NCBI GenBank assembly: GCA_029258725.1
Contig: JAPDKE010000006.1
Span: 199-64,198, forward strand
Length of the DNA stretch: 64,000 nucleotides
Source of the DNA: a bacterium
GTDB lineage: Bacteria; Hydrothermota; UBA3072; JAPDKE01
Reading direction: 5' to 3'
In this document: in pieces, positions 1 to 64,000 of the stretch
How the letters are laid out: the number at the start of each line of letters is the position of its first letter
How positions within the stretch are numbered: the first letter of the stretch is position 1
Program-made: the position numbers and the translations under genes
Notes under the pieces: model-generated
What the model saw: the letters and a program-made list of their open reading frames with translations, nothing else
Told to the model about the DNA's origin: nothing
Databases searched by the model: none

Positions 1-3000
1 AAAGAACAAGAACCCTGGGAGGCAGGGTATCCTTTATCAAAGAGAAGTGGTCAAACCAGGCACGACCCTGAGCAGAATCTATTATCATGGCACTTATCCT
101 CACAGAATCATTCTGGGGAACAAAGGAGGCATAGGCATACTTCCAGGAAGTCCTCCCGGTAAGATTGTCAAAATGAGCAGAATTGCCAAGGTAATCTCCT
201 ATGACCAGCTTCGCCTTGCCCTGAGTGAAGTCGGTCCTAATCCATCCACACAACCAGTAAGTCTCACCACGAACAACAGGTATTCCTCCCTGTCCCACCC
301 TCCAGTACCACCTGGAACCATCCCCCTCTATCCTTAAACACGAATCCCCATAAAGCCCCGGAGAATCAATAGCCACCTTCCCATAATCCGTAGCCTCACC
401 CCAGCAACATAGCCCTTCCTCAAAGGAAGGATTGAATACCAGATCATGAGTGAGGATAAATGGCTCTGAATACCCACTACCGGAATCCCCAGTGGCAGTT
501 CTCACAAATACCTCTATCATATACTCTCCAGGAACAATACTGTCCGTATCCCAGAAATAAAGCGTATCCCTCCGGTTCAGAAGAGAATCAGGAACTATCA
601 ACTTCAACCTCTCCTTATTCACATCACATAACCATATCTCAGGAGCCTTATGAGCAAAGAAACTGTTTATTCTCCATCTTATTTTCATCGTTTCCCCAAT
701 TCTCCACTTTCTGCAATTATTGTCATAAGCAGAAGGCTCCAGAACAAGAACTTCAGGCACAAGACGACCTTTAAGATACCCTATGGTATAAGGATCATCT
801 CCATTGGTCCATATGCAGTGGAAATATTCTCCATCTGCAGAAATAGCAAGATGAGGATATACAGCACGATCCACAGTGACAACAGTTTCCGGGGGCGGAG
901 CCTCAGGACCCCCAGCACCCACAGGAGGCTTCAAATGTATCTCCCAATCACCGGTAGAATTGTCATGAAAGGCAACAACCTTGCCAGCAACTATAACAGG
1001 ATATTCTGAATCTCCATCATTCTTCGTGAGTCTCTTCTTCCCTCCCTCACCAATTCCAGGGACATACTTTTTATAATAAATCTCCCTATCGCTTTCATCC
1101 AAAGGAACCTCACTCCATACAAGATGCAGTGCACCATCACCCCAGCCTATGCTCAACTGATCACCCTTGTTAATGCCAGAAAATGTCCCTCCCTCAAGAA
1201 CAGTGCCATCCCTATCCCTTAACTGCCAGTGAAACGGGCCCGATGTCCCCTTTCTCCACACCGCATATATCTTCCCATCATCGGTAGAAGTGATAACACC
1301 TCCATCTATTGCGTCGTCTATATAACCATCATTGATATTAGGAGAAGTAGGAACCACAAAAAATACAAGGGTGTCATTAAGGTTATTTTTCCTGAAACGC
1401 AGTATTCGGAAGGTTCTATCGTAATCCGAACCCTGCCACTGGAAGTAATATGATTCCTTGTATCCAACGAATCCATACTCATCATTTATTGCAAGGGTAA
1501 GAGGACCGAAAGTTGTCCGATGGATATTCCTTCCACCCACGCAGTACCTTCGTGGATATGCCCATACCCGTGCTCCTATTTGTGGATCATAGTAATTCTT
1601 CCTCACATTTATTGCATAACCAACAAAAACCCCTTTGGAATAAGTGGTAGTCCAGGACACCCATAACTCATCTCCATAAGTTGCCAGGGTAGCAAGGTAA
1701 GGACCTGATATCGTGTCCAAGAAAAAGTCAGGCTTCCATGTTACACCGCCATCCTCCGAATATGTATACCACAAAGAGTCGTTATGAACGTAAATAACAT
1801 GCAATACACCATCCGAGGTCTCCGCTATTTTCCTTTCATTGTTATAGGCAGTGGCATGAGAATAAGAGGTTGTAAAATGGTCTTTTAAAGGAAGCACAAA
1901 GTCAATAGAATCGCTGAAAACCGAAACCCTCACACCATTCGTTGTCTTCATTTTATACCTTCCATCAGGATTACCCGTTATAGGACCCCATATATGTTCA
2001 CAAATACTCCCTGCACCAGGAGCCCCGGGAAGGAAAAACAAAACATTCCCATCTTTATAGATATAATACCCTCCCTGAGGATTATCCGTTTCATGGTAAG
2101 ACCTGTCCCTCCACTTGAAACGCACATACTCATGATTAAGGGCATAAACCTCTAAAAATTTTGGAGGGTTAAGCACGCTCAAAGTATAAGGCCAGTTCCT
2201 CACAGGATCATGCAACGGATTCTCCCCTATTTCCCGATAAGGATTTCCCCCTTTCAGAATATCCTGATAGTAAGGATTATCGTGTATCTCAGGATGCTCC
2301 CCATAGGTATCACGATAGTTGGAAGAAATCATGCGAGCATAGTTTGTAGTGAAGAATTTATGTCGGGTCTTTATCTCAAAGGAAATCTCGGATACATTCG
2401 GGGACTGAGGAATATCAACCGTAAAGTTCCCTTCATGCCTCTGGACCCCCTCAAGCAATGTGTCTCCTATTTTATTTCCATCTTCTCCGTTGGATAGAAC
2501 CTCCCATAACTGTATCTTGGTAGGTCCAAATGTTATAACATCGTAGTGGAGGTTAACGGTGTTGAAACTTATATCAGGAGCATCCAGGGTGGTTAAAACC
2601 TCATTGTTTCCTTCAAAGAACATCTTTATAACCCCGGGCTGGTCATAATAGTAAGGATCATCTATAGGATAAATCCCTCCCACCACCCCTGCCTTCCTGG
2701 AGATGGCATATATACTGACTTTCTTGGTAGGGTCATACTCTGGGATTATCATTGTATAGTCCAGATACTGGGGGCCCTGTAAGACATTCTGAGCCCAAAC
2801 CGAGAGTAATGAAATCGCCCTGTTTAACTCTTCAGCATATGAACTCCTGAGGTTCGGTTTTTTGTAATCTCCGTAAGTATCAAGAAACTCCACTATCCTC
2901 CTCGCCTTTGCATATCCCTTGGAAAAACTCACTCCATCAATAATTTCAACATTCTGCTCACTCGAAGGAAGCGCATTATACACGAGGTCCATCATTTCAG

Positions 3001-4258
3001 GCGTCTCAAGATACCTGTACCACGGCTCTTTAAAACCACTTCTCAAATAATAAAGATCTATTCCCCATGTATCCTTTACATACTGAGCAAGGGCAGTCCA
3101 GAATACTTCCTTTATTATGTGATTTAATATAATACCTCTACAAATTCCTACAATTCCATCCTTGGCATTCCATAACCAGTACCAGAGCTCCGCAACGTCC
3201 TTAAGAAGGTAGAGATCGTTTAATAAATCATCGGATAAAACATTTCTTATGGCCATCTCTTCATAATACTGTATTATACTATCACTCGGCGTCCATTGAG
3301 GATGCAAAGGAACGCCCCCAGCCTTCCTTCCATCAGGAAGTGCCCCGTAAATAAAGTATAACGCTATGGCAGTCCCATGCAGATATGCCTTTAGCCTATC
3401 CGGAGTAAGGTTGTCAATATCATACCCCACAGCCTGAGCAGCCTCCACAAATCTGTCTATAGGAGGATAATCTTTGTCATACCAGCCCTCTATATATCTT
3501 CCTGTAATATCATACTCCACAAGATATTGAAATGATTTATATGCAGGGTGCATACTTACTTTAGCTCCTATCTCATCTTCGCTATAACACGTCCATAAAT
3601 ACATAAGAATACTCTCGGGATGCGGAACATAGGTTTCAACAAAGAGTTCATAATATCCCTCAGGAGCCTGCAATATATCTGTTCCCAAAGCACTGTCCGC
3701 CAGTATAGAGTATCCATATCCAAAAAGAGAAGGAATAAGAACCATATGAGCATACAAATCCTGAAGAACATGCATAAAAGCCCCGTAAATAAGAGACTTC
3801 TCATAGGGACTCCATCCCTGCTGGTTTGCATACTGCACCATTGCGTATAACTTCTCAAAGTTATGATTCAAATCAGGCTCGTTAAATTTGATAAGTTGCC
3901 GTGTCTGATTATATATCTCATCGCTGATCTTTAACCCTTCTGGCTCTATAGCATATTCCGCATACCAGGGAATATTGTATAAAATATCTATAAGCTCTGA
4001 TATTCCCCTCTGAGCATCCTCATCCAGAAGATCAGGCAGCATCGTTCCAATATAGTAAAACTTCTTGGTCATCATATCTATAAAATCATTCCAAGTACCT
4101 TCGACTTTCCAGGGTTTTCCCAACACATCCCTGAAATCACTGTCAAACCCAGCCCATACATCCTTTGTCTTCATTGAAATATAAATATGGGTGAACGGAG
4201 CAAAGGCATAAAGGGAAACAAAAAAGAAAAATGAGAGAAGAAAAGATGCCCTTTTCAT
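1..4258 (-). CDS. Large secreted multidomain protein (>1419 aa, runs off window start): N-terminal Zn-dependent phospholipase C-like domain, then FN3-like, BNR/propeller and CBM/Ig-like modules
   Basis: Not in the ORF track. ATG at 4258 after a GGAGG RBS; MKRASFLLSFFFFVSLYA signal peptide, then FAPFTH, YYIGTMLPD and GAFMHVLQDLYAH (Zn_dep_PLPC-like motifs). Later NPPKNLEV..FKWRD (FN3-like) and YSEDGGVTW (Asp-box). The same frame is still open at the window start (...WFDHFSLIKDTLPPRVLVL). Confidence 0.8.
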   Translation of the reverse strand, partial: MKRASFLLSFFFFVSLYAFAPFTHIYISMKTKDVWAGFDSDFRDVLGKPWKVEGTWNDFIDMMTKKFYYIGTMLPDLLDEDAQRGISELIDILYNIPWYAEYAIEPEGLKISDEIYNQTRQLIKFNEPDLNHNFEKLYAMVQYANQQGWSPYEKSLIYGAFMHVLQDLYAHMVLIPSLFGYGYSILADSALGTDILQAPEGYYELFVETYVPHPESILMYLWTCYSEDEIGAKVSMHPAYKSFQYLVEYDITGRYIEGWYDKDYPPIDRFVEAAQAVGYDIDNLTPDRLKAYLHGTAIALYFIYGALPDGRKAGGVPLHPQWTPSDSIIQYYEEMAIRNVLSDDLLNDLYLLKDVAELWYWLWNAKDGIVGICRGIILNHIIKEVFWTALAQYVKDTWGIDLYYLRSGFKEPWYRYLETPEMMDLVYNALPSSEQNVEIIDGVSFSKGYAKARRIVEFLDTYGDYKKPNLRSSYAEELNRAISLLSVWAQNVLQGPQYLDYTMIIPEYDPTKKVSIYAISRKAGVVGGIYPIDDPYYYDQPGVIKMFFEGNNEVLTTLDAPDISFNTVNLHYDVITFGPTKIQLWEVLSNGEDGNKIGDTLLEGVQRHEGNFTVDIPQSPNVSEISFEIKTRHKFFTTNYARMISSNYRDTYGEHPEIHDNPYYQDILKGGNPYREIGENPLHDPVRNWPYTLSVLNPPKFLEVYALNHEYVRFKWRDRSYHETDNPQGGYYIYKDGNVLFFLPGAPGAGSICEHIWGPITGNPDGRYKMKTTNGVRVSVFSDSIDFVLPLKDHFTTSYSHATAYNNERKIAETSDGVLHVIYVHNDSLWYTYSEDGGVTWKPDFFLDTISGPYLATLATYGDELWVSWTTTYSKGVFVGYAINVRKNYYDPQIGARVWAYPRRYCVGGRNIHRTTFGPLTLAINDEYGFVGYKESYYFQWQGSDYDRTFRILRFRKNNLNDTLVFFVVPTSPNINDGYIDDAIDGGVITSTDDGKIYAVWRKGTSGPFHWQLRDRDGTVLEGGTFSGINKGDQLSIGWGDGALHLVWSEVPLDESDREIYYKKYVPGIGEGGKKRLTKNDGDSEYPVIVAGKVVAFHDNSTGDWEIHLKPPVGAGGPEAPPPETVVTVDRAVYPHLAISADGEYFHCIWTNGDDPYTIGYLKGRLVPEVLVLEPSAYDNNCRKWRIGETMKIRWRINSFFAHKAPEIWLCDVNKERLKLIVPDSLLNRRDTLYFWDTDSIVPGEYMIEVFVRTATGDSGSGYSEPFILTHDLVFNPSFEEGLCCWGEATDYGKVAIDSPGLYGDSCLRIEGDGSRWYWRVGQGGIPVVRGETYWLCGWIRTDFTQGKAKLVIGDYLGNSAHFDNLTGRTSWKYAYASFVPQNDSVRISAMIIDSAQGRAWFDHFSLIKDTLPPRVLVL

Positions 4259-4276
4259 CTCTCCCTCCTTTTTACT

Positions 4277-5467
4277 TCATTTTACATTCTCCACCCTGAA
4301 TACAACTTCAAAGTTCTTGGGCTCCATCTCCTCTATCCAGACAAGATAAAGCCTCCCATCCCGGATAACCCCCGATGGGGTCATGGAAAAATAAGGAGTC
4401 TCAATCCTGTGAGTCTCAAACTCATTCCCATCCCAGGCACTCCAGTAAAGATCAGCAGTACTCCCCTCTATCTTCCACCATAAAAGATAAAGGTCAGAAC
4501 CATGGAAAAATATCCTGTCAAGCCTCGGCTTACCACACATGGGAAAGGTATCAACAGAAGACCATGAAGTATCCTCCTTGACCATATAGGCAATGTTATA
4601 AGTCCCAAAACCACAGTGAAAATGAGGATCATGCCAGGTAACAACAAGCCTCCCATCCCTGCTCAAGGCAATCCTTGGCCACTCCGCACTTGCAGAACCA
4701 TATATCATCTCAGAAATATACCAGCCATCCTTATCACCATAAGAATAGAAAATGCTCCCGCCCCCTTCCACAAGGTGAACCTTCCCATCACCGTCAATAA
4801 CAAACCTGAGATTGTCAGCCCTTGCCGGAAGTTCATACGGTCCTTCCCAGCTTCCATCGGGATTGCGAATAAGATAATGATAAACAATCCCGCCCGAAAA
4901 AGGCTCGTATATCAAATGAAACCTGTTCTCCCTATCACATTGAGCATACCATAACCATGTCCGCTCAGGAAGAACCTCAAGGTCTCCCCATTCACCACCA
5001 AAAGGCTTGCAGGCATAGAAAAGGGTCCCGGGCTCCCAGTCTCTGTAAAGCAAATGAAGATTTCCAAGAGAGTCCATCCTGAGCGTGGGCCATGCAGCCT
5101 CACCCCTATCATATACCACAACAGGCTCAGACCAGTTACGCTCAGAAATATCCCTCCAGGAATACATTATCCTCCAGTCCCCTGTTGTAACATCACTGTC
5201 AGCCCAGACAACATGAATAATACCATCAGGAGTAATAGCAATCTCAGGACAGACAGAATTTCCAGGGGTATTGGAAATCACCTGAAAAGGCAGATTTTCT
5301 CCATCCTCCCTCTGACAGAAACTGCCTGAAAAAAGAAAAAGAAGTAAAACAAGAAAAAGTGCTCTTAGCCCGTACCCGACTCTAATAAAAATCTTCCCAC
5401 CTTTTCCTTCCTTACGGGAGGAAGAAGAAACAGCGTAAATCACCAAATCTCTTCTATGCTTGCTCAT
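4277..5467 (-). CDS. Secreted BNR/sialidase-like beta-propeller protein
   Basis: Repeated 'G.IHVVW.D', 'GNLHLLY', 'GKVHLV', 'GRLVVTW' and 'GRLYLVW' blades. The hydrophobic signal segment starts ~33 aa in, after a degenerate leader-element sequence. Confidence 0.75.
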   Translation of the reverse strand: MSKHRRDLVIYAVSSSSRKEGKGGKIFIRVGYGLRALFLVLLLFLFSGSFCQREDGENLPFQVISNTPGNSVCPEIAITPDGIIHVVWADSDVTTGDWRIMYSWRDISERNWSEPVVVYDRGEAAWPTLRMDSLGNLHLLYRDWEPGTLFYACKPFGGEWGDLEVLPERTWLWYAQCDRENRFHLIYEPFSGGIVYHYLIRNPDGSWEGPYELPARADNLRFVIDGDGKVHLVEGGGSIFYSYGDKDGWYISEMIYGSASAEWPRIALSRDGRLVVTWHDPHFHCGFGTYNIAYMVKEDTSWSSVDTFPMCGKPRLDRIFFHGSDLYLLWWKIEGSTADLYWSAWDGNEFETHRIETPYFSMTPSGVIRDGRLYLVWIEEMEPKNFEVVFRVENVK

Positions 5468-5522
5468 TTTTGCCCTCTTTTAAATTTTTAAAATTTTTCC
5501 CACTTTGTCAACCCCTCGATTT
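5380..5522 (-). repeat. Degenerate copy (F) of the promoter-leader-hairpin element, fused in frame to the BNR gene
   Basis: AATCGAGGGGTTGACA (TTGACA at 5506-5511), then TCTTCTTCCTCCCGTAAGGAAGGAAAAGGTGGGAAGATTTTTATT, which aligns with the hairpin/U-tract of the other copies. Confidence 0.55.
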
Positions 5523-5640
5523 TTCCTTCCACCACTCAGTAACAGGAAGGGGTAAGATGGATGAGCATGAAATTTTTATCAACACTCATTTCTCTCCTCT
5601 TCCAAGTATAGAATACAATATCTTTTATCACTCTGTCAAG
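5523..5640 (-). repeat. Leader element copy A (promoter, RBS, truncated leader ORF 5536-5589 MSVDKNFMLIHLTPSCY*)
   Basis: TTGACA at 5634-5639 and TATTCT -10; core TTTCATGCTCATCCATCTTACCCCTTCCTG shared with the other copies. Confidence 0.75.
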
Positions 5641-5821
5641 GGTTCCATTTTCCTCAAGAATAATGGGGCCCAAAGTGGATTTGTTTCTTCAGATTTTTGG
5701 TTGAATCAAAAAACTTTTGAAACCGTATGAATGCCCTTCACCATTTTGTTTTTGTGGGCAGAATTGTTAACTGTTAATGATTAACCCCCAAAATCATAGT
5801 GAGAAGCGATTTCTTCTCATT

Positions 5822-6274
5822 TCAATCACCTCCTTTTGGTTGAAGATTGAAATTTAAGGTAGTGGTATCTTCCATTATAATGAAAGATTTCACTTTGAAG
5901 TAATAACCCTCTTTATAAGCACTCACATATACCTTAGTATTTACATATCCAGCAATGCATGCATAATATCCATTTTCATTAGTATACGCATATGGAGTAT
6001 GAATTACAGAATCTGCAGGATAACTTCTCGAAATCCCTATACACACACTATCCAAAGGTTCTTCCGTTTGAGCATCATGCACATACCCATCGATCCAACC
6101 AACGGGTGGCTCAGGTGGCTCTGGCTCCTTAATATCGCAAGCAGTTCCCCAAAAGATCAGTGCTCCCACAATGACTATTCTTGAAATCCATGTATAAACA
6201 CTTACTCCGATTATCCTCCATAAAGGTATATCCTGATTATCCCCCGCTGATAAAAGCAAAAATAGAACTCTCAT
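5822..6274 (-). CDS. Putative lipoprotein with carboxypeptidase-regulatory-like (beta-sandwich) domain
   Basis: GTAC lipobox, Pro-rich linker, 'G.V.DA.T.EPL', 'TNENGYY' and 'KEGY' motifs. Confidence 0.7.
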   Translation of the reverse strand: MRVLFLLLSAGDNQDIPLWRIIGVSVYTWISRIVIVGALIFWGTACDIKEPEPPEPPVGWIDGYVHDAQTEEPLDSVCIGISRSYPADSVIHTPYAYTNENGYYACIAGYVNTKVYVSAYKEGYYFKVKSFIIMEDTTTLNFNLQPKGGD

Positions 6275-6440
6275 CGCTCCCTCCTTTCCTTCGCATTATA
6301 AATCAAAAAAATTCCTTCCTCCTTTACCTCCCTCTCGGGACAGGAAGGGGCAGGACGGATAACCATGAAATTTTTACAGGTATTCATTTTTCCCATCCTT
6401 CATTCACAGGGTAAAACATTTTCTACTTCTCTGTCAAGCC
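6271..6440 (-). repeat. Leader element copy B (promoter, RBS, 38 aa leader ORF 6271-6387, hairpin + U-tract)
   Basis: TTGACA at 6432-6437; MNTCKNFMVIRPAPSCPEREVKEEGIFLIYNAKERRER*, whose TGA overlaps the next ATG (ATGA); CCTTCCT...AGGAAGG followed by A2T7. Confidence 0.8.
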
Positions 6441-6455
6441 CCTCACATTCAGTTT

Positions 6456-7289
6456 CTATTCTTCCAGAACATCTCTCAATATCCATATTTCAAGATTTAT
6501 GAGCCTGCACCCCGGGTCAATACAGCCTATCATTTCTCCTGCTGAGAAAATCACATCCTTACCAGACGGGTCCCAGGAGGGAAATTTTATTCCGCTATTA
6601 CAATAAGGCCTTGCATCAAGTCTGATAGTATCACCTGTAGAAAGAGAGAAAAGATAAAGTCCACCTCCTTCTGTTATCAAATATTGAGAATTTGTGGGAT
6701 TTAAAGAGGGATAAGAACCCATGAGCACGATGGTATCCGCAACAACCTCAAAACCATCAAATCCCATTTCTTCGTAAGGTTTAACAAACTCCTCTTCCCC
6801 GGTATACAGGTTCAAGCGATAAAAACCCCGTTGAGAACGGCCTCCACCCCATGCATAGTAATAAAGAAAAGTATCCTCATGGCCAAATCTTAAACATTCC
6901 ACATAAGGTTGAGAATGATAAATGGTATCAAGAACTTCACCCTCAGGGGTTATAAGGAGAATTATTGTGTCATTTGTCACCGCAATCTTTGAACCATCAT
7001 CTGAGAGGTCAAAATAAGTCCATAAACCATCTATCACCTCTCTTTCGTCCGTCCCATCAAGGTTTACTACCTTTAATGTGCCATAGCCCCACCAGGGCTC
7101 CGCAATCTTCTCAAGATAGAAAATTCTGTCATCGGGACTCCACCGGGGAAAACACAGGTATGCATTTTCTTTTGTCAGCACCAGTTCAAGTTTTGAATTC
7201 CTGTGGAAAAACAGGCATTCCCAATCACAACCTCCGGTAAGAAGGGCAAGATTGAAGAGGAAAAGATAGAGTAAGTATCTGGGCTTCAT
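6456..7289 (-). CDS. TolB-like (PD40) beta-propeller lipoprotein, paralog 1
   Basis: TGGC lipobox; PRWSPDDR, LSDDGSKIA and PSWDPSGK repeats; paralogous to the next two genes. Confidence 0.8.
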   Translation of the reverse strand: MKPRYLLYLFLFNLALLTGGCDWECLFFHRNSKLELVLTKENAYLCFPRWSPDDRIFYLEKIAEPWWGYGTLKVVNLDGTDEREVIDGLWTYFDLSDDGSKIAVTNDTIILLITPEGEVLDTIYHSQPYVECLRFGHEDTFLYYYAWGGGRSQRGFYRLNLYTGEEEFVKPYEEMGFDGFEVVADTIVLMGSYPSLNPTNSQYLITEGGGLYLFSLSTGDTIRLDARPYCNSGIKFPSWDPSGKDVIFSAGEMIGCIDPGCRLINLEIWILRDVLEE

Positions 7290-8185
7290 TTTTTATCTCC
7301 CTCGCTTTCTAAAACATCCTTTAAAATCCAGATCTCAAACCATGTAGGTCTTACAGGGTCTCCTACACATTTAGCAGAGGAAAAAACCACATCTTTTCCC
7401 AAAGGAGACCAAGAAGGATAAAGTATCACAGCACAGGGATAAGGTGCTGTATCTAAGGTATCCATTTCACCACTCAGAAAGTTTAATAAAATAAGCCCTT
7501 CACCTTTTTCTACGCTTCCAAATAAGTATTGTGGAGATATTATATATTGGTGGTCTACAGGGTTAAAACTTTGCATTCCTTCCACAATCTCCCCATCAGG
7601 AGTAACCTCAAAACCCATTATATTTAAATCTCTGCATTGTTCAATAAACTTCTCTTCCCAGGTATAAAGATTAATCCTGTAAAAGCCCCAGGAAGAATCA
7701 TTTTCACTCCCATAAGCGTAGTAGTAAAGAAATGTATCACTCCAGCCAAATCTACACGTAAGAACATAAGGCTGAGAAGTGGGTACCGTGTCCAGTATCT
7801 CACCATCAGGAGTAAGGAGAATTAAAATTCCTCCACTGTCTATATATACTCCCCAATACTCAACACTTAATTTGCCTTTAATTACTGCCAGGTTTGTTCC
7901 ATCCCTTGACATAGTAAGGTATGACCATGCGCCATCAATTACCTTCTTTTTTCCAGAACCATCAGCATTCACCACCATAAGTGTTCCTGCATCACTCCCT
8001 GCTATCTCGAGATAAAATATCTTACCATCCGGATGCCAGCAGGGCATAATAAGATGGCAATTTTCCTCTGATATTACAGATTTCAGATTGGGATTCCTGC
8101 GAAAGATAAACCAGGAAAACCAATCCACACCGCAACCTTTCAGGAAAACGAGTAAGCCCAGACCTATAAAAAACTTTGCCTTCAT
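7286..8185 (-). CDS. TolB-like beta-propeller lipoprotein, paralog 2
   Basis: LKGC lipobox; PCWHPDGK, MSRDGTNLA and PSWSPLGK; shares RNPxL and EIWILxDV with its paralogs. Confidence 0.8.
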   Translation of the reverse strand: MKAKFFIGLGLLVFLKGCGVDWFSWFIFRRNPNLKSVISEENCHLIMPCWHPDGKIFYLEIAGSDAGTLMVVNADGSGKKKVIDGAWSYLTMSRDGTNLAVIKGKLSVEYWGVYIDSGGILILLTPDGEILDTVPTSQPYVLTCRFGWSDTFLYYYAYGSENDSSWGFYRINLYTWEEKFIEQCRDLNIMGFEVTPDGEIVEGMQSFNPVDHQYIISPQYLFGSVEKGEGLILLNFLSGEMDTLDTAPYPCAVILYPSWSPLGKDVVFSSAKCVGDPVRPTWFEIWILKDVLESEGDKK

Positions 8186-8265
8186 CTCACACCTCCTTTA
8201 AAAAATCCTTAATATCCAACCCCACCTTAAAAACAAAAAGAAATAAGGATTAAAAAATTTCCTTT

Positions 8266-9261
8266 TCATTTCTCACCTCCTTCCAGACTTTCCCAGACGT
8301 CATGCAAAATCCAGAGTTCTAAAATTCCTACACTCGCTTCAACGCAGCCACCGTAAACCTCTCCAACACTTATAACCAATTTCTCACCATCAGGAGACCA
8401 GTATGCAGATTCAAAGCCAGACAGGTCTTCCGGTGGACCAAATGGGTCTGCATCTAACTCTATCAGTGTATGAGTAGAAAGGTTTAGAAGATACAAATCA
8501 GCGATTCCTGGACCCATACTGTATCCATTCAGAAAGACAAGGTAATTCTCGTGTACAGGATTTAATTTGGGAGAGCAGAAACATCCCGGATAAGCAAGAG
8601 AATCTATATTTCCATAGCATATAGAGTCACCGTAACAGAGGCAAAACCCGGCTCCCCACTTCATCATTGATACATCTCCTTCCTCTTTTACCAGTTCCTC
8701 ACCACTCCCATCCAGATTTATCCGGTAAAAGCCAAAGGGAATGCCTGTATACACCTTGTCATAGGCATAATAATACAACTTTGAATCGTCTGACCCGAAT
8801 TCAACATCCAGAACCAGAGGTAAACCCGTGGGAAGGGTATCAAGGATATTTCCAGATGTATCCACAAGTATCAATGGACCTCCATCCCATTCAAGTTCAT
8901 TATCACCTGTCTCATAACTCAAGGCAAGTAAACTTCCATCATGAGAAATAGCAAGAGAACAAAAAGGACCCTTTAAAAGAAATTTACTCTCCCTCGTATC
9001 AAGATTTATTTTCCATAATTCCCCACCTATGCCAAGGGATGTTGCATAGGTAATACGATTATTTCTATGTGTCCTTAAATAATAAATAAACCTTCCATCA
9101 GGACTCCATACGGGATTGAAAAGACAGCATGAGTCATCCCTTACCAGAAGTTCCAGATCAGGATTTCTCTCCCACTTCTCCCCAAAAGGCCAGAGTGAGC
9201 ATCCTGTTAAAATGAGTATTGCAGGAAGAAAATAAGTGCTATTTAAACGATTCCAGAACAC
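8266..9261 (-). CDS. TolB-like beta-propeller lipoprotein, paralog 3
   Basis: LTGC lipobox; PVWSPDGR, ISHDGSLLA and WSPDGEK; GTG start directly after the leader ORF stop. Confidence 0.8.
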   Translation of the reverse strand: MFWNRLNSTYFLPAILILTGCSLWPFGEKWERNPDLELLVRDDSCCLFNPVWSPDGRFIYYLRTHRNNRITYATSLGIGGELWKINLDTRESKFLLKGPFCSLAISHDGSLLALSYETGDNELEWDGGPLILVDTSGNILDTLPTGLPLVLDVEFGSDDSKLYYYAYDKVYTGIPFGFYRINLDGSGEELVKEEGDVSMMKWGAGFCLCYGDSICYGNIDSLAYPGCFCSPKLNPVHENYLVFLNGYSMGPGIADLYLLNLSTHTLIELDADPFGPPEDLSGFESAYWSPDGEKLVISVGEVYGGCVEASVGILELWILHDVWESLEGGEK

Positions 9262-9424
9262 TCAAGGCCTCCTGTTTTGGGTTTTCCATAAAAGCAAACC
9301 CCCTTCCTCCTTTGCCTCCCTTTCGGGATGGGAAGGGGTAAGATGGAAGAATTTAAAGTTTTCACAGCCATTCATTTTCCTCTCCCCTTACAGGTTAAAA
9401 CATTTTTTACATTTTTGTCAAGGG
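9262..9424 (-). repeat. Leader element copy C (promoter, RBS, 37 aa leader ORF 9262-9375, hairpin + U-rich tract)
   Basis: TTGACA at 9416-9421 and TAACCT; MNGCENFKFFHLTPSHPEREAKEEGGLLLWKTQNRRP* abuts GTG at 9261; ACCCCTTCC...GGAAGGGGGT stem followed by TTGCTTTT. Confidence 0.8.
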
Positions 9425-9450
9425 TGCGAGATTGTAAAAGGTATCTTCCA

Positions 9451-10092
9451 TCATTCTTTCACAAGTTCCCCTATTTTTCTCAATTCTCCATAAACCCACT
9501 GACGAACTGTATTCTCATCTTTTGTTTTAAGCATTTCCTTAGCTTCTTCATAAATAGTATCTATTTTAGCATCTACGATATCGGGATATTCAATAGCAGA
9601 TTTTATAATTCCTTTAGCAATCTCAAGGGGTATTCCAAACTTCTTTATTCCAAATTGCTCAAACCTGACCGTATCCTTGCGTATGGCATATTTCCCAAAT
9701 TCTGAACATGCTACCTCCATGGTATCTCCTCCCAGCCACGGACACCTGGAACATCGGGGGTGAAGCTCCGCCCATTTCTCCGAATCCTGAACAAAAACAA
9801 GAACTGTTTCTGCAGGAGAAAATAATGACCCTGATGTAGTTTTGAGAGTAAGTAGTGAATCTTTCCATACACCCATTATATCCTCAGACACCAACAGATT
9901 TATAACAATTAACCAGCGGTCCCATTTTTCTTCATAGCCACCCTTTGTCGACTCCACTATACCCACAATTATTGCGGAAGAGTGTTTGCATAAAAATCCA
10001 ATCGTATAAGGAGTTTTTAACCCATACTCCTTATCAGGCGCAACGTATGCACTTAATACAAAAAGTCCTGAAAGAAAAAATCCATGCATCAT
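9451..10092 (-). CDS. Secreted hypothetical protein
   Basis: Probable start ATG at 10092 after AGGAGG, with a signal-peptide-like N-terminus. The ORF-track extension upstream is the leader element in frame. Confidence 0.65.
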   Translation of the reverse strand: MMHGFFLSGLFVLSAYVAPDKEYGLKTPYTIGFLCKHSSAIIVGIVESTKGGYEEKWDRWLIVINLLVSEDIMGVWKDSLLTLKTTSGSLFSPAETVLVFVQDSEKWAELHPRCSRCPWLGGDTMEVACSEFGKYAIRKDTVRFEQFGIKKFGIPLEIAKGIIKSAIEYPDIVDAKIDTIYEEAKEMLKTKDENTVRQWVYGELRKIGELVKE

Positions 10093-10117
10093 TTTGCACC
10101 TCCTTTCCTTTCCTGTC

Positions 10118-10267
10118 TTTAAAAAAACAAAAACCCCTTCCTCCTTTACCTCCCTTAAGGGACAGGAAGGGGCAAGATGGATGACCATGAAATCTTTACA
10201 ATTTCCCATTCCTTTCCTCCTTACATTTTTATTGTACCCCGCTTTTTCCATCTGTCAACCTCGATTC
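10118..10267 (-). repeat. Leader element copy D (promoter, RBS, leader ORF from 10209 in frame with the downstream gene, terminator-like hairpin)
   Basis: TTGACA(10253-10258)-N16-TACAAT; AGGAGG; MGNCKDFMVIHLAPSCPLREVKEEGVFVFL; CCCCTTCCT...AGGAAGGGG followed by TTTTTGTTTTTTT. Confidence 0.85.
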
Positions 10268-10439
10268 GGGTGTATAACAAAATATCTTGTAAATATCCAG
10301 GGTTATCCAGGGATATTGAGAACTCATAGCCCTTGCAGGGGTGCTTGATGCAGGAATGAGGATAGAGAAAGACACCCTTAAAGAAATCCCGGAAGACCCC
10401 TTCACCGATAGTGACGTCCAAAGATATGGGCTTCTCCCC

Positions 10440-10467
10440 TTGACACCTCTCCCCTCTTCCCTATACT
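10440..10467 (+). promoter_or_regulatory. Sigma70 promoter for the rsmD-coaD operon (likely leaderless or very short leader)
   Basis: TTGACA-N16-TATACT, with ATG 8 nt downstream and no SD. Confidence 0.65.
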
Positions 10468-10475
10468 TTCAACCG

Positions 10476-10985
10476 ATGACAAGAATTTGCGGAGGGAAAT
10501 GGAAGGGGAGGAAACTTTCTTCCCCTTCTGGAATAAGACTCACATCGGGAAGGGTGAAGGAGGCCCTCTTTTCAATGGTGGATGTGGAGGGGAAGGATTT
10601 TCTGGACCTCTTTGCAGGAAGCGGAGCCGTTGGAATAGAGGCACTTTCAAGAGGGGCAAAAAATGCAGTCTTTGTTGAAAAAAGAAGAGAGATTGTGAAA
10701 ATAATAAAAAAGAACCTTGAAAACCTCGGAGGAGTGGGTAAGGTTATAAGAGGAGACGCCGAACGTGTTGTGAGGAAAATGGAAGAAAAATTTGATGTAA
10801 TCTTCATGGACCCTCCATACGAGAGGGGATATGTTGAGAGAGTACTTCCCCTCCTTCCTTCTCTTTTAAGGGAAGAAGGGATTATAGTTGTGGAGCACTC
10901 AAAAAGAGAGCCCGCGGAACTTCCTGGGTTTGAAAAGAAGGAAAAAATCTATAACGATACCGTTCTCACCCTTTTCTGGAGGTAA
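10476..10985 (+). CDS. rsmD: 16S rRNA (G966-N2) methyltransferase RsmD
   Basis: RICGGKWKGRKL, VKEALFS, LDLFAGSGAVGIEALSRGA and DPPY. Confidence 0.95.
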   Translation: MTRICGGKWKGRKLSSPSGIRLTSGRVKEALFSMVDVEGKDFLDLFAGSGAVGIEALSRGAKNAVFVEKRREIVKIIKKNLENLGGVGKVIRGDAERVVRKMEEKFDVIFMDPPYERGYVERVLPLLPSLLREEGIIVVEHSKREPAELPGFEKKEKIYNDTVLTLFWR

Positions 10986-10987
10986 AA

Positions 10988-11460
10988 ATGAAAATAGCGG
11001 TCTATCCCGGAACATTTGACCCCATAACCAACGGACACCTGGATGTCATAAAAAGGGCACTCAAGATCTTTGACCGCCTCATAGTTCTTGTCGCACATCA
11101 TCCGGAGAAAAACACGCTTTTTTCTGTGGAGGAAAGGCTTGAGATGATTAAAGAGGTCCTGAAGGATATGAAAAACGTTGAAGTTGACGCATACGATGGA
11201 CTGCTTGTTGATTATGTGAAGAAGAAAAACGCAATAGCAATCATAAGGGGAATGAGGGCTGTTTCCGATTTTGAATTTGAATTCCAGATGGCGCTCATGA
11301 ACCGCCACCTTTACCCTGATATTGAAATTCTCTTCCTTTTTCCCGACGAGAGATATACGTACCTTTCATCAAGCCTGATAAAGGAGGTCATATCCCTTGG
11401 AGGGGATGTATCTTCCTTTGTTCCCCCCTCCGTTCTCGAAAGACTGAGGAGGAAACTCAT

Positions 11461-11464
<4 letters not shown>
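10988..11464 (+). CDS. coaD: Pantetheine-phosphate adenylyltransferase
   Basis: YPGTFDPITNGHLD, RGMRAVSDFEFE and SSSLIKE. Confidence 0.97.
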
Positions 11465-14023
<2,559 letters not shown>

Positions 14024-14027
<4 letters not shown>

Positions 14028-15073
14028 TAGAATGGGTGAGGCTCTCCTTCCTGGACCTGGGGAAGGAACGGGTAAAGGAAATTCTCGAAAAAACCGGCTC
14101 TCTTTCTCAATTTTTCTCCCTTTCAAGGAATGACCTTCTTTCCCTCGGATTTGATGAGGAGGAGGCAGATGAGATTTTAAATCCCCCACCTGCACTTGAA
14201 GATGCAGTAAAAAAGATAGAAAAACTCAATATAAAGGTCATACCCTTCATATCCCCTGCCTATCCAGCATCCTTAAACGTTTTTCCAGCATCTCCCCCTG
14301 TCCTTTTTGTGAGAGGTGAAATAAAGCCGGAAGACGAAAATGCATGCGGGATAGTTGGAACCCGCCTTCCATCGGATTACGGAAGGAAGATTGCCTATGA
14401 TACCGCAAGAAAACTTGCAGAGAGAGGGGTTACTGTTGTAAGCGGACTTGCAAGGGGAATAGACACGCAGGCACATCTCGGGGCCCTGGAGGGGAATGGA
14501 AGAACCATTGGTGTCCTGGGATGCGGCCCTGACAGAATCTATCCTGCATCGGCAAGGGCGATAGCAGAAAGGATAATGGAAAATGGGGCTATTGTGAGTG
14601 AATTCCCTCCGGGAACACCCCCTCTCAAGCATCACTTTCCCAGGAGAAACAGAATAATAAGCGGTCTCTCAAGAGTTTTGCTTGTTGTTGAGGCAACCAT
14701 GCGGAGTGGGACATTTTCAACTGTTAGCTGGGCACTTGAACAGGGTAAGGAGGTATTTGCGGTTCCGGGGGATATAACAAGAAGGACATCGGAGGGGACA
14801 AACTATCTTATAAAATCAGGGGCAAGAGTATTTACATCCTGGGAGGACCTTTCATCCTTTTTAAATCTCACTCCTCCTGAAAGGAAACCTGTTGAACTCT
14901 CCCAGGAGGAAAAACTCATTCTTTCCCTGCTTGAAGAACCCAGAACACTTGATTATCTTATAGCAAAGACAGACCTTTCACCCCAGCGCCTTTTCTCCCT
15001 TCTCCTCCTGCTGGAGGTGAAGGGGAAGATAAGAGAGATAGGAGGAAAAAGATGGGAAAGGATAGAGTTCTGA
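14024..15073 (+). CDS. dprA: DNA-processing protein DprA
   Basis: IVGTR, VSGLARGID, FPRRNRIISGLS and C-terminal winged helix. Confidence 0.96.
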
Positions 15074-15810
15074 GTGTGGACATAGGAAACAACCGGATTC
15101 ACTTCGGGGTTGTGGAGAAAAGGCAGATTCTCTCAACCCTGAACACGTATCTTTCCGGTCTTGAGAAAAAGGAGCGCGAGATAATAACCCGATGGCTGAA
15201 GGAGAAAGAGTTTGACTCGGTTGCCATATCATCTGTTGTCCCGGAAACAACATCAAAACTTGAATCCCTGCTTGAAAGGATAAACTTTCAGGGAGAGGTC
15301 TTTCATCTGACGCGGGAAACGAGCCCCATACCCCTGAACTACGAGGGAACCCTTGGACCGGACCGGATAGCAAATGCGGTTGCCGGATTCTACCTCTTTG
15401 AAAAGCCAGCATGCATTATAGACTTTGGGACCGCAATTACCATAGACAGGGTTGAGGAGGATGGATTTGCAGGAGGGGTTATCCTTCCAGGGATGGAACT
15501 CCAGATGAGGAGCCTTGAGGAGAAGACAGCGCTCATAAAGGATGTAAGGTGGAAGAAGGGAGGGGTTACAGGAAAAAACACAGAGGAGGCAATTAGTTCT
15601 GGGGTCTTTTACTCCATAGTGGGAGGGATAAAGGAGATACTGAAAAGAATGGACGAAGAGAGAGGAAAAACCAGAAGTGTTGTTTTGACAGGAGGATATG
15701 CAAACCTCTTCCATCCCTACACCGGAGGAATTGTTGTTGAGGGATTGACCTTAATAGGACTCTCCATTGCGTATGAAATACATAACTCACTCAGAGAAAG
15801 AAACGATTGA
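15052..15810 (+). CDS. coaX: Type III pantothenate kinase
   Basis: VDIGNN, SSVVP, LGPDR, IDFGTAIT and GGVILPG. Confidence 0.94.
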   Translation: MGKDRVLSVDIGNNRIHFGVVEKRQILSTLNTYLSGLEKKEREIITRWLKEKEFDSVAISSVVPETTSKLESLLERINFQGEVFHLTRETSPIPLNYEGTLGPDRIANAVAGFYLFEKPACIIDFGTAITIDRVEEDGFAGGVILPGMELQMRSLEEKTALIKDVRWKKGGVTGKNTEEAISSGVFYSIVGGIKEILKRMDEERGKTRSVVLTGGYANLFHPYTGGIVVEGLTLIGLSIAYEIHNSLRERND

Positions 15811-16183
15811 ACTCGGTGCACAGCTGGGAAAGCAAATAGAAAATCCTGTGGTTGTTGCCCTTTTTGGTGAACTCGGTTCCGGAAAGACCGTATTTGTGCG
15901 TGGGCTTGCAAGAGGGCTTGATGTCAGGGAAAAGGTCCAGAGCCCGAGTTTTGTTATAATGAGGATATATCAGGGAAGATTACCCGTTTACCACCTTGAC
16001 CTCTACCGTGTCTTCTCCCCTGAGGAGATTTATGGGTATGAGGAGTATCTCTATGGAGATGGGGTATGTGTTATTGAGTGGGCAGAGAGGATAAGAGAAC
16101 TCTTACCTTCTGAAAGGATAGAGGTGAGATTGAAAATAAGGGGAGAGAAGGAAAGGGAGATTGAGATAGAATGGGTAAAGTGA
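15773..16183 (+). CDS. tsaE: tRNA threonylcarbamoyladenosine biosynthesis ATPase TsaE
   Basis: GELGSGKT, VQSPSF, HLDLYR and IEWAE. Confidence 0.95.
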   Translation: MKYITHSEKETIELGAQLGKQIENPVVVALFGELGSGKTVFVRGLARGLDVREKVQSPSFVIMRIYQGRLPVYHLDLYRVFSPEEIYGYEEYLYGDGVCVIEWAERIRELLPSERIEVRLKIRGEKEREIEIEWVK

Positions 16184-17223
16184 TAGGAATAGATACATCC
16201 GAGAGGATACCAAATATAACTATCCTGGAGAAGGAGAAAATAGTCCTCATGGAAAAAATAGAAAAAGATTTCCATGAGGATATTCCATACTTTCTGGAAA
16301 AAAAGGGAATAAAACCTGAGGAATTAACAGGGATTGGTGTTGCAATAGGTCCCGGTTCCTTCACGGGTTTGAGGGTTGGGCTTTCCTTTGCAACCGCACT
16401 CTCCCTTGCCCTGAAAATCCCGATAAAGGGAGTGATAACACTTGAAGGAATGGTTGCCTCGGTTGAAAAGGATGGAGTCTACTTTCCAATGATATACGCA
16501 AGGAGTGGAACCGTGTTCTGCGGGAAGTATGAAAAGAAGGGAGGCAGGATAAGGGTGATTGAGGGACCAATGGTGAAAGAGGTTAAGGAAATAAGAGAAG
16601 AAAACATGTTCGGTTCGGGATACGAGAAATTTAAGGAACTTTTGCCTCCATCTCCTCCAATCTCTTATTTCACCTCCCTTGGAATTGCACGGATTGCAAA
16701 AGAGAAAATAGAAAGGGGAGAGGTGGATTCCATTTTCTCACTTGAGCCCCTTTACCTTTCCCCATCAGAGGCGGAGAGGAAGAGAAGGGGGGAGGTTGAG
16801 ATAAGGGAAATGAAGAAAGAGGATTTACCCCAGGTCATGGAGATAGAAAGGGAATCCTTCAGGCTTCCCTGGAGCATGGAGGAGTTTTTATACGTTCTTT
16901 CCTTACGTGGCGTTCTTGCCCTTGTTGCATGTGAAGATAACAGGATAATCGGTTATACCGTGGGAAAAGAAATCGGGGATAAGATGTATCTTATGAACAT
17001 GGCGGTGAGGAAGGGTAAAAGAAGAAGGGGAATCGGGAAGGCACTGCTTTTTGAGTTTATAAAGGAATGCGAAAAAAAGGGGATGAAAGAGATTTATCTT
17101 GAAGTAAGAATATCAAATGAACCTGCAATTGAACTTTATAAACTATTCGGTTTCAGGATAGATGGAATTATTCCATTTTACTATGAGGACGAGGATGGGG
17201 TGAGGATGAGGCTTTACCTGTAA
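16171..17223 (+). CDS. tsaB: TsaB-RimI fusion (t6A37 biosynthesis TsaB + GNAT acetyltransferase)
   Basis: N-terminal GIDTS, GPGSFTGLRVG and EPLYL; C-terminal IERESF..PW, RRRGIG, LEVRISN and YY. Confidence 0.9.
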   Translation: MGKVIGIDTSERIPNITILEKEKIVLMEKIEKDFHEDIPYFLEKKGIKPEELTGIGVAIGPGSFTGLRVGLSFATALSLALKIPIKGVITLEGMVASVEKDGVYFPMIYARSGTVFCGKYEKKGGRIRVIEGPMVKEVKEIREENMFGSGYEKFKELLPPSPPISYFTSLGIARIAKEKIERGEVDSIFSLEPLYLSPSEAERKRRGEVEIREMKKEDLPQVMEIERESFRLPWSMEEFLYVLSLRGVLALVACEDNRIIGYTVGKEIGDKMYLMNMAVRKGKRRRGIGKALLFEFIKECEKKGMKEIYLEVRISNEPAIELYKLFGFRIDGIIPFYYEDEDGVRMRLYL

Positions 17224-17765
17224 AGATTTCTTTCCTGTATGTATTCCCACACACCCGGGGGTAAAAGGTGCCTTACCTCTTTTTTATTCTTTATCCTGTT
17301 CCTTATCTCGGTTGATGATATGTCTATCCTTCTTGAAGGAAGGATTTTAAAAGGGAAGTTTTTATCCGGTTTGAATCCCTCCCTTGCAAATACACAAACT
17401 CTGGCAAGTTTTACTATCTCATGGGGCTCCTTCCATGTTGAAAAACTCTCTGCCTGGTCAGCCCCTATGAGTAAAACGAGTTTATCCTCCTTCTTTTTGA
17501 GTTCCCTCAGGGTATCAACCGTATATGAAGTTCCCTTTCTCTTTCCTTCAATATCAAGAACCTTTATGAATGGATAGGGGGATGCGGCTATTTCCGTCAT
17601 CCTTAATCTATCCTCAAACGATGCAACCGGTGGAGACTTGTGGGGTGGAAGATAAAGGGGAATGAAAAAAATCTCTGTGAGATTAAGATATTCGCGTGCA
17701 TCCACAGCAAGGACTATGTGTCCAAGATGAGGAGGGTCAAACGCCCCTCCAAGTACTCCCTTCAT
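17214..17765 (-). CDS. nadD: Nicotinate-nucleotide adenylyltransferase
   Basis: GGAFDPPHLGH, SYTVDTL, IGAD and ISSTEIR. Confidence 0.95.
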   Translation of the reverse strand: MKGVLGGAFDPPHLGHIVLAVDAREYLNLTEIFFIPLYLPPHKSPPVASFEDRLRMTEIAASPYPFIKVLDIEGKRKGTSYTVDTLRELKKKEDKLVLLIGADQAESFSTWKEPHEIVKLARVCVFAREGFKPDKNFPFKILPSRRIDISSTEIRNRIKNKKEVRHLLPPGVWEYIQERNLYR

Positions 17766-18391
17766 TTTTGAGCCTGCTCTATTATTCTGGTTGCCTCTTC
17801 CTTCAGGTCGGGATAGTCCTCAATATATGGGCTTCCCAGGACAGACTTTGCATAAATCACAGCAGATTCAGGTCTGTTCCATTTGAGATAGAGTTTAGCA
17901 ATCGTGAGTTTTTTATGGAGGAGTTTTTTCCTCAGCCTCTTTATTCCCTCCTGTGCATCCTTCACGTATTTTGAGTATGGAAACCTGGTCATGAACTCCT
18001 CGTATGCACTTATTGCCTCTTTCGTCTTTGCCTGGTCCCTGTCCTCTCCCGGGGAGAGTTTTTCAAGGCACACTGCACGCCTGAAGTATGCCTCCTCCCT
18101 GTGCCTGCTTTCAGGGAAGTTTTCAAGCAAAAATTCATACTCCATCAGTGCACTTTCGTAGTCCTTCTCCCGGAAGTAGCATTCCGCAAGGTAAAACTGT
18201 GCATCATCCGTGTATTTGCTTCCCGGGTAAACATTGAAGAAGTCCTCAAATAGTTTTCTTGCGTGTTTGTAATCCTTCTTTTCGTAAAGTTCCATTGCCT
18301 TTTTGTAGTCCTCCTCCGGGTCTCCCGAGAAGGAAACCCTGTATTCCTTCGTGCATCCAAGAAGAATAAGAATAAGTAAAAGTCTTCTCAT
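17762..18391 (-). CDS. bamD: Outer membrane protein assembly lipoprotein BamD
   Basis: LLGC lipobox, TPRs, YPGS, RDQ..T.EA and FPYSKY. Confidence 0.85.
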   Translation of the reverse strand: MRRLLLILILLGCTKEYRVSFSGDPEEDYKKAMELYEKKDYKHARKLFEDFFNVYPGSKYTDDAQFYLAECYFREKDYESALMEYEFLLENFPESRHREEAYFRRAVCLEKLSPGEDRDQAKTKEAISAYEEFMTRFPYSKYVKDAQEGIKRLRKKLLHKKLTIAKLYLKWNRPESAVIYAKSVLGSPYIEDYPDLKEEATRIIEQAQK

Positions 18392-19239
18392 CCTCCCTCC
18401 ATTTTTTCAATGGTCTCAAGCACCTTCTCCGCCTCCCTCACTATCTTCCTTCCACGGGTGAAGGGGTTGAGCTCTATCACCTTCCGCATACACACCTTTG
18501 CCTCTTTGTATTTCCCCTTTGAGAGATATATCTCGCCAAGATAGAAAAAGGCATCATCCTGATATACCTCAGGCAGTCCTGTTGCTATGGTCTTCTGTAG
18601 GTAAATCATTGCATCCTCACCCTTCCCTTCCTTTATAAGGTCCATTGCTATTTCAAATAAAAACTTTCCTTTGAGATAAAGAAGCTGCCACTCCATCTTT
18701 CGGGTTATCCCGCTTTCAACCACATGGAGTGCCTCTTCCTTCTTTCCAAGCCTCCAGTATGCATATGCAAGTTTCACCCTTGCATCCACGTTTTCAGGCT
18801 CTATGTAAAGTCCCTTTTCAAAAAGGGGTATCGCCATATCGTATTTTTCCCTATCATAGTACCAGGATGCCAGGTATATGAAGTTTTTCCCCAGGTCGTG
18901 GGTCGGGTCAAGGGATAAAATCTCAGAAAAAAGCCTGCAACTTGCCTCTTTCCTTCCTCTTCTTCTCAGCTTCTCCGCCTCCTCGTAGAGGAGAGATACA
19001 ACCTTCCCTTTATAGGAAGGGTCTTTTTTAATGAGTTTTTTCAGTGCTTTGAGTGCATCCGTGGGGTGGTCTATTTTAAAGTATATCTTTGCCCTCAGCC
19101 AGAGTGCCTTTGGAGAATCACTGCCCTCAAGGAGGAGGATTGCCTCCATGGGTCTGTTTTTCTGTAAGAGAAGCAGTGCCTTTTTTTCAACGTCTCCGGT
19201 GCAGCCTGCAAGGATTAAAAGTAAGAGAATTCTTCTCAA
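18388..19239 (-). CDS. TPR-repeat lipoprotein
   Basis: LAGC lipobox and multiple TPR motifs. Confidence 0.8.
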   Translation of the reverse strand: MRRILLLLILAGCTGDVEKKALLLLQKNRPMEAILLLEGSDSPKALWLRAKIYFKIDHPTDALKALKKLIKKDPSYKGKVVSLLYEEAEKLRRRGRKEASCRLFSEILSLDPTHDLGKNFIYLASWYYDREKYDMAIPLFEKGLYIEPENVDARVKLAYAYWRLGKKEEALHVVESGITRKMEWQLLYLKGKFLFEIAMDLIKEGKGEDAMIYLQKTIATGLPEVYQDDAFFYLGEIYLSKGKYKEAKVCMRKVIELNPFTRGRKIVREAEKVLETIEKMEGG

Positions 19240-20060
19240 AGCCTCTCCACTATCTTTTCCATTAGTTTTGTAAGAAGGGGTTCTGCCTTCCCTGCGTTTG
19301 TTATTACCTTCTCAAGGCTCAGGGGTTCAAGGGCATCTGGAAGTCCCATGTCGGTTATAACCGATATTCCCAGGACCTTTATCCCCATGTGTCTTGCAAC
19401 CACAACCTCAGGAACCGTGGACATCCCAACTGCATCTGCACCCAGGATTCTCAGCATCCTGTATTCCGCAGCAGTTTCCAGGTTTGGACCGGGAACATAA
19501 ACATAAACCCCTCTCTCAACCTTTATTTTTTCCTTCAGTGCAATCTCAAGGGCAAGGTTTACAAGGTCCTTATCATAGCAGTTGTACATGTCGGGGAACC
19601 TGGGACCGAATTCATCCTCATTCTCTCCCCTCAGTGGATTCTCAGGCATAAACAATCCTATATGGTCGGTTATTATCATCAAAGAGGGCGCTGTGAACTG
19701 AGGATTCAGTCCTCCTGCTGCATTTGACACAAGCAGGGTTTTAACCCCGAGGAGTTTCATCACCCTCACGGGAAACGTAACCTCACGCATGGAGTATCCC
19801 TCGTAGTAGTGAAATCTTCCCTGCATCGCAACCACGTCTTTCTTCCCGAGTTTTCCAAAAATCAGCCTTCCTGCATGTGTCTCAACCGTAGATACAGGGA
19901 AGTGAGGAATATCTTTGTAGGATATCACCTTTTTGTTTTTTATTCTTTCCGCAAGTTTTCCAAGCCCTGTTCCAAGGATTATTCCTATCTTTGGTTTTGT
20001 TTTCACTTCTTTCCTTATTGCCTTTACCGCCTCCTTTGCCTTCTCAAGTATTTCTCCCAT
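19236..20060 (-). CDS. punA: Purine-nucleoside phosphorylase (trimeric type)
   Basis: ILGTGLG, QGRFHYYEG, NAAGG, GPNLET and VGMSTVPE. Confidence 0.95.
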   Translation of the reverse strand: MGEILEKAKEAVKAIRKEVKTKPKIGIILGTGLGKLAERIKNKKVISYKDIPHFPVSTVETHAGRLIFGKLGKKDVVAMQGRFHYYEGYSMREVTFPVRVMKLLGVKTLLVSNAAGGLNPQFTAPSLMIITDHIGLFMPENPLRGENEDEFGPRFPDMYNCYDKDLVNLALEIALKEKIKVERGVYVYVPGPNLETAAEYRMLRILGADAVGMSTVPEVVVARHMGIKVLGISVITDMGLPDALEPLSLEKVITNAGKAEPLLTKLMEKIVERL

Positions 20061-20071
20061 GGAACCTCCTT

Positions 20072-21358
20072 TTACAGATACTTTTCAAGATACCTGTAGT
20101 CGGGTGTGAGTTCCCCTTTATAGACAATCACCGCCCTCTTTAGAACAGGAGGGAGGGTGCAGTTTTCAAACCCAGGGGGATAGGATGCATTCACTATATC
20201 AGGGACAAATCCCTTGAGAATATGACTGAAGTAAATAGAGGCATCCCTTGGAACCTCACTGGGAAGTATATCCACTGCAAGAACAACCACACCATCTCCT
20301 TTGTATCCCATGGTTATCTCTTCCTTCTGTGGATTGTAAACATAAACCGGTTCGTCAGGTTCTGTTGCCCTGAGAGTGCACTCAACCCCTCCCTCAATGT
20401 CGCAACTTATATCCCCTATAACCTTTAATTTACTCTTTCCTGGCTCGTAGTTCTCTTTGAGATACTTCTTTGTAACAAGCCTTGGATACCTTTCATCCCA
20501 GTATATTGCATTGACAAGGACTGTAAGATAGGGAAGGTATTTCTCAAAAACCCCTTTATACTTTTCAGGATGGTGATAATATTCCTGAAGTTCAAAAGGC
20601 CCACCATCCTTTCTTTCAACCATGTGCTCTTCCTTGAAAACAACCTTGTAGATCGTATATCTATCGTCCTTCAATGTAAAGAGTTCCTCAGGGGTTATTT
20701 CCTTTACCGGCAGAAGGTCAAGAACCTCCTGAGCCCCTGTTGAGACATTTCCATATCCTGCAAATCCAACAACAAACGGAGTTATCTCAGGGGGAAGCCC
20801 CTCTTCCTTTATCTCCCTCCCTATCTTTTCACTCTCTTCCTCAAGTTCCTTAACCGAATGATACTCATACGCCCTCTTTATGTGAAGGAATGGGGTCTTC
20901 AATCCCTCCCACTCAAGCCTCTTCCCGAGGGCCCACAGTGTATCAATCATTCCTGCAATTCCTGCAAACTTTCCAAAGGCAATCAGCCTTCTTCCGTTGT
21001 CATCCACTATGCGCTCGTAGTCTATAAGGGTTGTTTTGAGTTCGAGCATCCTTTTGAGCATTGGCATGTTGTAGGGCTGTCCCTTTATTGTGTGGGAGAA
21101 GAATATATAGGTCTTCCCCTCCTCAAAAACATGCACCGGAATTTCCTTTATTCCGAAAACAAAGGGGGCATCGGGTTTATCGCTTATTATCGCCCCTGCC
21201 TCCCTATACTCCTCATCCTTAAACACCCTTATGGGGGAACTCTGAACAACGGTTTCTATACCATGCTTTTCTTTAAGTTCCCTCACATCCTCGGGAACAA
21301 GGGGTGCCCTTCTTTCCCACCTGCTTTTGTCTTCCTTTCTTATCGCTATTCTCTTCAT
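20072..21358 (-). CDS. Stand-alone lysine-ketoglutarate reductase / saccharopine dehydrogenase-like protein (AlaDh/PNT family)
   Basis: RKEDKSRWERRAPL, FFSHTIKGQ, LIDYE, GYGNVSTGA and DISCD. Confidence 0.85.
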   Translation of the reverse strand: MKRIAIRKEDKSRWERRAPLVPEDVRELKEKHGIETVVQSSPIRVFKDEEYREAGAIISDKPDAPFVFGIKEIPVHVFEEGKTYIFFSHTIKGQPYNMPMLKRMLELKTTLIDYERIVDDNGRRLIAFGKFAGIAGMIDTLWALGKRLEWEGLKTPFLHIKRAYEYHSVKELEEESEKIGREIKEEGLPPEITPFVVGFAGYGNVSTGAQEVLDLLPVKEITPEELFTLKDDRYTIYKVVFKEEHMVERKDGGPFELQEYYHHPEKYKGVFEKYLPYLTVLVNAIYWDERYPRLVTKKYLKENYEPGKSKLKVIGDISCDIEGGVECTLRATEPDEPVYVYNPQKEEITMGYKGDGVVVLAVDILPSEVPRDASIYFSHILKGFVPDIVNASYPPGFENCTLPPVLKRAVIVYKGELTPDYRYLEKYL

Positions 21359-21364
21359 GGCTTT

Positions 21365-21392
21365 ATAATATCGTAAGAGAAAGTTTTGTCAA
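21365..21392 (-). promoter_or_regulatory. Sigma70 promoter, leaderless configuration
   Basis: Minus strand TTGACA-N16-TATTAT-aaagcc-ATG(21358), with no SD. Confidence 0.65.
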
Positions 21393-21398
21393 GGGATT

Positions 21399-21932
21399 TC
21401 AGGCTGTTACTTTTTCTATAATAAACCCCATAAGGATTACAAAAAAGGCAAGGGCAATTCCCCTTATCCCTGATGTTTTTCCCAGGTATTTCATGACCAT
21501 CTCTTTTGAAACAAAAACAGCGAACAATCCCATGAGTATCATTACGGCTGGAAGAATTGCAATCATCTCCTTGAAGAAATTCCAGGATGTGAAGAGGACA
21601 GGTTTTCTTTTTTCAGGAAATACAATCAGAAGAATCCATGCAAGTACAAGAACAAGTATGAGTGTGATTATATCCTTTGGGTTCTCTTTTTTCCTCACAG
21701 TATCACCCCCATGAGTAACCCTATGAGAATCGCAATGATAAAACTTATCCCATTTCTTAAAAGTGCAAATTTTTTCCTCAGGAACAAATCCCATGAGCAA
21801 CCCTATGAGAACTATAATAATAAGAATCACTGGAAGTATACGAATGAAAAAGGTGAGGTATCCACTACCACAGTTCAATCCATGCAATGTTTCTTTCGGT
21901 ATCCCCTCTTCTCTTGGAATAAAATTCTTCAT
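21399..21932 (-). pseudogene. Internally deleted remnants of a two-gene permease pair (DUF318/ArsP-like)
   Basis: An alternative frame reads ALLRNGISFIIAILIGLLMGVIL* overlapping a GTG that starts MRKKENPKDIITL. The pieces resemble permease N- and C-termini but are far too short. Confidence 0.55.
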
Positions 21933-22497
21933 GGATAAATGTATCCCACCGGGGAGGGATTATTTCTTTCACTCCCTCTTTTTCCAGTGAGATTCTGTTT
22001 GCAAGATACAGGTCAACATAATACCTTCCGTTTCTCTCCTCAACAGCCTCAGGAAATTTCTTTAAAAAGAGTTCATATACCTCCTTTCCCACCGTGTAAC
22101 TTTCTTTACCTATTCCTGCCCCCAAAAGAACCCAAATGGAAGAAGGAAGGCAATCAAACACCTCCTTCATCACCCTCACCGCCTCTCTTCCTATCTCAAG
22201 CAGCGTTCCCCTCCATCCTGCATGGTATATCCCGCATATTCTTTTGTCAGAATCGTAAAGAAAAACCGGATAGCAATCCGCAGTTTTGACCACGAGAGGA
22301 AGCCCGGGAACAGAGGTCACAAGACCATCCCCAACCACCTTCACGGGTTTATTCACAACCCTCACAATGGAGGAGTGTATCTGATAGAGTTCAGCATACT
22401 CCCTTCCCTTAAGAGGAAAGATATGTCTTACCCCCTGAACTATCTTGCATCCTTCCCATTTCTTCCATTCATACCCGTATTCTTTACGCTCCCACAT
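21865..22497 (-). CDS. pgeF: Peptidoglycan editing factor PgeF / YfiH laccase-domain protein
   Basis: QIHS, GDGLVT, TADCYPV, HAGWRG and FYSKRR. The start may be 22497 or 22521. Confidence 0.9.
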   Translation of the reverse strand: MWERKEYGYEWKKWEGCKIVQGVRHIFPLKGREYAELYQIHSSIVRVVNKPVKVVGDGLVTSVPGLPLVVKTADCYPVFLYDSDKRICGIYHAGWRGTLLEIGREAVRVMKEVFDCLPSSIWVLLGAGIGKESYTVGKEVYELFLKKFPEAVEERNGRYYVDLYLANRISLEKEGVKEIIPPRWDTFIHEEFYSKRRGDTERNIAWIELW

Positions 22498-24136
22498 TCC
22501 TCCTCCTGGGGCTATCCTCAAGATAAAGGGTTATCCTCTCCCTTCCCATGTATGTATCCTTCACGATTCTGAACACAATGTCAAGCCTTTCTCCCCTCTG
22601 AGGAACATCTTCCATATTAAATCCGAGTACAGGAATCCCCTCATTTCCCTTTCTTATTCTGAATTTTACATGCCTTCCTCCAATTTTACCCGGATACCCC
22701 ACAACCTCTGCATCCCTTATGAGAAAAACAGGTCTTTCATTTCCCGGACCAAAGGGGGAGAAGAGGTCAAGATAGGAAAGGACCTCATGGGTTATCTCCT
22801 CAGGGAAAATCTCGGCATCTATATGAATCACAGGGACAGGCTCCTTTCCTCTAAGTTCCTCTTGGACAGCCTCATTGAATCTCATTTCAAGTTCTGGAAT
22901 TTTATTTCTCTCTATGGTGAACCCGCATGCGAGGGTGTGCCCTCCAAAGGAAATAAAAAGGTCCCTGCATTTCTCCATAACCCTGTAAAGATTCACTTCA
23001 GGAATACTCCTCCCTGAACCCTTCCCCTTATCCCCCTTCAGGGCAATCAAAAGGGTGGGTCTGTAAAATTCCTCCGCTATCCTGCCTGCAACTATCCCTA
23101 TAACCCCCTCATGCCACCCTTCTCCTGCAAGGACTATCCCATAAGGAAGAGGGGATGGGATTTTTGAAAATGCCTCCTCACTTATTTTTTCATCAAGTTT
23201 TCTCCTTTTGAGATTTAAACTCTCAAGTTCTTTTGCAAACTTCCCTGCGTGCTCATGACCCGATAAAAGAAGTCTGAGTGCCCTTCCTGCATGTGCGATT
23301 CTTCCAGAGGCATTTATTCTGGGGGCAAGAATGTATCCTATTCCCCACGCATCCACACGCTCAATCCCGGCTGTCTTCATCAGTGCCTTTAATCCTGGTT
23401 TTTTTGTCCGGTTTATTATCTCAAGGCCAAGTTTAACAAGCGTTCTGTTTTCTCCCGTTAAGGGAACAATGTCTGCCACGGTTCCCAGGGCAACTAGGTC
23501 CAGCTGCCAGAAAAGAAACCTTTTCTTTCTTTCATCCTCTCCCATCAGTGCCTGGGCGAGTTTGAATGCGGTTCCAACACCTGAGAGTTCACGGTAGGGG
23601 TAGGTTTCTGAAAGTTTGGGGTTTATTATAGAGTGGGCGGAGGGAAGAATTTCAGGTGGCTCGTGATGGTCTGTTATTATGACATCCATTCCGTAGAGGT
23701 CCGCAAGTTCAACCTCTTTTTTTGAAGATACTCCGGTATCCACGGTGATGATGAGAGAAACACCAAGGGATTTCGCCTGCTCAACCCCCTCCCTTGAAAG
23801 TCCATAACCCTCCTCTATCCGGTGGGGAATGTATGCAACGGCATCCCCTCCTAAGTATTTCAAAATTTTCAAAAGCAGTGCTGTTGCAGTTATTCCATCC
23901 GCATCGTAGTCTCCGTGAACCATTATTTTTTCTTTTCTATCAATTGCAAGTTTTATCCTTGATACTGCACGCTCCATATCTTCAAATAAAAAGGGAGAAT
24001 GAAGATGGGAGGGGGATGGATGGAAGAAAATATTAGGATTTTCAATTCCTCTTGCGCACAGGAGTTTTTCTATAAGTGAAGGATATCTGCCTCTGGGAGT
24101 AAAATTTATTCTTCTTAACTCCCACCTCTTTTCCAT
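22484..24136 (-). CDS. recJ: ssDNA-specific exonuclease RecJ
   Basis: GDYDADG, TVDTG, TDHH, GTVADIVPL, PRINASGR and GSGRS. Confidence 0.96.
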   Translation of the reverse strand: MEKRWELRRINFTPRGRYPSLIEKLLCARGIENPNIFFHPSPSHLHSPFLFEDMERAVSRIKLAIDRKEKIMVHGDYDADGITATALLLKILKYLGGDAVAYIPHRIEEGYGLSREGVEQAKSLGVSLIITVDTGVSSKKEVELADLYGMDVIITDHHEPPEILPSAHSIINPKLSETYPYRELSGVGTAFKLAQALMGEDERKKRFLFWQLDLVALGTVADIVPLTGENRTLVKLGLEIINRTKKPGLKALMKTAGIERVDAWGIGYILAPRINASGRIAHAGRALRLLLSGHEHAGKFAKELESLNLKRRKLDEKISEEAFSKIPSPLPYGIVLAGEGWHEGVIGIVAGRIAEEFYRPTLLIALKGDKGKGSGRSIPEVNLYRVMEKCRDLFISFGGHTLACGFTIERNKIPELEMRFNEAVQEELRGKEPVPVIHIDAEIFPEEITHEVLSYLDLFSPFGPGNERPVFLIRDAEVVGYPGKIGGRHVKFRIRKGNEGIPVLGFNMEDVPQRGERLDIVFRIVKDTYMGRERITLYLEDSPRRRNVGA

Positions 24137-25113
24137 TTCCTTTTTACCCTCCTCTTTGCGTTTATATGTTCTCTTGCAGTCCTTGTGAATATATGGGTTC
24201 CATCCCCTCTTGAGACATAGTAAAGATAGTCAGTTCTTGCAGGATGGATTGCTGCACGGATGGACTTTATTCCAGGGGATGCAATTGGTCCGGGAGGGAG
24301 TCCCCTGTGCAGGTATGTGTTGTAGGGAGACTCAATCCTTAAATCTTTATAAAGAAGCCTTGGCTTGTGATGGGGAAGGGCATACTGCACCGTTGCGTCT
24401 ATCTGGAGTGGCATACCGCGTTTTAACCGGTTGTAAATCACCGATGCGATGATGGGTCTTTCTTCATCCACCTGCGCCTCCTCCTCTATGAGCGATGCTA
24501 TGGTGAGCAGCTGATGGATATTGAGCCCCATCTCACCTGCCCTTAATGGTATTGAATCGTCAAGAACCTCAAACATTCTCTTCACCATAACCCTTAAAAC
24601 AAATCTCGCATCCTCTCCCTTTGCAAATACATAGGTTTCAGGATAAATGTATCCCTCAAGGGAGGGAGCGTCATAAACCCCGCATTCCTCCATGAATCTT
24701 TTATCATGGGCAAGTTTCAGAAACTCAAGGGAATCTATGCCAAGTGCTTTTTCAACAATTCCTGCAATTTCTCTTAAATTTGAACCAGGGGGAATGGAAA
24801 CCGGAACCATCACCCTTTTTCCCCGGGTGAGTATATCTATTACCTCTTCCGGTTCTATCCCTCTTTTCATCCGGTACCATCCTGAAATGAGTTTCCTTTC
24901 CGCATTCTTTATTCTCAAAAGAAGGAAAAAACCAAGTTCGTCCTCTATGATGCCCTCTTTTTTCAGTATTTTGGCTATCTCCTTTGCAGTAAGCCCTTTT
25001 GGGATGTGGACTATAACCTCCTCTCTCTTTTCTATGAGAACCAGGAATATTCCAAAAAATGTAACGGATAAAAGGAGTAAAAGTGCAGGGAGGGGAAGTT
25101 TTTTAACCCTCAT
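24115..25113 (-). CDS. mltG: Endolytic transglycosylase MltG
   Basis: N-terminal TM, LEGYIYPETY, ASLIEEEA, LQIDAT and SPYNTY..GLPPGPI. Confidence 0.95.
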   Translation of the reverse strand: MRVKKLPLPALLLLLSVTFFGIFLVLIEKREEVIVHIPKGLTAKEIAKILKKEGIIEDELGFFLLLRIKNAERKLISGWYRMKRGIEPEEVIDILTRGKRVMVPVSIPPGSNLREIAGIVEKALGIDSLEFLKLAHDKRFMEECGVYDAPSLEGYIYPETYVFAKGEDARFVLRVMVKRMFEVLDDSIPLRAGEMGLNIHQLLTIASLIEEEAQVDEERPIIASVIYNRLKRGMPLQIDATVQYALPHHKPRLLYKDLRIESPYNTYLHRGLPPGPIASPGIKSIRAAIHPARTDYLYYVSRGDGTHIFTRTAREHINAKRRVKRKWKRGGS

Positions 25114-25507
25114 TTTTTCTCAGGAAACTCTCAAGGATCAGGGATGCAGCCACCATATCCACCTTTTCCTTCTCTCTCGAGGGTTTTCTCCCGAGTTCCC
25201 TCATTATCCTCTCTGCCTCAACGGTTGTCAGTCTCTCATCCCACAGCTCAACCCTCACCCCAAGAGACCTCAACTGTTCGACAAATTCTTCAACCCTTTT
25301 TGCCCTTTTCCCCCTCTCTCCCTTCATGGATACCGGATATCCAACAACGATTCCCTCAATCTCATATTCTCCAACGAGTTCCTGAAGAACCCTTATTGCA
25401 TCCCCTCTATCCACTGTTTTATAAGGCATGGGGATTTTACCGAGTTCGTCGGTCATGGCAATCCCCACCCTCTTTTCTCCGTAGTCCACTCCTATCCATC
25501 TCCCCAT
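25103..25507 (-). CDS. ruvX: Pre-16S rRNA nuclease YqgF/RuvX
   Basis: DYGEKRVGIA, VVGYP, DERLTT and DMVAA. Confidence 0.94.
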   Translation of the reverse strand: MGRWIGVDYGEKRVGIAMTDELGKIPMPYKTVDRGDAIRVLQELVGEYEIEGIVVGYPVSMKGERGKRAKRVEEFVEQLRSLGVRVELWDERLTTVEAERIMRELGRKPSREKEKVDMVAASLILESFLRKNEG

Positions 25508-25513
25508 GGGGAT

Positions 25514-25542
25514 ATTATACAGAGAAGGAAAGAAAATGACAA
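25514..25542 (-). promoter_or_regulatory. Sigma70 promoter, leaderless configuration for ruvX-mltG-recJ
   Basis: Minus strand TTGTCA-N17-TATAAT-atcccc-ATG(25507). Confidence 0.7.
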
Positions 25543-25559
25543 GGGGGAGGATTCCCCTT
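25541..25559 (-). terminator. Putative intrinsic terminator after the C25 peptidase gene
   Basis: AAGGGG-N7-CCCCTT hairpin immediately after the stop codon, followed by a T-rich tract. Confidence 0.45.
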
Positions 25560-28500
25560 TTATCTTGCTATTATCACCTTCTCACATGCCTTATCGGCCC
25601 CTGCCTCAAGATAGATGAAGTATATCCCGGAAGAGAGAGAGGAAACATCCAGAGTTCTCCTGTAAATACCGGGCTTCGCCTCTCTATCCACAAGCGTAAG
25701 AACCTTCCTTCCACTCACGTCATAAACACCGAGTTTCACCCTGGATGCCTGAGGTATCGTATACTGAATAACACAGGACCCTGTAAGCACATTTCCACCT
25801 TTGAGTTCCATGCCAAACCTCAAAACCTTACCGGCAACCACAGTCTCAGGACCGTACCACTCAATAGCACCGGCTTTCCTTACACAAAGCCAGTACTGAT
25901 AAACCCTCCCCTCCTTAACCCGCCTGTCAAGATATGAATACTCACCCTCACGGGCCGGAACCAGCGAGAATATCAATTCCTTACCACCACCCTCAGAACG
26001 ATAAACCCGGTACTCCTCAACACCATATTCAGTACAAGGATTCCACCTCAGCATGACACCAGAAGAAGTAGCATACGCACGGAAATCCATACCGATACCA
26101 GATGGGACTTCGGAAAGATTTCCAACCTCAACCGAGATAAGAGCAGGATGCGTGGATGCCTTCGTAAGAGAAGTCCTGTAAAGAGATATCCTGAGCCTTA
26201 TGGTATCATAAACAGATGGGTCAAGAGAATCTATGGAGAACCAGCCTCCCCGCTCTGAAGTGAAGAAACCGGAGGAATTACCGGGAAGGTCGGCATCAGG
26301 AACAGGAGACCATGCACCAGAGGAAAGGTACTCAACCTGAACCCCTATGGAATCATCAGGTTGTGCCTTGTGCCACACCACCTTACCCCATGTGCTCCTT
26401 CCATCAACATATGCAAGTTCAGCAAAGGAAACAGGAGGCGTAACCACCACACCAAGGGTGTTAACAACAGCGCTCCTCCCCTCAATAAGAACATTGTCCA
26501 CAGCAGCAGCCCAACCCCATCCTCCCTGGTCATCGTACAGCCACTGAACCTGAACACTCTCAGCAGGCAAATAAGACGTAAGATTTATAACATCAACACC
26601 ACTTCCATCTGCATCATGAGAAGCAACAGTAGACCAGCTACCCCACATACTTCCATCATGAAACCTGACCTGCGTATAAAGGATCTCAGACTCATACCGG
26701 CAAAAGCCCCAACCATAAAGAAGATAAAGAGACTCAGGTGAACCAACATAAACAGAAGGAGAAATCAAATACTCCTCAGCAGTCCCATTCGTAGAACCAG
26801 CATCATCATCAGAATAATAAGCATAGTAGGAACCGGCATTAGGAGGTTCATTTCCCCAGAGGTCATCCTGACCCGTAGTCGCTATATACCAGGTATACCC
26901 ATCGGCATCGCCATCAACAACACTCCAGCCAGATGGTAAAACACCACTCTCAAAATTCTCAAAGAAGATGGTGTCATGAAGAACGCCCGAATACGGAGGC
27001 AGAACTATACTGTCTCCATCTATCACCGCATTTATAAAGGAACATGCCTGCCATTGCTCAGCATCGGTCAGGTACCATGAGCAGGTTCCAGAGGGAAGAA
27101 GGGTATCAACCGTAAAACTCCTGACAGAGGAAAACAAACCCCAGTAACCCGAACCATAAGGGTCACGTCCCTTCACCTTCCAGTAATAAGTCTCACCATG
27201 AACAAGAGGCGAAGAGAATGTGAAGGTTGCGACCTCGCCAGAGTTAAAGGTTCCGGTAATGGCACTGTCAGGGGAAGAGAATGATGGGTCGTCATCCCAG
27301 TAAACCATGTACTCTATCTCATCCCCCTCTGGGTCCGTACTCACAAACTCAAGCGCAGGAGTAAGAGAAGAAACCTTTGCCTTGTCAAAAAGAGAAATAA
27401 TTGTGGGAACAGAAGGACAACCAAGGTCAACCAGAGCGTAACCCTCGTAAGGCAAATAATTATGCTTTGTTACGGTAACCCACATGGTATCATTGCTTAT
27501 AGAAGGAGCAATATACAAAGTAACTTTTCCCGATGCATCTGTATAACCCCTTACATACATACCCTCATCGAGTTTGCACCACAGACAGACATATGCACTC
27601 TCAACAGGTGTTGTCCCATCTTTCTCATACACAGTAACTGTAAAGTTCATGGGGCCCAAAACAGTATCATCGTGAATCACCACCAGGGAATCAGGCACAT
27701 CTGTCCACATTTCAAGTGCAGGGTCTCCGTAAAGATTGTACTCGAGCATACACCACAATGCCCATGTATCCCAGGTAGTGTAGGGAACGCACTGGTCATT
27801 CATCCTGTCCCTTGCATCACCTATGCGGTAATACCCCTCCTGCGACCACGCCTTTGTAAACCATATATTCTGCCACTCCGACCTTCCAGGATAATCAAGG
27901 GTTCCAAACCCATACCTGTAGTTGAGCATGCATGCAACAGCACCATCATTTGAAAGGGTCATGAGATGCTCTGCATAGGAATCGTAATCATAAGCACCGG
28001 GGAAACAGGAGATAGCATAGAATATGTAAAGTTTTCCATTGGTGTTAAGGTCGTTTTCTATAGTGGATACCTGAATCGGATCCCCACTCCCGTACATATA
28101 ACCGGTTTCGTTTCCATGGGCAGCCCCATGATGGAATCCATATCCTGTATTTAAAGACTCTATGGTGGCAGCAGAACTGTAATTCCCGGTTTCATCGTAG
28201 CATTTTGCATCATAAAATATGGAAGGGTCATACTTCGCGATAGAATCAGAAACAAAAGCACCATCATATTCTGATGATGTTCCACAGTCAAAGAGACACT
28301 CTGATGTAAGAAGTATCTTGGGCTGATAACCTGATGGAGGATTTTTTTCGTATCTCAACGTTCTTTCAACAAAGAGGGAGCATGCAGTATAAGCCTCACC
28401 TGCCTCATCGAAGAGAACCCTTCCAACATAAACATCCATGTAACGGTCCCCATTCCAGTCAGAGAACCAGAAGTCTGCTGCTATGGTATCCTCGTCCTGA

Positions 28501-29489
28501 TAATATCCCAATCCCGTTGTGGCAATGCATACGTCCTTCCTCGGAAACCATGTTCCAACATCGGATTCAGCGTAGTAGGAATCATCAGAATCCCCATCAT
28601 CCTCTCCCACAAAAAGTGCATACATCACTCCCCACGCAGTATCAGCGTAGGCAAGGAAATTTCTTATCTTATCCTGAACCGTCGCACCATCGAAATTTGC
28701 TTCTATCCAGTCAAGTGTTACTATCCTCGTCGGGATTCCCCTTTTGGTCTTCCAGTAAGCGAGAGGTTTCATCGCCTTGAGTATTTCAGGATGGTTATCG
28801 GAAGAAGGTCCCACATCGGATGTATCAACAAGAATCACGTATTCAATTATGGTATCCGGAAGGTCCTTTCTTACACGGGGAGAAAATCTATCAACATCTT
28901 CAGGATTCACCACCAGTTGCCTCACCATCTTTTTCGCGAGAGAGATTTCATGAGGGAAGATTTTCATCACTTTTTCCTTCCCTTCCTCAAACAGCAGCCT
29001 TATTTTTATCCTTCTTCTCAAAAACAGCTCTCCTGTAGCAGGATGGTATTCTAAAGGAGCCAAAGAAACGGTTACAAGTTTGAAACCATGCTTTTTACCG
29101 CTGTGTATGACTTTAGCAATGTAATCCGGATAGACAGGAAGGGAATACATTTCGGGGTCGGGTTCAATCCATTCAGGAGTGTAATCCCTTATAAAAGGCC
29201 TGGGAGGCTGAACAGGATAAATTCTATAATTCCCCAGAAACTCCTTCTCCACAGAAAGAACTTCTATACCGGTAACCTTTGCATCCGGAGGTATACAAAA
29301 GGTGTGGTTCATTACAGGGACCTTCGGAGCTCCTTCACGAAAAATATAACCGGCGTTTTTCATCCGCACCACATCGTATCCATTTTGTCTGGTGAATGAG
29401 AGGTCGAAGGAAGAATAAGTGAACTCCCGTTCAATAGTGCCCCCAAGGAGCACAAATGAAAACCCCAGAAGCATCAGTATCCTGCGCAT
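25560..29489 (-). CDS. Gingipain-like peptidase C25 with propeptide, Ig/FN3 and adhesin-like domains and a T9SS-type C-terminal domain
   Basis: Signal peptide MRRILMLL (RBS-supported start 29489), C25 propeptide, YVGR, AHG and ISCFPG (His-Cys), NLYGDP, GW..VDGDADG..W (cleaved-adhesin-like) and the CTD YDVSGRKV...LSSGIYF. Confidence 0.88.
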   Translation of the reverse strand: MRRILMLLGFSFVLLGGTIEREFTYSSFDLSFTRQNGYDVVRMKNAGYIFREGAPKVPVMNHTFCIPPDAKVTGIEVLSVEKEFLGNYRIYPVQPPRPFIRDYTPEWIEPDPEMYSLPVYPDYIAKVIHSGKKHGFKLVTVSLAPLEYHPATGELFLRRRIKIRLLFEEGKEKVMKIFPHEISLAKKMVRQLVVNPEDVDRFSPRVRKDLPDTIIEYVILVDTSDVGPSSDNHPEILKAMKPLAYWKTKRGIPTRIVTLDWIEANFDGATVQDKIRNFLAYADTAWGVMYALFVGEDDGDSDDSYYAESDVGTWFPRKDVCIATTGLGYYQDEDTIAADFWFSDWNGDRYMDVYVGRVLFDEAGEAYTACSLFVERTLRYEKNPPSGYQPKILLTSECLFDCGTSSEYDGAFVSDSIAKYDPSIFYDAKCYDETGNYSSAATIESLNTGYGFHHGAAHGNETGYMYGSGDPIQVSTIENDLNTNGKLYIFYAISCFPGAYDYDSYAEHLMTLSNDGAVACMLNYRYGFGTLDYPGRSEWQNIWFTKAWSQEGYYRIGDARDRMNDQCVPYTTWDTWALWCMLEYNLYGDPALEMWTDVPDSLVVIHDDTVLGPMNFTVTVYEKDGTTPVESAYVCLWCKLDEGMYVRGYTDASGKVTLYIAPSISNDTMWVTVTKHNYLPYEGYALVDLGCPSVPTIISLFDKAKVSSLTPALEFVSTDPEGDEIEYMVYWDDDPSFSSPDSAITGTFNSGEVATFTFSSPLVHGETYYWKVKGRDPYGSGYWGLFSSVRSFTVDTLLPSGTCSWYLTDAEQWQACSFINAVIDGDSIVLPPYSGVLHDTIFFENFESGVLPSGWSVVDGDADGYTWYIATTGQDDLWGNEPPNAGSYYAYYSDDDAGSTNGTAEEYLISPSVYVGSPESLYLLYGWGFCRYESEILYTQVRFHDGSMWGSWSTVASHDADGSGVDVINLTSYLPAESVQVQWLYDDQGGWGWAAAVDNVLIEGRSAVVNTLGVVVTPPVSFAELAYVDGRSTWGKVVWHKAQPDDSIGVQVEYLSSGAWSPVPDADLPGNSSGFFTSERGGWFSIDSLDPSVYDTIRLRISLYRTSLTKASTHPALISVEVGNLSEVPSGIGMDFRAYATSSGVMLRWNPCTEYGVEEYRVYRSEGGGKELIFSLVPAREGEYSYLDRRVKEGRVYQYWLCVRKAGAIEWYGPETVVAGKVLRFGMELKGGNVLTGSCVIQYTIPQASRVKLGVYDVSGRKVLTLVDREAKPGIYRRTLDVSSLSSGIYFIYLEAGADKACEKVIIAR

Positions 29490-29710
29490 AAAACACCTCC
29501 CTTTTGTTTTTGGAAAGATTATATACAAAATCCATTTCAGAATCAACCACCAGATTTTCCTCATACACCCTTTCCACAAAAATCGCTCAATTTAGGATTT
29601 ATCGTGTTGTAAAAAATTCCAGGCACATTTACTTTTAGCGAGAGAAAGTCCATATTTGCTTTTAAACTTTACAAAATGGCTCTCCTGAATTGGCGTCAAA
29701 TGCAATCCAG

Positions 29711-30622
29711 TTACCTCCTTTTTTGAAGACGAAGAATATATCCCCTCTCACCCACTATCCATACGCAATTGGGTGCCAGTGCAAAAACTGAACACAGGTT
29801 GTGGTTTGTCTCTAACATCAATTTCCACTCATTTTTCCCATAATAATAAATGTGCCCAAAGTTCGGACTTCCATATACTGCCCATCCTTCGTCACTATCC
29901 GCAAATGAAATTGAAGTCACTGAATAAAAGACACCTTCGCTAACTTTTCTCCATTCTTTGCCATCAAAATGTAAAATGGGGAGCATTCCTTTACCTTTCA
30001 GTCCTGCCCAGCCGTTCGAAGAAGATGTGAAATACACAGAAGTTACTGGGTTGATAAAAATGGAATCAATCAAAGTCCATTTACCGTTTAAGTAACGAAG
30101 AATACAGCCACATCCTCCCCTACTACCCACAATCCATCCTTCATCTGATGATAGAAAACATAAGTCTTCCCAGACTATAGTGGTATCTCCGTAAATTATC
30201 TTCCACTCGAGAGTATTATAGTGGAGTATTATTCCATATTTGCCAACTGCCCAACCTTCATATTCACTTGTAAATTGTACATTACTTAAATCTGCATCTA
30301 CTGGAGAATGCACTTCCTTCCATGCAGTGCCAACCCATCGCAATATTGTTCCAGAGTCTCCAACTACCCAGCCATTATCCTCGTTTACAAAAAATACTCC
30401 GTTCAACTTTTTTGTCGTTGGGCTTTCTACCAGACTCCATTTTTCTCCATCCCAGTGAATTATCACACCGGAATCTCCCACTGCCCAGGCATCATTCTCA
30501 GAAAGGGCAAAAACCGAATATAGATCTTTTGTGGTGGGGCTTTCTACTTCAACCCATTCAATCTTCTCAAAAAGCCTGCATCCCGAGAAAAATATCAGTA
30601 ACAAAAAAATAAATTTCCACAT
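29711..30622 (-). CDS. YCF48-like beta-propeller lipoprotein
   Basis: FSGC lipobox and repeated 'SPT..L..V......WAVG..G.I..W.G..W' units. Confidence 0.82.
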   Translation of the reverse strand: MWKFIFLLLIFFSGCRLFEKIEWVEVESPTTKDLYSVFALSENDAWAVGDSGVIIHWDGEKWSLVESPTTKKLNGVFFVNEDNGWVVGDSGTILRWVGTAWKEVHSPVDADLSNVQFTSEYEGWAVGKYGIILHYNTLEWKIIYGDTTIVWEDLCFLSSDEGWIVGSRGGCGCILRYLNGKWTLIDSIFINPVTSVYFTSSSNGWAGLKGKGMLPILHFDGKEWRKVSEGVFYSVTSISFADSDEGWAVYGSPNFGHIYYYGKNEWKLMLETNHNLCSVFALAPNCVWIVGERGYILRLQKRR

Positions 30623-30789
30623 GCATCACTCCTTTTCATTCTTTTCTCTTTTGTCAAGCAAGCGATTTTCCTCCCGCATTCTTTACGATATTCAGGATGC
30701 CTCTCCCACCACTCAGCAATCTGTTGAGCGAGTTTAAGATTCCCTTTCCTGTACTCCCTTGAATACTCCTTTCTCTTATTCTTTCCCTT

Positions 30790-30942
30790 ATTCTCTCTTC
30801 CTATTCTTTCCTCCTTTATCTTCCTTAAGGGAGAGGAGGAGGCAAGATGGATGAGCATGAAATCTTTACAATTTCTCATTCCTTTCCTCCCCTTATATTT
30901 TTATTATGACCTGCTTTTTTTCATCTGTCAACCCCCCGATTC
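30790..30942 (-). repeat. Leader element copy E (promoter, RBS, leader ORF from 30879 extending to 30595)
   Basis: AATCGGGGGGTTGACA(30926-30931)-N17-CATAAT; GGAGG; MRNCKDFMLIHLASSSPLRKIKEE. Very similar to copy D. Confidence 0.85.
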
Positions 30943-31083
30943 TCCTGTCGCCACCAGCCTTATCACCCTGAGGAATAAATTGAGTGTAAACATATCTCCA
31001 TTCGTTATCTTCCCTTAAATTCCACACAGGGAAAAATAAATTTCATGCATGAATCCCCATGAACCGCCCCGGGGAGAAGAAAT

Positions 31084-31121
31084 CCGGGAGCTTATTAGAC
31101 AACCTGGAGAATAGCTCCCGG
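31084..31121. terminator. Inverted repeat / possible terminator
   Basis: CCGGGAGCTTATT-N13-AATAGCTCCCGG (12 bp stem with one bulge), downstream of the minus-strand operon. Confidence 0.45.
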
Positions 31122-31235
31122 TAAAAACCAGAACCTGTATTCAAAAACACCTCCAGACACTGAACCTTATGTTCATGAAACCGAAAAGATTGCCTTGAAT
31201 AAAATTTACGAGTCTCAATTCTGCAAGGTTATGCT

Positions 31236-31935
31236 TTAAAATTTTGTCTTGAGAAGTTCAGAGTCGAGGAGCCTCCTCTCCACCTTTATCCAATCCGGTG
31301 GTATATCCACCTCAAAGGTTCCTTCAGAAAATGCGGGGTCAAATTCGATACTTTCACACTCATAGGTCTCGTGAATCAACATCAATCCTCCTGCTTCTAC
31401 CGTGTGTTCCTTCTTGAGAAGAAGATTTTTTTTCTTTATCAACCCAGTAGGTAAGGGTTACATATCCCTTATCATATTTTCCTCCGGTCTGGAGGACCTT
31501 ACAAACTCTGCCTGCTATTATATCCTCTCTTCCTGTCTCTTGTGGTGGAGGAAAAGGGTCCGTCCGGGAAGGGATTTTCCAGAATGGCTCCATCCCCGAC
31601 CCTTTTATCCCAAACCAGTGTGCCTGTTTTTGAGAGGAGAGAATCTGCCAGAGCACCTTTCCATCGTATATCCATTCCTCAGTCCGCCTTTCACCAGGAG
31701 GATTGGCTTCTGTCCATCTGGCAACCAAATGAAATCTTTTTCCATTTACTTCTATATATATCCTGGTTCTCACCGAATATGTGAACTGTCCCGAAATTTG
31801 AGATTTGTAAACCCACCTGCCCCTGAAACTTTTATCATCCGCATTTACCTTTTTTATAAATGACACTCCCTGTTTTACCCCTCCACATCCATAAATAAAG
31901 AGTATAAAAGAAAGCAAAGAAATTCTTTTAACCAT
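31236..31935 (-). pseudogene. LolA-like-fold lipoprotein split by a homopolymer frameshift
   Basis: ORFs 31360-31935 and 31236-31442 join into ...YWVDKEKNLLLKKEH...FEVDIPPD if the 8-T run at 31426-31433 is 7 T; IYGC lipobox. Confidence 0.65.
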
Positions 31936-32830
31936 CGTCCACCTCCTTTTCCTTTATCCTGATTATTTTGCTCCAGCTTTTTCCCCCATCCTCAGATTTT
32001 AAATAGAATACATGGTACTCAAGAGGGCGGAAAACAGCAGGGCTTGCTCCCTGAAAAATTAAATAGATAGTCCTGCCAGCGAAGATTATGTGAGGCTCCC
32101 TGACCATCACAGGTAATTCACCGGTTGTTTCGGTGTGCCAGTTTTTTCCTCTATCCTTTGAGCAAGATAAGAAGATAATGTTTTTCCTTTCCCCACCCAC
32201 ATAAACCAGCCATATGGTGCCATCCGGTCCAACCCCGATGGAAAGGTCTTCTCCCTCTCCAATCCGTATATCTTCACCCCAGTTTTCTCCCCCGTCATTG
32301 GAACTGCAGAAATAGATTCCCGATGCCCTGCATTCACCTGAAACGGCTGTCTCTTTTTCCTCTGACCATGCAACAAAGATATTCTTCCCCTCCATGGCAA
32401 TCACTGGATAATTTCTCTGGGCCGGGACATCCTCATTTACCGGAACCGGTTCAGTCCATGTGTTACAGTTATCCAGGGATTTTGTAAAGTAAACTGCTTT
32501 TTTCCCTTTACCGGTTCCAATATAAACCAGAGCAAATGTATTTCTGCCATCGGAGACCAGGGAATAACCCCATGCCTCATAAACTTCATGTTCGGGGATG
32601 GGAATCCTGCTAACCCTCTCCCAGCCCTTCCCATCCGTGGACCTATAAACAGATATCTCAGAACCATAAAGAACCCTCTCTTTGAACACTATTCTATATT
32701 GATTTCCCTTACCATCCTGAACCAGATTCCGCTTCCGGTAGCCGGTAAGAAGAAAATCACTTTCCCTTCTGCATCCTGAAAGGAACAAAACCACTCCCAA
32801 AAAGATTAATCCGGTTCTCAGCAATTTCAC
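31928..32830 (-). CDS. BNR/Asp-box (sialidase-like) lipoprotein
   Basis: LSGC lipobox and five Asp-boxes: STDGKGW, SLDNCNTW, SNDGGENW, SKDRGKNW and SEDGGKSW. Confidence 0.85.
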   Translation of the reverse strand: MKLLRTGLIFLGVVLFLSGCRRESDFLLTGYRKRNLVQDGKGNQYRIVFKERVLYGSEISVYRSTDGKGWERVSRIPIPEHEVYEAWGYSLVSDGRNTFALVYIGTGKGKKAVYFTKSLDNCNTWTEPVPVNEDVPAQRNYPVIAMEGKNIFVAWSEEKETAVSGECRASGIYFCSSNDGGENWGEDIRIGEGEDLSIGVGPDGTIWLVYVGGERKNIIFLSCSKDRGKNWHTETTGELPVMVREPHIIFAGRTIYLIFQGASPAVFRPLEYHVFYLKSEDGGKSWSKIIRIKEKEVDDG

Positions 32831-33570
32831 ATTGTCTCCTTATATCTGGTCCTTCTTGCAATGATACTGTATATGGTGCCTGCATATATCGTTTCATCTT
32901 CGTCAACCTGGTTGAGTATTTCAGTTGCCTGAGACAGCATCTCTCTTCTCAAATTTTCATTCCTGAGTTTCTTGCACTCATTTTCTATTACTTCAAGATG
33001 TTCTTCAAGCAGTTCTTTTTCCCATGGAGTTTTATCATACATCAATTCTATGGTTTCAATTCTCCAGCCCAGGAGTTTGAGTAAATCCGCGATGTATTCG
33101 GATGGATACCACACTAATGCAGGTTTACCATTTGTAAGGTAATAAACAGCATTTTCAATTCTAAATAGTTCCTCTACAATATGAGACCTCTCTGTTTGAT
33201 AACTGGATAAAGGATTATAGTCATTAACCACTATAAGTGCATTATTTTTTGCTACTCTTGTTAATTCTTTAAATATAAGAAACACATCTACAGGCGTAAC
33301 AACATTTACGAGCATATGGGCTGTTATAAGGTCTATTGTTTCATCTTCTAAGAAGTCCAATCTCCGCAAATCCGCTTTTATAAATCTGACATTTTTAATG
33401 TGCTTTTTGGGAAGCTCTTTGCGAGCGCAATCCAGGTGTTCTTGATTGTTGCTTATTGAATAAACTAACTTTGCTCCCCTTCTGGCTAAATAGCAAGTCA
33501 TGTGACCCGCACCAGTTCCCGCCTCGAGACATATCAGGCCCTTTATATTGAGCCTGTCCATTGCGCTCAT
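32827..33570 (-). CDS. Class I SAM-dependent methyltransferase
   Basis: CLEAGTGAG motif I and FIKADL. Confidence 0.85.
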   Translation of the reverse strand: MSAMDRLNIKGLICLEAGTGAGHMTCYLARRGAKLVYSISNNQEHLDCARKELPKKHIKNVRFIKADLRRLDFLEDETIDLITAHMLVNVVTPVDVFLIFKELTRVAKNNALIVVNDYNPLSSYQTERSHIVEELFRIENAVYYLTNGKPALVWYPSEYIADLLKLLGWRIETIELMYDKTPWEKELLEEHLEVIENECKKLRNENLRREMLSQATEILNQVDEDETIYAGTIYSIIARRTRYKETM

Positions 33571-33676
33571 GTCCCATCCTCCAATTTCAGCAATCCCCTA
33601 TTTGTGCCTATTGCTTTGCATAAAAATATGCAGGAAAAATCAAAAAGTCAAGTTAACGGATAAATGGATTTTTATT

Positions 33677-33703
33677 TGACAAACTCCAAAAAAAGTTTTA
33701 TGA
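33677..33703 (+). promoter_or_regulatory. Sigma70 promoter for fbp
   Basis: TTGACA followed ~16-17 nt later by TATGAT, then an AGGAGG RBS. Confidence 0.6.
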
Positions 33704-33725
33704 TGGGAAAAAAAGGAGGTGAAGG

Positions 33726-34820
33726 ATGAAGGTCACTTTTAGCGTTATAAAGGCGGATATTGGAGGATATGTTGGGCATTCCTCCATGCATCCTGAACTC
33801 AAGGAGGTTGCAAAGACCTCCCTTGAGGAGGCAAAGAAGAAGGGACTGCTTATTGATTTCTGTGTCCTCGCATGCGGGGACGACCTTGAACTCATAATGA
33901 CACACACAAAAGGGGTGGACAATTCCGAGATTCATGGACTTGCATGGGAAACATTCAAAAAGTGCACGGATAAGGCAAAGGAACTGAAACTCTATGGTGC
34001 AGGGCAGGACCTTCTTTCCGATGCATTTTCCGGAAATGTGAAGGGAATGGGACCCGGTGTTGCGGAGATGGAGTTTGAGGAGAGGAAGAGCGAGCCCGTT
34101 ATAGTTTTCATGGCGGACAAGACCTCACCCGGTGCCTGGAACATGATTCTCTACAAGATTTTTGCCGACCCCTTCAACACGGCAGGACTTGTCATTGACC
34201 CGTCCATGCACGATGGATTCAAATTTGAAATCCTTGATGTTTACGAGCACAAGGTTATAACCTTCTCCATGCCTGAGGAACTCTACGATATGCTTGTGTT
34301 TATCGGTGCTATGGAGCACTTCATAATAAAGAGGGTCTACAGAAAGAGGGATGGGGAGATAGCCGCTGTTTCATCCACCGAAAAACTCAACTTCCTTGCA
34401 GGAAAGTATGTTGGTAAGGATGACCCCGTGCTCGTTATAAGGTGCCAGTCCGGATTCCCTGCAGTGGGAGAGGTCCTTGAGCCATTTGCTTTCCCCCACA
34501 TGGTTGCGGGATGGATGAGGGGTTCCCATCACGGTCCCCTGATGCCGGTATCCTTCAGGGAGGCAAATCCATCAAGGTTTGATGGGCCTCCAAGAGTCAT
34601 AGGTGCAGGGTTCCAGCTTGCGGATGGAAAACTCATAGGGCCCAGGGATATGTTTGACGACCCATCCTTTGATGAGGCAAGAAGGATGGCAAATGTTATT
34701 TCGGACTACATAAGGAGACACGGTCCCTTTGAGCCTCACAGGCTGCCTTTGGAGGAGATGGAATACACAACACTTCCCCAGGTGATGGAGCGTCTCAAGG
34801 ACAGGTTTCAGAAAGCCTGA
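33726..34820 (+). CDS. fbp: Bifunctional fructose-1,6-bisphosphate aldolase/phosphatase (class V FBPase)
   Basis: SVIKADIGG, CGDD, LYGAGQDLL, ADKT, YVGKDDP, GWMRGSH and MEYTTLP. Confidence 0.97.
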   Translation: MKVTFSVIKADIGGYVGHSSMHPELKEVAKTSLEEAKKKGLLIDFCVLACGDDLELIMTHTKGVDNSEIHGLAWETFKKCTDKAKELKLYGAGQDLLSDAFSGNVKGMGPGVAEMEFEERKSEPVIVFMADKTSPGAWNMILYKIFADPFNTAGLVIDPSMHDGFKFEILDVYEHKVITFSMPEELYDMLVFIGAMEHFIIKRVYRKRDGEIAAVSSTEKLNFLAGKYVGKDDPVLVIRCQSGFPAVGEVLEPFAFPHMVAGWMRGSHHGPLMPVSFREANPSRFDGPPRVIGAGFQLADGKLIGPRDMFDDPSFDEARRMANVISDYIRRHGPFEPHRLPLEEMEYTTLPQVMERLKDRFQKA

Positions 34821-36072
34821 GGAGGTAAAGTCCAAGTCCCAGGATAAGGATTCCCAGAGTAAGGGATGGAAAAAGAGAAACCTCCGCCCTCCCCGCAGAT
34901 AAGGGGAGGGTGTAAAATATTTTTACAATTTTAAGGAAAAGCCCGGTTTCAAGTATGAGCAATTTTTCTGTCGGGATGCCGAGCATGAAAATAAAACCGG
35001 TTGCAAGAATGCATCCCAGAAGGGGAACGAGCAGGATATTGGAGAAAAGGGAAAGGCATGGAATGATACCAAAGAGATGGGAGGTTATGGGAAGGGTTCC
35101 CAGGGTGGCGGATATGGAGGCAGTTAAGGGATAGGTGAAGAAATTTTTTACCCATCTCTTTTTCACCTTCCTGAACAAAAACCGGTGAATGGGGTCGGAA
35201 AAAAGAAGAATGGATGTGGTTGCTGCGAAGGTTAACTGGAAGGAGGGGGTGTATAAGGAGAGGGGAGATATTAAAAGAAGAAAAACACCGGATATTCCCA
35301 GAAGATTCAGCATGGAGGATGGGCGTTCAATTAGAAAGGAGAGGGAGAAAAGGAGGGAGAGAAAAAAGGCTCTCAGAACAGGAATCCTTCCTCCTGAAAG
35401 CACGACATAAACGGCGGTGAAGAGGAGACAGAGGATTATTCTTTTCTTAAAAGGCACAAAGAAAAGGAATAAATAGAGCATGTAAAATGCAATCCCTATG
35501 TGAAGACCACTTACCGCAAGCAGATGAGCAAGACCCGTTTCCCTGAAGAGATAGTAAAATTCCCTTATTTTTTCTCTTTCTCCGGTGAGGAGTGCAAGGG
35601 CAATCCCATCGTGAGGGGATGGAAGAGAGGAGAGTCTTCTTTTCATTCTTTCCCTCATGACAAAAACAGGAAAAAGGGGAGTTATTTTTTCTTTGTTGAT
35701 TTTTACAACCCTGAATCTTCCATTAAACCTGCCCGAGAATTCAATCCATTTTCCTGGAGGGAGCCATTTTCCGTATGCATAAAAGGTCCCCGCTCCCGGA
35801 ATGTAGATTTTGTTCCTTTCCAGGGCAAGCCCTGAAAAGTGGAATTTTTCTGACAGTTCTTCTTCCTTTCTTTCCTTTACATGAAGCACAAGAGAGGAAT
35901 AGAAAAAGAAAGTGGAAAAAACAAGCATAAGGGAAGAATATTTCCATTTTTTAAGAAGAATAAGGGAAAGAAGAATTAGAGGAAAAGAACAGTAAAAAGG
36001 GAAAAAATACCCTCCCCCTCCTCCGAGAACAAGGAGGATGAATAAAACAAATCCCGGATACCTCCTTATCAT
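34795..36072 (-). CDS. comEC: ComEC/Rec2 competence membrane protein (no beta-lactamase domain)
   Basis: ALLTG, GLAHLLAVSGLH, VLRA and SFQLTF. Confidence 0.9.
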   Translation of the reverse strand: MIRRYPGFVLFILLVLGGGGGYFFPFYCSFPLILLSLILLKKWKYSSLMLVFSTFFFYSSLVLHVKERKEEELSEKFHFSGLALERNKIYIPGAGTFYAYGKWLPPGKWIEFSGRFNGRFRVVKINKEKITPLFPVFVMRERMKRRLSSLPSPHDGIALALLTGEREKIREFYYLFRETGLAHLLAVSGLHIGIAFYMLYLFLFFVPFKKRIILCLLFTAVYVVLSGGRIPVLRAFFLSLLFSLSFLIERPSSMLNLLGISGVFLLLISPLSLYTPSFQLTFAATTSILLFSDPIHRFLFRKVKKRWVKNFFTYPLTASISATLGTLPITSHLFGIIPCLSLFSNILLVPLLGCILATGFIFMLGIPTEKLLILETGLFLKIVKIFYTLPLSAGRAEVSLFPSLTLGILILGLGLYLLRLSETCP

Positions 36073-36437
36073 GAAAGGAGAGAATTCACATCCTGGGAGA
36101 GCTTCTTCAGTTCAAACCTGGCAAGCCCGAGGTTTTGAAGTTCTCCTCCGAGAAGGATAAAAACAAAGTAATCGGCATTCACCATCCTTGCAACAAGTGT
36201 CAGTTCCTTTGCCCTTACAAAGACTTCCTCAAAATCTCCTCCCTTGGCGTCCAGGGCAAGCCTTCTTGCCTCTGCAACAATGCTTGCAAGTTCTGCCTCT
36301 GCAATGGAGAGGTCAAGTTCTGCTTCTTCCTTTTTGAATTCCGCAACTGGAATCCCATCTATTCCAACCACCCCGGCCGCAACAGCACCCATAACCCTCC
36401 CAATTGCATCGTTCAGTCTTTCCTGAAGCTGCTCCAT
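36069..36437 (-). CDS. Roadblock/LC7 (MglB-like) protein
   Basis: VVGIDGIPV and NLGLARFELKK; 122 aa. Confidence 0.85.
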   Translation of the reverse strand: MEQLQERLNDAIGRVMGAVAAGVVGIDGIPVAEFKKEEAELDLSIAEAELASIVAEARRLALDAKGGDFEEVFVRAKELTLVARMVNADYFVFILLGGELQNLGLARFELKKLSQDVNSLLS

Positions 36438-36438
36438 C

Positions 36439-37059
36439 TCATCCCCCTTTCTTTTTGAATATCATACCAAATATTGACGATGATTTCAAGTCGTCTATTT
36501 CCCGCTGTATCTTTTTTGAGTGAGGATTTAGTTCCTTTGCCTCTTTTAAGACCTGAAGAGCAAGCCTCCTTTTCCCCAGTTCTTTGTAAACTATTCCAAG
36601 ATTGTAGCATATCTCCCATGAAAGTTTATCTTCATTGTAAGCCCTTTCACATTCTTCAAGACCTCTTTCCTTATGCCCTGTGAGGAAGAGAGAAAGACCG
36701 TAGTAACTCCTTATTATTGGCTTTGGATAAATCTGGAAGGCAGCCCTCAGGTACCGGTACGCCCTTTGAGGATTTTTCTTGATAAGGGAGATTCCTTCCT
36801 TCAATAACTTCTCTGCCTGTTTTCTTTTTTCCTTTTCAAGTTCATCCTCAAACTCACCCGATTTTAACTGCCTTATGTATTCCTTTCTCTTCTCGTCGTC
36901 TATAAGGGTCTCATATGCCTTTGTTATTAAGACAAACTTCTCCTCCATCCCCCTGTGGTGGTCAGGATGGTATAACTTGGCAAGCCTGAAGTAGGCTTTT
37001 TTAATCTCTTCCTTGGTCGCGTCCTCCTTAACGCCAAGCACCTTAAAGTAGTTTATCAT
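36439..37059 (-). CDS. J-domain + TPR protein
   Basis: NYFKVLGV..ATKEEIKKAY..HPD and C-terminal TPRs. Confidence 0.88.
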   Translation of the reverse strand: MINYFKVLGVKEDATKEEIKKAYFRLAKLYHPDHHRGMEEKFVLITKAYETLIDDEKRKEYIRQLKSGEFEDELEKEKRKQAEKLLKEGISLIKKNPQRAYRYLRAAFQIYPKPIIRSYYGLSLFLTGHKERGLEECERAYNEDKLSWEICYNLGIVYKELGKRRLALQVLKEAKELNPHSKKIQREIDDLKSSSIFGMIFKKKGG

Positions 37060-38186
37060 GGCAGAAACCTCTTTTTTCTCTCCAGAAATTTTCTGTATTC
37101 CCTATCAACGATCCGCTTTATCTTCTTTTTGAACTCCTCCTTCCCGAATTTCTTTGCATGTTTCACAAGAACATCCGGGTCGAATTTTCCAGGGTCAAAT
37201 CTTTTGACCGCCTCAACAAGTGCCTCCGGGGACTGAGGATGGAAGAAAGTACCGGTTTTTCCTTCTATCACAGATTCCACTGCACCCCCTCCACGAAATG
37301 CAATCACCGGTGTCCCACAGGCCTGTGCCTCCAGGGGAACAATTCCGAAATCCTCAAGGGTTGGAAATATAAGTGCCTGTGCCCTGCGGTAGTAAGAGGC
37401 AATTATTTTATCTCCCTCTCTTCCCTTCATATCTCCCAGGAAGTGTATGTTGGGACGTGCCATTCTCATAAGTCTCCCTTTTTCAGGACCATCCCCTATG
37501 ATAACAAGGGGTAGTCCAAGGCGGTTAAATGCCTCAACTGCTATGTCTATTCTCTTGTAAGGCTTGAGCCTGGAGACAACCAGGAAAAAGTCCTCTTTTT
37601 TTGTGGAAGGGTCGGGGGTGAAGGTCTCCGTATCCACCGGACAGTACACTACATCCGCATCCCTTCCATAGTATTTTTTAATCCTTTCCTTAACGATGGT
37701 TGATATGGCAATGAAGTGGTCAACCCTTCTGGAGGATGCAACATCCCATGTTCTCAGGTAATGGAGAACCGGAATGAGCAATCTCCTGTAAAACTTTCCT
37801 TTATTCTCAAGCGTGAGGTGGTACATATCCCATGCAAACCTCATGGGAGTATAACAATACGAGATGTGAAGGGTCCCGGGACCGGTTATTATCCCCTTCA
37901 CCCATGCGCTTGAATCGCTTATAACCAGGTCATACTCATCAAAGTTGAACGATTCCACAGCCAGGGGAAAAAGGGGGAGATATTTCTCATAATGCTTTTT
38001 CACAAAAGGGAGGTCGTTGAGAAACGATGTTCTTATATCCCAGTCCCTGAACCTGGGAGGCAAATTTTCAGGAGTGTGGATAATGGTATAGATGGGTGCA
38101 TCTGGAAAAAGTTCGCGCAATGCCTCAAGCACCCTTTCTGCCCCACCATACTGATTTAAATAGTCGTGGACCAGTGCAACCCTCAT
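37056..38186 (-). CDS. Glycosyltransferase family 4
   Basis: HDYLNQYGGAE and EDFGIVPLEAQACG. Confidence 0.92.
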   Translation of the reverse strand: MRVALVHDYLNQYGGAERVLEALRELFPDAPIYTIIHTPENLPPRFRDWDIRTSFLNDLPFVKKHYEKYLPLFPLAVESFNFDEYDLVISDSSAWVKGIITGPGTLHISYCYTPMRFAWDMYHLTLENKGKFYRRLLIPVLHYLRTWDVASSRRVDHFIAISTIVKERIKKYYGRDADVVYCPVDTETFTPDPSTKKEDFFLVVSRLKPYKRIDIAVEAFNRLGLPLVIIGDGPEKGRLMRMARPNIHFLGDMKGREGDKIIASYYRRAQALIFPTLEDFGIVPLEAQACGTPVIAFRGGGAVESVIEGKTGTFFHPQSPEALVEAVKRFDPGKFDPDVLVKHAKKFGKEEFKKKIKRIVDREYRKFLERKKRFLP

Positions 38187-39598
38187 TACCTGGATAGTTT
38201 TACAGAATAACCTGCCGATGTCAACATTTCGTACATCGTGCTTTTGTCTGGAGCACGCAGGTATGCCTCCTCAGGTTCTATTATCCCCTTTCTCACAAGT
38301 TCCATCAGTGCATCGTGCATGCTTATCATTCCGAGCTGTCTCTGGGTCTGGATGATGGAGGGAATCTGATATGTCTTCCCTTCCCTTATGAGATTTGAAA
38401 CCGCGGGTGTGACTATCAGTATCTCCATTGCCGCAACCCTCCCCCCTCCCTTTCTCTTGCAGAGGGTCTGGGAAATCACCGCCTTCAACTCACTTGCAAG
38501 CATTGTTCTTATCTGCTCCTGCTCCCCCTGAGGAAACTGGTCTATTATCCGGTCAACAGTGGTTGCCGCTGTCGTTGTGTGGAGGGTTGCGAATACAAGA
38601 TGACCTGTCTCTGCTGTTTCAAGCGCAATTTTCACGGTCTCAAGGTCTCGCATCTCTCCTATGAGGACAACATCCGGGTCTTCACGCAGGGCAGCCCTCA
38701 GCGCCCTTGCAAATGACTTTGTGTGGGTCCCCACCTCCCTCTGGGTGACAAGGCATTTTTTATTCTCATGAATAAATTCAATGGGGTCCTCAATGGTCAA
38801 AATGTGGTCATGGCGGGTTGAGTTTATGAGGTCTATGAGGGCACACAGGGTGGTTGATTTTCCACTGCCTGTTGGTCCTGTGACAAGAACAAGCCCCTTT
38901 GTGAGATAGCAGAGGTTCCTCACAGCAGCTGGAAGCTTGAGGTCATCGGCAGTCACCACCTTGTAGGGAATAAATCTGAATGCTCCTCCCATCCCCCTCC
39001 TCTCCATGTATACATTTACTCTGAACCTTGCAACTCCTTTTATTTCATATGAAAAGTCAGTTTCATGATGCTCGGCAAACTCCTTCTTGTACCTTTCCTC
39101 CATGATTCCAAAAAGCATCCTTTCGGTGTCTTCCGGAGTGAAGGAGGGAAAGTCCGTGAGTCTTACGAGGTCTCCATCCACCCTTATTATGGGAGGTTCT
39201 CCCGGGGTTATATGCAAATCAGACCCCTTTTTTTCAACAAGAACCTTTAAATATCTGTCTATCTCATTCTTTTCCTCCCACCCAACCTCTTCTTTCCCGG
39301 GAACTCTCTCAAAAACAGCCCATACCCTTCCTGCAACGTTTGATACCGTAACCCTGAAGGTGTCTATTCTTAATTTATAGGTCCTCTTGAGTTCTCTTGT
39401 GAGGTTTATCTCCTCCTCTATATTGGGAAAAATGCCATCGGAGAGGATGGTGATTATCTGCTGGTTTGTCAATTCCTGGGTTCCAAGTGCCCTTTTCTCC
39501 TTCCCTCTTTCCATCCATGGGACCTTCCCTGCCTCAAGGACAAGCCGCGTATATCCCTCCTCTATGAGTTTCTCAAGCAGTATATCTATTTTTGCCAT
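38186..39598 (-). CDS. pilT: Type IV pilus retraction ATPase PilT with an extra N-terminal PilT-N-like domain
   Basis: GPTGSGKST, EDPIE, LREDPD, GEMRD, TLHT and AVSNLIRE. Confidence 0.92.
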   Translation of the reverse strand: MAKIDILLEKLIEEGYTRLVLEAGKVPWMERGKEKRALGTQELTNQQIITILSDGIFPNIEEEINLTRELKRTYKLRIDTFRVTVSNVAGRVWAVFERVPGKEEVGWEEKNEIDRYLKVLVEKKGSDLHITPGEPPIIRVDGDLVRLTDFPSFTPEDTERMLFGIMEERYKKEFAEHHETDFSYEIKGVARFRVNVYMERRGMGGAFRFIPYKVVTADDLKLPAAVRNLCYLTKGLVLVTGPTGSGKSTTLCALIDLINSTRHDHILTIEDPIEFIHENKKCLVTQREVGTHTKSFARALRAALREDPDVVLIGEMRDLETVKIALETAETGHLVFATLHTTTAATTVDRIIDQFPQGEQEQIRTMLASELKAVISQTLCKRKGGGRVAAMEILIVTPAVSNLIREGKTYQIPSIIQTQRQLGMISMHDALMELVRKGIIEPEEAYLRAPDKSTMYEMLTSAGYSVKLSR

Positions 39599-40047
39599 GG
39601 ATGGACTCCCTTTATGTGTTCTCTGTTGACTATGAATATACCTTTTTGGGTTTTTACAGGGAAGAAGGTTTCGGAAAGGTTCAGAAAATCAAGCAACCTC
39701 ATCCGGTATGGAACCCTCTCTATCCCTATCTCCCCCTCTATCTCCCTTCCATCCACCATCACAATCTTTACCTTTTCCATCCTGGAGCCAGGGCAGAAGC
39801 AGAATCTCTCCTCCTGCACATCCTCCACCTCAACCATGAGGACATGCTTCTTATTCAAGAACTCAACCCCTTCCTCTGTCCCAAAGGCAAAGAAGGAATT
39901 TTCGTCATTGAAAAACTCAAGAACAGTTTCTCTTCCCTCATGATACCTGCTTGAGGGGCTGAGAAAAACATGCCCGGTCCTTTTCTCTCCCTCCCGGAGA
40001 AAGAGAACAACCCTTATCTTTTTCTTTTCTATCCTGAGACCTTCCAT
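39586..40047 (-). CDS. Hypothetical protein with two tandem internal repeats (DUF6812-like)
   Basis: Two ~70 aa halves share 'G....G.........R/T..(D/E)F.N...FF......N..H'. Confidence 0.65.
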   Translation of the reverse strand: MEGLRIEKKKIRVVLFLREGEKRTGHVFLSPSSRYHEGRETVLEFFNDENSFFAFGTEEGVEFLNKKHVLMVEVEDVQEERFCFCPGSRMEKVKIVMVDGREIEGEIGIERVPYRMRLLDFLNLSETFFPVKTQKGIFIVNREHIKGVHPWQK

Positions 40048-41301
40048 TCAGTAAGGAACTCCCTCTTTCACCACCCTTTCGGCCATCTCCTTTGCAAACC
40101 GGGGTAGAAGCCCCTTTTCTTTCAGAAGTTTTCTTATATGCTCAACAACGGCAGGGGTGTCTATCTCCATCGGGCAGTAAAGTCTGCATCTTCCACACAT
40201 GGTGCATGTGAAGGCAAGGGGGGCTGCCTCTTCAGGACCGCCAGCCACATAGTAGGTCCATGGTATTCCAATTCCTCCCATGTACTTGTATCCCCAGTAT
40301 CCGGTTGTTATGGGATAGACACAGCACTCATACATACATGCACCACATCTTATGCACCTTAAAGCCTGTTTTGCCACCGGGTCCTTAGCCATTTCCTTTC
40401 TTCCATTATCAAGCAGAATCACATGGAGTTCCTGTGGACCATGTGCACCATAGACCACGGTTTTTTCAATGTCTCCGGTCTTTGATGGACCTGATATCAT
40501 GGAAACATAGGTCATGGCAAGGTATCCTGCGTATCTTGCAACAACCTCAACCAGCCTCATTCCGTCCTTTAAAGTGGGCAGTATCTTTTCTATTCCTATG
40601 AGTGCTATGTGAACAGGAGGGGCGGAGGTTGAAAACCTTATATTTCCCTCATTCTCCACCAGAAATATCGTCCCGGTATCCGCAGTTATTGCATTTGCAC
40701 CCGTTATCCCGACATCCGCCTTAACGAACTTCTCCCTTAAATACTCCCTGGCAAACTTCGTGAGAAATGTGGGGTCATCAGGGAGTTCTTTTCCTGCAAG
40801 TTTTGAGAAGAGTTCGCTCACCTTCTCCCGCGGAATATTTACAGCCGGGGCGAGGATGTGCATTGGTCTTGAGCCAAGCAGCTGCACAATGAATTCTCCA
40901 AGGTCGGTCTCATAGACCTCATTTCCCCATTCCTCTAAGTGATGATTGAGGTCAAGTTCCTCAGAAGTTATTGACTTTCCCTTAACAATTGTCTTCCCGC
41001 TTCCTATTATCTTTTTCATTATCCCAAGCGCCTCCTCACTATCCTTTGCGTAGTACGCATGGGCGTGCATCTTCTCAAGGGAGGAAAGAGTGCGTTCAAC
41101 CCATGTATCAAAATTTTCTATAACCTCGTTTTTTGTCTCTATGAGTTTTTTCTTCTCCTCCTCAACATACGGGAAGGCATCAAGGGCTTTGTTCCTTGCA
41201 GAACGGAATGAATCAACAGCCCTTCTCAGTGCCTTCCTGGTAAACTCATCCCTTGTTATCCTGTATATCGTCTTCTTGAATTCCCTGTATTTCTTCTCCA
41301 T
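40048..41301 (-). CDS. lutB: Lactate utilization protein B (LUD domain + 4Fe-4S)
   Basis: ETDLGEFI, NEGN, ISGPSKTGDIE, CIRCGACMYEC and CTMCGRC..CP. Confidence 0.85.
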   Translation of the reverse strand: MEKKYREFKKTIYRITRDEFTRKALRRAVDSFRSARNKALDAFPYVEEEKKKLIETKNEVIENFDTWVERTLSSLEKMHAHAYYAKDSEEALGIMKKIIGSGKTIVKGKSITSEELDLNHHLEEWGNEVYETDLGEFIVQLLGSRPMHILAPAVNIPREKVSELFSKLAGKELPDDPTFLTKFAREYLREKFVKADVGITGANAITADTGTIFLVENEGNIRFSTSAPPVHIALIGIEKILPTLKDGMRLVEVVARYAGYLAMTYVSMISGPSKTGDIEKTVVYGAHGPQELHVILLDNGRKEMAKDPVAKQALRCIRCGACMYECCVYPITTGYWGYKYMGGIGIPWTYYVAGGPEEAAPLAFTCTMCGRCRLYCPMEIDTPAVVEHIRKLLKEKGLLPRFAKEMAERVVKEGVPY

Positions 41302-41302
41302 A

Positions 41303-42019
41303 TCACTCCTCCATAAGGCTTAAAAGCAGTGATGGAAGGTCATAAACCTCTATTTCCTTTCCTTCGGCTCCCTCCGCAAGATTCACATAGCAGAACGGAC
41401 AGGAGGTCACAATCCCATCAACACCAAGAGGAATCACCTGCCTCTCTATCTTCTCCTCTGCAACCGTTCTTGAGAGTTTTGGAAGGTATGCACGGAGCAA
41501 TCCTCCTCCTCCACAGCAGGTTGAACGTTCCCTGGAAAGGGGGAGTTCTCTGAATTCCACTCCCTTTATTGCCTTTATCACCTCCCTTGGCTCCTCGTAT
41601 ATTCCGTCTCCCTGGCGTCCAACATAACAGGGGTCGTGGTAGGTCAGGGTCTTTTTCAGCTCCTTCTTCAGGGTTATCTTGCCTTCCTTTACAAGTTCAT
41701 GGGCAAAGGCGGAGAAGTGCACAACCTTAAAGGGATTTTCATCGCCAAGGAGGTGGGGATACTCTTTCTTTAAGGTGGTATAGCAGTGAGGACACGGGGT
41801 TATTATAACATCAATCCCCTCAGCACTTTCCCTCACCTTTCCTGCCTGTTCCCTTGCCTCCTCCATGTGCCCGGTCAATAACAGTGGAGCACCACAGCAG
41901 AGGTCCTTTCCCAGGGGCTTGTATTCAACCCCTGCAAGCTCCAGAAATCTCTCAAGAGGTTCAATAAGCAAAGGATTTGAACGTGTTGTGCATCCAAAGA
42001 ATACTCCTTTCATTTCCAC
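41303..42019 (-). CDS. CCG-domain Fe-S oxidoreductase subunit (LutA/HdrD-like)
   Basis: CCG, CPHC, HDPC, CCGGGG and CPFC. Confidence 0.88.
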   Translation of the reverse strand: MEMKGVFFGCTTRSNPLLIEPLERFLELAGVEYKPLGKDLCCGAPLLLTGHMEEAREQAGKVRESAEGIDVIITPCPHCYTTLKKEYPHLLGDENPFKVVHFSAFAHELVKEGKITLKKELKKTLTYHDPCYVGRQGDGIYEEPREVIKAIKGVEFRELPLSRERSTCCGGGGLLRAYLPKLSRTVAEEKIERQVIPLGVDGIVTSCPFCYVNLAEGAEGKEIEVYDLPSLLLSLMEE

Positions 42020-42120
42020 TCCTTTTTTTCGGGATTTTATCGGGAAAATTCCTTTTAGTCAAGAAAGTTCTTGACATAAAATGCTGACTCTTTTAAAATC
42101 TTTTAAAAAGGGAGGTGGGT

Positions 42121-44016
42121 ATGATGGTTCTTTTATTTCTGCTCTCGCAGTATGAGACTCTTTCTCTTGCAGAGCTTCTTGAAATCCAGGTGGTCACCGC
42201 AATGAAAAAACCCCTTGAGTTGAAGGAAGTTCCGGTTCCAATAAGTGTGATAACACACGATATGATGGAGGGATATAGAAGTGTTGCGGAGGTTCTGGAG
42301 GATGAGGCGGGGATATATGTGAATCGGGACCTGGTATTTGAGGATGTGGGTCTGAGAGGGATTGTGAGCGGAATGAGGGGATATTCAAGGGGATGGAAGA
42401 TACTCATAAATGGAATGCCTGTAAGTTACAGGGTTTCCTCGATAAAGTCCCTTGGCGATGAGTTCATACCTCTGGATGCTGTGGAAAGGATTGAGATTGT
42501 AAAGGGACCCTCCTCTGCGCTCTATGGTGCCAATGCATTCCTGGGGGTTATAAACATAATCACCCGAAAAGAGAGTGCATTCCGTGTGAGCGGAAATATG
42601 AAAGGATGGGAAGAAAATGTGGTTTTATGGAAGGAGGGGTTTCTTTTTGTTGAGAGGGGAGGATACAGGGACAGGAGCGGACTTTCTGTCCCTTCTGAGT
42701 CTCCTGCCTCGGAATTCTTTGAGGGAGAAAGTGAAAACGATACCAGGTCCCCTCTTTTTCTGTATTACAGATTTGAAAAGGAGGGATTCTTCTTTGACCA
42801 CCTCTATCAGCGAACCGAAACGCATGGAGAGTTCACGGATTGGGGTAAACTCACCCATGAGAATATAATCTCTTTTGAAAATTCACACATGAGAATAGGG
42901 GTGGATAAGGAATGGAAAATGATGAGGTTCACAACCTCCCTCATGTACTCCTATGGTTCTCCCACGGATGAGGAGCATCTTTATACAGGAGAGGATTACT
43001 ATGTGGTGAAGGACGTTGCATATCAGGGTATGGATTTTTCCGGGGAGGTTAAGTTAACGGGAGAGAAGGGCGAATTTCTTGCGGGTTACGACCTTTCAGT
43101 GGACAGACATTCCCTCCCAAATGTGTATCATGTGGATAGTCTTGGAAACTGGGAGATAGAGAGGAGATATCCACCCGTGCCTCAGGGAGATACCCTTTTC
43201 ATCAACCATGGTGTCTATGCCCAGGGGCTTTTGAGGTTAACCGATAAATTCCTTCTTGGAGGTGGGGTGAGGGAGGATATTCAGAACATTTATGGAAACT
43301 TCCTCTCCTACCGTGCAGGAATATCCTTCACCCCGGGAAACTTCTACATAAAACTCTTTACGGGAACATCCTTTAAGGCACCCCCTCCTGATCTTCTCTT
43401 TGGAAGACCGATAAGGGAGTACGGAGGAGTTCTTCCTAACCCATCTCTCAAGCCTGAAAAGGCATCTGAGGCTGAAATCACTGCAGGAGGAGCATTTGGC
43501 AGTGTTTCCTCTTTTCTCTCTCTTTATTACCTCATGGTGAACGATAAGGTTGAGCTTGTTCCGTCGGGAGAGGCTTACCGTCCACGCAACATAGCATCTC
43601 TTTCAGGATACGGGGTTGAGTTTGGAATAAAGGGAAGATTCTCCTTCGTGAGGCCTTACATGAATGTCTCCTGGACAAGGATGGAGGATGAGGATGGAAA
43701 CAGAACAGCGGTCTATCCTGAATTCATGGTGAAGGGTGGATTGCAGTTTGTATTTTCTCCCTTAAAGGGATACATTCGTGGAAGATATGTGGGTGAAAGA
43801 AGGGCTTCCCTTACCAACATGAGAGAGTATGGAGAATACACACTTTCTCCATATCCTGTTCTCGACGCCGGGATAGGGATTGATATGGGAAGATGTTCCA
43901 TAGAGATTGATGTTAAGAATATCCTTGACGAAGGATACACCTATCCCGGTTATGGAGGGATTGATGTTCCATCCCTCCCGAGGGAGTTTCATGCATCGTT
44001 AATCTTCAAACCATGA
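42121..44016 (+). CDS. TonB-dependent receptor
   Basis: LSLAELL..VVTA (plug), ILING, ERIEIVKGPSSALYG, NPSLKPE and KNILD. Upstream TTGACA..TAAAAT promoter. Confidence 0.9.
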   Translation: MMVLLFLLSQYETLSLAELLEIQVVTAMKKPLELKEVPVPISVITHDMMEGYRSVAEVLEDEAGIYVNRDLVFEDVGLRGIVSGMRGYSRGWKILINGMPVSYRVSSIKSLGDEFIPLDAVERIEIVKGPSSALYGANAFLGVINIITRKESAFRVSGNMKGWEENVVLWKEGFLFVERGGYRDRSGLSVPSESPASEFFEGESENDTRSPLFLYYRFEKEGFFFDHLYQRTETHGEFTDWGKLTHENIISFENSHMRIGVDKEWKMMRFTTSLMYSYGSPTDEEHLYTGEDYYVVKDVAYQGMDFSGEVKLTGEKGEFLAGYDLSVDRHSLPNVYHVDSLGNWEIERRYPPVPQGDTLFINHGVYAQGLLRLTDKFLLGGGVREDIQNIYGNFLSYRAGISFTPGNFYIKLFTGTSFKAPPPDLLFGRPIREYGGVLPNPSLKPEKASEAEITAGGAFGSVSSFLSLYYLMVNDKVELVPSGEAYRPRNIASLSGYGVEFGIKGRFSFVRPYMNVSWTRMEDEDGNRTAVYPEFMVKGGLQFVFSPLKGYIRGRYVGERRASLTNMREYGEYTLSPYPVLDAGIGIDMGRCSIEIDVKNILDEGYTYPGYGGIDVPSLPREFHASLIFKP

Positions 44017-44027
44017 GGAGGTGGGGC

Positions 44028-45227
44028 ATGAGGAAACTTCTTTTAATCCCCCTTGTCCTTTTACTTGTGGGATGCCCAGGAGGTGAAAAAGAAACGGTGA
44101 AAATAGGAGCGCTCATACCGCTTACCGGAGGTCTTGCATCCTACGGTGAGTACATGCAGTATGCAATAGATGTTGCCGTGGAGGAAATCAACGAAAATGG
44201 AGGGGTTCTCGGGAAGGAGGTTGAGGTTGTTGTGAAAAACACGGAAACAAATCCGGATGTTGCAAGGGAGGCAGCGCAGGAACTTGTTGATGAGGGAATA
44301 AGAATTATAATCGGTGCAGCGGCAAGCAGTTCAACAATAGAGGCGTCAGAGGTTACCATTCCAAATGAATGTGTTCTTATTGCTCCCCCTTCCACATCCC
44401 CTGATATAACCACCCTTGATGACAATGACCTTGTATTCAGAACATGCCCTTCAGACCTCTTCCAGGGAAAGGTTATGGCAAAGTATCTCCATGATCAGGG
44501 TAAGACAAGTATCGTTGCGCTCTACATCAACAATTCGTACGGGACAGGACTTAAGAATGTTCTCTATCAGGAATTTGCAGCACTTGGTGGAGAGACCCTC
44601 AAGAGTGTCTCCTATCCTGAGGAGTTCAGCATCCTTCCTCCTGAGAGCATAGATTTCCTTCCCTATATAGATACTCTCTATGCAAGAAATGCAGATGTTG
44701 TTGTTCTCATTGCATATGATGAGGGAGGAATTGCGGTCCACAAGGAGGCGGAGGAGAGGGATGATGTTATAGAGTGGTTTGGATGTGATGGTATAATGAC
44801 CCAGGGATTCCTGGATAATGCAGGAACCTACGCTGAGGGAATAAAGGGAACTGCTCCCTATCACGAGGAGGATGAGTATTACGACGACTTCAGAGAAAGA
44901 TACAGCGAAAAGGCAGGATGCGACCCCATAACCTTCATACCCAACACCTACGATGCTGTAATTCTTGCAGCCCTTGCCATTGAACATGCTGGAACATGGG
45001 AGGATGGAATTGCAATAAGAGATGCACTGAGGGAGGTTGCGTCCGGAGGAACGGCTGTGAGGACATTTGCAGACGCTGTTGAAAAACTGCAGGCTGGTGA
45101 GGACATAGATTACAACGGGATTTCAGGAACACTTGATTTTGACGAGAATGGGGATGTGGAGGCTCCCTACGAAATCTGGGAGGTTCAGTCAGGTGAGTTT
45201 GTGCATGTTGAGGTGGTGACACCATGA
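44028..45227 (+). CDS. Periplasmic binding lipoprotein, LivJ/K (branched-chain amino acid) family
   Basis: LVGC lipobox, IGALIPLTG, EINENGGVLG, FRTCPSD, YDAV and GISGTLDFDENGD. Confidence 0.9.
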   Translation: MRKLLLIPLVLLLVGCPGGEKETVKIGALIPLTGGLASYGEYMQYAIDVAVEEINENGGVLGKEVEVVVKNTETNPDVAREAAQELVDEGIRIIIGAAASSSTIEASEVTIPNECVLIAPPSTSPDITTLDDNDLVFRTCPSDLFQGKVMAKYLHDQGKTSIVALYINNSYGTGLKNVLYQEFAALGGETLKSVSYPEEFSILPPESIDFLPYIDTLYARNADVVVLIAYDEGGIAVHKEAEERDDVIEWFGCDGIMTQGFLDNAGTYAEGIKGTAPYHEEDEYYDDFRERYSEKAGCDPITFIPNTYDAVILAALAIEHAGTWEDGIAIRDALREVASGGTAVRTFADAVEKLQAGEDIDYNGISGTLDFDENGDVEAPYEIWEVQSGEFVHVEVVTP

Positions 45228-45721
45228 TGGGAATAAAGGTATTGCTTGCCCTCCACCTCCTCATGGGGGTGGAGGGTGTCCCATATGACCTCCAGAGTGC
45301 GATAATTCTCAAATCCCTCCCGTATGTTTTGAATTTTGAGAAAAAGGAAGAGATAGTGATTGGATTCCTGGGGGGAGAGAAAAAGGAACTCATATCCCTC
45401 TTCAGGGATAAAAAGGCGGGAGAGAAGCCTGTGAAGACTGTGGAGGTGAAAAAGATAGAGGAGATAAAGGGGATTGATGTTCTTGTTCTTCTTCCAGGGG
45501 TGAAGGATGGGGAGCTGGATAGGATAATAAAAAAGACAAGGGAGAACAAAATCTTTTCAATAACCATGATAAACCCGGAAAGGTTTGTGAAGAAGGGAAT
45601 AAGCATGGGGATAACGGTGGAAGGCGGGAAGCCAAGGATAATTATAAACCCGGAGGGAATCAGGGAGGAGGAAATATCTCTTGATGCCAGGTTTCTCAAG
45701 CTCGTGAAACTGATTGAGTGA
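45224..45721 (+). CDS. YfiR/DUF4154-family periplasmic protein
   Basis: LQSAIILK..Y, G.SMG...GKPRIIIN and LDARFLKL; lies between the TBDR and the receptor gene. Confidence 0.7.
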   Translation: MMGIKVLLALHLLMGVEGVPYDLQSAIILKSLPYVLNFEKKEEIVIGFLGGEKKELISLFRDKKAGEKPVKTVEVKKIEEIKGIDVLVLLPGVKDGELDRIIKKTRENKIFSITMINPERFVKKGISMGITVEGGKPRIIINPEGIREEEISLDARFLKLVKLIE

Positions 45722-47283
45722 TGAGGATATCCCATCGTATAGTAAGGCTCAATATCCTCACGAGTTCCATCCTCTTCCTTTTCCTCTTTTCTCTTTTTTA
45801 CCTCATGGGGAGGAGGCTATCCTACCGTATAGTTGAGGATGAGATGAAAAACTTCGCCGGGCTCATTGCCTACCAGATAGCACCTTCCCTGGAATTTGGA
45901 GACACTGTATCCGTGAAAAACACGCTTCTTTCTCTCAGGAACTATCCAATAATAAGGTTTGTGAAGGTGTTTGACCTTTTTGGGGAGGAGTTCGTTTCTG
46001 TGGAGTTTTCCTCAGGAAAATCCCTTACCGTGATGGAAAGCGTGAAGAGTGGAGAGACCCCAATAGGTGGAATATCCATCGGGATAGACCCCTCCTTTAT
46101 TGAAAAGGAGTTCAGGAATTTTCTCATTTTCTCCCTTCTTCCTGCACTTTTAATCCTGGGAATCTCCCTCTACCCTGCATATGCAATGGGAAAGAAAATA
46201 TCCGAGCCCATTCTGAGGGTGAGGGATTCTCTTTCTTCCATTGCAAAAGGAGAGGGTGATTTAACCATGAGGCTTCCGGAGGAAGGAGAGGACGAGATTG
46301 GGGAACTCTCCAGGAGTTTCAATCAATTTGTGGAAGGGATAGAGAAGATAGTAAAGAGCATAAAGAAAACAACAGGAGAGGTGGAGTATCACGTTCACGA
46401 TGTTTCTTCCTCCATTGAGGAACTCACGGCAACTGTTGAGGAGATATCGGCATCCATGAACAATGTTGTGGAAAATGTGGAGGAACAGAAGGGGGAACTT
46501 GAGAAAATGGAAGACAGGGCTGGAGAGATGGGAGAGCGCACGGAAGGGGTATGGAGGGAGGCAAAGGATGTAGAGGAGATGTCCATTTCCATTATGGAGA
46601 AGGCAGGGGAGGGAATGGAGGTTGTGGAAAGGGTGGAGAAGGGGCTTGTGGAGATGGAAGGTGCATTGAGAGAAGTAAGAGAGAAGGGGGAGAGTGTAAC
46701 CAATCTTGCCTCATCCCTTTTTGAGATAAGCCGCAGAATAACCGAGATAGCAAAAAATATAGAACTGCTTTCTCTAAATGCCGCGATTGAGGCGTCAAGA
46801 TTGAAGGAAAAGGGAGGAGGATTCAAGGTGATATCCGATGAGATAAGGAATCTTTCCCAGAAAACAAGGGAATTTGCAAGGAACACAGTGGAGCAGTTAC
46901 AGCAGATGGTTGGGCATATTGAGGAGTTGAGTGGAAGGACTGAGAGAACCTTCAGGGTATTTATGGAATGGGAAAAGGAAACGGAGACCCTGCTCAAAAC
47001 ATTTTCTGAGATAAAGCAGTCAATGGAGGTTCTTTCACGGAAGAAAATGGGTAAAATGATTGAGGAATACAACACCATGAAGGAAAGGATTGAGGAGATG
47101 ATAAAAGGAATAAAAAGTCTTGCCCGGCTTGGAGACCGGATAGCCTCCTCCTCTCAGGAGGTATCAGCCGCAATGGAGGAGGAAAGTGCAAGTTTCCAGG
47201 AGATAGCAATGAGGGCATCCAATATATCCCTTCAGATGCAGAGATTACAGGATGAGGTCAAGAAATTCAGGGTGAGAGAGTGA
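45718..47283 (+). CDS. Methyl-accepting chemotaxis protein (2 TM, HAMP, MA domain)
   Basis: GDLTMRL..DEIGEL..FN (HAMP) and LLSLNAAIEASR...GFKVISDEIRNLS. Confidence 0.92.
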   Translation: MMRISHRIVRLNILTSSILFLFLFSLFYLMGRRLSYRIVEDEMKNFAGLIAYQIAPSLEFGDTVSVKNTLLSLRNYPIIRFVKVFDLFGEEFVSVEFSSGKSLTVMESVKSGETPIGGISIGIDPSFIEKEFRNFLIFSLLPALLILGISLYPAYAMGKKISEPILRVRDSLSSIAKGEGDLTMRLPEEGEDEIGELSRSFNQFVEGIEKIVKSIKKTTGEVEYHVHDVSSSIEELTATVEEISASMNNVVENVEEQKGELEKMEDRAGEMGERTEGVWREAKDVEEMSISIMEKAGEGMEVVERVEKGLVEMEGALREVREKGESVTNLASSLFEISRRITEIAKNIELLSLNAAIEASRLKEKGGGFKVISDEIRNLSQKTREFARNTVEQLQQMVGHIEELSGRTERTFRVFMEWEKETETLLKTFSEIKQSMEVLSRKKMGKMIEEYNTMKERIEEMIKGIKSLARLGDRIASSSQEVSAAMEEESASFQEIAMRASNISLQMQRLQDEVKKFRVRE

Positions 47284-48890
47284 AAAAAATAGGTTTTGTT
47301 CTTCATTCCCATCTTCCCTATCTTTTGGGACACGGAACATGGCCCCATGGGGTTGAGTGGCTTTATGAGGCGGCATGTGAGACATACATACCACTTTTAA
47401 GGGTTTTTAAGAGACTGAAAAAAGAGGGAATTCCATTTGGGGTTACCATAAACTTCACCCCGGTCCTTTCCGAACAGCTGAAGGATGAAAGATTTGAAAA
47501 GGGATTCATTGAGTATCTGGAAAGCAAGATAGAATTTGCAAAAAAGGACCTTCCATTATTTGGGGAACTTGCTAAATTCTGGCTTGAGTTTTACGAAGGG
47601 GTGCTCAGGGAGTTTGAGGAGGAGAGAGATATAGTTGGGGCAATGAGGGAACTTCAGGAGGATGGAGTCATTGAAATACTTACATCCGCTGCAACCCATG
47701 GATATCTTCCTTTGCTGGGTTTTGATGAGTCTGTGAAGGGGCAGGTAAAGGAGGGGGTAAGGAGTTACAAAAAGAACTTCGGGAAAGAGCCCTCAGGGAT
47801 ATGGCCTCCTGAACTGGGATACAGACCATCATATATATGGGCTCCACATAATGGTATGCTTCCACCCAGGAAAAGAAAAGGGCTTGAGGAGGTATACCAG
47901 GAGGAGGGGATAAAATTCTTCCTTGTGGATGCCCATCTTTTAAAGGGAGGGAAACCCATAGGGACGTATCTTTCCCTTTTTGAGGGATTGAAGATTCTGT
48001 GGGAGCAGTCAGGAAGGGGAATAGAAATGGAGGAGAAGGAACTTTCCCCCTACTCAATCTATCTTGCCTCATCCGATGGTATTGCACTCCCATTCTTCAC
48101 ACGCGACCCTGAGACCGCCCTCCAGGTATGGTCAAAGGACTGTGGATATCCGGGGGATGCAAACTATCTTGAATTTCACAAGAAGCACTTTCCAGGAGGA
48201 TTGAGATACTGGAGGATAACATCCCCATCAAGGGACCTTGGAGAAAAGGACCTTTATCATCCCGAATGGGCGGAGGATTCTCTGAGAAAACATGCAGAGC
48301 ACTTCGTTTCACTTCTTTCAGGAATAAAGGGAGAACTTGTCATAGCACCCTATGATACCGAACTCTTCGGGCACTGGTGGTTTGAGGGACCTGAGTGGCT
48401 TTACCTGGTTATTAAAAAGATACACGAGCACGGAATGGGGACTGAAACACTTTCCAGAATTCTTGAGGAAAACCCTCCATCTTTGGTTCTCAGGCTTCCT
48501 GAGGGTTCATGGGGGGAGGGAGGTTTTCACTGGGTCTGGTTGAACGAGTGGACGGAGTGGACGTGGAGACATATTTATGAATGTGAAAAAAAATTCTTTG
48601 GCATGGCTGGAAAGATAAAGGGAGAACTGAAGGAGAGGATATTGAAACAGCTTGCAAGGGAACTTTTACTGCTACAGTCTTCTGACTGGCAGTTTCTGAT
48701 AACAACCTGGAGTGCAAGGGATTATGCAGAAAGAAGGTTCTGTGAGCATCTTGAGAATTTTGAGCGTCTTTATTCCTTCCTTGAGAAAGAATCCCTGAGT
48801 GCCCGTGAGGTTTCATACCTTGAGGAACTGGAATCCCGCGACTCCCTCTTCCCGGACATAAATCCTCATGATTGGCTTTCTTCTGCTTGA
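47280..48890 (+). CDS. GH57 1,4-alpha-glucan branching enzyme (DUF1957)
   Basis: LHSHLPY, ATHGYLP, WPPE, YDTELFGHWW and QSSDW. Confidence 0.93.
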   Translation: MKKIGFVLHSHLPYLLGHGTWPHGVEWLYEAACETYIPLLRVFKRLKKEGIPFGVTINFTPVLSEQLKDERFEKGFIEYLESKIEFAKKDLPLFGELAKFWLEFYEGVLREFEEERDIVGAMRELQEDGVIEILTSAATHGYLPLLGFDESVKGQVKEGVRSYKKNFGKEPSGIWPPELGYRPSYIWAPHNGMLPPRKRKGLEEVYQEEGIKFFLVDAHLLKGGKPIGTYLSLFEGLKILWEQSGRGIEMEEKELSPYSIYLASSDGIALPFFTRDPETALQVWSKDCGYPGDANYLEFHKKHFPGGLRYWRITSPSRDLGEKDLYHPEWAEDSLRKHAEHFVSLLSGIKGELVIAPYDTELFGHWWFEGPEWLYLVIKKIHEHGMGTETLSRILEENPPSLVLRLPEGSWGEGGFHWVWLNEWTEWTWRHIYECEKKFFGMAGKIKGELKERILKQLARELLLLQSSDWQFLITTWSARDYAERRFCEHLENFERLYSFLEKESLSAREVSYLEELESRDSLFPDINPHDWLSSA

Positions 48891-49178
48891 CTTTGCAGAA
48901 AGGAATGGCTTAGAGAGGAAATTAAAAAGTGGAAAGAAGAAAATATCATAAATGAGGAACAGGCGCGTTTACTTATAGAAAGGTATTCTCTTGATGAAGA
49001 ATCTGTTGGGGGAACGATAAGGAGTCTGGTTATACTTGGGAGCATACTTTTGGGTATTGGGCTCATTGCTTTCTTCATAAAGGACATTGTAAATCTTTCC
49101 CTCTTTGCAATCCCGATTATCACAATCATTCTCTTCTCTATTGCCTATTCTGTTGGCTTTTATCTCAAATACATCTGA
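48891..49178 (+). pseudogene. Truncated DUF2157-like membrane protein remnant
   Basis: Frame reads EWLREEIKKWKEENIINEEQARLLIERY...LGSILLGIGLIAFF...YLKYI*, with no start codon after the GH57 stop. Confidence 0.6.
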
Positions 49179-49885
49179 CATCCTGAAAAACCTGCTTTCT
49201 CCCTTACGCATTGAACACCTCCCCTCTGTGCTTATAAAAGACTATCCCCGCAAGGAAGATCTAATCTCCCTCAAAACCCTCATAGATAACATCCAGGAAC
49301 AAATTGGAAAATTAATGCTTTTATCCAGCCTCTTTTCATAGATAATAAAAGGGGGTGTTAAATCGAACGGAGAATGGAAGTGAGTTTTATAAGTAGGAAG
49401 CATGGATGTTCGAGGCGTGACCAAGTTTTGGAGATGCAAATAATGAAGAATTTCTGGATATTACCACGACATCTTACGAGGATGCCTTGTTATGGACAAA
49501 ATCTTATACATTCTTTCCGAATTATATACCTACTCTTGAACGGTGTGATTAAAGAAACGAAATTGAATACTATGTAAGAAAATCAGTCAACGTCTGTTTG
49601 CCTTCCTTCTTTCATAAGTTTTCTCCCAATGTTAAGGTCGCAACACCCTCACCATCTCCATCCCAAATTTTTATTGTAGACACCACGGTCCATTGTGGGT
49701 GGAAGGGCGGAAAAAAATATTTTTCTTAAAAACAAGACTTGTGTGAATCGAATTTTTGCTTTCCCCTATTGTCCTTGTCTCTCATATCCTTTTTCCGTGC
49801 ATGTGGATAAAATCATGAAGAATCAAACCGCATAATATGATTTTCCAGCCGCTTATCCTTTTGGCTACCACTATGTGCATAGGAG

Positions 49886-50488
49886 TTATGAGAGGAGGAG
49901 AACACCTTTAAAAACGAGGGTATCCGAGTTTGAGGCTAAGGATATAAATTCATCTAAAAAGTTGATATGATTTTCAAGTATATTCATTTGAGTAAGATAT
50001 CTTAATAAAGGCAATACCAAATTTTTGGGAGAGAACATACCCAATATGTGTCTTTTTCCCTTAATCCAATACGCTGGGGCTGTAAGTTCTATTCTTTCTC
50101 TTATATTTGTTGAAAGGTCCCAGGCGTTAGGAATAAGAAATTCTATTAGATACAGTGGGTTAATCATAAATGCAATCATATCTTTATGTTCTGATGATGG
50201 TGGTAATTGAAATTCTATAGAGAATCTTTCCCCTGCTTCAATCTCCGGTTGAAATAGTGGAGTTTCTGTATTCTTTCTTATTCTCACATTTAAAGAATCT
50301 TTTATTTTGTCAACTCTATCTAAAATTTTTTCAACTTTTTCTTTCCTTTTCTTTAACTCTTCTTCTTTCACTGCATTTAAAATCCAGCCTTCTGGCTCGT
50401 GTCCCCCGGCAATTTTTACAAGCCAGTCCCAAGTCCCCGTATCCTTTGGATTTTTTATATAGGTGTCGAGCATATCCCAGAAACTCAT
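49886..50488 (-). CDS. Hypothetical protein
   Basis: 200 aa ORF, last of a tightly spaced run; no recognised motif. Confidence 0.6.
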   Translation of the reverse strand: MSFWDMLDTYIKNPKDTGTWDWLVKIAGGHEPEGWILNAVKEEELKKRKEKVEKILDRVDKIKDSLNVRIRKNTETPLFQPEIEAGERFSIEFQLPPSSEHKDMIAFMINPLYLIEFLIPNAWDLSTNIRERIELTAPAYWIKGKRHILGMFSPKNLVLPLLRYLTQMNILENHINFLDEFISLASNSDTLVFKGVLLLS

Positions 50489-50495
50489 TTCTTCT

Positions 50496-51278
50496 CTACC
50501 TTTCTATCCATCCCAGTGTGACCGCCTCAGGATTTACATAGGCCAGGCCCTCTGGTACATCTTCTGATGAGAGGAGTTCTTGGATGGGAAGTTCTATTTT
50601 TATTTTCCCATCGGAAAGAGGATGAAGTTCATAATTCTCAAATTCTATACCCACCTCTTCATCCCATTTTCCTAATATAAGAATTACTTTCTTTATATCG
50701 GATGGTGGTGAAGATTTTATAGTGAATACAAGACGTATATCCCTTTCTGAGCGAGCATAAATCCATGGAGCCTCCTCGTTTATAGAATTTTTAGAAACGC
50801 AGTTATCCAACAGCACCTTTCGCGCCCTTTCTCTTTTTTCTCTTTCAATCTCTTCTTCAATTTTATCTTTTTTACCTCCCCGTGCAATAGCAAGTAGTTC
50901 AGCGTGCTCTTGGGAGCCAAACCCGCTTTTAATAGCAAAATAAACCCTCTTTCCAAAAAATACTCTATATTCACCTGGCTGAATATCGTCTATTAGACAT
51001 TCGTTTTCCGACAGATAGGTGGTTATTTCCTGAGGGCCTGATAATGTTATTGTAACTCCTTTTTTCTGAAGAGCATCCTGAACTTCATCAAAGACCGAGT
51101 CCATCCAAATCCAGAGATATCTTTCACGGCCTTCCCATCCCATAATAAGTCTTACTCCTTCTGGAGACGGATACATCCGAAAAAAGTCAACCCCTTCTTT
51201 AAGGGAAAGAGAAAGTCCATCAAATTTATATTTTATTTCTTTCCATATTTTATATATAAGATTCCTCTTCATCGCCAT
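50496..51278 (-). CDS. Hypothetical protein
   Basis: 260 aa ORF with GGAGG RBS, overlapping the upstream gene; no recognised family. Confidence 0.65.
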   Translation of the reverse strand: MAMKRNLIYKIWKEIKYKFDGLSLSLKEGVDFFRMYPSPEGVRLIMGWEGRERYLWIWMDSVFDEVQDALQKKGVTITLSGPQEITTYLSENECLIDDIQPGEYRVFFGKRVYFAIKSGFGSQEHAELLAIARGGKKDKIEEEIEREKRERARKVLLDNCVSKNSINEEAPWIYARSERDIRLVFTIKSSPPSDIKKVILILGKWDEEVGIEFENYELHPLSDGKIKIELPIQELLSSEDVPEGLAYVNPEAVTLGWIER

Positions 51279-52275
51279 CCTCCTGTTCTTGGTTAAGGTT
51301 TCCAGGATACAGAGGCTTCACATCCTCTTCCATTATATCCTTAATTTCCTTATCAACACCCTCTCCATATATTGATAAGGTGGTTGAGGATGGAATCTCT
51401 TTAGGAAGTTCTCCCTTCCGTTCTTCCATAAGAATATTTAGTGCATTATCGAGTGCCTCTTTCCAATTTTTAACCGTTCTTACCTGTATCCTCTTACCGC
51501 ATAACATACGAAGTTGCTGAAGATCCTGTGTTATATCTTCGTTTTTATCTAAGGCATCAAATAACCTTTTCACAACATTTACAAGTTGATCTGAAACCGC
51601 TGAAGGCGAAAAGATGCATTCCAACAAAACCCTAATGGCATCATTAATACTCCAGTGGATTAAGTCCTTAAGTTTGTTTTTCACACGCCGGGTTAGTGAG
51701 TAGATTGATGATGGTTTATCTTTATAAAATATTTTTCGAATCACATCATGTATTTGATGGATATATGTCTTTTGTACAGAAAGATATAACCCAATATCTT
51801 CCATTTTTGTATTTATATAGGCTCCAATCATTCTATCTTTCAGAAATCTATCAAGTACTGCAAGTGGATCGGGATACTCGATTCTTCGAGACAGATTGCC
51901 CTCGTCTATCTCCTTTCGGGTAGGCTCTGGCGTGCGCGGTGGAATTGAAAACTCTTCTAAATGATTTGCAATGTATTTATAAAGTTTTATTGACCCCGTC
52001 TCTACCATACGATTTAAAATTAAATATACCGCAAGTTGTACTTCAGGTGTCTTTTCAATCAAATTTTTATCATTGTCATTATAAGGAGGGCCTGATAAAA
52101 ACTGAAGTGTATTCTTTCTAAACGCCAGATTTCCTAATCTCCCATTATGACCTTTAAACATCTTCAGCCATGGCATACTTATTTCCATTTCCTCCACATA
52201 ATAGCTTAATCCTTCCAAAAGCATCCTATCTCTTTCGTTCATTTTACACCTCCCATTGTAATTAAACTCTAACAT
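51250..52275 (-). CDS. Hypothetical protein, possibly a divergent ECF-sigma-like/HTH protein
   Basis: RBS-supported ORF. KPSSIYSLTRRVKNKLKDLI weakly resembles sigma region 4.2. The CDS is credible but the function is weakly supported. Confidence 0.5.
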   Translation of the reverse strand: MLEFNYNGRCKMNERDRMLLEGLSYYVEEMEISMPWLKMFKGHNGRLGNLAFRKNTLQFLSGPPYNDNDKNLIEKTPEVQLAVYLILNRMVETGSIKLYKYIANHLEEFSIPPRTPEPTRKEIDEGNLSRRIEYPDPLAVLDRFLKDRMIGAYINTKMEDIGLYLSVQKTYIHQIHDVIRKIFYKDKPSSIYSLTRRVKNKLKDLIHWSINDAIRVLLECIFSPSAVSDQLVNVVKRLFDALDKNEDITQDLQQLRMLCGKRIQVRTVKNWKEALDNALNILMEERKGELPKEIPSSTTLSIYGEGVDKEIKDIMEEDVKPLYPGNLNQEQEDGDEEESYI

Positions 52276-52290
52276 ATTTCTCCTCTCCTG

Positions 52291-53046
52291 TCAAGGTCTT
52301 TTTATCCCTTTGTATATTTCTACTCTGTCTGGATAAAGTTCGCCTTCCATAAATTCATATGCGTCAAGCGATGTGCCCTCTTTTTCTGCAAAGGAGATAC
52401 ACGCGTTATAAACCAGGTATTTGGGAATCAAAATATATGCCTCATCGGCCTCAATACTGTAATTTCTTAACTCTTTCAGAACCTCGGGGGTAGTAATGTC
52501 TATTTTCACGAAGAACCCAATGGGATTTTCCATCTTCCAGGTTCTCGGATTAATATCAACTCTTTCTCCTTTGACAGTATACACCCTCAGATAGTAGTTC
52601 CGGGACTGTCTTAAAACCTCTAAAGGATTGCTCCAGTGGAGATATACACTTGGAAGCCCACCTCCACCCCCTGTTCCATGTAAACTGCTCACCGGCCCAT
52701 TGGTAAATGCCTGAGTGGGGGGTGAACCTGACTTTACTGGTGGATTATTTGCTGCCTTTTTCTTTATCTCCGATTTTGTTTTGGGCTTTCCTCCTGGCTT
52801 TGTCTTTTCTGCACTTTTCGCCATCTTCTTCTTTTCTTTTCCCCTTTTTTTCTTTGCTGACTTTTCATCTTTCGGGTTTTTCTTCTTATACCTCTCTTTC
52901 ACATTTTTTTTCTTATTCTCTTCTTTCTCAATCCTGCTAATCTCTACAGGAAGACTGATTCTTTTGGTTAAAATCACCGAGGCAAAAAAGGGGAGATAAA
53001 GAAGGAGTCCTAATGCAAATCCCTTCCCCAGTACTTTCCACTTCAT
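52291..53046 (-). CDS. Single-TM protein with Lys/Pro-rich linker and C-terminal globular domain (TonB/TolA-like architecture)
   Basis: Start 53046 after GGAGG; TM segment, K/E-rich then P/G-rich linker, then a ~100 aa domain. Confidence 0.6.
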   Translation of the reverse strand: MKWKVLGKGFALGLLLYLPFFASVILTKRISLPVEISRIEKEENKKKNVKERYKKKNPKDEKSAKKKRGKEKKKMAKSAEKTKPGGKPKTKSEIKKKAANNPPVKSGSPPTQAFTNGPVSSLHGTGGGGGLPSVYLHWSNPLEVLRQSRNYYLRVYTVKGERVDINPRTWKMENPIGFFVKIDITTPEVLKELRNYSIEADEAYILIPKYLVYNACISFAEKEGTSLDAYEFMEGELYPDRVEIYKGIKRP

Positions 53047-53063
53047 TTTTACCTCCCTTCCAT

Positions 53064-53095
53064 TAAAAGAGGGGAGGGGGACATCCCTCCCCTCT
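53064..53095 (-). terminator. Intrinsic terminator-like hairpin inside the operon
   Basis: AGAGGGGAGGG-N6-CCCTCCCCTCT perfect 11 bp stem, followed by a short T-run on the minus strand. Confidence 0.65.
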
Positions 53096-53107
53096 GCTGG
53101 ATTAAAA

Positions 53108-53872
53108 TTAAAATGGATAGAACGGATCCTCGCCCTCTGTTCCATCAGGTGGAAGTTCCTCCTCCTCTTCCTTACCCATTCCTTCCTCAAGTATCGCCAC
53201 TGTGGTGAGGACAGCTTCGTCTTCATGCTGCTCAGCAAGCCTTTCATAATAACATGCCCATGCATACGCTATCATGCTCTTCACCATTCCTCTCTGATAC
53301 ATTTCAAGTAAGTGCTTCTCCCAGCCATCTCTTGAGCCTCCTCTGTTCTTCCCAAGCCAGTTTTTGATCCTGCTCACAACCGAATTTTCGGTTGCCTTTG
53401 TGATTTGCACTACAAATTCAGGTTTTATGTGTTTCAGAATCTCTCGTTTGCGGTTATCCTCATCTTCAAACTCACGGATTATCTTCCTAAGAGCTTTTTC
53501 ATATGCACTTCCATAGCGGCCTTTCACTCCGTTAAGCCATTTTTCTCTGGCCTGTTTTGCTTTTTTTCTTAAGAGTTCTGCCTCTTCTGCCTTGAGCCTT
53601 GCAAGTTCTCGATATCCGTTGGCTGCATTTTCATGTGCCTGCCTTTTGAGTTCCATTTTACTCTGCGGGTCGGAGGTTTTATTATATGCTTCTCGCAGTG
53701 ACTGAGCGGTTGCCTTATGCTCTTCAAAGACGTGCTTCTGACGTTCCTCATTTTCGTATAACCTCCTGTCGATTTCCGCCCACTCCTCCATCAACTCCCT
53801 AACTACGCTTTTACCGCTTGTAGCAGATGGGAGAATCCACAAAATACTGAGAAGAAAAAGTGCGTGGGTCAT
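53108..53872 (-). CDS. Secreted coiled-coil hypothetical protein
   Basis: Signal peptide, long charged helical segments and an acidic C-terminal tail. Confidence 0.7.
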   Translation of the reverse strand: MTHALFLLSILWILPSATSGKSVVRELMEEWAEIDRRLYENEERQKHVFEEHKATAQSLREAYNKTSDPQSKMELKRQAHENAANGYRELARLKAEEAELLRKKAKQAREKWLNGVKGRYGSAYEKALRKIIREFEDEDNRKREILKHIKPEFVVQITKATENSVVSRIKNWLGKNRGGSRDGWEKHLLEMYQRGMVKSMIAYAWACYYERLAEQHEDEAVLTTVAILEEGMGKEEEEELPPDGTEGEDPFYPF

Positions 53873-54549
53873 CTTACACCTCCGTTATGGGTTGGTGGAG
53901 TTGTAAAAAGAAAGGTGGTCTCCAGGGTCTGGGAGACACAGAAGATGTGATAAAGAAAAGAGCCCGGAGAAAATTTAACGCAAGAAGGAAGTCTGGATAC
54001 CTCCTGGTAATTTGCCTCCATCAACCTCAAAAGGAAAACGGCATCATTATACTTGAAAGTCCATTCCTCAATCTCATCACTGTGGGAAACCTCAAGAAGA
54101 TAACCGAAATCATAATCTCCTGATGGAACACTGGATATCTTTCTCATTGCCTTCTCCCATAAGGATGGGCGATTCAAAAGAAGCCCAAGGTTTGCCTGAA
54201 GAACTAAGATGCAATCAGCATCCGGAATATAGCGTCTTGCAATATCAAAGTCCTGGTATGCTCTCTGTATCAGGTTGTGGTCGTAGCATCTGTTCACAGC
54301 GGAAAGGATAAGGAGGCGGGCACGCTCAGCGTAAAGAAGCCCCTGAAGGGAGGGAGAGTAAGAGTGAACAGTGTCATCAAGAATACGGGTAAGGCATTCA
54401 ATTCCCTGCCCTCTTTCCTCGCACCTCAGGATCTGGTGAATAAGTCGGTCTCGGTCGGATGCATCTATTCTTGAGGGATGGGTGACATCCATTGTGGTGG
54501 CACAGCCGGTGAGGAGAAAGACACCAATGAGAAAAAGTTTCTTCCTCAT
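53869..54549 (-). CDS. Lipoprotein with TPR-like helices
   Basis: LTGC lipobox and LYAERARL...AYQDFDIA (TPR-like). Confidence 0.7.
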   Translation of the reverse strand: MRKKLFLIGVFLLTGCATTMDVTHPSRIDASDRDRLIHQILRCEERGQGIECLTRILDDTVHSYSPSLQGLLYAERARLLILSAVNRCYDHNLIQRAYQDFDIARRYIPDADCILVLQANLGLLLNRPSLWEKAMRKISSVPSGDYDFGYLLEVSHSDEIEEWTFKYNDAVFLLRLMEANYQEVSRLPSCVKFSPGSFLYHIFCVSQTLETTFLFTTPPTHNGGVR

Positions 54550-54573
54550 AAGCACCTCCTTTTTATTCTTTAT

Positions 54574-55497
54574 TTAAGGCAAAAACTTTCTGGTTTCCCT
54601 TTTCCTCACCCATACAACTATCTTTTTCTCAAAGTACCGCTGCTGCCCCACCCATGGGCTCCAGGACGGAAAGCAGTAGAAGAAGTAAGAGGGACGCAGT
54701 TGACCTATGTTTCCTCGCACATAAAGGGCCACCGAATCGGTGTTAACAGGGCGTAAGACACACTTGAGAATTCCAGTCTGGAGATACAACCATTTCTCAG
54801 TCCAGATCTCAATCACAAGATAGCGGGATGTTACCTGTATTCCATCCTTCCCCCAGAGCCTTGAGCCTGGTGGATATATCTTCACCTTACCATAAAGATT
54901 TGTGGATGTATCAACCACCACGACATTATTCGTGAGAACGGTCACTGTGAGATTTCCACATGTCATCGATGTAGTATTCTTGAGCGAAAGAACGACACAG
55001 AAGGGCTCTCCAGGTGAAAGTGTTTCAGGCGAAACAGAAACAATGAGAGAGGTGTGAAGGTGTTTTTCAATGAGAATTGCCGCTCTCCGTTTGGCCAATT
55101 TCACTCTTTCAAGGTATCTCAGAGCGCTGCTGTCTCTGGGGTTGGAGAAACCTGCATACAGGAGAAGGGCCTTCTTCTCATTTCCATTACATACCTCAAG
55201 ACACCACTTAAGATGTTGAATCCCTATTGAGATATTTGTCTCCGGGTCAAAAAGCTTTTGCAGATTGTAAATTCCATAGTGCCTCGCGGTTCGTGGTGAT
55301 ATCTGCATCACTCCCCTGCATCCCTTCGAAGAGACTGCATATGGTTTAAACTCAGATTCAGCCCAGGCAACCCCAATAGCAAGGGATAAGTCCACGTGAT
55401 GCTTTTTACATTCCCTCACGAAAATGTGGAAAAACGGGATTTCAACAAAGTCTGGTTGAAGAGCGGGAGGAAGATAAAAACAAAGAAATACAATCAT
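54574..55497 (-). CDS. Lytic transglycosylase (SLT domain) with a C-terminal Ig-like domain
   Basis: AESEF...AVSSKGCRGVMQI, DPETNI.IG..L and ALLLYAG; start 55497 after GGAGG. Confidence 0.88.
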   Translation of the reverse strand: MIVFLCFYLPPALQPDFVEIPFFHIFVRECKKHHVDLSLAIGVAWAESEFKPYAVSSKGCRGVMQISPRTARHYGIYNLQKLFDPETNISIGIQHLKWCLEVCNGNEKKALLLYAGFSNPRDSSALRYLERVKLAKRRAAILIEKHLHTSLIVSVSPETLSPGEPFCVVLSLKNTTSMTCGNLTVTVLTNNVVVVDTSTNLYGKVKIYPPGSRLWGKDGIQVTSRYLVIEIWTEKWLYLQTGILKCVLRPVNTDSVALYVRGNIGQLRPSYFFYCFPSWSPWVGQQRYFEKKIVVWVRKRETRKFLP

Positions 55498-55499
55498 TC

Positions 55500-55847
55500 T
55501 CACCTCCCAGTTGACATAACCGGGATACCTCCATATCGCTTGATGTTCATAAGAAAGGCGGCATAATCCTCCAGGGCAACGCCCTTCTCCCATTCAACAA
55601 GCACACGCTTGTTCTTCACCAGTTTCTTGAGTTCCTTTTCCTCTATAACCTTTCCTTTCATCTTTACCGTACCATCTGCACAAAGAAGAAGAGTGGTTGA
55701 AGACTTTCCACTGGATGCACCATATTTTGAAACATTAAACTCTATTTTCTCTCCCATCACCATTCCGATCATCAGGATAAAAGCGGTCATTACGGTAAAT
55801 AGGGGCGCCACGAAAAGGTCAAATGGGAAGGGAGGCTTGACTTTCAT
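55500..55847 (-). CDS. ExbD/TolR-like protein (atypical)
   Basis: N-terminal TM, L..DGTV..G..I...EL, then VLVEWEKGV..Y...M..IK..G (ExbD-like periplasmic domain). Confidence 0.7.
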   Translation of the reverse strand: MKVKPPFPFDLFVAPLFTVMTAFILMIGMVMGEKIEFNVSKYGASSGKSSTTLLLCADGTVKMKGKVIEEKELKKLVKNKRVLVEWEKGVALEDYAAFLMNIKRYGGIPVMSTGR

Positions 55848-56233
55848 GTCTTCTCCTCCTGCTGTGTATTGGTGAGGATTTTGAGGTCAAGAATCACATC
55901 CTCTATATAAGAGAATACGGTGAAAATTATTCCAACCACGGACGAGTACATCGCATGCTGGGTGCCTCTGAAGAGGTTGTAAAGCATGCCGTTGAGGTCT
56001 AATCCGCTCATTGCCTTAAAGCCCTCACAGATTCCCAGGAAGGTTCCAAGGGCTCCAAGAGGGATATAGGAGACAGCCATGGCGTAGATAAGAGAAGAAA
56101 GGAAACCGTCGGATTTACCTCTGCGAATAAACTCATAGATGGCAACCTGATGAATGCCGAGAAAGATACAGAAGACAGGAAGCGTTGGCCCGATTGCTAG
56201 GTGTATGATTTTGAGAATAAATAGAATACGCAT
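55844..56233 (-). CDS. Short MotA/TolQ/ExbB proton-channel family protein
   Basis: PLGALGTFLGI..F and G...AMYSSVVGI match the family TM2/TM3 motifs. Confidence 0.75.
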   Translation of the reverse strand: MRILFILKIIHLAIGPTLPVFCIFLGIHQVAIYEFIRRGKSDGFLSSLIYAMAVSYIPLGALGTFLGICEGFKAMSGLDLNGMLYNLFRGTQHAMYSSVVGIIFTVFSYIEDVILDLKILTNTQQEEKT

Positions 56234-56235
56234 GA

Positions 56236-57666
56236 TCACCTCCTTTGGATTCCGTAGTATTTAATAGGGAAAAAAGTTGCGTAAACCCTTTCATAAAGCA
56301 CCTGAAAAAGAAGGCGTAAAGGGTAGTTTCTCTGGAATGTGACAATCCACTCATCGCCATATTTTTTGTAAGGAGAGGCAAGGACCGGTATGCACCTTAC
56401 ACCTGTCTTCTTTATTCTGAGCCATGTATCAAAGGAAGGATAGAGAAGGATATAGGTATTTCCAGGTTCAATTTTATCTTTATAGGTAATCCATCTCAGC
56501 CCCATATCCTCCAGAATCTTTCCCTGATATGGATTCTTCACCACCACAACCGTGTTTTTCATATCGAGAGGATACCGGAGACAAATTCTTACACCCCTTC
56601 TCAGTGTTTCTCTTTTAAAATCCCCTGCATACGCAGTATCCACCTTTATAAGCCCATTTCTTATCTTGCACTTTATAATCCTCAAAACCGCCTCATCCAC
56701 ATTTTTTCTGAATCTTGAGTCAGTCTCGTAGCAGGAGGTAAGATAGTGAATAAGTTCGCCAGGGTCCACTTTTACACCGTATCTTGATATTAAAATCACA
56801 TCCATTCCAGCAAGAATTGCCATCCGCACCACCCTGTGCATGGGATATCTCACAGCATGCATACACATATCGTCCGTTATAAGAACAACCTCATCTCCTG
56901 CAAATTCTCTCAATATCTTTACCGCCCAGGGAGAAAGAGTTGCAGGAAGCGTGTCAAAATCCATTATCTCCAGATGCCCCACCATCACCATATCAACCCC
57001 GAGAAGCACGGCAAGTTTAAATGCCTCAAGTTCTCCTTTCTCAGGAATTATTACAGGAAGAGTTCTGTGTGAGTCCTTGGAGGAACTGCCATGTCCGGGC
57101 CAGTGCTTTACACACGCCATAACTCCCGCAGAGTGAAGCCCCTGAATAAAAGCAACCATATGAGGAACCACCCGTGAATATCTATCGCCAAAGGAGCGGG
57201 TTCCGATTATAGGATTTTTCGGATTTACATTGATGTCCCCAAGAGGAGCGAGAACGAGATTGAATCCCAGTTTCTTAACGAGTTTACCGGTGAGATAACC
57301 CGCATACTCTGTTATATCCCTCTTGTTAATCTCCCCAAGCATTGCAGGAGCAGGGAGTGGGGGATACTGGTAAACGGGCGCCACATCCCCACCTTCCTCG
57401 TCAATCGCGATAAAAAGAGGGATAGGGGACAGTGTATGGAGATAATTGAGTGTCTCAGGTACCATATACCTCCGGTTTTTCTTGAAAAGAATTATACCTC
57501 CTATGGGAAATTCACCGATTTCCTTTTTCAGTTGAGCAAGAGAATCAAAACCAAGAAGAAGCATCTGGGCAATTTTATCCTCGGGTAACATTCCGGATAC
57601 AATCTCCCTTGCTTTTCTATCAACCACATATGGATTTAAGAGGACAGAAAAAAGAATGTAAGCCAT
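56236..57666 (-). CDS. nagZ: GH3 beta-N-acetylhexosaminidase (NagZ-like)
   Basis: IAIDEEGG, NP.IGTRSFG, KHWPGHG, DSH dyad and ITDDM nucleophile. Confidence 0.88.
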   Translation of the reverse strand: MAYILFSVLLNPYVVDRKAREIVSGMLPEDKIAQMLLLGFDSLAQLKKEIGEFPIGGIILFKKNRRYMVPETLNYLHTLSPIPLFIAIDEEGGDVAPVYQYPPLPAPAMLGEINKRDITEYAGYLTGKLVKKLGFNLVLAPLGDINVNPKNPIIGTRSFGDRYSRVVPHMVAFIQGLHSAGVMACVKHWPGHGSSSKDSHRTLPVIIPEKGELEAFKLAVLLGVDMVMVGHLEIMDFDTLPATLSPWAVKILREFAGDEVVLITDDMCMHAVRYPMHRVVRMAILAGMDVILISRYGVKVDPGELIHYLTSCYETDSRFRKNVDEAVLRIIKCKIRNGLIKVDTAYAGDFKRETLRRGVRICLRYPLDMKNTVVVVKNPYQGKILEDMGLRWITYKDKIEPGNTYILLYPSFDTWLRIKKTGVRCIPVLASPYKKYGDEWIVTFQRNYPLRLLFQVLYERVYATFFPIKYYGIQRR

Positions 57667-57801
57667 AACCTCCTCCTTTTTTAAAGAAATATAGGGAGAA
57701 ATTTTTTATTGATATTTCATTTCCAATTTGTAAAAATGAAAAAAGAAAGAAAGAGATATGATGCGAAGAAAAATTGTTAGCAGTAGAAAAGGAGGTATAA
57801 A

Positions 57802-59091
57802 ATGCTCCTTGAAAACTATCGTGTAGCAAAAACTTTCTGGAAAATAGCGAAGGGTATAAGAGAAAAAGACATAAGAAAATCTATCCTCTTCTTCCAGGCC
57901 GGAAAGAGAATCATTACATGCCCTCGCCCATTTCAGGAAGAGGATAAATCCCTTTTAAGGCTGGAAAATGGGATTCTTAACCGGGCATATCAGTTCCTTA
58001 ACGGAACAATCCCGGAAAAATACAGGAAGTACATAGTAGATAAGAATGGATATCCTATGTGGTGTGATAATGACAAAATTTCTCCACTTCTTCAACAGGC
58101 AATAGAAGAGGGTGTGCCTGAGTTGACTGGGCTTGTCTATCCTTTTGCTTCAAGAATCAAAGAAGAACTGCTTCATGCTGAGGAGATTGAAAGGGTAAAA
58201 ATCAATGGCATTAACAAGGAAATTACTGGAAAAATCGTGTTTTTATGTCAGGTAAAGAGAAGGCCATGTATCCAAGAAATCAAGGGAATGGTAGTTGAGA
58301 AAAAATGCAACACACGGTGGATAGGAAGAATCCGGGGAATAGAAATCCCCTGTGAGATTGTATTTCTCTCCCCAGAGGAATGGGGGGAGACCGAAGATAG
58401 TTTTTCTCTCCAAGGAGACTTGCATGTTCATTCTACCTGGTCTGATGGGTTTAATTCTCTGGAGGAAATAAAATTACATGCCAGGAAGCTCGGGCTGAAA
58501 TACGTTGCAATTACTGACCATTTGGGAAGAAAAAAGGATGAAGATGATACAGCTTTGGAGGAAAAAAAGAAACGTCTTCTGGAACGTAATCGTGTTATTG
58601 AGAAACTTAATAAAGAGGGAGAAGTAAAACTTTTAAAAGGTGTGGAAGTGGATATCGACCTTGATGGGCATCTTGTTTGTGAAGATGAGGCGTTTTTCAA
58701 AGAATTTGATATCATAGTTGCGGGGATTCATTTTAAGGTATCAGAGAACAGGATTGGACGGATAGTGAAAGCAATGGAATATCCATTTGTGCATGGAATT
58801 GCACACCCTGTAAATCGAGACCTCTTCTTCAATCATGTGGGAATCACATTTAATGAGGTTGAGAAAATCTTTAAGGCGGCTGTTCAGCGCAACAAATGGG
58901 TTGAGATTAATTGTGATTTTAACCGGTTTGAACCCCCGCTGGAATATATCCGGATGGGAAAAAGAATGGGAGTAAAATTTTATCTTGGAACAGATTCCCA
59001 TAGTTTATGGATGATGGGTTTGGTATTCCCGGCACTGGCATGGCTTCGCAGTGTCCTTTCCCCTACCGATTTGGTGAATAACTCCATATAA
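57802..59091 (+). CDS. PHP-domain protein derived from PolX, with a degenerate polymerase part
   Basis: GDLHVHSTWSDG, ITDH, GVEVD, IAHP, EIN and GTDSH. The N-terminus resembles the PolX N-domain, but the DxD is not recognisable. Confidence 0.8.
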   Translation: MLLENYRVAKTFWKIAKGIREKDIRKSILFFQAGKRIITCPRPFQEEDKSLLRLENGILNRAYQFLNGTIPEKYRKYIVDKNGYPMWCDNDKISPLLQQAIEEGVPELTGLVYPFASRIKEELLHAEEIERVKINGINKEITGKIVFLCQVKRRPCIQEIKGMVVEKKCNTRWIGRIRGIEIPCEIVFLSPEEWGETEDSFSLQGDLHVHSTWSDGFNSLEEIKLHARKLGLKYVAITDHLGRKKDEDDTALEEKKKRLLERNRVIEKLNKEGEVKLLKGVEVDIDLDGHLVCEDEAFFKEFDIIVAGIHFKVSENRIGRIVKAMEYPFVHGIAHPVNRDLFFNHVGITFNEVEKIFKAAVQRNKWVEINCDFNRFEPPLEYIRMGKRMGVKFYLGTDSHSLWMMGLVFPALAWLRSVLSPTDLVNNSI

Positions 59092-59354
59092 AGATTGTTA
59101 TGATATTTTGCTCCTTATCAAAAGGCCTGATTATTTTACATTCAGTGTTCTGGGAGATAAAAGTCCTGGAGAGATCATCCAGTAGCTACCTATCTCCTTG
59201 AAATCCCTTTCTCTCCACCTATAATCCTGGACGATGTCATTGAAGAAATGAGAAAAACTGGAATGTGAGGAAATCGGTCAACCTCCTGTTGAGTAGATGC
59301 TTGACATCTTGTTCTCGTTCTGTAAGAATAAATAGGGAAAAAAAGGAGGAAAGG

Positions 59355-59906
59355 ATGAAAAAGAGATTGTCTCTTACCGTGAAGAAAGTTTTAAATACGG
59401 TTTCTCTTCTTACTCAGGAAAACATAAAAGCAAATCGGGAGATTATCCATGAAATTGTGTATCTTTCCCTTCCTTCCCATGCGCGAAAAAAATATTACAC
59501 AGCAGGCCTGGAAGGTCCTTACAGTGAAGATGTTGACCTTCTAATCCAGGGTCTTCTTTATAAAAAATCGCTCCGATATGAGAATGGATTTAAGGCCGAG
59601 ACAAATGGTACTCCTGATAGAAGAGAGAAAGTAACCGTTGAGTTTTTGAAAAAGCATCATCTCCTTCAGCATGACAAACTCGCAGAATTCTCCCGGGTTT
59701 TCATGTTTTTTGATGAACTAAAAGACAAAAAAGAGGAGGAACTGGTAAACTATATTAAAAAAAGAAGCAAATTTCTTGGATGGACAGACCTTTCCAGGAA
59801 GACCAAAAATGTGATTTTGAGATATCTCAAATACGCTCGCGAACTGGAGAAGGAGTTAAAGGGTGCATCTTCTGGAAGGATGGGAAATAGAGACTCTTCC
59901 AGTTAG
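59355..59906 (+). CDS. Winged-helix-like protein with GPYS motif (YwgA/SocA-Panacea-like)
   Basis: AGGAGG-supported ATG at 59355; IHEIVYL...YY...GPYSEDV...L; overlaps the HD gene. Confidence 0.55.
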   Translation: MKKRLSLTVKKVLNTVSLLTQENIKANREIIHEIVYLSLPSHARKKYYTAGLEGPYSEDVDLLIQGLLYKKSLRYENGFKAETNGTPDRREKVTVEFLKKHHLLQHDKLAEFSRVFMFFDELKDKKEEELVNYIKKRSKFLGWTDLSRKTKNVILRYLKYARELEKELKGASSGRMGNRDSSS

Positions 59907-61260
59907 AGACCCTATTTACAATTTCATTGAAATACCGCGGGAATTTATCTCTCTTATTGACTCTGAAATATTTCAGAGGTTAAGATGGATTTCTCAAACT
60001 CCACTGGAACAACTTGTGTATCCGTCGGTGGCTCATTCCAGGTTTGAACATAGTCTGGGAACCATGTATCTTGCGATGACTGCCGCCGTAAGCCTTATCA
60101 GAAACTCCCCAGCAAGGCTGGAGGCAATACTCAAGGAAGATGATGCATTTAGAAGTTTATCTCCAAAGGAAAGAGAACGGCAATTTATTCTCTCAGCCGG
60201 GGCTATTGGGTTACTTCACGACCTTGGGCATCCTCCATTCAGTCATGCTCTGGAAGAAGCATGTGAGTACATATTTGAGGATGAGAAGCATTTTTATAAC
60301 CATGAGATAGTTTCGTATTATTATGCACGGATATTATTGAGACAGAAGAAAGTGAAGACCACACCATGGGGAGAAAAGGCATTGAGTGTTTTAAAGAATA
60401 AAAAGTCAAAGGAGAAGATTAAGCTCTCTCCCGTTGAAAATCTCCTGCTTACCCTTATAGACGGGCCTATTGATGTTGACAAAGGGGATTATCTTTTAAG
60501 GGATAGTTATCATTGTGGAACCACCTATGGCCTTTATGACAGAGATAGATTGTGGAGAAATATTATAATTACCAAAGACAACCAGCTTGGAGTGCATCCA
60601 AAAGGAGCGGTAGAGGCATGGGCATTGAGAATAGCACGGTATAGACTGGGAACGGGTGTTTATCAGCATCATACACGAAATATAATAGATGCCATGCTTA
60701 TTGATATACTCTGTGGAATAAAGGAAGAATGTCTTCCATTAATAATTCCTGATTACAGAAAAAAGGAGAAATTTCTTGGCTGGACCGAACATACATTTCT
60801 GAATGCACTCATGGAGGCTGGAGACCGTAGAACCAGAAGAAAGGTTGAACGATTGAGAAAAAGGGAACTTTATAAAAGAGGTTTTGAGATTAATTTGATT
60901 GAATTTCCTGAACTGCTCATAAAAGAGACGGTAACACAGGTAAAAAGAGACCTTCTCTTCTGGAAAGACTCCCTTTCTTCCAGGGTGAAGGATAAGATTA
61001 TTTTCCTTGTAGATAGAATCCCTATACCTCCTGTATTTGAAAAGGAGGTCCAGAAGGAAATAATAGTTGAAGAAAATGGTAATGAAAAACCGCTTGCAGA
61101 GTATCTTGGATTTAAGTTAGAGGAGACACAAATTGTTTCGTGCCCCTGGAGAATTTTTATATTTGTTGACAAAGATTTGAAGGATAACAAAGAAATCCTG
61201 GAAGGGATAGAAAAAGACCTGAGAGAATACCTCGAAAAAATCTCCAAGCCTCTCTCTTGA
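59863..61260 (+). CDS. HD-domain dNTP triphosphohydrolase-like protein (YwfO/SAMHD1 family)
   Basis: RDPIY, FQRLR.I.Q, HSRFEHSLG, LLHDLGH.PFSH.LE, HE, DVDKGDYLLRD and VYQH. Confidence 0.9.
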   Translation: MHLLEGWEIETLPVRDPIYNFIEIPREFISLIDSEIFQRLRWISQTPLEQLVYPSVAHSRFEHSLGTMYLAMTAAVSLIRNSPARLEAILKEDDAFRSLSPKERERQFILSAGAIGLLHDLGHPPFSHALEEACEYIFEDEKHFYNHEIVSYYYARILLRQKKVKTTPWGEKALSVLKNKKSKEKIKLSPVENLLLTLIDGPIDVDKGDYLLRDSYHCGTTYGLYDRDRLWRNIIITKDNQLGVHPKGAVEAWALRIARYRLGTGVYQHHTRNIIDAMLIDILCGIKEECLPLIIPDYRKKEKFLGWTEHTFLNALMEAGDRRTRRKVERLRKRELYKRGFEINLIEFPELLIKETVTQVKRDLLFWKDSLSSRVKDKIIFLVDRIPIPPVFEKEVQKEIIVEENGNEKPLAEYLGFKLEETQIVSCPWRIFIFVDKDLKDNKEILEGIEKDLREYLEKISKPLS

Positions 61261-61285
61261 CAGAAATTTCTTAATTTTTTATTAT
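61257..61285 (+). promoter_or_regulatory. Sigma70 promoter, leaderless configuration for the CHAT-NACHT gene
   Basis: TTGACA(61257)-N17-TATTAT-tttacc-ATG(61292), with no SD. Confidence 0.7.
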
Positions 61286-61291
61286 TTTACC

Positions 61292-64000
61292 ATGTGGGTA
61301 TTTGAGGTGAAGTTAAGGATTGAAAAAGATGGGAAGTTAACGAGAAGGTATTTTCTGGGGGAGGAGGAGAAGTTTGTTTTCAGTGATAGTTTATGGGAAA
61401 AAGAAGAGATAGAAAAAGATATTGACGATTATTACGAGGCTCTCAAAAAGGGAAATACACCTGCGACGGATAAACTCGGTGTTCTCATTTATAAACTTTT
61501 ATTCCCTCTCCCTGCGCTTCACAGGTTATTTATGGATTATTTCAATGACTGTGGTTCTGGTAATTTTCTTTTCCTGGTGGATATTGAGGAAGAAAATGAA
61601 CTTTTGATAAAAATTCCCTATGAACTTGCAGGATGGGGCTCTCTCAATATTGATAATCTGGAGGAGGAGTTATACCCTAACGCCTTTTATGGAGTTTATC
61701 CCGGGATACCCATTGAGAAGAAAAGATACAGATCCTTTCCAGACCGGTCTCTTTCGTGTGATACCTCCATGGTATTTGCCCGCAGGAGTCATAATCGGGA
61801 TGTAAACCTGGTGGAAGTTGAAAAGTTGCGGATTCTTATTCTTCGGTCCTCGGAAGGAGTTCCTTATGATGCAAGGGAAATAGGGATTTTCAAGAACATT
61901 GAGCAGGCGGTGGAGGAGAGGATTGAGAAGATTGAAGAAAAGGAAATCTTGTTTTCCACATCTGAGGCTGTAAGACAGGTCATTGAGGATAGCAAACCCC
62001 ATGTGCTTCATGTGATTTCTCATGGTGAAGGAAACGGAAGGATAGGAAATATGGCTCCCAAGGAGTGGGCCGAGATTTGTGAGGGTATTTCAATAGTTTT
62101 CTTTTCCTGCTGTCATGGGCACATACCTGCCTTTTATGCCTCCAGGTTCTGTGGTTGTGCCATAGGGGTTAAGGGAATTGTGGATGGGCGTATGATTGCG
62201 AAAGATGCTGGAGTCTTTTATAGTAACTTGCTTACTTCTTCACATCCTCAAGCACTTTATGATGCATTGAGAAAAACTTTAAAAGGAGATATTTATACCG
62301 TTTATCTCTCCCCCCGTGCCCTCAAACTCTTCCTCTGGCCCGAGGAGAGGGTGGAGAAGAAATTCAGGGAAATGATGAGAGATTATGTATCTCCATTGAA
62401 AATGGAGACTAAGTTGTATTCAGGGAGGCTGGAGGATGTGTACATTAAAAGAGAACTGGAGGAAAAAAGAGAAGGGAAAGGAAGGCTTGAGGTTAGAGAA
62501 AGAGATAAAGCATTTCCAGGGAAAATACCCGAAGCCCCTTCTGAGGTAATCGCAGATGAAAAATTGATAGGGGAATTGAAAAAGAGCAGGGGTAGGTTTG
62601 TGATTTCTGGTGCAATGGGCTCCGGAAAGACGATGCTTTTAAAATATCTGGCTTTAAGGCTGTCCTCAGATTCTGAAGCGGTTCCCATTTATATTTCCCT
62701 TCCATCTCTTGACTTAAAATCTTCAGACTTTATGAATGCTGTTGAGATATATGTGAAGGAGCATCTTTCTAAGAAAAAGGAAAAGGAGATTTTATGGGAA
62801 GAAGTGATACTGAAAAAGGGGATATTTCTTCTTGATGGTTATGATGAACTTGGAAAAGAGGAAAGACGAAAACTCAATGAGATGCTGGTAAGAAATGAGG
62901 CATTAAAAATTCGCCCTCTCGTGATTGCTACAAGACCCGAGTATGAAGGAGAGTTAAAGAAAGACTTCAGGATTTTGAAAATGCGTCCTCTCAAAAACTG
63001 GAAAGAGGGAGTGGAGAAGTATATAAAGGATGAAGAAAAAAGAAAGAATTTTATTGAAGAGATTGAAAAACGAAAAAAGCATTATGTTTCTTTGTTTGAA
63101 ACCCCTCTTTTTCTTGCTATTTTGTGCATAGTTTATGAAAAAAATGGGTGGTTACCTTCCACATGGACAGAGTTGATAAGGGTATATGTTGAATCATCTA
63201 TCAGGGATTGGCCTGAGGAGAAAGGGAGAGATAAAATTGATGATATCGGATATAAAAAACTCATTAAAGTGCTTTCCGAGGTTTCTTTTGAGTATTTTAA
63301 TGAAAAAATATTGCCTGAAGAGGATTTAATGCAAAGGATGGAAGAAAAGGGCGTTAAAGAGTTTAAGGATTATATAAGGGGGATACTTGTTCCTTTGCGG
63401 AAAATGGAAGAGTACAGGGTAAGGGTTTATTACTCTTTCATTCACGATGCCTTTCTTGAATGGTTTTGTGCCCTATATTTAAAGGAAAATGGATATTTGG
63501 AGTTTCTTAAGGAAAATTATTATCGTCCCGAATACCGAAATGTGTTTATTTTTCTTTCTGGTTTGCTTGAGGATGCGACAGAGATGGTGGAGTTCCTTGA
63601 AGAGAATGGAGCGGTTGAACTTGCGGCATATTGTGTAAGGGAGGGAAAGGTTAAAAAAGAGGTTATTGATAAAGTTGTTAATGACCTTATGGAACTTGTG
63701 AGGATGGAGATAAAATGCGAGGATAATCTTCCCTGGCTTCGTGATGCAGTGTTTGCGGTGAGGGAGCATGTTAAGGTAAAAGATGACTGGGATTTAGGCC
63801 TAAAACTGAGGATTGCCGAATATATTTCCTCGCTGGATGGACTACAGAAGATATTTGAAGAACATAGAGACAAAGCTTGTGTTGCAAAAGATGTTGCCCG
63901 GGCTCTTGGTGAGATTGGTGAAAAGGAGGGATTAAATGTGCTTAAGGGAGTATTTGAAAAACATGGAGATAACCCTGATGTTGCCGAGGCTGTTACCTGG
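61292..64000 (+). CDS. CHAT protease - NACHT NTPase - HEAT-repeat protein (STAND/NLR-like), truncated by the window end
   Basis: Not in the ORF track. Frame from ATG 61292 (903 codons to the window end): IPYEL, PHVLHVISHG and IVFFSCCHG (CHAT His/Cys); GAMGSGKT, IFLLDGYDE, IATRP, ETPLFL and FIHDAFLEWFCA (NACHT); ARALGEIG (HEAT). Confidence 0.88.
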   Translation, partial: MWVFEVKLRIEKDGKLTRRYFLGEEEKFVFSDSLWEKEEIEKDIDDYYEALKKGNTPATDKLGVLIYKLLFPLPALHRLFMDYFNDCGSGNFLFLVDIEEENELLIKIPYELAGWGSLNIDNLEEELYPNAFYGVYPGIPIEKKRYRSFPDRSLSCDTSMVFARRSHNRDVNLVEVEKLRILILRSSEGVPYDAREIGIFKNIEQAVEERIEKIEEKEILFSTSEAVRQVIEDSKPHVLHVISHGEGNGRIGNMAPKEWAEICEGISIVFFSCCHGHIPAFYASRFCGCAIGVKGIVDGRMIAKDAGVFYSNLLTSSHPQALYDALRKTLKGDIYTVYLSPRALKLFLWPEERVEKKFREMMRDYVSPLKMETKLYSGRLEDVYIKRELEEKREGKGRLEVRERDKAFPGKIPEAPSEVIADEKLIGELKKSRGRFVISGAMGSGKTMLLKYLALRLSSDSEAVPIYISLPSLDLKSSDFMNAVEIYVKEHLSKKKEKEILWEEVILKKGIFLLDGYDELGKEERRKLNEMLVRNEALKIRPLVIATRPEYEGELKKDFRILKMRPLKNWKEGVEKYIKDEEKRKNFIEEIEKRKKHYVSLFETPLFLAILCIVYEKNGWLPSTWTELIRVYVESSIRDWPEEKGRDKIDDIGYKKLIKVLSEVSFEYFNEKILPEEDLMQRMEEKGVKEFKDYIRGILVPLRKMEEYRVRVYYSFIHDAFLEWFCALYLKENGYLEFLKENYYRPEYRNVFIFLSGLLEDATEMVEFLEENGAVELAAYCVREGKVKKEVIDKVVNDLMELVRMEIKCEDNLPWLRDAVFAVREHVKVKDDWDLGLKLRIAEYISSLDGLQKIFEEHRDKACVAKDVARALGEIGEKEGLNVLKGVFEKHGDNPDVAEAVTW

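What the first reader, a model, noticed from the sequence alone, without database searches (positions are those of the whole stretch)
5380..10267. Repeated promoter + leader peptide + terminator-like hairpin element upstream of accessory envelope genes (candidate novel attenuator)
Seen: a ~140 bp minus-strand unit recurs at ~5523-5640, 6271-6440, 9262-9424, 10118-10267 and 30790-30942, with a degenerate copy at 5380-5522. Each clear copy has TTGACA/-10, a purine-rich SD and an ATG. The ORFs are MSVDKNFMLIHLTPSCY*, MNTCKNFMVIRPAPSCPEREVKEEG.., MNGCENFKFFHLTPSHPEREAKEEG.., MGNCKDFMVIHLAPSCPLREVKEEG.. and MRNCKDFMLIHLASSSPLRKIKEE.., with no indels between the ATG and the hairpin. From about codon 13 the ORF encodes a CC(CC)TTCC...GGAAGG(GG) stem, followed by a U-rich tract in copies B, C and D. 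Every downstream gene is secreted or a lipoprotein. Inference: this is ribosome-mediated transcription attenuation. The pyrimidine arm could alternatively pair with the leader SD, and Cys/His in the peptide hint at cysteine, metal or redox sensing. I do not recognise it as a known riboswitch or leader family.
Basis: partly seen in the sequence, partly recalled or inferred. Interest (0 to 1): 0.9.

Follow-up and report, generated by a model that had tools for sequence, protein, structure and literature searches.

The report
Repeated promoter-leader-terminator cassette before secreted genes
A 165-base module carrying a promoter, a ribosome-binding site with a short reading frame and a terminator-like hairpin sits in front of about a dozen secreted-protein genes of one uncultured hydrothermal-vent bacterium; it most likely acts as an on/off gate on transcription, but this has not been tested.

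Summary
The unit is at the stated window coordinates. The whole 2.1-Mb genome holds 14 copies: 11 clear, 2 degenerate and 1 cut by a contig end. Every copy lies co-oriented directly upstream of a gene whose N-terminus looks like a signal peptide or lipoprotein. It matches no Rfam family. It was not found in 25 class-level or 150 phylum-level relatives, nor in the phage, plasmid or viral collections searched. Only near-identical strains in vent and sediment metagenomes carry it.

Each intact copy has an invariant TTGACA, a -10 box, an SD, an ATG and a 37-nt spacer. A hairpin of about -20 kcal/mol with a U-tract follows, lying inside the short ORF. The downstream start codon is 67-80 nt after the hairpin's 5' arm.

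The peptide-sensing idea fails. Substitutions are spread evenly over the three codon positions. pN/pS is 0.67, against 0.74 and 0.81 in the control frames. "Cys16" varies C/H/S/Y/P, and two strain copies are frameshifted.

Predicted folding pairs the leader SD and AUG with a pyrimidine tract next to the terminator. My best reading (confidence 0.42) is a lineage-specific conditional terminator gated by ribosome loading, working like pyrBI. Covariation is weak and no RNA data exist.

The parts
10095..10266 (-). Copy D, the best-preserved copy and my reference for the anatomy. -35 TTGACA 10258-10253; -10 TACAAT 10236-10231; SD GGAGG 10220-10216; leader ATG 10209-10207; pyrimidine tract UCAUCCAUCUU 10184-10174; terminator 5' arm 10172-10164; inner stem and tetraloop 10162-10151; 3' arm 10142-10134; U-tract 10133-10121; downstream SD about 10110-10099; downstream ATG 10092-10090.
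   Evidence: Sequence; promoter scan scores 11 of 12; exact 9-nt inverted repeat I4; R1 score 146.5 bits.
9262..9429 (-). Copy C. It lies upstream of a three-gene array of lipoprotein or PD40-like genes (8266-9261, 7286-8185, 6456-7289). The leader stop TGA directly abuts the GTG start.
   Evidence: 107 bits.
6271..6445 (-). Copy B. -35 at 6437-6432; leader ATG 6387-6385; A-run 6375-6371, which is one A longer in some strains. The leader stop overlaps the downstream ATG (ATGA) of the 150-aa gene 5822-6274.
   Evidence: 116.7 bits.
5502..5645 (-). Copy A, truncated. It keeps the promoter, SD, ATG and 5' arm, then breaks inside the hairpin and runs straight into copy A0. The same tandem pair is present at G000 C25:30611-30867.
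   Evidence: 45.5 bits.
5376..5522 (-). Copy A0, degenerate. Its leader ATG (5467-5465) is the only canonical start region for the 396-aa ORF 4277-5467. That ORF's hydrophobic signal-like segment lies after the degenerate hairpin and the T-run.
   Evidence: 36.4 bits.
30786..30943 (-). Copy E. The promoter, SD and first 13 codons are conserved. The hairpin arms have changed on both sides (CCUCCUCCU / AGGAGGA) and the U-tract is lost. A 303-aa BNR/Ycf48-like lipoprotein gene (29711-30622) starts 220 nt after the arm.
   Evidence: 79.5 bits.
9451..10092 (-). 213-aa gene with a signal-peptide-like N-terminus, downstream of copy D. No Pfam family.
4277..5467 (-). 396-aa ORF fused to the A0 leader. 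No Pfam family.

Best explanation
The element is a lineage-specific cis-regulatory 5' cassette shared by about a dozen accessory genes for secreted proteins and lipoproteins. It has four working parts:
- A sigma-70-type promoter starts a transcript only a few nucleotides upstream of a canonical SD and AUG.
- The first roughly 55 nt can fold so that the SD and the AUG pair with a pyrimidine tract (UCAUCCAUCUU).
- Directly after it comes a hairpin of about -20 kcal/mol with a U-tract, read here as an intrinsic terminator. It lies inside the short ORF, at codons 13-27.
- The downstream gene has its own SD 15-30 nt after the U-tract but no promoter of its own.

The downstream gene is therefore transcribed only when the terminator is read through. 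I propose that ribosome loading on the leader decides this. A ribosome that starts early and follows the polymerase covers the 5' arm and prevents the hairpin, as in the pyrBI (pyrL) attenuator. Without that ribosome, the 5' hairpin and the terminator form and transcription stops.

The peptide sequence itself carries no signal.

Shown: the repeat, its anatomy, its placement, the absence of peptide-level selection and the narrow distribution. Inferred: promoter activity, termination, translation of the leader and the direction of the switch.
For: Placement:
- The genome has 14 copies, all co-oriented upstream of ORFs with signal- or lipoprotein-like N-termini.
- In 25 of 28 copies that have a separate downstream gene, the downstream start lies 67-80 nt after the 5' arm.

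Conserved signals:
- TTGACA, a purine-rich SD and the ATG are kept in all 9 aligned G000 copies, while the promoter spacer and the -10-to-SD segment vary and carry indels.
- The 16S rRNA 3' end is the canonical ...CACCTCCTTTCTA, so AGGAGG is a true SD here.

Hairpin:
- The hairpin with its U-tract scores -19.8 to -21.1 kcal/mol. Only 6.3% of 510 long-ORF ends have any hairpin plus T-tract at or below -12 kcal/mol.
- On the model-fitted alignment 92% of cells are paired, against 54-83% when the partner is slid. Five pairs changed on both sides, against 1.3 +/- 0.9 in shuffles; 1 of 500 shuffles reached that.
- Copy E keeps 7 stem pairs through two double changes.

Folding:
- All 12 of 12 full-length folds give a 5' hairpin holding the SD, plus the terminator.
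- 11 of 12 truncated folds pair the SD tract with the terminator's 5' arm.
- Copy B has changes on both sides that make a contiguous SD:anti-SD helix. A population variant (window 6356) turns its U.G pair into U-A.

Translation competence:
- In the A0-type copies the leader ATG region is the only canonical start for a 396-aa ORF whose signal-like segment lies behind the hairpin.
- The leader ORF covers the whole hairpin in all 28 copies outside the A/A0 tandem pairs.

Constraint:
- Elements in front of unrelated genes are 89-93% identical. The paralogous genes behind D and C16b are only 73% identical.

Known analogue:
- Passages of PMC4824070 and PMC5021804 state that the pyrBI terminator lies within the leader-peptide gene and that tight coupling prevents its formation.
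Against: - There is no expression evidence of any kind.
- The terminator stem is almost invariant, and the metagenome copies were ascertained with a pattern that required it. RNAalifold finds a covariation term of only -0.8, with 1 of 24 pairs compensatory.
- The slid controls also show 1-4 double changes.
- Whole-leader folding energies are not unusual against shuffles (z -1.94 to +0.03).
- Two of the three frames are open across the hairpin, so an open leader ORF is weak evidence. Two of 34 copies are frameshifted.
- The leader stop position differs between close strains at the same locus: +1 versus +101, +4 versus +32, +1 versus -24. Coupling to the downstream start is therefore not conserved.
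- Most leader ORFs end after the U-tract, so terminated transcripts would be non-stop messages.
[quoted passage not shown] No U-rich pause tract lies between the ATG and the hairpin.
- Canonical terminators are barely enriched at gene ends in this genome (12.5% against 9.4% on the antisense control).
- High identity between copies could come from gene conversion rather than from selection.
Confidence: 0.42

Rival explanations
1. The element is a non-sensing expression cassette. A strong promoter and a structured 5' UTR have been copied between accessory surface-protein genes by homologous recombination and kept alike by gene conversion. The hairpin serves as a 5' stabiliser, a leaky terminator or an insulator against read-through from the gene upstream. 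No signal is read.
For: - Elements before unrelated genes are 89-93% identical, while neighbouring paralogous CDSs are 73% identical.
- Strain contigs are mosaics whose matches to different G000 contigs switch at the element. L047, for example, joins C16-like upstream DNA to the C28-type gene, and L038 is similar.
- Contigs of other runs break at element borders (table 7).
- Three of 13 G000 copies have lost the terminator (A truncated, C26 with its 3' arm deleted, E without a U-tract), apparently without harm.
- The clusters hold an IS256/Mutator-family transposase.
Against: - A -20 kcal/mol hairpin with a U-tract placed between a promoter and its only gene is costly unless it is conditional.
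- The SD, the ATG and the 37-nt spacing are kept in 32 of 34 copies.
- The pyrimidine tract next to the terminator is nearly invariant at all codon positions.
Confidence: 0.25
2. The element is a multicopy small RNA gene. The roughly 100-nt transcript from promoter to U-tract is the product. Its C/U-rich tract pairs in trans with SD and AUG regions of target mRNAs. Expression of the downstream gene by read-through is secondary.
For: - The element has its own promoter and terminator, and a 5' hairpin plus terminator architecture.
- The tract UCAUCCAUCUU-CCCCUUCCU is complementary to SD/AUG-like sequences and conserved at every codon position.
- No peptide-level selection is seen.
- From memory only, not from a call: multicopy anti-SD sRNAs such as the streptococcal csRNAs and Listeria LhrC exist.
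Against: - Every copy lies at a fixed distance upstream of a co-oriented gene that lacks a promoter of its own. A trans-acting gene does not need this.
- The A0 copies are translated into a protein.
- The pyrimidine tract is paired, not exposed, in 12 of 12 full-length folds.
Confidence: 0.12
3. The element is a conditional terminator controlled by something other than the ribosome: an RNA-binding protein, a small ligand, or temperature acting directly on the RNA.
For: - A nearly invariant 27-nt stretch overlaps the 5' side of the terminator, where antiterminator proteins usually bind.
- Predicted helix stabilities fall steeply between 37 and 60 C, and runs labelled hydrothermal vent hold the sequence.
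Against: - No CsrA and no BglG/LicT-type CAT domain was found in a genome that is 95.3% complete.
- The variable sequence of the 5' hairpin loop leaves no room for a conserved aptamer core.
- No Rfam match.
Confidence: 0.12
4. The short ORF encodes a functional small protein or a sensing peptide (Cys/His, metal, redox or arrest peptide).
For: - SD and ATG are conserved.
- Cys4, Phe7, Ile10, His11 and Leu12 are mostly conserved.
- Six predicted proteins of this kind exist among 5.77 billion.
Against: - pN/pS is 0.67, against 0.74 and 0.81 in the control frames, and variation by codon position is 32/26/29.
- Codon 16 reads C/H/S/Y/P and codon 18 reads E/L. C-termini differ in length and sequence, and 2 of 34 copies are frameshifted.
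- All 6 database relatives are near-identical strain copies (75-98% identity).
Confidence: 0.05

Closest known systems
pyrBI (pyrL) attenuator of Escherichia coli
   Same: An intrinsic terminator lies inside a short leader ORF. Read-through is thought to need a ribosome that follows the polymerase closely. No classical codon-run logic is needed. (Passages read in PMC4824070 and PMC5021804.)
   Different: - There is no U-rich, UTP-sensitive pause tract before the hairpin.
- The downstream genes encode secreted proteins, not pyrimidine enzymes.
- One genome holds 14 copies instead of one.
- There is no sequence or Rfam relationship.
- The leader SD and AUG are predicted to be sequestered.
Leader-peptide attenuators of amino-acid operons (trp, his, leu, thr)
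   Same: A short ORF with an SD lies upstream of a terminator, and there is a possible alternative pairing involving the terminator's 5' arm.
   Different: - There is no run of regulatory codons.
- The ORF runs through the terminator instead of stopping more than 20 nt before it (distance as stated in PMC4824070).
- The alternative partner is the leader's own SD tract.
- No Rfam leader model matches.
Antibiotic-responsive uORF attenuators (erm-type, yxjB, ABCF genes)
   Same: A short leader ORF governs a downstream terminator through ribosome position. (Abstract listing of PMC6851288; the rest is from memory.)
   Different: The downstream genes are not resistance genes, no conserved arrest motif is under selection, and the leader is multicopy.
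SD-sequestering RNA thermometers (ROSE, fourU)
   Same: The SD and AUG are predicted to pair with a nearby pyrimidine tract in a helix that weakens strongly between 37 and 60 C.
   Different: The sequestered SD belongs to a leader ORF, not to the regulated gene. A terminator follows. No Rfam thermometer model matches beyond chance (FdoG1 thermometer, 13.8 bits against a gathering score of 50, on the opposite strand).
Multicopy anti-SD small RNAs (csRNAs, LhrC; from memory)
   Same: Several near-identical copies, each with its own promoter and terminator and a C/U-rich tract complementary to SD sequences.
   Different: This element is always fused to the 5' end of a gene at a fixed distance, and its pyrimidine tract is predicted to be paired.

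Membership tests
pyrBI-type coupling attenuator | Intrinsic terminator located inside the leader ORF | tested here: met
   The hairpin occupies codons 13-27. The leader ORF covers it in all 28 copies outside the A/A0 tandem pairs.
pyrBI-type coupling attenuator | U-rich (UTP-sensitive) pause region upstream of the terminator that lets the ribosome catch up | tested here: not met
   The longest U-run between the ATG and the 5' arm is 3-4 nt. Pausing itself cannot be tested here.
pyrBI-type coupling attenuator | Read-through depends on leader translation | not testable with these tools
   No RNA or ribosome data.
Amino-acid leader-peptide attenuators | Tandem regulatory codons for the sensed amino acid | tested here: not met
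   The leader peptides contain no repeated codon run.
Amino-acid leader-peptide attenuators | Mutually exclusive antiterminator and terminator | tested here: inconclusive
   SD tract:5'-arm pairing is the minimum-energy fold in 11 of 12 truncated RNAs. This is a prediction only, and there is no covariation for it.
Amino-acid leader-peptide attenuators | Leader stop codon upstream of the terminator | tested here: not met
   The stop lies after the hairpin in all 28 copies outside the A/A0 tandem pairs.
Intrinsic (Rho-independent) terminator | G+C-rich stem directly followed by a U-tract | tested here: met
   A 9-bp outer stem and a 4-bp inner stem, -19.8 to -21.1 kcal/mol, followed by a U-tract in B, C, D, C28 and C16a-c. 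The feature is lost in A, E and the G000 C26 copy.
Intrinsic (Rho-independent) terminator | Transcript 3' ends at the U-tract | not testable with these tools
   No RNA holder was listed.
Any Rfam family (riboswitch, leader, thermometer, sRNA) | Score at or above the family's gathering threshold | tested here: not met
   0 matches over the window at gathering thresholds. In E-value mode there were only three chance-level hits, at 13.8-23.3 bits against thresholds of 50-100.
MITE or other small mobile repeat | Terminal inverted repeats or target duplications, and insertion without regard to genes | tested here: not met
   No terminal inverted repeat is shared by copies B, C and D. All copies are co-oriented upstream of gene starts. 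No match in phages, plasmids or viral contigs.
Protein-coding small gene | Excess of synonymous over non-synonymous change in the reading frame | tested here: not met
   pN/pS is 0.67 in frame, against 0.74 and 0.81 out of frame, on 24 unique leaders.

The most novel reading that the evidence does not exclude
The cassette defines a regulon. One self-contained module, repeated at about 12 genes, couples transcription of a whole set of accessory surface proteins to how readily ribosomes load on a structured leader. That makes it, for instance, a temperature- or translation-capacity-gated attenuator in a hydrothermal-vent bacterium. The same repeats would serve as recombination joints that shuffle surface-protein genes between expression contexts. 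Short homopolymer changes in the leader (A5/A6, U-tract length) would reset individual copies.
Probability: 0.12. Interest if true: 0.75.

Novelty: new variant of a known kind. Interest (0 to 1): 0.45.

Why it matters
If the reading is right, one small genome uses a single portable promoter-leader-terminator module to gate about a dozen unrelated secreted-protein genes.

Known leader-ORF attenuators are single-locus devices tied to one pathway. A multicopy, peptide-independent version would show that coupling-type attenuation can define a regulon. It would also give a compact natural part for transcription-translation coupling studies.

Its restriction to one uncultured lineage limits both generality and testability.

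Tried and rejected
RNA evidence. No RNA holder was listed for window 5200-10500, so transcript ends could not be examined. The four runs I laid were DNA contigs only. They gave strain variants (an insertion at 6370; C>T at 6356) and contig breaks at the repeats, nothing on expression. Parts without cover (7324-7854 in three of the four runs) are not interpreted.

Wider homologues for covariation.
- BLAST against 40 relatives gave one 35-nt hit at E 9.7e-4 in G031. I did not inspect it and take it for chance.
- The covariance model R1 against 25 class relatives gave four hits at E 0.02-0.08. I read them; none shares the anatomy.
- R1 against 150 phylum genomes gave 0 hits at E <= 0.01.
- The pattern scans returned 18 metagenome and 5 genome contigs. 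Of these 23, 16 carry real copies and 7 are chance pattern matches without a convincing model hit.
- All real copies come from close strains (81.6-99.8% identity).
- The MAG behind L057 holds the element on that one contig only.
- A search of 5.77 billion proteins with a 40-aa leader peptide found only 6 near-identical proteins of 22-70 aa. Longer fused forms were not searched.

Ideas I considered and dropped.
- An antisense ORF starting at the reverse complement of the conserved tract. Its ATG is ACG in copy B, and it would cross the indel-rich promoter region.
- A CsrA sponge or target. No CsrA was found.
- BglG/LicT-type antitermination. No CAT_RBD domain was found.
- A MITE, phage or plasmid origin.
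- Translational coupling of the leader to the downstream start as a conserved feature. The stop is within -3 to +8 nt of the start in 16 of 28 copies, but it shifts between orthologous strain copies.

Rows left out. The codon analysis excluded the 3 A0-type copies and the 2 frameshifted copies. The fold survey used 12 of the 24 distinct leaders. The terminator census stopped after 510 ORF ends on the largest contigs.

Supplementary files of papers were not consulted. Statements about trp/his attenuators, erm leaders, csRNA/LhrC and thermometers beyond the cited passages are from memory.

Full report
THE OBSERVATION

The repeat finder groups 6300-6400, 9288-9388, 10122-10222 and 30792-30892 (64-78% identity to the reference). 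It also pairs 5542-5640 with 6340-6438. A MAFFT alignment of the six window copies runs from about 12 nt upstream of a TTGACA box to the SD of the next gene.

The window is contig C13 of a 2.11-Mb, 53-contig genome with 44.6% G+C.

A profile search of the whole genome finds:
- 11 strong hits (E <= 3.7e-24): five on C13, three on C16, and one each on C28, C26 and C25.
- Three weaker hits (E 1.4e-7 to 2.7e-6): the degenerate copies on C13 and C25, and a copy cut by the end of C47.
- Two doubtful hits on C34 and C10.

A covariance model (R1) built from seven intact copies (alignment A2) finds 14 matches in the genome. The repeat is real and far beyond chance.

ANATOMY

The nine best G000 copies align as follows:
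- An invariant TTGACA.
- A variable spacer with two promoter subtypes. One has TACAAT, TATAAT or CATAAT at 16-17 nt. The other has a weaker TATCCT-like box.
- A short, indel-rich segment.
- A purine-rich SD, AGGAGG in most copies.
- An invariant ATG 6-7 nt later.
- A well-conserved 37 nt.
- The 5' arm CCCCTTCC(T).
- Two variable nucleotides.
- A 4-bp inner stem with a tetraloop (GAGA, TTAA or GAAA).
- An 8-nt purine bulge.
- The 3' arm (A)GGAAGGGG.
- A T-tract such as TTTTTGTTTTTTT.
- A second SD and the start codon of the downstream gene.

The simple promoter scan scores copy D at 11 of 12 and copies A and A0 at 10 of 12. The outer arms are exact 8-9-nt inverted repeats in copies C and D. The 16S rRNA of this genome ends in the canonical anti-SD sequence. 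The SDs are therefore genuine ribosome-binding signals.

Across the 34 copies I collected (13 in G000 and 21 on metagenome contigs), the ATG-to-arm distance is 37 nt in 32 and 38 nt in 2. There are 28 copies with a separate downstream gene. In 25 of them the downstream start lies 67-80 nt after the arm. In two it lies at 57 nt; this is one locus in two near-identical strains in which the 3' arm is deleted. In copy E it lies at 220 nt.

CONTEXT

Every G000 copy is co-oriented with, and directly upstream of, an ORF whose N-terminus looks like a signal peptide or a lipoprotein signal. This is by inspection only.

Pfam finds the following in the downstream proteins:
- PD40.
- LVIVD repeats.
- A BNR/Ycf48-like propeller.
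- An M10 peptidase with FN3 and CBM_4_9 domains.
- A C25 peptidase.
- Nothing for most of the others.

The clusters are accessory in character. One holds an IS256/Mutator-type transposase. Strain contigs are mosaics that switch partners at the element.

The target genes are unrelated, yet their elements are 89-93% identical. The paralogous genes behind copies D and C16b share only 73% nucleotide identity, against 92% for their elements.

DISTRIBUTION

The searches gave these results:
- No Rfam family reaches its threshold. In E-value mode there are only chance-level hits.
- Nothing was found in 25 class-level genomes.
- Nothing was found in 150 phylum-level genomes.
- Nothing was found in viral contigs, plasmids or phages.
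- Pattern scans of metagenome and genome contigs found 16 contigs with real copies. All are from close strains (81.6-99.8% identity).
- A protein search with one leader peptide found 6 proteins among 5.77 billion, all 75-98% identical.

In everything I could search, the element is confined to one narrow lineage. DNA runs labelled hydrothermal vent, sediment and seawater hold it.

IS THE PEPTIDE THE POINT?

No.
- On 24 unique in-frame leaders, variation over codons 2-12 is 32, 26 and 29 for codon positions 1, 2 and 3.
- pN/pS is 0.67, against 0.74 and 0.81 in the two other frames.
- The stretch ATCCATCTT(R)CCCCTTCC is nearly invariant at every codon position.
- The 'Cys16' codon sits on the two unpaired nucleotides between the stems and reads C, H, S, Y or P. 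The loop codon reads E or L.
- Two strain copies carry a +1 insertion in an A-run yet keep an open frame across the hairpin. The insertion in the copy-B orthologue appears again in a separate run (place 6370).
- Two of the three frames are open across the hairpin, so an open frame there is weak evidence.
- The C-terminal parts and the stop positions differ between strains at the same locus.

The constraint is therefore on the nucleic acid, not on the peptide.

RNA STRUCTURE

Single-sequence folds always predict the hairpin with its U-tract. Whole-leader energies are not unusual against shuffles (z -1.94 to +0.03).

Scored as a terminator, the hairpin reaches -19.8 to -21.1 kcal/mol. Only 6.3% of 510 long-ORF ends in this genome have any hairpin plus T-tract at or below -12 kcal/mol, against 3.9% on the antisense control.

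Covariation is weak:
- RNAalifold on 24 distinct leaders gives a covariation term of -0.8 and one compensatory pair.
- On a model-fitted alignment of 34 copies, 92% of cells pair, against 54-83% when the partner is slid.
- Five pairs have double-sided changes, against 1.3 +/- 0.9 in shuffles (1 of 500 shuffles reached that). The slid controls also give 1-4.
- Those events come from the decaying copies. Copy E keeps seven stem pairs through a U-A to C-G change and a C-G to U-A change.
- The metagenome copies were found with a pattern that required the hairpin. Their invariance therefore says nothing.

Folding 12 leaders gives in all 12 a 5' hairpin in which the leader SD, and usually the AUG, pair with the tract UCAUCCAUCUU. 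The terminator follows immediately. When the RNA is cut after the 5' arm, the SD tract pairs with that arm in 11 of 12 folds. This is a possible antiterminator.

The inner helix around the AUG uses different partners in different copy types. Copy B has changes on both strands that make a contiguous 7-8-bp SD:anti-SD helix. A population variant at window 6356 turns its U.G pair into U-A.

These are suggestive single events, not statistics.

IS THE LEADER TRANSLATED?

This is indirect evidence only. The SD and ATG are conserved where their surroundings vary. In the A0-type copies (window 5376-5522 and the paralogue on C25), the leader ATG region is the only canonical start for a 396-aa ORF. That ORF's hydrophobic, signal-like segment lies behind the degenerate hairpin and T-run. 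In copy D the leader is in frame with the downstream gene.

MECHANISM

The downstream genes have no promoter of their own in the 15-30 nt after the U-tract. They must therefore be transcribed by read-through of a strong terminator-like hairpin, which argues for a conditional terminator.

The closest known logic is the pyrBI attenuator. There the terminator lies within the leader-peptide gene, and tight coupling of the ribosome to the polymerase prevents its formation (passages in PMC4824070 and PMC5021804). I propose the same logic here, with ribosome loading on a partly sequestered SD/AUG as the variable.

The same passages warn that terminators within the first 100 bp are rarely suppressed unless a pause lets the ribosome catch up. 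I see no U-rich pause tract. The opposite wiring is also possible: an SD:5'-arm antiterminator that a bound ribosome would abolish.

I put 0.42 on the ribosome-gated attenuator and about 0.7 on 'a cis-acting conditional terminator' of any kind.

RIVALS
- A non-sensing cassette spread and homogenised by recombination: 0.25.
- A trans-acting multicopy sRNA: 0.12.
- Control by protein, ligand or temperature: 0.12. No CsrA or CAT_RBD domain was found.
- A functional peptide: 0.05.

NOVELTY AND VERDICT

The sequence family is new to Rfam and to every collection searched. A leader-ORF/terminator module repeated at about 12 unrelated genes is unusual. The kind of device is known, the lineage is very narrow, and nothing about function is shown. 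I rate it a new variant of a known kind, with moderate interest (0.45).

Noticed in passing
G000 C16:39927-41065, 43991-45143 and 50317-51002 (L002): A stretch of about 1.1 kb encoding a CBM_4_9-type C-terminal domain is repeated at about 93% identity directly upstream of two elements. A third partial copy lies near the contig end. The duplicated unit there is a domain plus an element.
   Followed up: partly
L002:6379-7695 (G000 C16:38378-39694, minus strand): A 438-aa IS256/Mutator-family transposase (Pfam Transposase_mut, E 4.3e-58) lies inside the element-bearing gene cluster.
   Followed up: no
G000 C10:40-149 (minus strand) and C34:7986-8039: Weak profile hits (E 0.005 and 0.003). The C10 site has GGGGTTGACAA, an SD and ATG, and a pyrimidine tract followed by a purine tract in the same order. 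It may be a diverged family member cut by the contig end. R1 did not report it.
   Followed up: no
L057 (genome contigs record) and protein P0006: A contig titled as an archaeal MAG, and a protein labelled Woesearchaeota, are 92-97% and 75% identical to this genome's element loci. This genome carries a bacterial 16S rRNA. That MAG holds the element on this one contig only. This looks like a binning error.
   Followed up: partly
window 4232-4271, 6248-6287, 8243-8282 and others (family D2): A 40-nt repeat family that is simply SD, ATG and the first signal-peptide codons of several lipoprotein genes. One search also flags a terminator-like hairpin at 4268-4236.
   Followed up: no
whole genome: Canonical hairpin-plus-T-tract terminators are barely enriched after long ORFs: 12.5% against 9.4% on the antisense control, over 510 ORF ends. 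The organism may rely little on intrinsic terminators at gene ends.
   Followed up: partly
window 7324-7854: Contigs of three of the four DNA runs laid give little or no cover here, inside the 299-aa lipoprotein gene, and several joints skip parts of the array. This may be strain-level gene-content variation or may come from the contig filter.
   Followed up: no

Follow-up and report, generated by a model that had tools for sequence, protein, structure and literature searches.

Background

In E. coli, periplasmic Slt makes anhydro-muropeptides, from which the cytoplasmic GH3 enzyme NagZ removes GlcNAc. It is established that lytic transglycosylase products are NagZ substrates; the slt and nagZ genes are unlinked, and no motor is needed. 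Tol-Pal, as described in the available part of PMC7391070, stimulates the cleavage of septal glycan, and the tol-pal operon of some species includes a gene for a lytic transglycosylase. CpoB is presented in the accessible sections of PMC12204202 as a coiled-coil and TPR protein that was ancestrally a lipoprotein, and the same sections report vWA-type force transducers, of unknown function, which are encoded together with TolQ-like, TolR-like and TPR genes. In the Zorya defence system the output runs through a cytoplasmic tail, according to the available part of PMC11946911.

Here we analyse a seven-gene operon found in a window of bacterial DNA (the whole analysed stretch of 64,000 nucleotides). 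Described as an undescribed Ton/Tol-like motor packaged with peptidoglycan hydrolases, it stands as a genomic statement: in the parts of the full-text, Tol-Pal, force-transducer and Zorya literature that were available, no described system with this gene content was found. The gene content suggests a putative energised wall-remodelling device.

Organization of the operon

The operon extends on the minus strand from 57666 to 52291 and consists of seven tightly packed co-oriented ORFs. It opens with the gene of a NagZ-type GH3 (56236..57666, 476 aa), with a strong RBS (AAAGGAGGAGG) upstream of its ATG, and its stop overlaps the start of a MotA/ExbB/TolQ/ZorA-type stator subunit gene (55844..56239; 131 aa from GTG, 129 aa from ATG 56233). 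The stop of the latter overlaps by 4 nt the start of the gene for a probable ExbD/TolR-like subunit (55500..55847, 115 aa), which ends at 55500 and is followed by the ATG of the SLT lytic transglycosylase gene at 55497 (54574..55497). After a gap of 18 nt comes the gene of a helical lipoprotein (53869..54555, 228 aa), sharing 4 nt with that of a secreted, highly charged helical protein (53108..53872, 254 aa), and 61 nt further the run closes with the gene of a TonB/TolA-layout protein (52291..53046). The first-pass annotation had proposed one co-oriented run free of TBDR, TolB and Pal genes; the run was recovered with its tight junctions, and none of the three lies inside it.

A second locus and distribution of the module

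Searching 1.84 billion representatives yielded three real relatives of the stator protein; no relatives turned up in viral contigs. The module is absent from the 271 other genomes of the phylum, the true stator orthologue being confined to G000, the genome studied here, among all 272, and it is known from two or three lineages only, while Tol-Pal is widespread. One independent locus, L017, keeps the genes for GH3 (46% identity over 461 aa), the MotA-like protein (36%), the ExbD-like protein (28%) and the TolA-layout protein (29%) within 8 kb, in a different order, so these four genes are co-conserved elsewhere. There GH3 is encoded on the other strand, separated from the motor genes by 3.4 kb that include a regulator gene, and the contig ends inside a lipoprotein gene, before any SLT position. 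Since the terminal DNA of L017 shares 96% identity with this genome (G000:C17), the module resembles flexible, island-type DNA and looks like a part of the flexible genome and not a housekeeping system of the phylum.

Stator-type membrane proteins

The 131-aa protein contains three hydrophobic helices (segments ~4-38, 46-71 and 99-122) without a cytoplasmic domain or tail, and it ends ~10-20 residues past TM3. Its own match to Pfam MotA_ExbB (E 0.0026, 17.9 bits) is below the cut-off of 22.9, which is exceeded by the relatives P0002 (32.3 bits) and P0003 (27.6 bits); hhalign with nine canonical ExbB/TolQ sequences gave 92.8% probability (E 3.9e-7) over TM2-TM3. In 75 other genomes a family HMM also matched canonical open frames of 154-377 aa over TM2-TM3 (E 1e-5 to 1e-2). 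The earlier assignment of a ~129 aa ExbB/MotA-like protein is supported by these relatives and the hhalign result, and at the level of sequence its membership in the MotA/ExbB family, shown through relatives, holds. Gly62, Gly65 and Gly69 are invariant across the stator family members, position 66 is Thr in three of the four and Ser in P0003, and the canonical TM3 Thr-Thr aligns with Ser99/Ser100. Where canonical ExbB has Glu in TM3, His or Gln is present, which counts against a Tol-like reading.

The best HMM match of this protein is PADLOC ZorA2 (E 5e-8, 30.4 bits), spanning residues 23-111 from TM1 to TM3, and three NCBIfam ZorA models match it weakly. ZorA2 is thus the closest HMM to the membrane core, and with ZorAB, as far as covered by the available part of PMC11946911, the module shares the short TM1-TM2 spacing and an accessory, island-like setting. 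Unlike Zorya as described there, it has neither the 70-nm cytoplasmic tail nor the ZorB peptidoglycan-binding domain, nor does it encode any of the effectors ZorC, ZorD and ZorE.

The 115-aa protein is composed of one N-terminal TM helix with Asp10, invariant between it and its L017 orthologue, and a small periplasmic domain; an OmpA-type peptidoglycan-binding domain is missing and there is no room for one. Pfam gave no match, and neither ExbD nor TonB_C models matched anything in the window at E up to 1; the L017 orthologue reached Pfam ExbD at E 0.11. Alignment by hhalign with 11 canonical ExbD sequences was in the expected register at 35% (E 4e-4), and the Atlas score was 0.92, with ExbD-carrying sets making up 25 of the 30 matches. 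An ExbD-like identity, claimed before, is probable but weak: the TM Asp10, the Atlas score and the hhalign alignment speak for it, and the window protein has no Pfam match.

The same diderm genome carries two canonical ExbB-ExbD-TonB_C clusters (C7:12114-13677 and C26:14764-16832), which match MotA_ExbB at E 1e-30 to 1e-31, ExbD at E 1e-23 to 1e-25 and TonB_C at E 1e-10 to 1e-15, and has eight TonB-dependent receptor matches. The module and the Ton system have in common the superfamilies of the motor subunits and the three-gene logic of motor, axle and transducer, but in the module MotA_ExbB stays below cut-off, the ExbD and TonB_C models find nothing, and a receptor gene is lacking.

Periplasmic components

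With its most likely start at 53046, the TonB/TolA-layout protein has 251 aa; it is built of a TM helix, a linker of ~100 aa (29% Lys, 9% Pro) and a C-terminal domain of ~120 aa, with a beta-prone stretch directly after the helix. Its relation to the L017 orthologue is supported by hhalign at 96.8%. The AlphaFold model of the C-terminal domain (pLDDT 75) found no match in fold comparison, the genome-wide TonB_C scan at E up to 1 did not match the protein, and the His of the SHLS motif is absent from the TM helix. What remains of the TonB/TolA proposal is the TM-linker-domain layout; the TM His, the TonB_C match and the fold match all failed to appear.

The lipoprotein proposed earlier is confirmed by its lipobox LLTGC and one hydrophobic signal segment. 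It belongs to no Pfam, NCBIfam or PHROG family and may be TPR-like; a TPR_2 match, below cut-off (E 0.013), was given only by its L017 analogue. The 254-aa helical protein has a hydrophobic N-terminus (MTHALFLLSILWILPSATSG), and E, K, R and Q together account for 38% of its mature part; no family was found in Pfam or NCBIfam, and a crude heptad count, bearing on the earlier coiled-coil label, was positive in 6 of 227 windows. At the matching positions L017 encodes one lipoprotein and secreted charged helical proteins, without detectable homology between the two loci for either component.

Like Tol-Pal, the module pairs a MotA/ExbB-family protein with an ExbD/TolR-like protein carrying a TM Asp, and it has a third inner-membrane-anchored protein whose long charged linker leads to a globular end. 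Its periplasmic helical and lipoprotein parts recall CpoB as outlined in the accessible sections of PMC12204202, and it shares the tie to peptidoglycan cleavage seen in the lytic transglycosylase of some tol-pal operons (PMC7391070, available part). Unlike Tol-Pal, it is devoid of TolB and Pal; its Q-like subunit has 131 aa versus ~210-230 aa, with the whole cytoplasmic domain missing; in its A-like protein the SHLS His is missing and the C-terminal domain matches neither TolA nor TonB; and its operon includes genes for SLT and a NagZ-type GH3. It also differs from the vWA transducers, which have a vWA C-terminal domain and in many cases the SHLS His, neither of which occurs here, and for whose clusters peptidoglycan hydrolases are not described in the accessible sections of PMC12204202.

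Peptidoglycan-cleaving enzymes

The NagZ-type GH3 anticipated by the first-pass annotation is well founded on the match to Pfam PF00933 Glyco_hydro_3 (E 1.7e-48, residues 29-332); with NCBIfam NF003740 it scores 118.8 bits, below the cut-off of 207. It has the stretch KHWPGHG....DSH in common with the L017 orthologue and bears an extra C-terminal domain of ~135 aa. No signal peptide was found at the N-terminus, and judging by its sequence the enzyme is probably cytoplasmic. The catalytic domain of SLT is equally clear (Pfam PF01464, E 1.6e-19), with the stretch AWAESEF...GVMQI visible. Its start was placed at 55497 as the most likely site, for a protein of 307 aa: further upstream the reading frame changes in the near-identical contig L016, and the called proteins are of this same length. 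The beta-rich C-terminal domain of ~165 aa, labelled Ig in the first-pass annotation, belongs to no known family, and beyond one 99% identical copy no homologue of it was found.

In this 95% complete genome the operon genes provide the sole PF00933 and the sole PF01464 match. SLT was matched at E 1e-8 in 61 of the 271 other phylum genomes, in all of them by the catalytic domain only, and in 0 of 25 genomes of the same class; GH3 was matched at E 1e-20 in 18 of the 271, always at <=38% identity and without the C-terminal domain. The lineage-specific extra domains of both enzymes are seen only with the module, and they distinguish its enzymes from the Slt/NagZ pair of E. coli. A further difference is that the genome showed neither AnmK nor a MurQ equivalogue, and therefore the classical recycling route after NagZ is incomplete.

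Proposed mechanism and alternative explanations

We tentatively read the seven genes as one accessory envelope operon working in a Tol-like manner and not as a Ton import system. The operon would be a proton-powered controller of local glycan cleavage, to which we assign a probability of about 0.4. The MotA/ExbB-type and ExbD/TolR-type proteins would form a stripped-down proton-driven inner-membrane stator, for which conservation of Asp10 in the TM helix, together with Thr/Ser in TM2, suggests a 5:2 assembly and the use of protons. This stator may drive the Lys/Pro-rich, periplasm-crossing protein, as its layout, the synteny and the beta-prone stretch after the TM helix would allow, and the C-terminal domain of that protein could engage the lipoprotein, the helical protein and/or the C-terminal domain of SLT. 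Cutting of glycan strands would then be confined to the places and times at which the motor supplies energy. The resulting GlcNAc-anhydroMurNAc fragments would be trimmed by the cytoplasmic NagZ-type GH3, a step proposed because of the established relation between lytic transglycosylases and NagZ. Support for this reading comes from the operon structure, the identity of the motor proteins, the co-inheritance in L017, the enzymes being the sole SLT and GH3 of the genome, and the Tol-Pal precedent. Against it count the features missing from the TolA-layout protein, the lack of detectable homology between the two loci for the lipoprotein and the helical protein, the incomplete recycling route, and the absence of the module from the 271 other phylum genomes.

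A rather unlikely alternative is that the module serves in conflict, as an anti-phage defence or as a sensor of envelope damage: the minimal motor would detect disturbance of the envelope as ZorAB does, but with a periplasmic output, e.g. activated SLT leading to wall repair or abortive lysis. The ZorA2 and weaker NCBIfam ZorA matches point this way, and so does the extreme patchiness (three relatives in 1.84 billion, one orthologue genome in 272); the L017 version, only 28-46% identical, adjoins DNA 96% identical to G000:C17, which points to deeply diverged allelic variants occupying different sites in closely related organisms. The flanks are low in G+C, and the defence cluster claimed to adjoin the operon is represented by HD/dGTPase-like and NACHT STAND NTPase genes, although PADLOC matches of the neighbouring PHP, HD and NACHT genes are weak (dGTPase E 1.4e-6, the others 0.002 or weaker). 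A housekeeping-type role accounts for these flanks and for the ZorA2 best match no better than a conflict system does. Against it stand the missing ZorA tail, a 115-aa partner with no PADLOC match and no space for a peptidoglycan-binding domain, the lack of any ZorC-, ZorD- or ZorE-like effector or other PADLOC match in the operon, the lack of viral-contig relatives, and the genome-typical G+C of the core. Also unlikely is a third, dedicated Ton-type energiser for outer-membrane uptake of peptidoglycan fragments or glycans, with SLT and GH3 as catabolic enzymes and not motor targets. A diderm with eight receptor matches, one of them a TBDR gene at 42115-44016 in the window, ~8 kb from the operon, would suit it; the two canonical Ton clusters mean that motor paralogues are in use, and the N-terminus of GH3 indicates a cytoplasmic enzyme, which would suit the last step of a catabolic route. 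Neither module locus, however, holds a receptor gene, Pfam does not recognise the C-terminal domain as TonB_C, the anhydroMurNAc produced would meet no AnmK or MurQ equivalogue, and lytic transglycosylases generally cut polymeric sacculi in their own periplasm.

It is quite improbable that a GH3/SLT turnover pair and an unrelated divergent motor merely sit in one operon and are mechanistically independent. Conservation in L017 can be demonstrated for just four of the seven genes, with GH3 there detached and inverted, and common ancestry could account for part of the shared content, because both loci may derive from closely related organisms; but the clustering survives rearrangement and 28-46% divergence, the window has overlaps of the translational-coupling type, and both enzymes' extra domains are restricted to the module. 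Barely credible is a phage-type lysis cassette of holin/antiholin, SLT endolysin, and the lipoprotein with a membrane protein as spanins. The SLT domain does match phage lytic families (PHROG E 8.7e-15 to 1e-13), and the layout, with its small membrane proteins, lipoprotein and TM protein, has a superficial resemblance to such a cassette, but the small membrane protein family exceeds the Pfam MotA_ExbB cut-off, and PHROG matches below E 0.001 are limited to the SLT domain (helical protein E 0.004; nothing at E up to 0.01 for the remaining eight scanned proteins). There are no phage structural genes nearby and no relatives in viral contigs, and, in contrast to spanins, the 228-aa lipoprotein and the helical protein each have a signal sequence of their own.

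Sequences flanking the operon

Downstream, three co-oriented minus-strand genes (49886..52275; 341, 260 and 200 aa) encode cytoplasmic proteins with G+C of 0.345-0.39 against 0.446 for the genome, while the core operon has 0.41-0.46. They belong to no family in four libraries and have no homology to the L017 genes at the corresponding position; a promoter-like site lies at 52294-52266. It is doubtful that these genes belong to the unit; they probably form a separate island. The seven-gene core is bracketed by an imperfect 28-nt inverted repeat, with the left arm at 52221..52248 and the right arm at 57737..57764, in the divergent intergenic region upstream of GH3. No further copies were found in the genome at up to 5 mismatches; the arms are 86% complementary, which by our own scoring corresponds to the ~95th percentile of 150 random 9.7-kb genome windows.

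Operon organization and the two enzymes

The module consists of seven minus-strand open reading frames at 57666-52291, whose start and stop codons overlap or nearly abut, which bears out the co-oriented run claimed in the first-pass annotation. In order (genes 1 to 7), they encode a GH3 enzyme, a MotA-like protein, a putative ExbD-like protein, an SLT lytic transglycosylase, a lipoprotein, a secreted helical protein and a protein of TonB/TolA layout; families were assigned to four of these proteins. The genome carrying the module (G000; 2.1 Mb in 53 contigs, 95% complete) is the sole representative of its family in the genome set, and the window corresponds to G000:C13:199-64198. Promoter and terminator scans of the unit gave results no better than those of shuffled sequence, and 0 Rfam families and 0 tRNAs were found near it.

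Gene 1 (minus strand) encodes a GH3 enzyme of 476 aa (PF00933, E 1.7e-48, 166 bits), which scored 118.8 bits against the NCBIfam beta-N-acetylhexosaminidase model NF003740, under its equivalogue cut-off of 207. The protein contains the stretch KHWPGHG....DSH, also kept in the orthologue on the second metagenome contig, L017, and we take this pattern (KHxPGHG....DSH) to be the signature of NagZ-type enzymes. Since PF00933 and the signature are present and the NF003740 cut-off is missed, we use the term 'NagZ-type' rather than NagZ equivalogue. An additional domain of ~135 aa is located at the C-terminus. The start of gene 1 is fixed by a strong ribosome-binding site and a signal peptide is absent, therefore the GH3 protein is probably cytoplasmic.

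Gene 4 (minus strand) encodes a protein with an SLT lytic transglycosylase domain (PF01464, E 1.6e-19, 70 bits versus a cut-off of 21.3), in which AWAESEF, presumably the catalytic Glu-Ser motif, is visible. Translation most likely starts at 55497 (307 aa), because the near-identical metagenome contig L016 changes frame upstream of this position and the called proteins are of 307 aa. The C-terminal domain (~165 aa) is beta-rich and matches no family; in a word-based search 1 of 138 candidates matched it, self or near-self only. A genome-wide scan identified the SLT and GH3 proteins as each the sole member of its Pfam family in G000. Neither AnmK (PF03702) nor the MurQ equivalogue (TIGR00274) was found in this 95% complete genome, hence the usual anhydroMurNAc recycling route seems incomplete there.

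Genes 5 and 6, both on the minus strand, encode a lipoprotein (lipobox LLTGC) and a secreted charged helical protein with a hydrophobic N-terminus and a mature part containing 38% E+K+R+Q, respectively. The labels 'Ig', 'TPR' and 'coiled coil' proposed earlier for products of the operon found no confirmation in Pfam, the L017 counterparts or composition.

Membrane-core stator subunit

Gene 2 (minus strand) encodes a three-helix MotA/ExbB-type protein (PF01618) of 131 aa (129 aa from the ATG at 56233), which scored only 17.9 bits against Pfam MotA_ExbB, weakly and below the 22.9 cut-off. A full HMMER pass over 1.84 billion representatives returned four matches, one of which (P0004, 694 aa, repetitive) was discarded as spurious. 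P0001 comes from the same species (95% identity). P0002 (38% identity, linked at E 1.3e-12, on a 36-kb contig) and P0003 (34% identity, linked at E 4.2e-7, on a contig of 1,009 nt) both pass the Pfam cut-off, with 32.3 and 27.6 bits, respectively. The four-sequence family profile aligned in hhalign with nine canonical ExbB/TolQ-type proteins along the TM2-TM3 hairpin (92.8% probability, E 3.9e-7), and across the phylum it also matched this hairpin in 75 other genomes, within canonical open frames of 154-377 aa (E 1e-5 to 1e-2). The best single HMM for the gene 2 protein is PADLOC ZorA2 (E 5e-8), spanning all three helices. Through its relatives, the protein is assigned to the MotA/TolQ/ExbB proton channel family (PF01618). 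Searches with phmmer against PDB for both motor proteins gave rows at E 0.55-0.8 only, and a word-based search with the MotA-like query matched 1 of 31 candidates, self or near-self only.

The TM2 Thr (or Ser) and the TM3 Thr line the ExbB/TolQ channel. Section 8 of PMC12204202 gives the same account. In the gene 2 protein the TM2 motif GxxG(T/S)FLGI is kept (GALGTFLGI), position 66 being Thr in three of the four family members and Ser in P0003, and in the alignment Ser99/Ser100 take the place of the canonical TM3 Thr-Thr. At the position of the canonical TM3 Glu, this protein has His95 and P0002 has Gln. Hydrophobic segments 1 and 2 lie only ~8-12 residues apart, and segment 3 ends ~10-20 residues before the C-terminus; having neither the cytoplasmic domain of ExbB/TolQ nor the tail of ZorA, the protein is a membrane core alone. 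With its 131 aa it marks a lower size limit for a MotA/ExbB-type stator protein, and such a membrane-core-only subunit is thus useful for asking what the cytoplasmic domains do.

Probable ExbD-like subunit

Gene 3 (minus strand), which overlaps gene 2 by 4 nt, encodes a protein of 115 aa with a small periplasmic domain after one N-terminal TM segment (about residues 7-33). In ExbD/TolR proteins such a helix bears an essential Asp; here Asp10 falls within it and is unchanged between the window and L017 proteins. The window protein gave no Pfam match at E up to 1; its L017 orthologue matched Pfam ExbD (PF02472) weakly, at E 0.11, across the entire length. An hhalign comparison of gene 3 with ExbD gave a weak alignment (35% probability, E 4e-4) in the expected register. 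In the Atlas the protein reached a score of 0.92 with 172 shared features, 25 of 30 matches lying in ExbD sets. An HMM built from three canonical ExbD sequences scored small ExbD-like proteins at 3.3 bits at most. Direct profile support is weak; in view of position, size and topology, we consider it likely that gene 3 encodes an ExbD/TolR-like protein.

TolA-layout protein

Gene 7 (minus strand, starting at 53046) encodes a protein of TonB/TolA layout: one TM helix, a linker and a folded C-terminal domain. The linker of ~100 residues (29% Lys, 9% Pro, pLDDT <50) has the character of a periplasm-spanning domain II. TonB/TolA transducers are described as carrying an SHLS motif with His in the TM helix (PMC10666116, PMC12204202), and a Pro-flanked beta-strand, the motor box or D-box, right after the TM (PMC10907165, PMC12204202). 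Neither gene 7 orthologue has a TM-helix His, hence neither has SHLS; the Ser S23 is conserved. Past the TM, an alternating hydrophobic stretch follows a Pro (P-VEISRIE in the window protein, SG-VMVKVE in L017), which by eye is motor-box-like, and no strand was predicted there in the isolated model. When two periplasmic domains of the ExbD-like protein were modelled as a complex with the gene 7 segment 24-62, the score was 0.25 (mark 0.32, no controls), a value that speaks neither for nor against binding.

A whole-genome scan for TonB_C (PF03544) at E up to 1 detected four other genes and not gene 7. When modelled alone, the C-terminal domain reached pLDDT 75, and its best VIA fold match was the ToxR periplasmic domain (Z 3.5, 56 aligned, rmsd 3.6), and none of the 48,161 chains reached Z 5. 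The lowest Foldseek E values were 0.13 in PDB and 0.2 in BFVD, the Atlas search returned unnamed clusters only (all <0.9), and the full-length model produced single-helix matches only. In a word-based search with the TolA-layout query, 2 of 5188 candidates matched, comprising only self or near-self and the L017 protein. Recent evidence (PMC12204202) indicates that the envelope proteins driven by 5:2 motors extend beyond Ton and Tol, and a transducer-like protein lacking the SHLS His and a TonB/TolA domain adds to it.

Second locus and distribution

The near-identical contig L016 (98.6% nucleotide identity to G000) is from the same species and therefore counts as non-independent. L017 (8.4 kb) is an independent second contig carrying the module, in rearranged order: a lipoprotein gene cut by the contig end, a secreted charged helical protein, the TolA-layout orthologue (29% identity), another secreted helical protein, the MotA-like (36%) and ExbD-like (28%) proteins and two unknown proteins, followed on the opposite strand by an NtrC-type regulator and the GH3 orthologue (46% over 461 aa, extra domain included). 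The GH3, MotA-like, ExbD-like and TolA-layout genes occur in both loci, thus four genes have been kept together through rearrangement. Synteny of the module outside the window holds to the extent of these four, the L017 contig ending in the lipoprotein gene, before any SLT position. Window and L017 lipoproteins, helical proteins and downstream unknown proteins gave no significant similarity in BLASTP or single-sequence hhalign; the lipoprotein and the helical protein are common to both loci as types only. The L017 protein right after the ExbD-like gene (3261-4136) has a weak Sigma70_r2 match (E 0.003), and the NtrC-type protein (4804-6210) is a sigma-54 activator whose gene separates the module from GH3; the window operon has no equivalent of either.

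Of 272 genomes in the phylum, G000 alone has a true MotA-like orthologue. SLT matches at E 1e-8 were present in 62 of the 272 including G000, the 61 others covering the catalytic domain only, and in none of 25 same-class genomes. GH3 matches at E 1e-20 were found in 19 of the 272, again including G000, and the 18 others had at most 38% identity and no C-terminal domain. In species-representative genomes, the MotA-like family scan gave 27 pattern stretches and 0 relatives, and the GH3 subfamily scan gave six loci (at most 33% identity, catalytic domain only) with no module genes in their 10-kb flanks.

Possible mobility of the module

The last 263 nt of L017 (8122-8384) share 96% DNA identity with G000:C17:17037-17299, the 3' end of a PP-loop ATPase gene on another contig of the genome; as protein the segment is 98.8% identical, and the similarity ends at the stop codon. 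No DNA match to it was found in 40 other relatives. The L017 junction is bridged by an independently assembled contig from one run, which may be the source sample. Unless L017 and the bridging contig are chimeras of the same kind, this suggests that the module also exists, deeply diverged and at another site, in a close relative of G000.

The core operon has a G+C content of 0.41-0.46 (0.446 for the genome) with low-G+C DNA on both sides. An imperfect inverted repeat of 28 nt (86% complementary) brackets the seven genes almost exactly, at 52221-52248 and 57737-57764; compared with random 9.7-kb windows of G000 it ranks near the 95th percentile, which is borderline, and it has no further copies in the genome. 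Given the low-G+C flanks, the apparent diverged copy at another site and the inverted repeat, the module behaves as flexible-genome DNA.

Comparison with Tol-Pal, Ton and Zorya

Among the systems covered by full-text searches and the passages cited here, those nearest to the module are Tol-Pal with CpoB and a recently described group of non-canonical transducers whose genes adjoin divergent TolQR-like genes (PMC12204202, section 8). Tol-Pal has TolB and Pal with its motor, whereas the module run contains no OmpA-family or TolB_N match, in agreement with the earlier claim that TolB and Pal are missing from it; in G000, OmpA matches are located on contigs C9 and C3 and a weak TolB_N match on C38. 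The module differs from Ton by the absence of TonB_C and of a receptor gene. The genome already has two canonical ExbB-ExbD(-ExbD)-TonB_C clusters, along with 8 TonB-dependent receptor matches, and the module is therefore a third, aberrant motor. Zorya comprises a ZorA tail, a ZorB peptidoglycan-binding domain and ZorC/D or ZorE (PMC11946911). The membrane core of the gene 2 protein is closest to ZorA2, but this protein has just 131 aa and the module lacks the tail, the peptidoglycan-binding domain and the effectors. Of the other operon proteins, the 115-aa protein, the TolA-layout protein and the three proteins encoded downstream were scanned with PADLOC, and none of them matched. Judged by sequence, the module is a member of none of these three systems.

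Proposed mechanism and alternatives

We tentatively favor a Tol-like mechanism (probability about 0.4), in which a minimal proton-driven stator unit would drive the periplasm-spanning TolA-layout protein, whose novel end domain would control or position the lytic transglycosylase, while the products of the latter would be trimmed by GH3. Gene order, four family assignments, the conserved Asp and Thr/Ser residues and the co-inheritance of four genes are established, and the assembly, the coupling and the action on SLT are inferred from them. The lipoprotein and the helical protein, which recall CpoB, may relay the end domain to the lytic transglycosylase. Counted against this reading are the missing SHLS His, the absent AnmK and MurQ equivalogue, the patchy distribution and ZorA as the closest HMM. 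The last of these touches on a conflict or damage-sensing system with periplasmic output, which we regard as unlikely, the Zorya components listed above being absent; if it were right, the module would represent a Zorya-like sensor with output in the periplasm. A dedicated uptake energiser with catabolic enzymes is quite unlikely, as set beside a run with neither TonB_C nor a receptor gene. That the genes are merely neighbours seems improbable, four of them staying together in L017. A lysis cassette, with a lytic transglycosylase at hand, is very improbable; scans of viral contigs gave 98 and 101 pattern stretches and 0 relatives.

The Tol-like mechanism can be extended to a bolder and rather unlikely proposal, a self-contained, horizontally mobile 'energised glycan cutter', in which a membrane-core 5:2 proton motor would mechanically gate a lytic transglycosylase of its own by way of a novel periplasmic force transducer, with deeply diverged alleles at different sites in closely related populations. 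If true, Ton (import) and Tol (outer-membrane tethering) would be joined by a third functional class. The Tol-Pal review PMC7391070 lists as open by what means Tol-type motors stimulate cleavage of glycan strands and whether this requires the proton-motive force; a minimal motor hard-wired to a lytic transglycosylase would make this question directly testable with seven small genes.

Genes flanking the module

Downstream of the operon, three co-oriented ORFs for cytoplasmic proteins of 341, 260 and 200 aa (49886-52275, minus strand, G+C 0.345-0.39) could be placed in no Pfam, NCBIfam, PADLOC or PHROGs family; a promoter-like site is present at 52294-52266. On the other side, the divergent plus-strand genes at 57802-64000 encode a PHP protein (429 aa), an unknown protein (213 aa), an HD + HD_assoc_2 protein (465 aa; PADLOC dGTPase, E 1.4e-6) and a NACHT STAND NTPase of at least 902 aa, which runs off the window. 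The PHP, HD and NACHT genes have a G+C content of 0.39-0.40, and these defence-flavoured genes gave no system-level match. A TonB-dependent receptor gene (ORF of 633 aa; 42115-44016, plus strand) is located ~8 kb from the operon in another transcription unit, and is followed by three ORFs and then by the gene of a GH57 branching enzyme (47280-48890).

Follow-up and report, generated by a model that had tools for sequence, protein, structure and literature searches.

A divergent CHAT-like domain joined to NACHT and HEAT repeats in an NLR-like protein of an uncultured vent bacterium

Does the open frame at the 3' end of this locus encode a genuine NLR-like protein and, if so, is its N-terminal part a protease that a trigger could set off? 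The window analysed here is the whole stretch of 64,000 nucleotides from one contig of a Hydrothermota genome. A first-pass annotation, made from the letters alone, had read its end as an unlisted gene whose product begins with a caspase-like CHAT domain, followed by a NACHT module and the first HEAT repeats.

Extent and integrity of the reading frame

The frame begins at an ATG and stays open for 903 aa to the end of the window; it is a real ORF, as had been proposed, and is missing from the program-made ORF list because that list skips frames running off their source. Beyond the window it reaches the last base of the contig (C13), where the product stands at 1,249 aa and is still open. The gene is incomplete: it encodes at least 1,249 aa and its 3' end is absent from the assembly. 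Its parts, and the promoter match that precedes it, are listed below.

61257..61285, + strand: sigma-70-like promoter match (TTGACA, 17 nt, TATTAT; 11/12), ending 6 nt before the ATG
61292..64000, + strand: CHAT-like/NACHT/HEAT ORF, ATG start, 903 aa in the window, no stop, 3' open
61403..62278, + strand: divergent domain of CHAT type (caspase-like, clan CD); the CHAT clade profile aligns with aa 38-329
62021..62023, + strand: codon for the predicted catalytic residue His244, in VISHG
62111..62113, + strand: codon for Cys274, second Cys of FFSCCHG, favoured over Cys287 as the catalytic residue
62600..62986, + strand: NACHT NTPase domain, aa 437-565
62609-62632, + strand: Walker A, GAMGSGKT, aa 440
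62825-62848, + strand: Walker B, FLLDGYDE, aa 512
62987..63875, + strand: helical stretch that separates NACHT from the HEAT array, aa 566-861
63876..64000, + strand: start of the HEAT array, 33-aa (99-nt) unit, running on past the window

Over 61292-63580, contigs from four public runs (three studies) show neither an internal stop nor an indel. One of these, a 32.8-kb contig from run X2, spans that interval with 35 substitutions and zero gaps. Among the 32 variants listed, 15 are synonymous, 17 nonsynonymous and none creates a stop; codons 244 and 274 are unchanged in them, which at a divergence of about 1.5% is weak evidence. None of the sequencing runs listed for this sequence is of RNA. 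The public-run contigs all end near 63,580 and none bridges the gap beyond C13. This position, where they break, is also the onset of sequence shared with paralogs and of repeat sequence.

Upstream of the ATG, the promoter is a consensus match only: the region holds 16 such sites, and shuffled sequence 10.4 on average. Since no Shine-Dalgarno-like purine run lies between this match and the ATG, the transcript may have no leader or a very short one.

A divergent CHAT-like head on a NACHT module and HEAT repeats

The central and C-terminal parts of the product were readily assigned. NACHT domains are defined by a Walker A motif (GxxxxGK[ST]) and a Walker B motif (hhhhDGxDE), then a TSRP-like motif. 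The NACHT module had been called complete, and so it is: it scored 36.7 bits against the Pfam PF05729 cut-off of 26.7 (40.2 bits in a six-frame genome search), and it carries intact Walker A and Walker B motifs followed by IATRPE at aa 545, the ATRP of which is the TSRP-like motif. Outside the family, its closest NACHT relatives are only about 24% identical to it. In the helical region that comes next, one block (IFLSGLLEDATEMVEFLEENGAVELAAYCVREG...MEIKCE) is almost identical among paralogs that are otherwise 30-50% identical. The HEAT array, whose start had been noted, then begins. The window holds its first units only, and the array is strong in the 1,249-aa product, on which Pfam gave HEAT_2 at 170.5 bits in 6 stretches and HEAT_PBS at 97.1 bits; Tandem Repeats Finder gave a period of 99 nt and 11.8 copies up to the end of the contig. 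The units are near-identical, with variation focused at unit positions of about 15-27 (about a dozen positions), and at least the last 127 nt of the contig match a preceding stretch of the array exactly. Pfam detected neither an effector-associated domain nor a Death-like adaptor domain in the protein.

The N-terminal domain was more difficult to place. CHAT was the sole Pfam family to appear when the first 400 aa were searched at E <= 10, but its match (PF12770; E 0.092, 12.6 bits against a cut-off of 24) covered aa 160-248 only and fell below threshold; a genome-wide PF12770 search returned a gene on another contig (C10) as its sole match and did not recover the gene studied here. A word-indexed homolog search with residues 1-400 covered 6,801 candidate proteins, 496-1,581 aa long, none of which reached E <= 0.001, and the best PDB sequence match, a CHAT domain-containing protein (8tl0), had an E value of 0.75. 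A phmmer search of 1.84 billion representatives gave a single distant match (P0003, E 6.9e-4), a bona fide CHAT protein at 75 bits, aligned across PHVLHVISHG / PHIFHFIGHG. By hhalign against a 39-sequence CHAT clade, residues 38-329 fell on template positions 44-331 with a score of 55.8, a probability of 92.3 and an E value of 5.7e-7 over 248 columns, while none of 21 controls (one reversed and 20 column-shuffled) scored above 18.8 or gave an E value below 0.14. The best ten matches in an ESM Atlas feature search were all CHAT clusters, with a top score of 0.88. The earlier CHAT call therefore held as homology, by hhalign and phmmer, but not at the Pfam cut-off. Sensitive comparison thus supports homology of the N-domain, whose alpha/beta core lies at about aa 173-330, to bona fide CHAT domains, and the domain is too divergent for standard annotation to detect.

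Both motifs that the first-pass annotation had named, VISHG (aa 241-245) and FSCC (within FFSCCHG, aa 270-276), are present at the expected places. His244 fell on the GHG His of the clade in every alignment tried. The register of the Cys varied with the method: hhalign, the HMM alignment to 8tl0 and MAFFT E-INS-i placed the CHAT Cys on Cys274 (E-INS-i in 6/6 windows), whereas the auto and L-INS-i modes of MAFFT placed it on Cys287 (6/6 each). Eight completed subset tests gave 274 in five, 287 in two and 284 in one. Cys274 is kept in 4/4 family members, and position 287 is Gly in one of them (L024). A His is followed by a Cys in either register, and Cys274 is favoured over Cys287 as the putative catalytic partner of His244.

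A fold model was also built for the N-domain. From the single sequence of the first 400 aa, AlphaFold gave no usable model (mean pLDDT 37.2). An MSA-guided model was of moderate confidence (mean pLDDT 53, pTM 0.52, core pLDDT 60-86) and displayed a beta-alpha alternation in which His244 and Cys274 come directly after strands 238-243 and 268-273. With this model as query, the top four Foldseek matches were chains of 8tl0 (E 1.3e-3 to 4e-3). In a search of 48,161 chains by VIA-align, which does not depend on Foldseek, 8tl0_A alone reached Z >= 8 (Z 8.9; the runner-up had 6.9), with 151 residues aligned onto residues 302-479 of that chain; caspases and a metacaspase followed at Z 6.0-6.6. The alignment behind the model (A3) consists mostly of CHAT proteins and its Cys register was chosen by us, and the model is for this reason no independent proof of the fold or of the catalytic Cys. 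Another alignment (A2), which included the paralog, was dropped for folding; it placed the clade Cys on Cys287.

Relatives, neighbours and competing explanations

The family is tiny, consisting of a few vent and sediment metagenome sequences only. When 61 genomes were searched (this one and 60 relatives), the N-domain was matched in its own genome only, in two copies. The position of the His could be read in four members: the gene studied here alone retains it, and the other three read GEE[ES]E. The His-less N-domain is nevertheless under purifying selection (dN/dS 0.27 over 296 codons). Protease chemistry is evidently dispensable to the CHAT-like domain, since three of the four members are without the His and yet the domain is conserved.

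The His-less copies (type B) lie in tandem arrays of NLR-like genes beside a gene for a small YbjN-like protein, which accompanies them in two organisms, and domains are shuffled among the tandem paralogs in a mosaic fashion. In this genome, contig C17 starts with a HEAT tail, followed by a homolog of Pup ligase, a paralog broken by an insertion with two stop codons and, downstream, an S8 subtilase. That HEAT tail is probably the true C-terminus of the gene studied here. If C13 does join C17, this gene would come first in a tandem array, followed by the YbjN-like gene and a second, His-less NLR-like gene. A metagenome contig from another organism (L027) has the order NLR tail, YbjN-like gene, His-less NLR-like gene. 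L024 was considered as a bridge from C13 to C17, as its tail protein resembles the start of C17, and was set aside: its nucleotide identity to this genome is only 73-89%, so it comes from another organism. The Pup-ligase homolog was rejected as a part of the system, being absent from the short interval between tail and small gene on L027; nothing relevant came from searching the literature for a connection between Pup ligase and defence.

We turned to the surroundings of the gene, among which the first-pass annotation had looked for a substrate. Two same-strand genes lie just upstream.

59265..59906, + strand: 'GPYS' protein, 213 aa, no Pfam family at E <= 0.01
59863..61260, + strand: HD + HD_assoc_2 protein, 465 aa, HD 36.8 and HD_assoc_2 44.1 bits, stop 31 nt before the ATG of the NLR-like gene

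The HD protein is weakly dGTPase-like (26 bits for the PADLOC dGTPase, with NCBIfam dGTPase models far below their cut-offs); this same-strand upstream neighbour may be tied to the NLR-like gene by position only. The GPYS protein gave nothing beyond a sub-threshold Pfam OGT_N match at E <= 10 (15.2 bits against 27), had no PADLOC, NCBIfam or PDB sequence match, and is unrelated to the YbjN-like small proteins that travel with the NLR family elsewhere. Six unannotated proteins at 49.9-54.6 kb had no Pfam match at E <= 0.01 and no PADLOC match; their genes are on the opposite strand, beyond SLT, MotA/ExbB-like and GH3 genes. The suggestion that the GPYS protein or the proteins at 49.9-52.3 kb might be the substrate was accordingly not borne out. 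A 268-aa ORF on C17 was likewise rejected as a candidate substrate, with no PADLOC match and nothing above chance in Pfam.

The neighbours, with PHP, HD, GH3, SLT and MotA/ExbB-like genes upstream, included no known defence component or gasdermin recognisable by Pfam or PADLOC, by which divergent gasdermins could be missed. For the NLR-like protein, PADLOC-DB v2 gave no system-level match, only P-loop-level matches at E >= 0.0018, and DS8_antiphage was the only NCBIfam antiphage model matched (32.4 bits against a cut-off of 790). To read the gene as a phage sensor and inflammasome-like protease is to argue from the NLR-like proteins already published for bacteria, and it is by analogy that we infer roles in defence and proteolysis.

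On balance, the gene probably encodes a STAND (NLR-like) ATPase with a CHAT-type protease head (His244 and, most probably, Cys274), a NACHT domain and a HEAT array, which would act by triggered proteolysis; the three-part architecture first proposed for it is supported. By analogy, the HEAT array would bind a trigger, for example a phage or stress-related protein, and this binding would release NACHT-driven oligomerisation. The oligomer could then bring the CHAT domains together and so switch on proteolysis of one or more targets, after which the infected cell would probably stop growing or die.

The absence of the His from three of four members, in a domain that selection maintains, would also be expected if the N-domain were a pseudo-protease throughout the family, this copy included, serving as a scaffold for oligomerisation or recruitment while another protein, such as a neighbour's product or a protease in trans, delivered the output. 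The YbjN-like gene that goes with the His-less copies in two organisms, and the S8 subtilase downstream on C17, would fit such an arrangement. Yet the copy studied here has the exact caspase-type SHG and a Cys after the next strand, and the most economical history starts from an active dyad in the ancestor, kept in type A, the type with the His, and lost in type B; the constancy of codons 244 and 274 in the listed variants points the same way, weakly at that divergence. We regard a scaffold role for this copy as unlikely. The frame itself might be a decaying pseudogene or an artefact of assembling a repeat-rich region, as the end of the contig falls within the gene, on an exact copy of internal sequence, and the C17 paralog is interrupted; with 1,249 open codons, all motifs intact, and a frame that carries substitutions without stops and no indels in four runs from three studies, this is highly improbable.

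An active NLR-like protease need not be directed at phage, and could instead carry out regulated proteolysis in stress, development or cell-cell conflict. The neighbours bear no sign of a defence island, no PADLOC system was matched, and PMC8195603, in the part available, ties STAND-caspase systems to a multicellular habit and to broad conflict with invaders, phage not alone. Tandem paralogs, mosaic domain exchange and near-identical, locally variable repeats are on the other hand typical of immune receptors, and the characterised bacterial NACHT proteins described in the accessible text of PMC12169576 protect against phage. A role outside phage defence appears unlikely to us. The preferred reading, a triggered CHAT-type protease, could also be extended to a paired one, which we consider doubtful: the gene would supply the catalytic type A partner in an NLR module, paired or tandem, together with a YbjN-like protein and a His-less type B partner. 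The two types would form a hetero-oligomer in which one senses or regulates and the other cuts. The recurrence of the tail/YbjN-like/His-less layout on L027 and the shuffling of domains among paralogs are consistent with it; against it, in the organism of L027 the one N-domain known from an upstream-type gene (L024) lacks the His too, and the join of C13 to C17 is itself inferred. Such a pair could be likened to plant sensor/helper NLR pairs and to caspase-8 with the pseudo-caspase cFLIP, and would, if real, be a bacterial case of active and inactive protease partners in NLR pairs.

Comparison with known systems

Judged by its domains, the protein belongs to a known type, bacterial STAND or NLR-like proteins with a caspase-like effector, and this annotation is well supported. 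In the available text of PMC12169576, bNACHT antiphage proteins consist of an N-terminal effector, a central NACHT and a C-terminal sensor, a tripartite STAND layout common to both; the examples given there end in SNaCT or NCH1 domains and carry nuclease effectors or none that is obvious, whereas here a CHAT-like head and a HEAT array take these places. PMC8195603 (Kaur, Burroughs, Iyer, Aravind) describes, in the portion consulted, peptidase effectors including caspase and trypsin at the N-terminus of NACHT-clade and other STAND NTPases with variable repeats. The order of caspase effector, STAND NTPase and repeats is the same here; what differs is that no effector-associated or Death-like adaptor was detected and that the family has few members, from vent and sediment metagenomes. 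Within the nearest CHAT clade, two proteins (P0006 and P0067) join CHAT to NB-ARC, and P0006 also has TPR.

Fusions of bacterial caspase or CHAT peptidases to NACHT and repeat domains are reported both there and in bioRxiv 10.1101/2021.06.07.447441. In the latter, as far as its accessible text goes, CHAT or Peptidase C14 domains are fused to NACHT, TPR, LRR or WD40 and encoded next to bacterial gasdermins, and the fusion is proposed to couple ligand recognition directly to cleavage. One polypeptide with protease, NACHT and repeats is found here as well; those fusions adjoin a gasdermin, whereas no recognised gasdermin or substrate gene is adjacent here and the CHAT domain is too divergent for Pfam. 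The accessible text of the cited literature describes no HEAT sensor on a bacterial caspase-NLR fusion. The closest match to the N-domain, by modelled structure and by PDB sequence, is the SAVED-CHAT protease of a type III-B CRISPR system (8tl0), with His and Cys in the same register but only 14-20% sequence identity. According to the part of bioRxiv 10.1101/2023.06.23.546230 that was available, SAVED-CHAT is activated by cyclic oligoadenylate through its SAVED domain and by filament formation. The regulator is thus a SAVED domain there and would be a NACHT NTPase with HEAT repeats here.

In animal inflammasomes (NLR and caspase-1) and the apoptosome, a separate caspase is recruited through CARD or PYD adaptors. 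The predicted logic is the same, with a repeat sensor, an NTPase oligomer and proximity activation of a caspase fold, except that here the protease is fused, and no homology is implied beyond the NACHT and caspase folds. To our knowledge, very few bacterial caspase-NLR fusions, the counterparts of inflammasomes, have been studied. The gene described here extends this class to an uncultured vent bacterium, and its family allows a copy with a catalytic-type His to be compared with conserved natural copies that lack it.

An open frame for an NLR-like protein

As the first-pass annotation had claimed, the ORF track overlooked a gene at 61292-64000 (+). Its frame of 903 codons from the ATG has no stop and is open at the 3' end, and it was missed because frames extending beyond the sequence have no place in a list of closed ORFs. 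Retrieval of the full gene, as then proposed, was achieved in part: in contig C13, of which the window is bases 199-64198 (genome of 2.11 Mb in 53 contigs), the frame reaches the last base at 1,249 aa, free of internal stops and still open, but the contig ends inside the gene. The motifs quoted from the raw sequence were present, the Cys motif lying within FFSCCHG.

Motifs of the window gene (amino acid positions)
241-245, VISHG
270-276, FFSCCHG
440, Walker A, GAMGSGKT
512, Walker B, FLLDGYDE
545, IATRPE

Together with Walker A, Walker B and IATRPE, a Pfam NACHT match at aa 437-565 (36.7 bits, cut-off 26.7) confirmed the NACHT module, and HEAT_2 matched the 1,249-aa product in six stretches (170.5 bits), in agreement with the HEAT repeats described earlier. 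The array has a unit of 99 nt (33 aa), with 11.8 copies to the C13 end and 77% matches. When ten 33-aa units were compared, variation clustered at unit positions ~15-27 and the remainder was near-invariant, as would be expected if the units of a fast-evolving repeat sensor formed a binding surface.

The gene was present in four public sequencing runs: X1, which may be the source sample; X2, a different sample of the same study; and X3 and X4, from two other studies. A 32.8-kb X2 contig covered 61292-63580 with 35 substitutions and no gaps, and X3 and X4 contigs covered parts of this region with few differences, gapless before the repeats. Among the X2 differences listed (32 of 35), 15 were synonymous and 17 nonsynonymous; none created a stop or touched codons 244 and 274.

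Assembly stopped at the C13 end because at least the last 127 nt exactly repeat an earlier stretch of the same HEAT array. Comparison of all contig ends found open HEAT arrays only at the end of C13 and the start of C17, both in + orientation; the 126 residues encoded at the C17 start comprise HEAT units and then a tail, ...EKFEEIVSSISSPCVLLFLRHPIAIKPLLS, before a stop, and this tail is conserved in a paralog on C17 and in the metagenome contig L027. On these grounds, C13 probably joins C17. A bridge was sought in Logan contigs of the four runs, all of which break near 63,580 without bridging. A hydrophobic tail after the HEAT array, EKFE[ED]IVSSISSPCVLLFLRHP.AIK.LL, is conserved in each of the three genes with a known end.

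Conserved C-terminal tails (L011 is a locus on C17)
L011 2-382 (+)
L011 7400-7615
L027 2560-2741

C17 also carries a 16S gene that fits the bacterial SSU model over its full length (1,545 bits, winner of the clan competition), so the host is a bacterium.

Upstream of the window gene, there is a strong sigma-70-like match (TTGACA, 17 nt, TATTAT) whose end is 6 nt from the ATG, with nothing resembling a Shine-Dalgarno sequence in the gap. This consensus match hints that the gene may be transcribed from a promoter of its own, into a message that is leaderless or nearly so. Three same-strand genes lie further upstream.

Genes within 57802-61260 (+), upstream of the NLR gene
PolX-like protein, 429 aa, PHP domain at its C-terminus
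GPYS protein, 213 aa
HD/HD_assoc_2 protein, 465 aa, weak dGTPase likeness (PADLOC dGTPase, 26 bits)

The PHP, GPYS and HD/HD_assoc_2 order recurs only in a 90% strain (L026) and is not independent evidence. The substrate that the first-pass annotation had suggested might be encoded nearby could not be named, and neither a gasdermin nor a known defence partner was detected among the nearby genes. The interpretation is supported in part: the CHAT/NACHT/HEAT architecture holds, and the nearby substrates and a role in defence stay putative.

A divergent CHAT domain and its candidate catalytic residues

The CHAT assignment was the weak point of the earlier description. CHAT was the sole Pfam family listed for the first 400 aa, with an E-value of 0.092 and 12.6 bits, below the cut-off of 24. 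A word-indexed search of 5.8 billion clusters with the N-domain returned no match, and phmmer, run exhaustively against 1.84 billion representatives, matched two proteins. One was a 221-aa fragment from a 92%-identical strain; the other, P0003 (E 6.9e-4), is a bona fide CHAT-GUN4 protein (CHAT, 75 bits), and the matched stretch spans PHVLHVISHG in the query and PHIFHFIGHG in P0003. The P0003 clade comprised 706 proteins at E <= 1e-5; among the 120 matches listed, 117 were trimmed to the domain, and every third of these was aligned to give a clade profile (n=39). The query was aligned with its paralog and with the strain fragment, and hhalign comparison of this alignment with the clade profile gave a score of 55.8, a probability of 92.3% and an E-value of 5.7e-7 over 248 columns (query 38-329 on template 44-331). 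The controls, one reversed and 20 column-shuffled alignments, reached at best a score of 18.8 and an E-value of 0.14. The CHAT domain thus falls short of the Pfam cut-off but is recovered by profile-profile comparison, and its sequence is extremely divergent, with one distant match in 1.84 billion representatives.

Two further leads were independent of this comparison. Against PDB sequences, the top match of the small family profile was 8tl0, a CHAT domain-containing protein, at a non-significant E-value of 0.75, with His and Cys aligned in the same register. The ten best matches by ESM Atlas features were all CHAT clusters (top score 0.88), a lead only. A single-sequence model of the N-domain was useless (pLDDT 37). 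A model built on alignment A3 (query and 40 clade sequences) had a mean pLDDT of 53 and a pTM of 0.52, with a core at aa 170-300 of pLDDT 60-86. Strands at 179-185, 214-220, 238-243, 268-273 and 301-304 are each followed by a helix in this model, which places His244 directly after strand 238-243 and Cys274 directly after strand 268-273. Its four top Foldseek matches were chains of 8tl0, an activated SAVED-CHAT filament (E 1.3e-3 to 4e-3), followed by generic alpha/beta folds from E 0.012. In a Foldseek-independent search of 48,161 chains, 8tl0_A was the top match and the only chain to exceed Z 8 (Z 8.9, rmsd 3.9 over 151 residues, model 173-350 on chain 302-479; runner-up 6.9), and Pro-caspase-1, a metacaspase, Dronc and CED-3 scored Z 6.0-6.6 amid many unrelated alpha/beta folds. 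Since CHAT proteins dominate the model alignment, the fold is consistent with CHAT and not independent of it.

His244 occupied the clade's GHG column in every alignment, and the placement of the Cys varied. The CHAT Cys fell on Cys274 in hhalign (recounted by column), in the HMM alignment to 8tl0 and in MAFFT E-INS-i (6/6 windows). It fell on Cys287 in MAFFT auto and L-INS-i (6/6 windows each) and in the alternative alignment A2. The eight subset tests completed with MAFFT auto gave 274 in five, 287 in two and position 284 in one. The fold model cannot settle this choice, as A3 was chosen for reproducing the hhalign register. Cys274 is favoured as the catalytic residue because it is preceded by a hydrophobic strand (ISIVFFSC) and kept in all four family members, and position 287 is Gly in the relative L024.

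A small family with two N-domain types

The family is very small. On C17, the paralog at ~3371-7615 of L011 (NACHT 30.1 bits, HEAT_2 261 bits) is interrupted by an insertion of ~205 nt (L011 ~5556-5762), unique in the genome, flanked by an imperfect direct repeat coding for LKENGY/LKDNGY. The insertion keeps the frame and adds two in-frame stops, TAA at 5648 and TGA at 5654; two ORFs thus result from the paralog, one CHAT-like/NACHT and one HEAT, and translation of the latter could begin again at an internal Met. One genome per species was scanned, which yielded L024 (3.5 kb, 1,166 aa), a contig open at either end, whose DNA is only 73-89% identical to the window's genome and which therefore comes from another organism. 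Its record, the closest relative outside the genome, is assigned to an archaeal MAG, and the 16S gene of the window's genome is bacterial; L024 may be a mis-binned short repeat-rich contig, or the family may cross domains. A metagenome scan returned L026, with the same upstream genes, and L027, whose N-terminally cut upstream gene is P0123, the closest NACHT-module relative (50% identity). The other 12 NACHT-module matches were distant (22-30% identical); in their precomputed Pfam lists, all 12 had NACHT, several had HEAT repeats and none had CHAT. A third NACHT above the Pfam cut-off (30.8 bits) lies in a short 275-aa open frame elsewhere in the genome (contig C5, 68625-69107, +).

N-domain types
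Type A: window gene and strain variants, reads LHVISHGEGNGR
Type B (His-less): C17 paralog, L024 and second gene of L027, reads LHVIGEE[ES]EV

Type B members share 63-75% identity with one another and 28-30% with type A, and FFS.C.G is kept in all four members of the two types. Between the C17 paralog and L024, the His-less domain had a dN/dS of 0.27 over 296 codons, at a dS of ~1.0, near saturation; to judge by these substitutions, it is not decaying. The NACHT regions of the same two proteins are only 30% identical. All members share, almost without change, a block of ~55 aa after NACHT, IFLSGLLEDATEMVEFLEENGAVELAAYCVREG.VKKEVIDKVVNDLMELVRMEIKCE, against 30-50% identity otherwise, and the block includes a 41-nt run identical between C13 and C17. 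Such near-identity points to gene conversion or to an element under strong constraint. Every assembly breaks near the block. Taken together, these unequal identities of N-domain, NACHT and post-NACHT block show the family to be mosaic.

Positions of the ~55-aa block
Window ~63530-63700 (aa ~745-800)
L011 ~5800-5950
L024
L027

L027 has the order NLR C-terminus with tail, ~330 nt, 159-aa gene and His-less NLR, and C17 the order HEAT tail, 268-aa ORF, Pup-ligase homolog, 158-aa gene, His-less NLR and a second small gene (166 aa), paralogous to the 158-aa one. From this comparison, conservation extends to the tandem arrangement NLR, small protein, NLR, and does not include the Pup-ligase.

Small proteins of 154-166 aa
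L011 2832-3293 (+)
L011 8144-8599 (+)
L027 3073-3552 (+)

These form one family at 30-44% identity (the 158-aa protein is 44% and 31% identical to the others) with conserved C-terminal ends (...FIPA, ...FIPA, ...FILP), and flank His-less NLR genes in two organisms. They had no Pfam match even at E 10 and were YbjN-like in ESM Atlas (0.93, 213/256 features in common, 23/30 matches).

The Pup_ligase-family protein (L011 1399-2613, +, 405 aa; Pfam 188 bits; NCBIfam Dop and PafA models far under cut-offs) is the only one in the genome, where Pup (PF05639) was not found and proteasome-family matches were limited to one 187-aa protein of HslV size. It is an orphan carboxylate-amine ligase between the C17 HEAT tail and the second NLR, absent at the matching place in L027. 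A 432-aa subtilase (L011 9337-10632, +; Peptidase_S8, 163 bits) is encoded ~1.7 kb further downstream, past the second NLR and the YbjN-like gene next to it. Only one CHAT domain in the genome reaches Pfam level (24.8-27.5 bits); it lies at locus L013 (contig C10, 23276-26722), in an ORF ending at locus position 2016, as the C-terminus of a 954-aa DUF2357/PD-(D/E)XK (McrC-like) protein. A GmrSD-type restriction enzyme gene (2032-3447) follows directly. For a restriction context, the fusion of a nuclease to CHAT seems unusual.

Proposed mechanism and comparison with known systems

Beyond the domains, residues, integrity and family structure observed here, a likely mechanism can be proposed from what is established about STAND NTPases and about clan CD peptidases, together with published work (PMC12169576, PMC8195603, bioRxiv 10.1101/2021.06.07.447441). 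A trigger would be bound by the HEAT array, NACHT would drive oligomerisation, and the CHAT domains, activated by proximity, would then cleave their targets. In these sources, bacterial NACHT proteins follow a tripartite logic (PMC12169576), and NACHT-clade STAND NTPases carry caspase or trypsin effectors (PMC8195603). Bacterial gasdermins are described as having neighbours in which a CHAT or C14 protease is joined to NACHT and repeat domains, and such fusions were proposed to link recognition straight to cleavage (bioRxiv 10.1101/2021.06.07.447441). Those fusions have a gasdermin next door, whereas none was detected near the window gene.

The protein is of a kind already known, in which a bacterial NLR-like STAND protein carries a caspase-like effector. 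Particular to the window gene are the extremely divergent CHAT and the HEAT array as sensor. Particular to the family are one His-bearing copy versus conserved His-less copies, and tandem arrays beside YbjN-like genes; that these represent an active/inactive NLR pair is unlikely.
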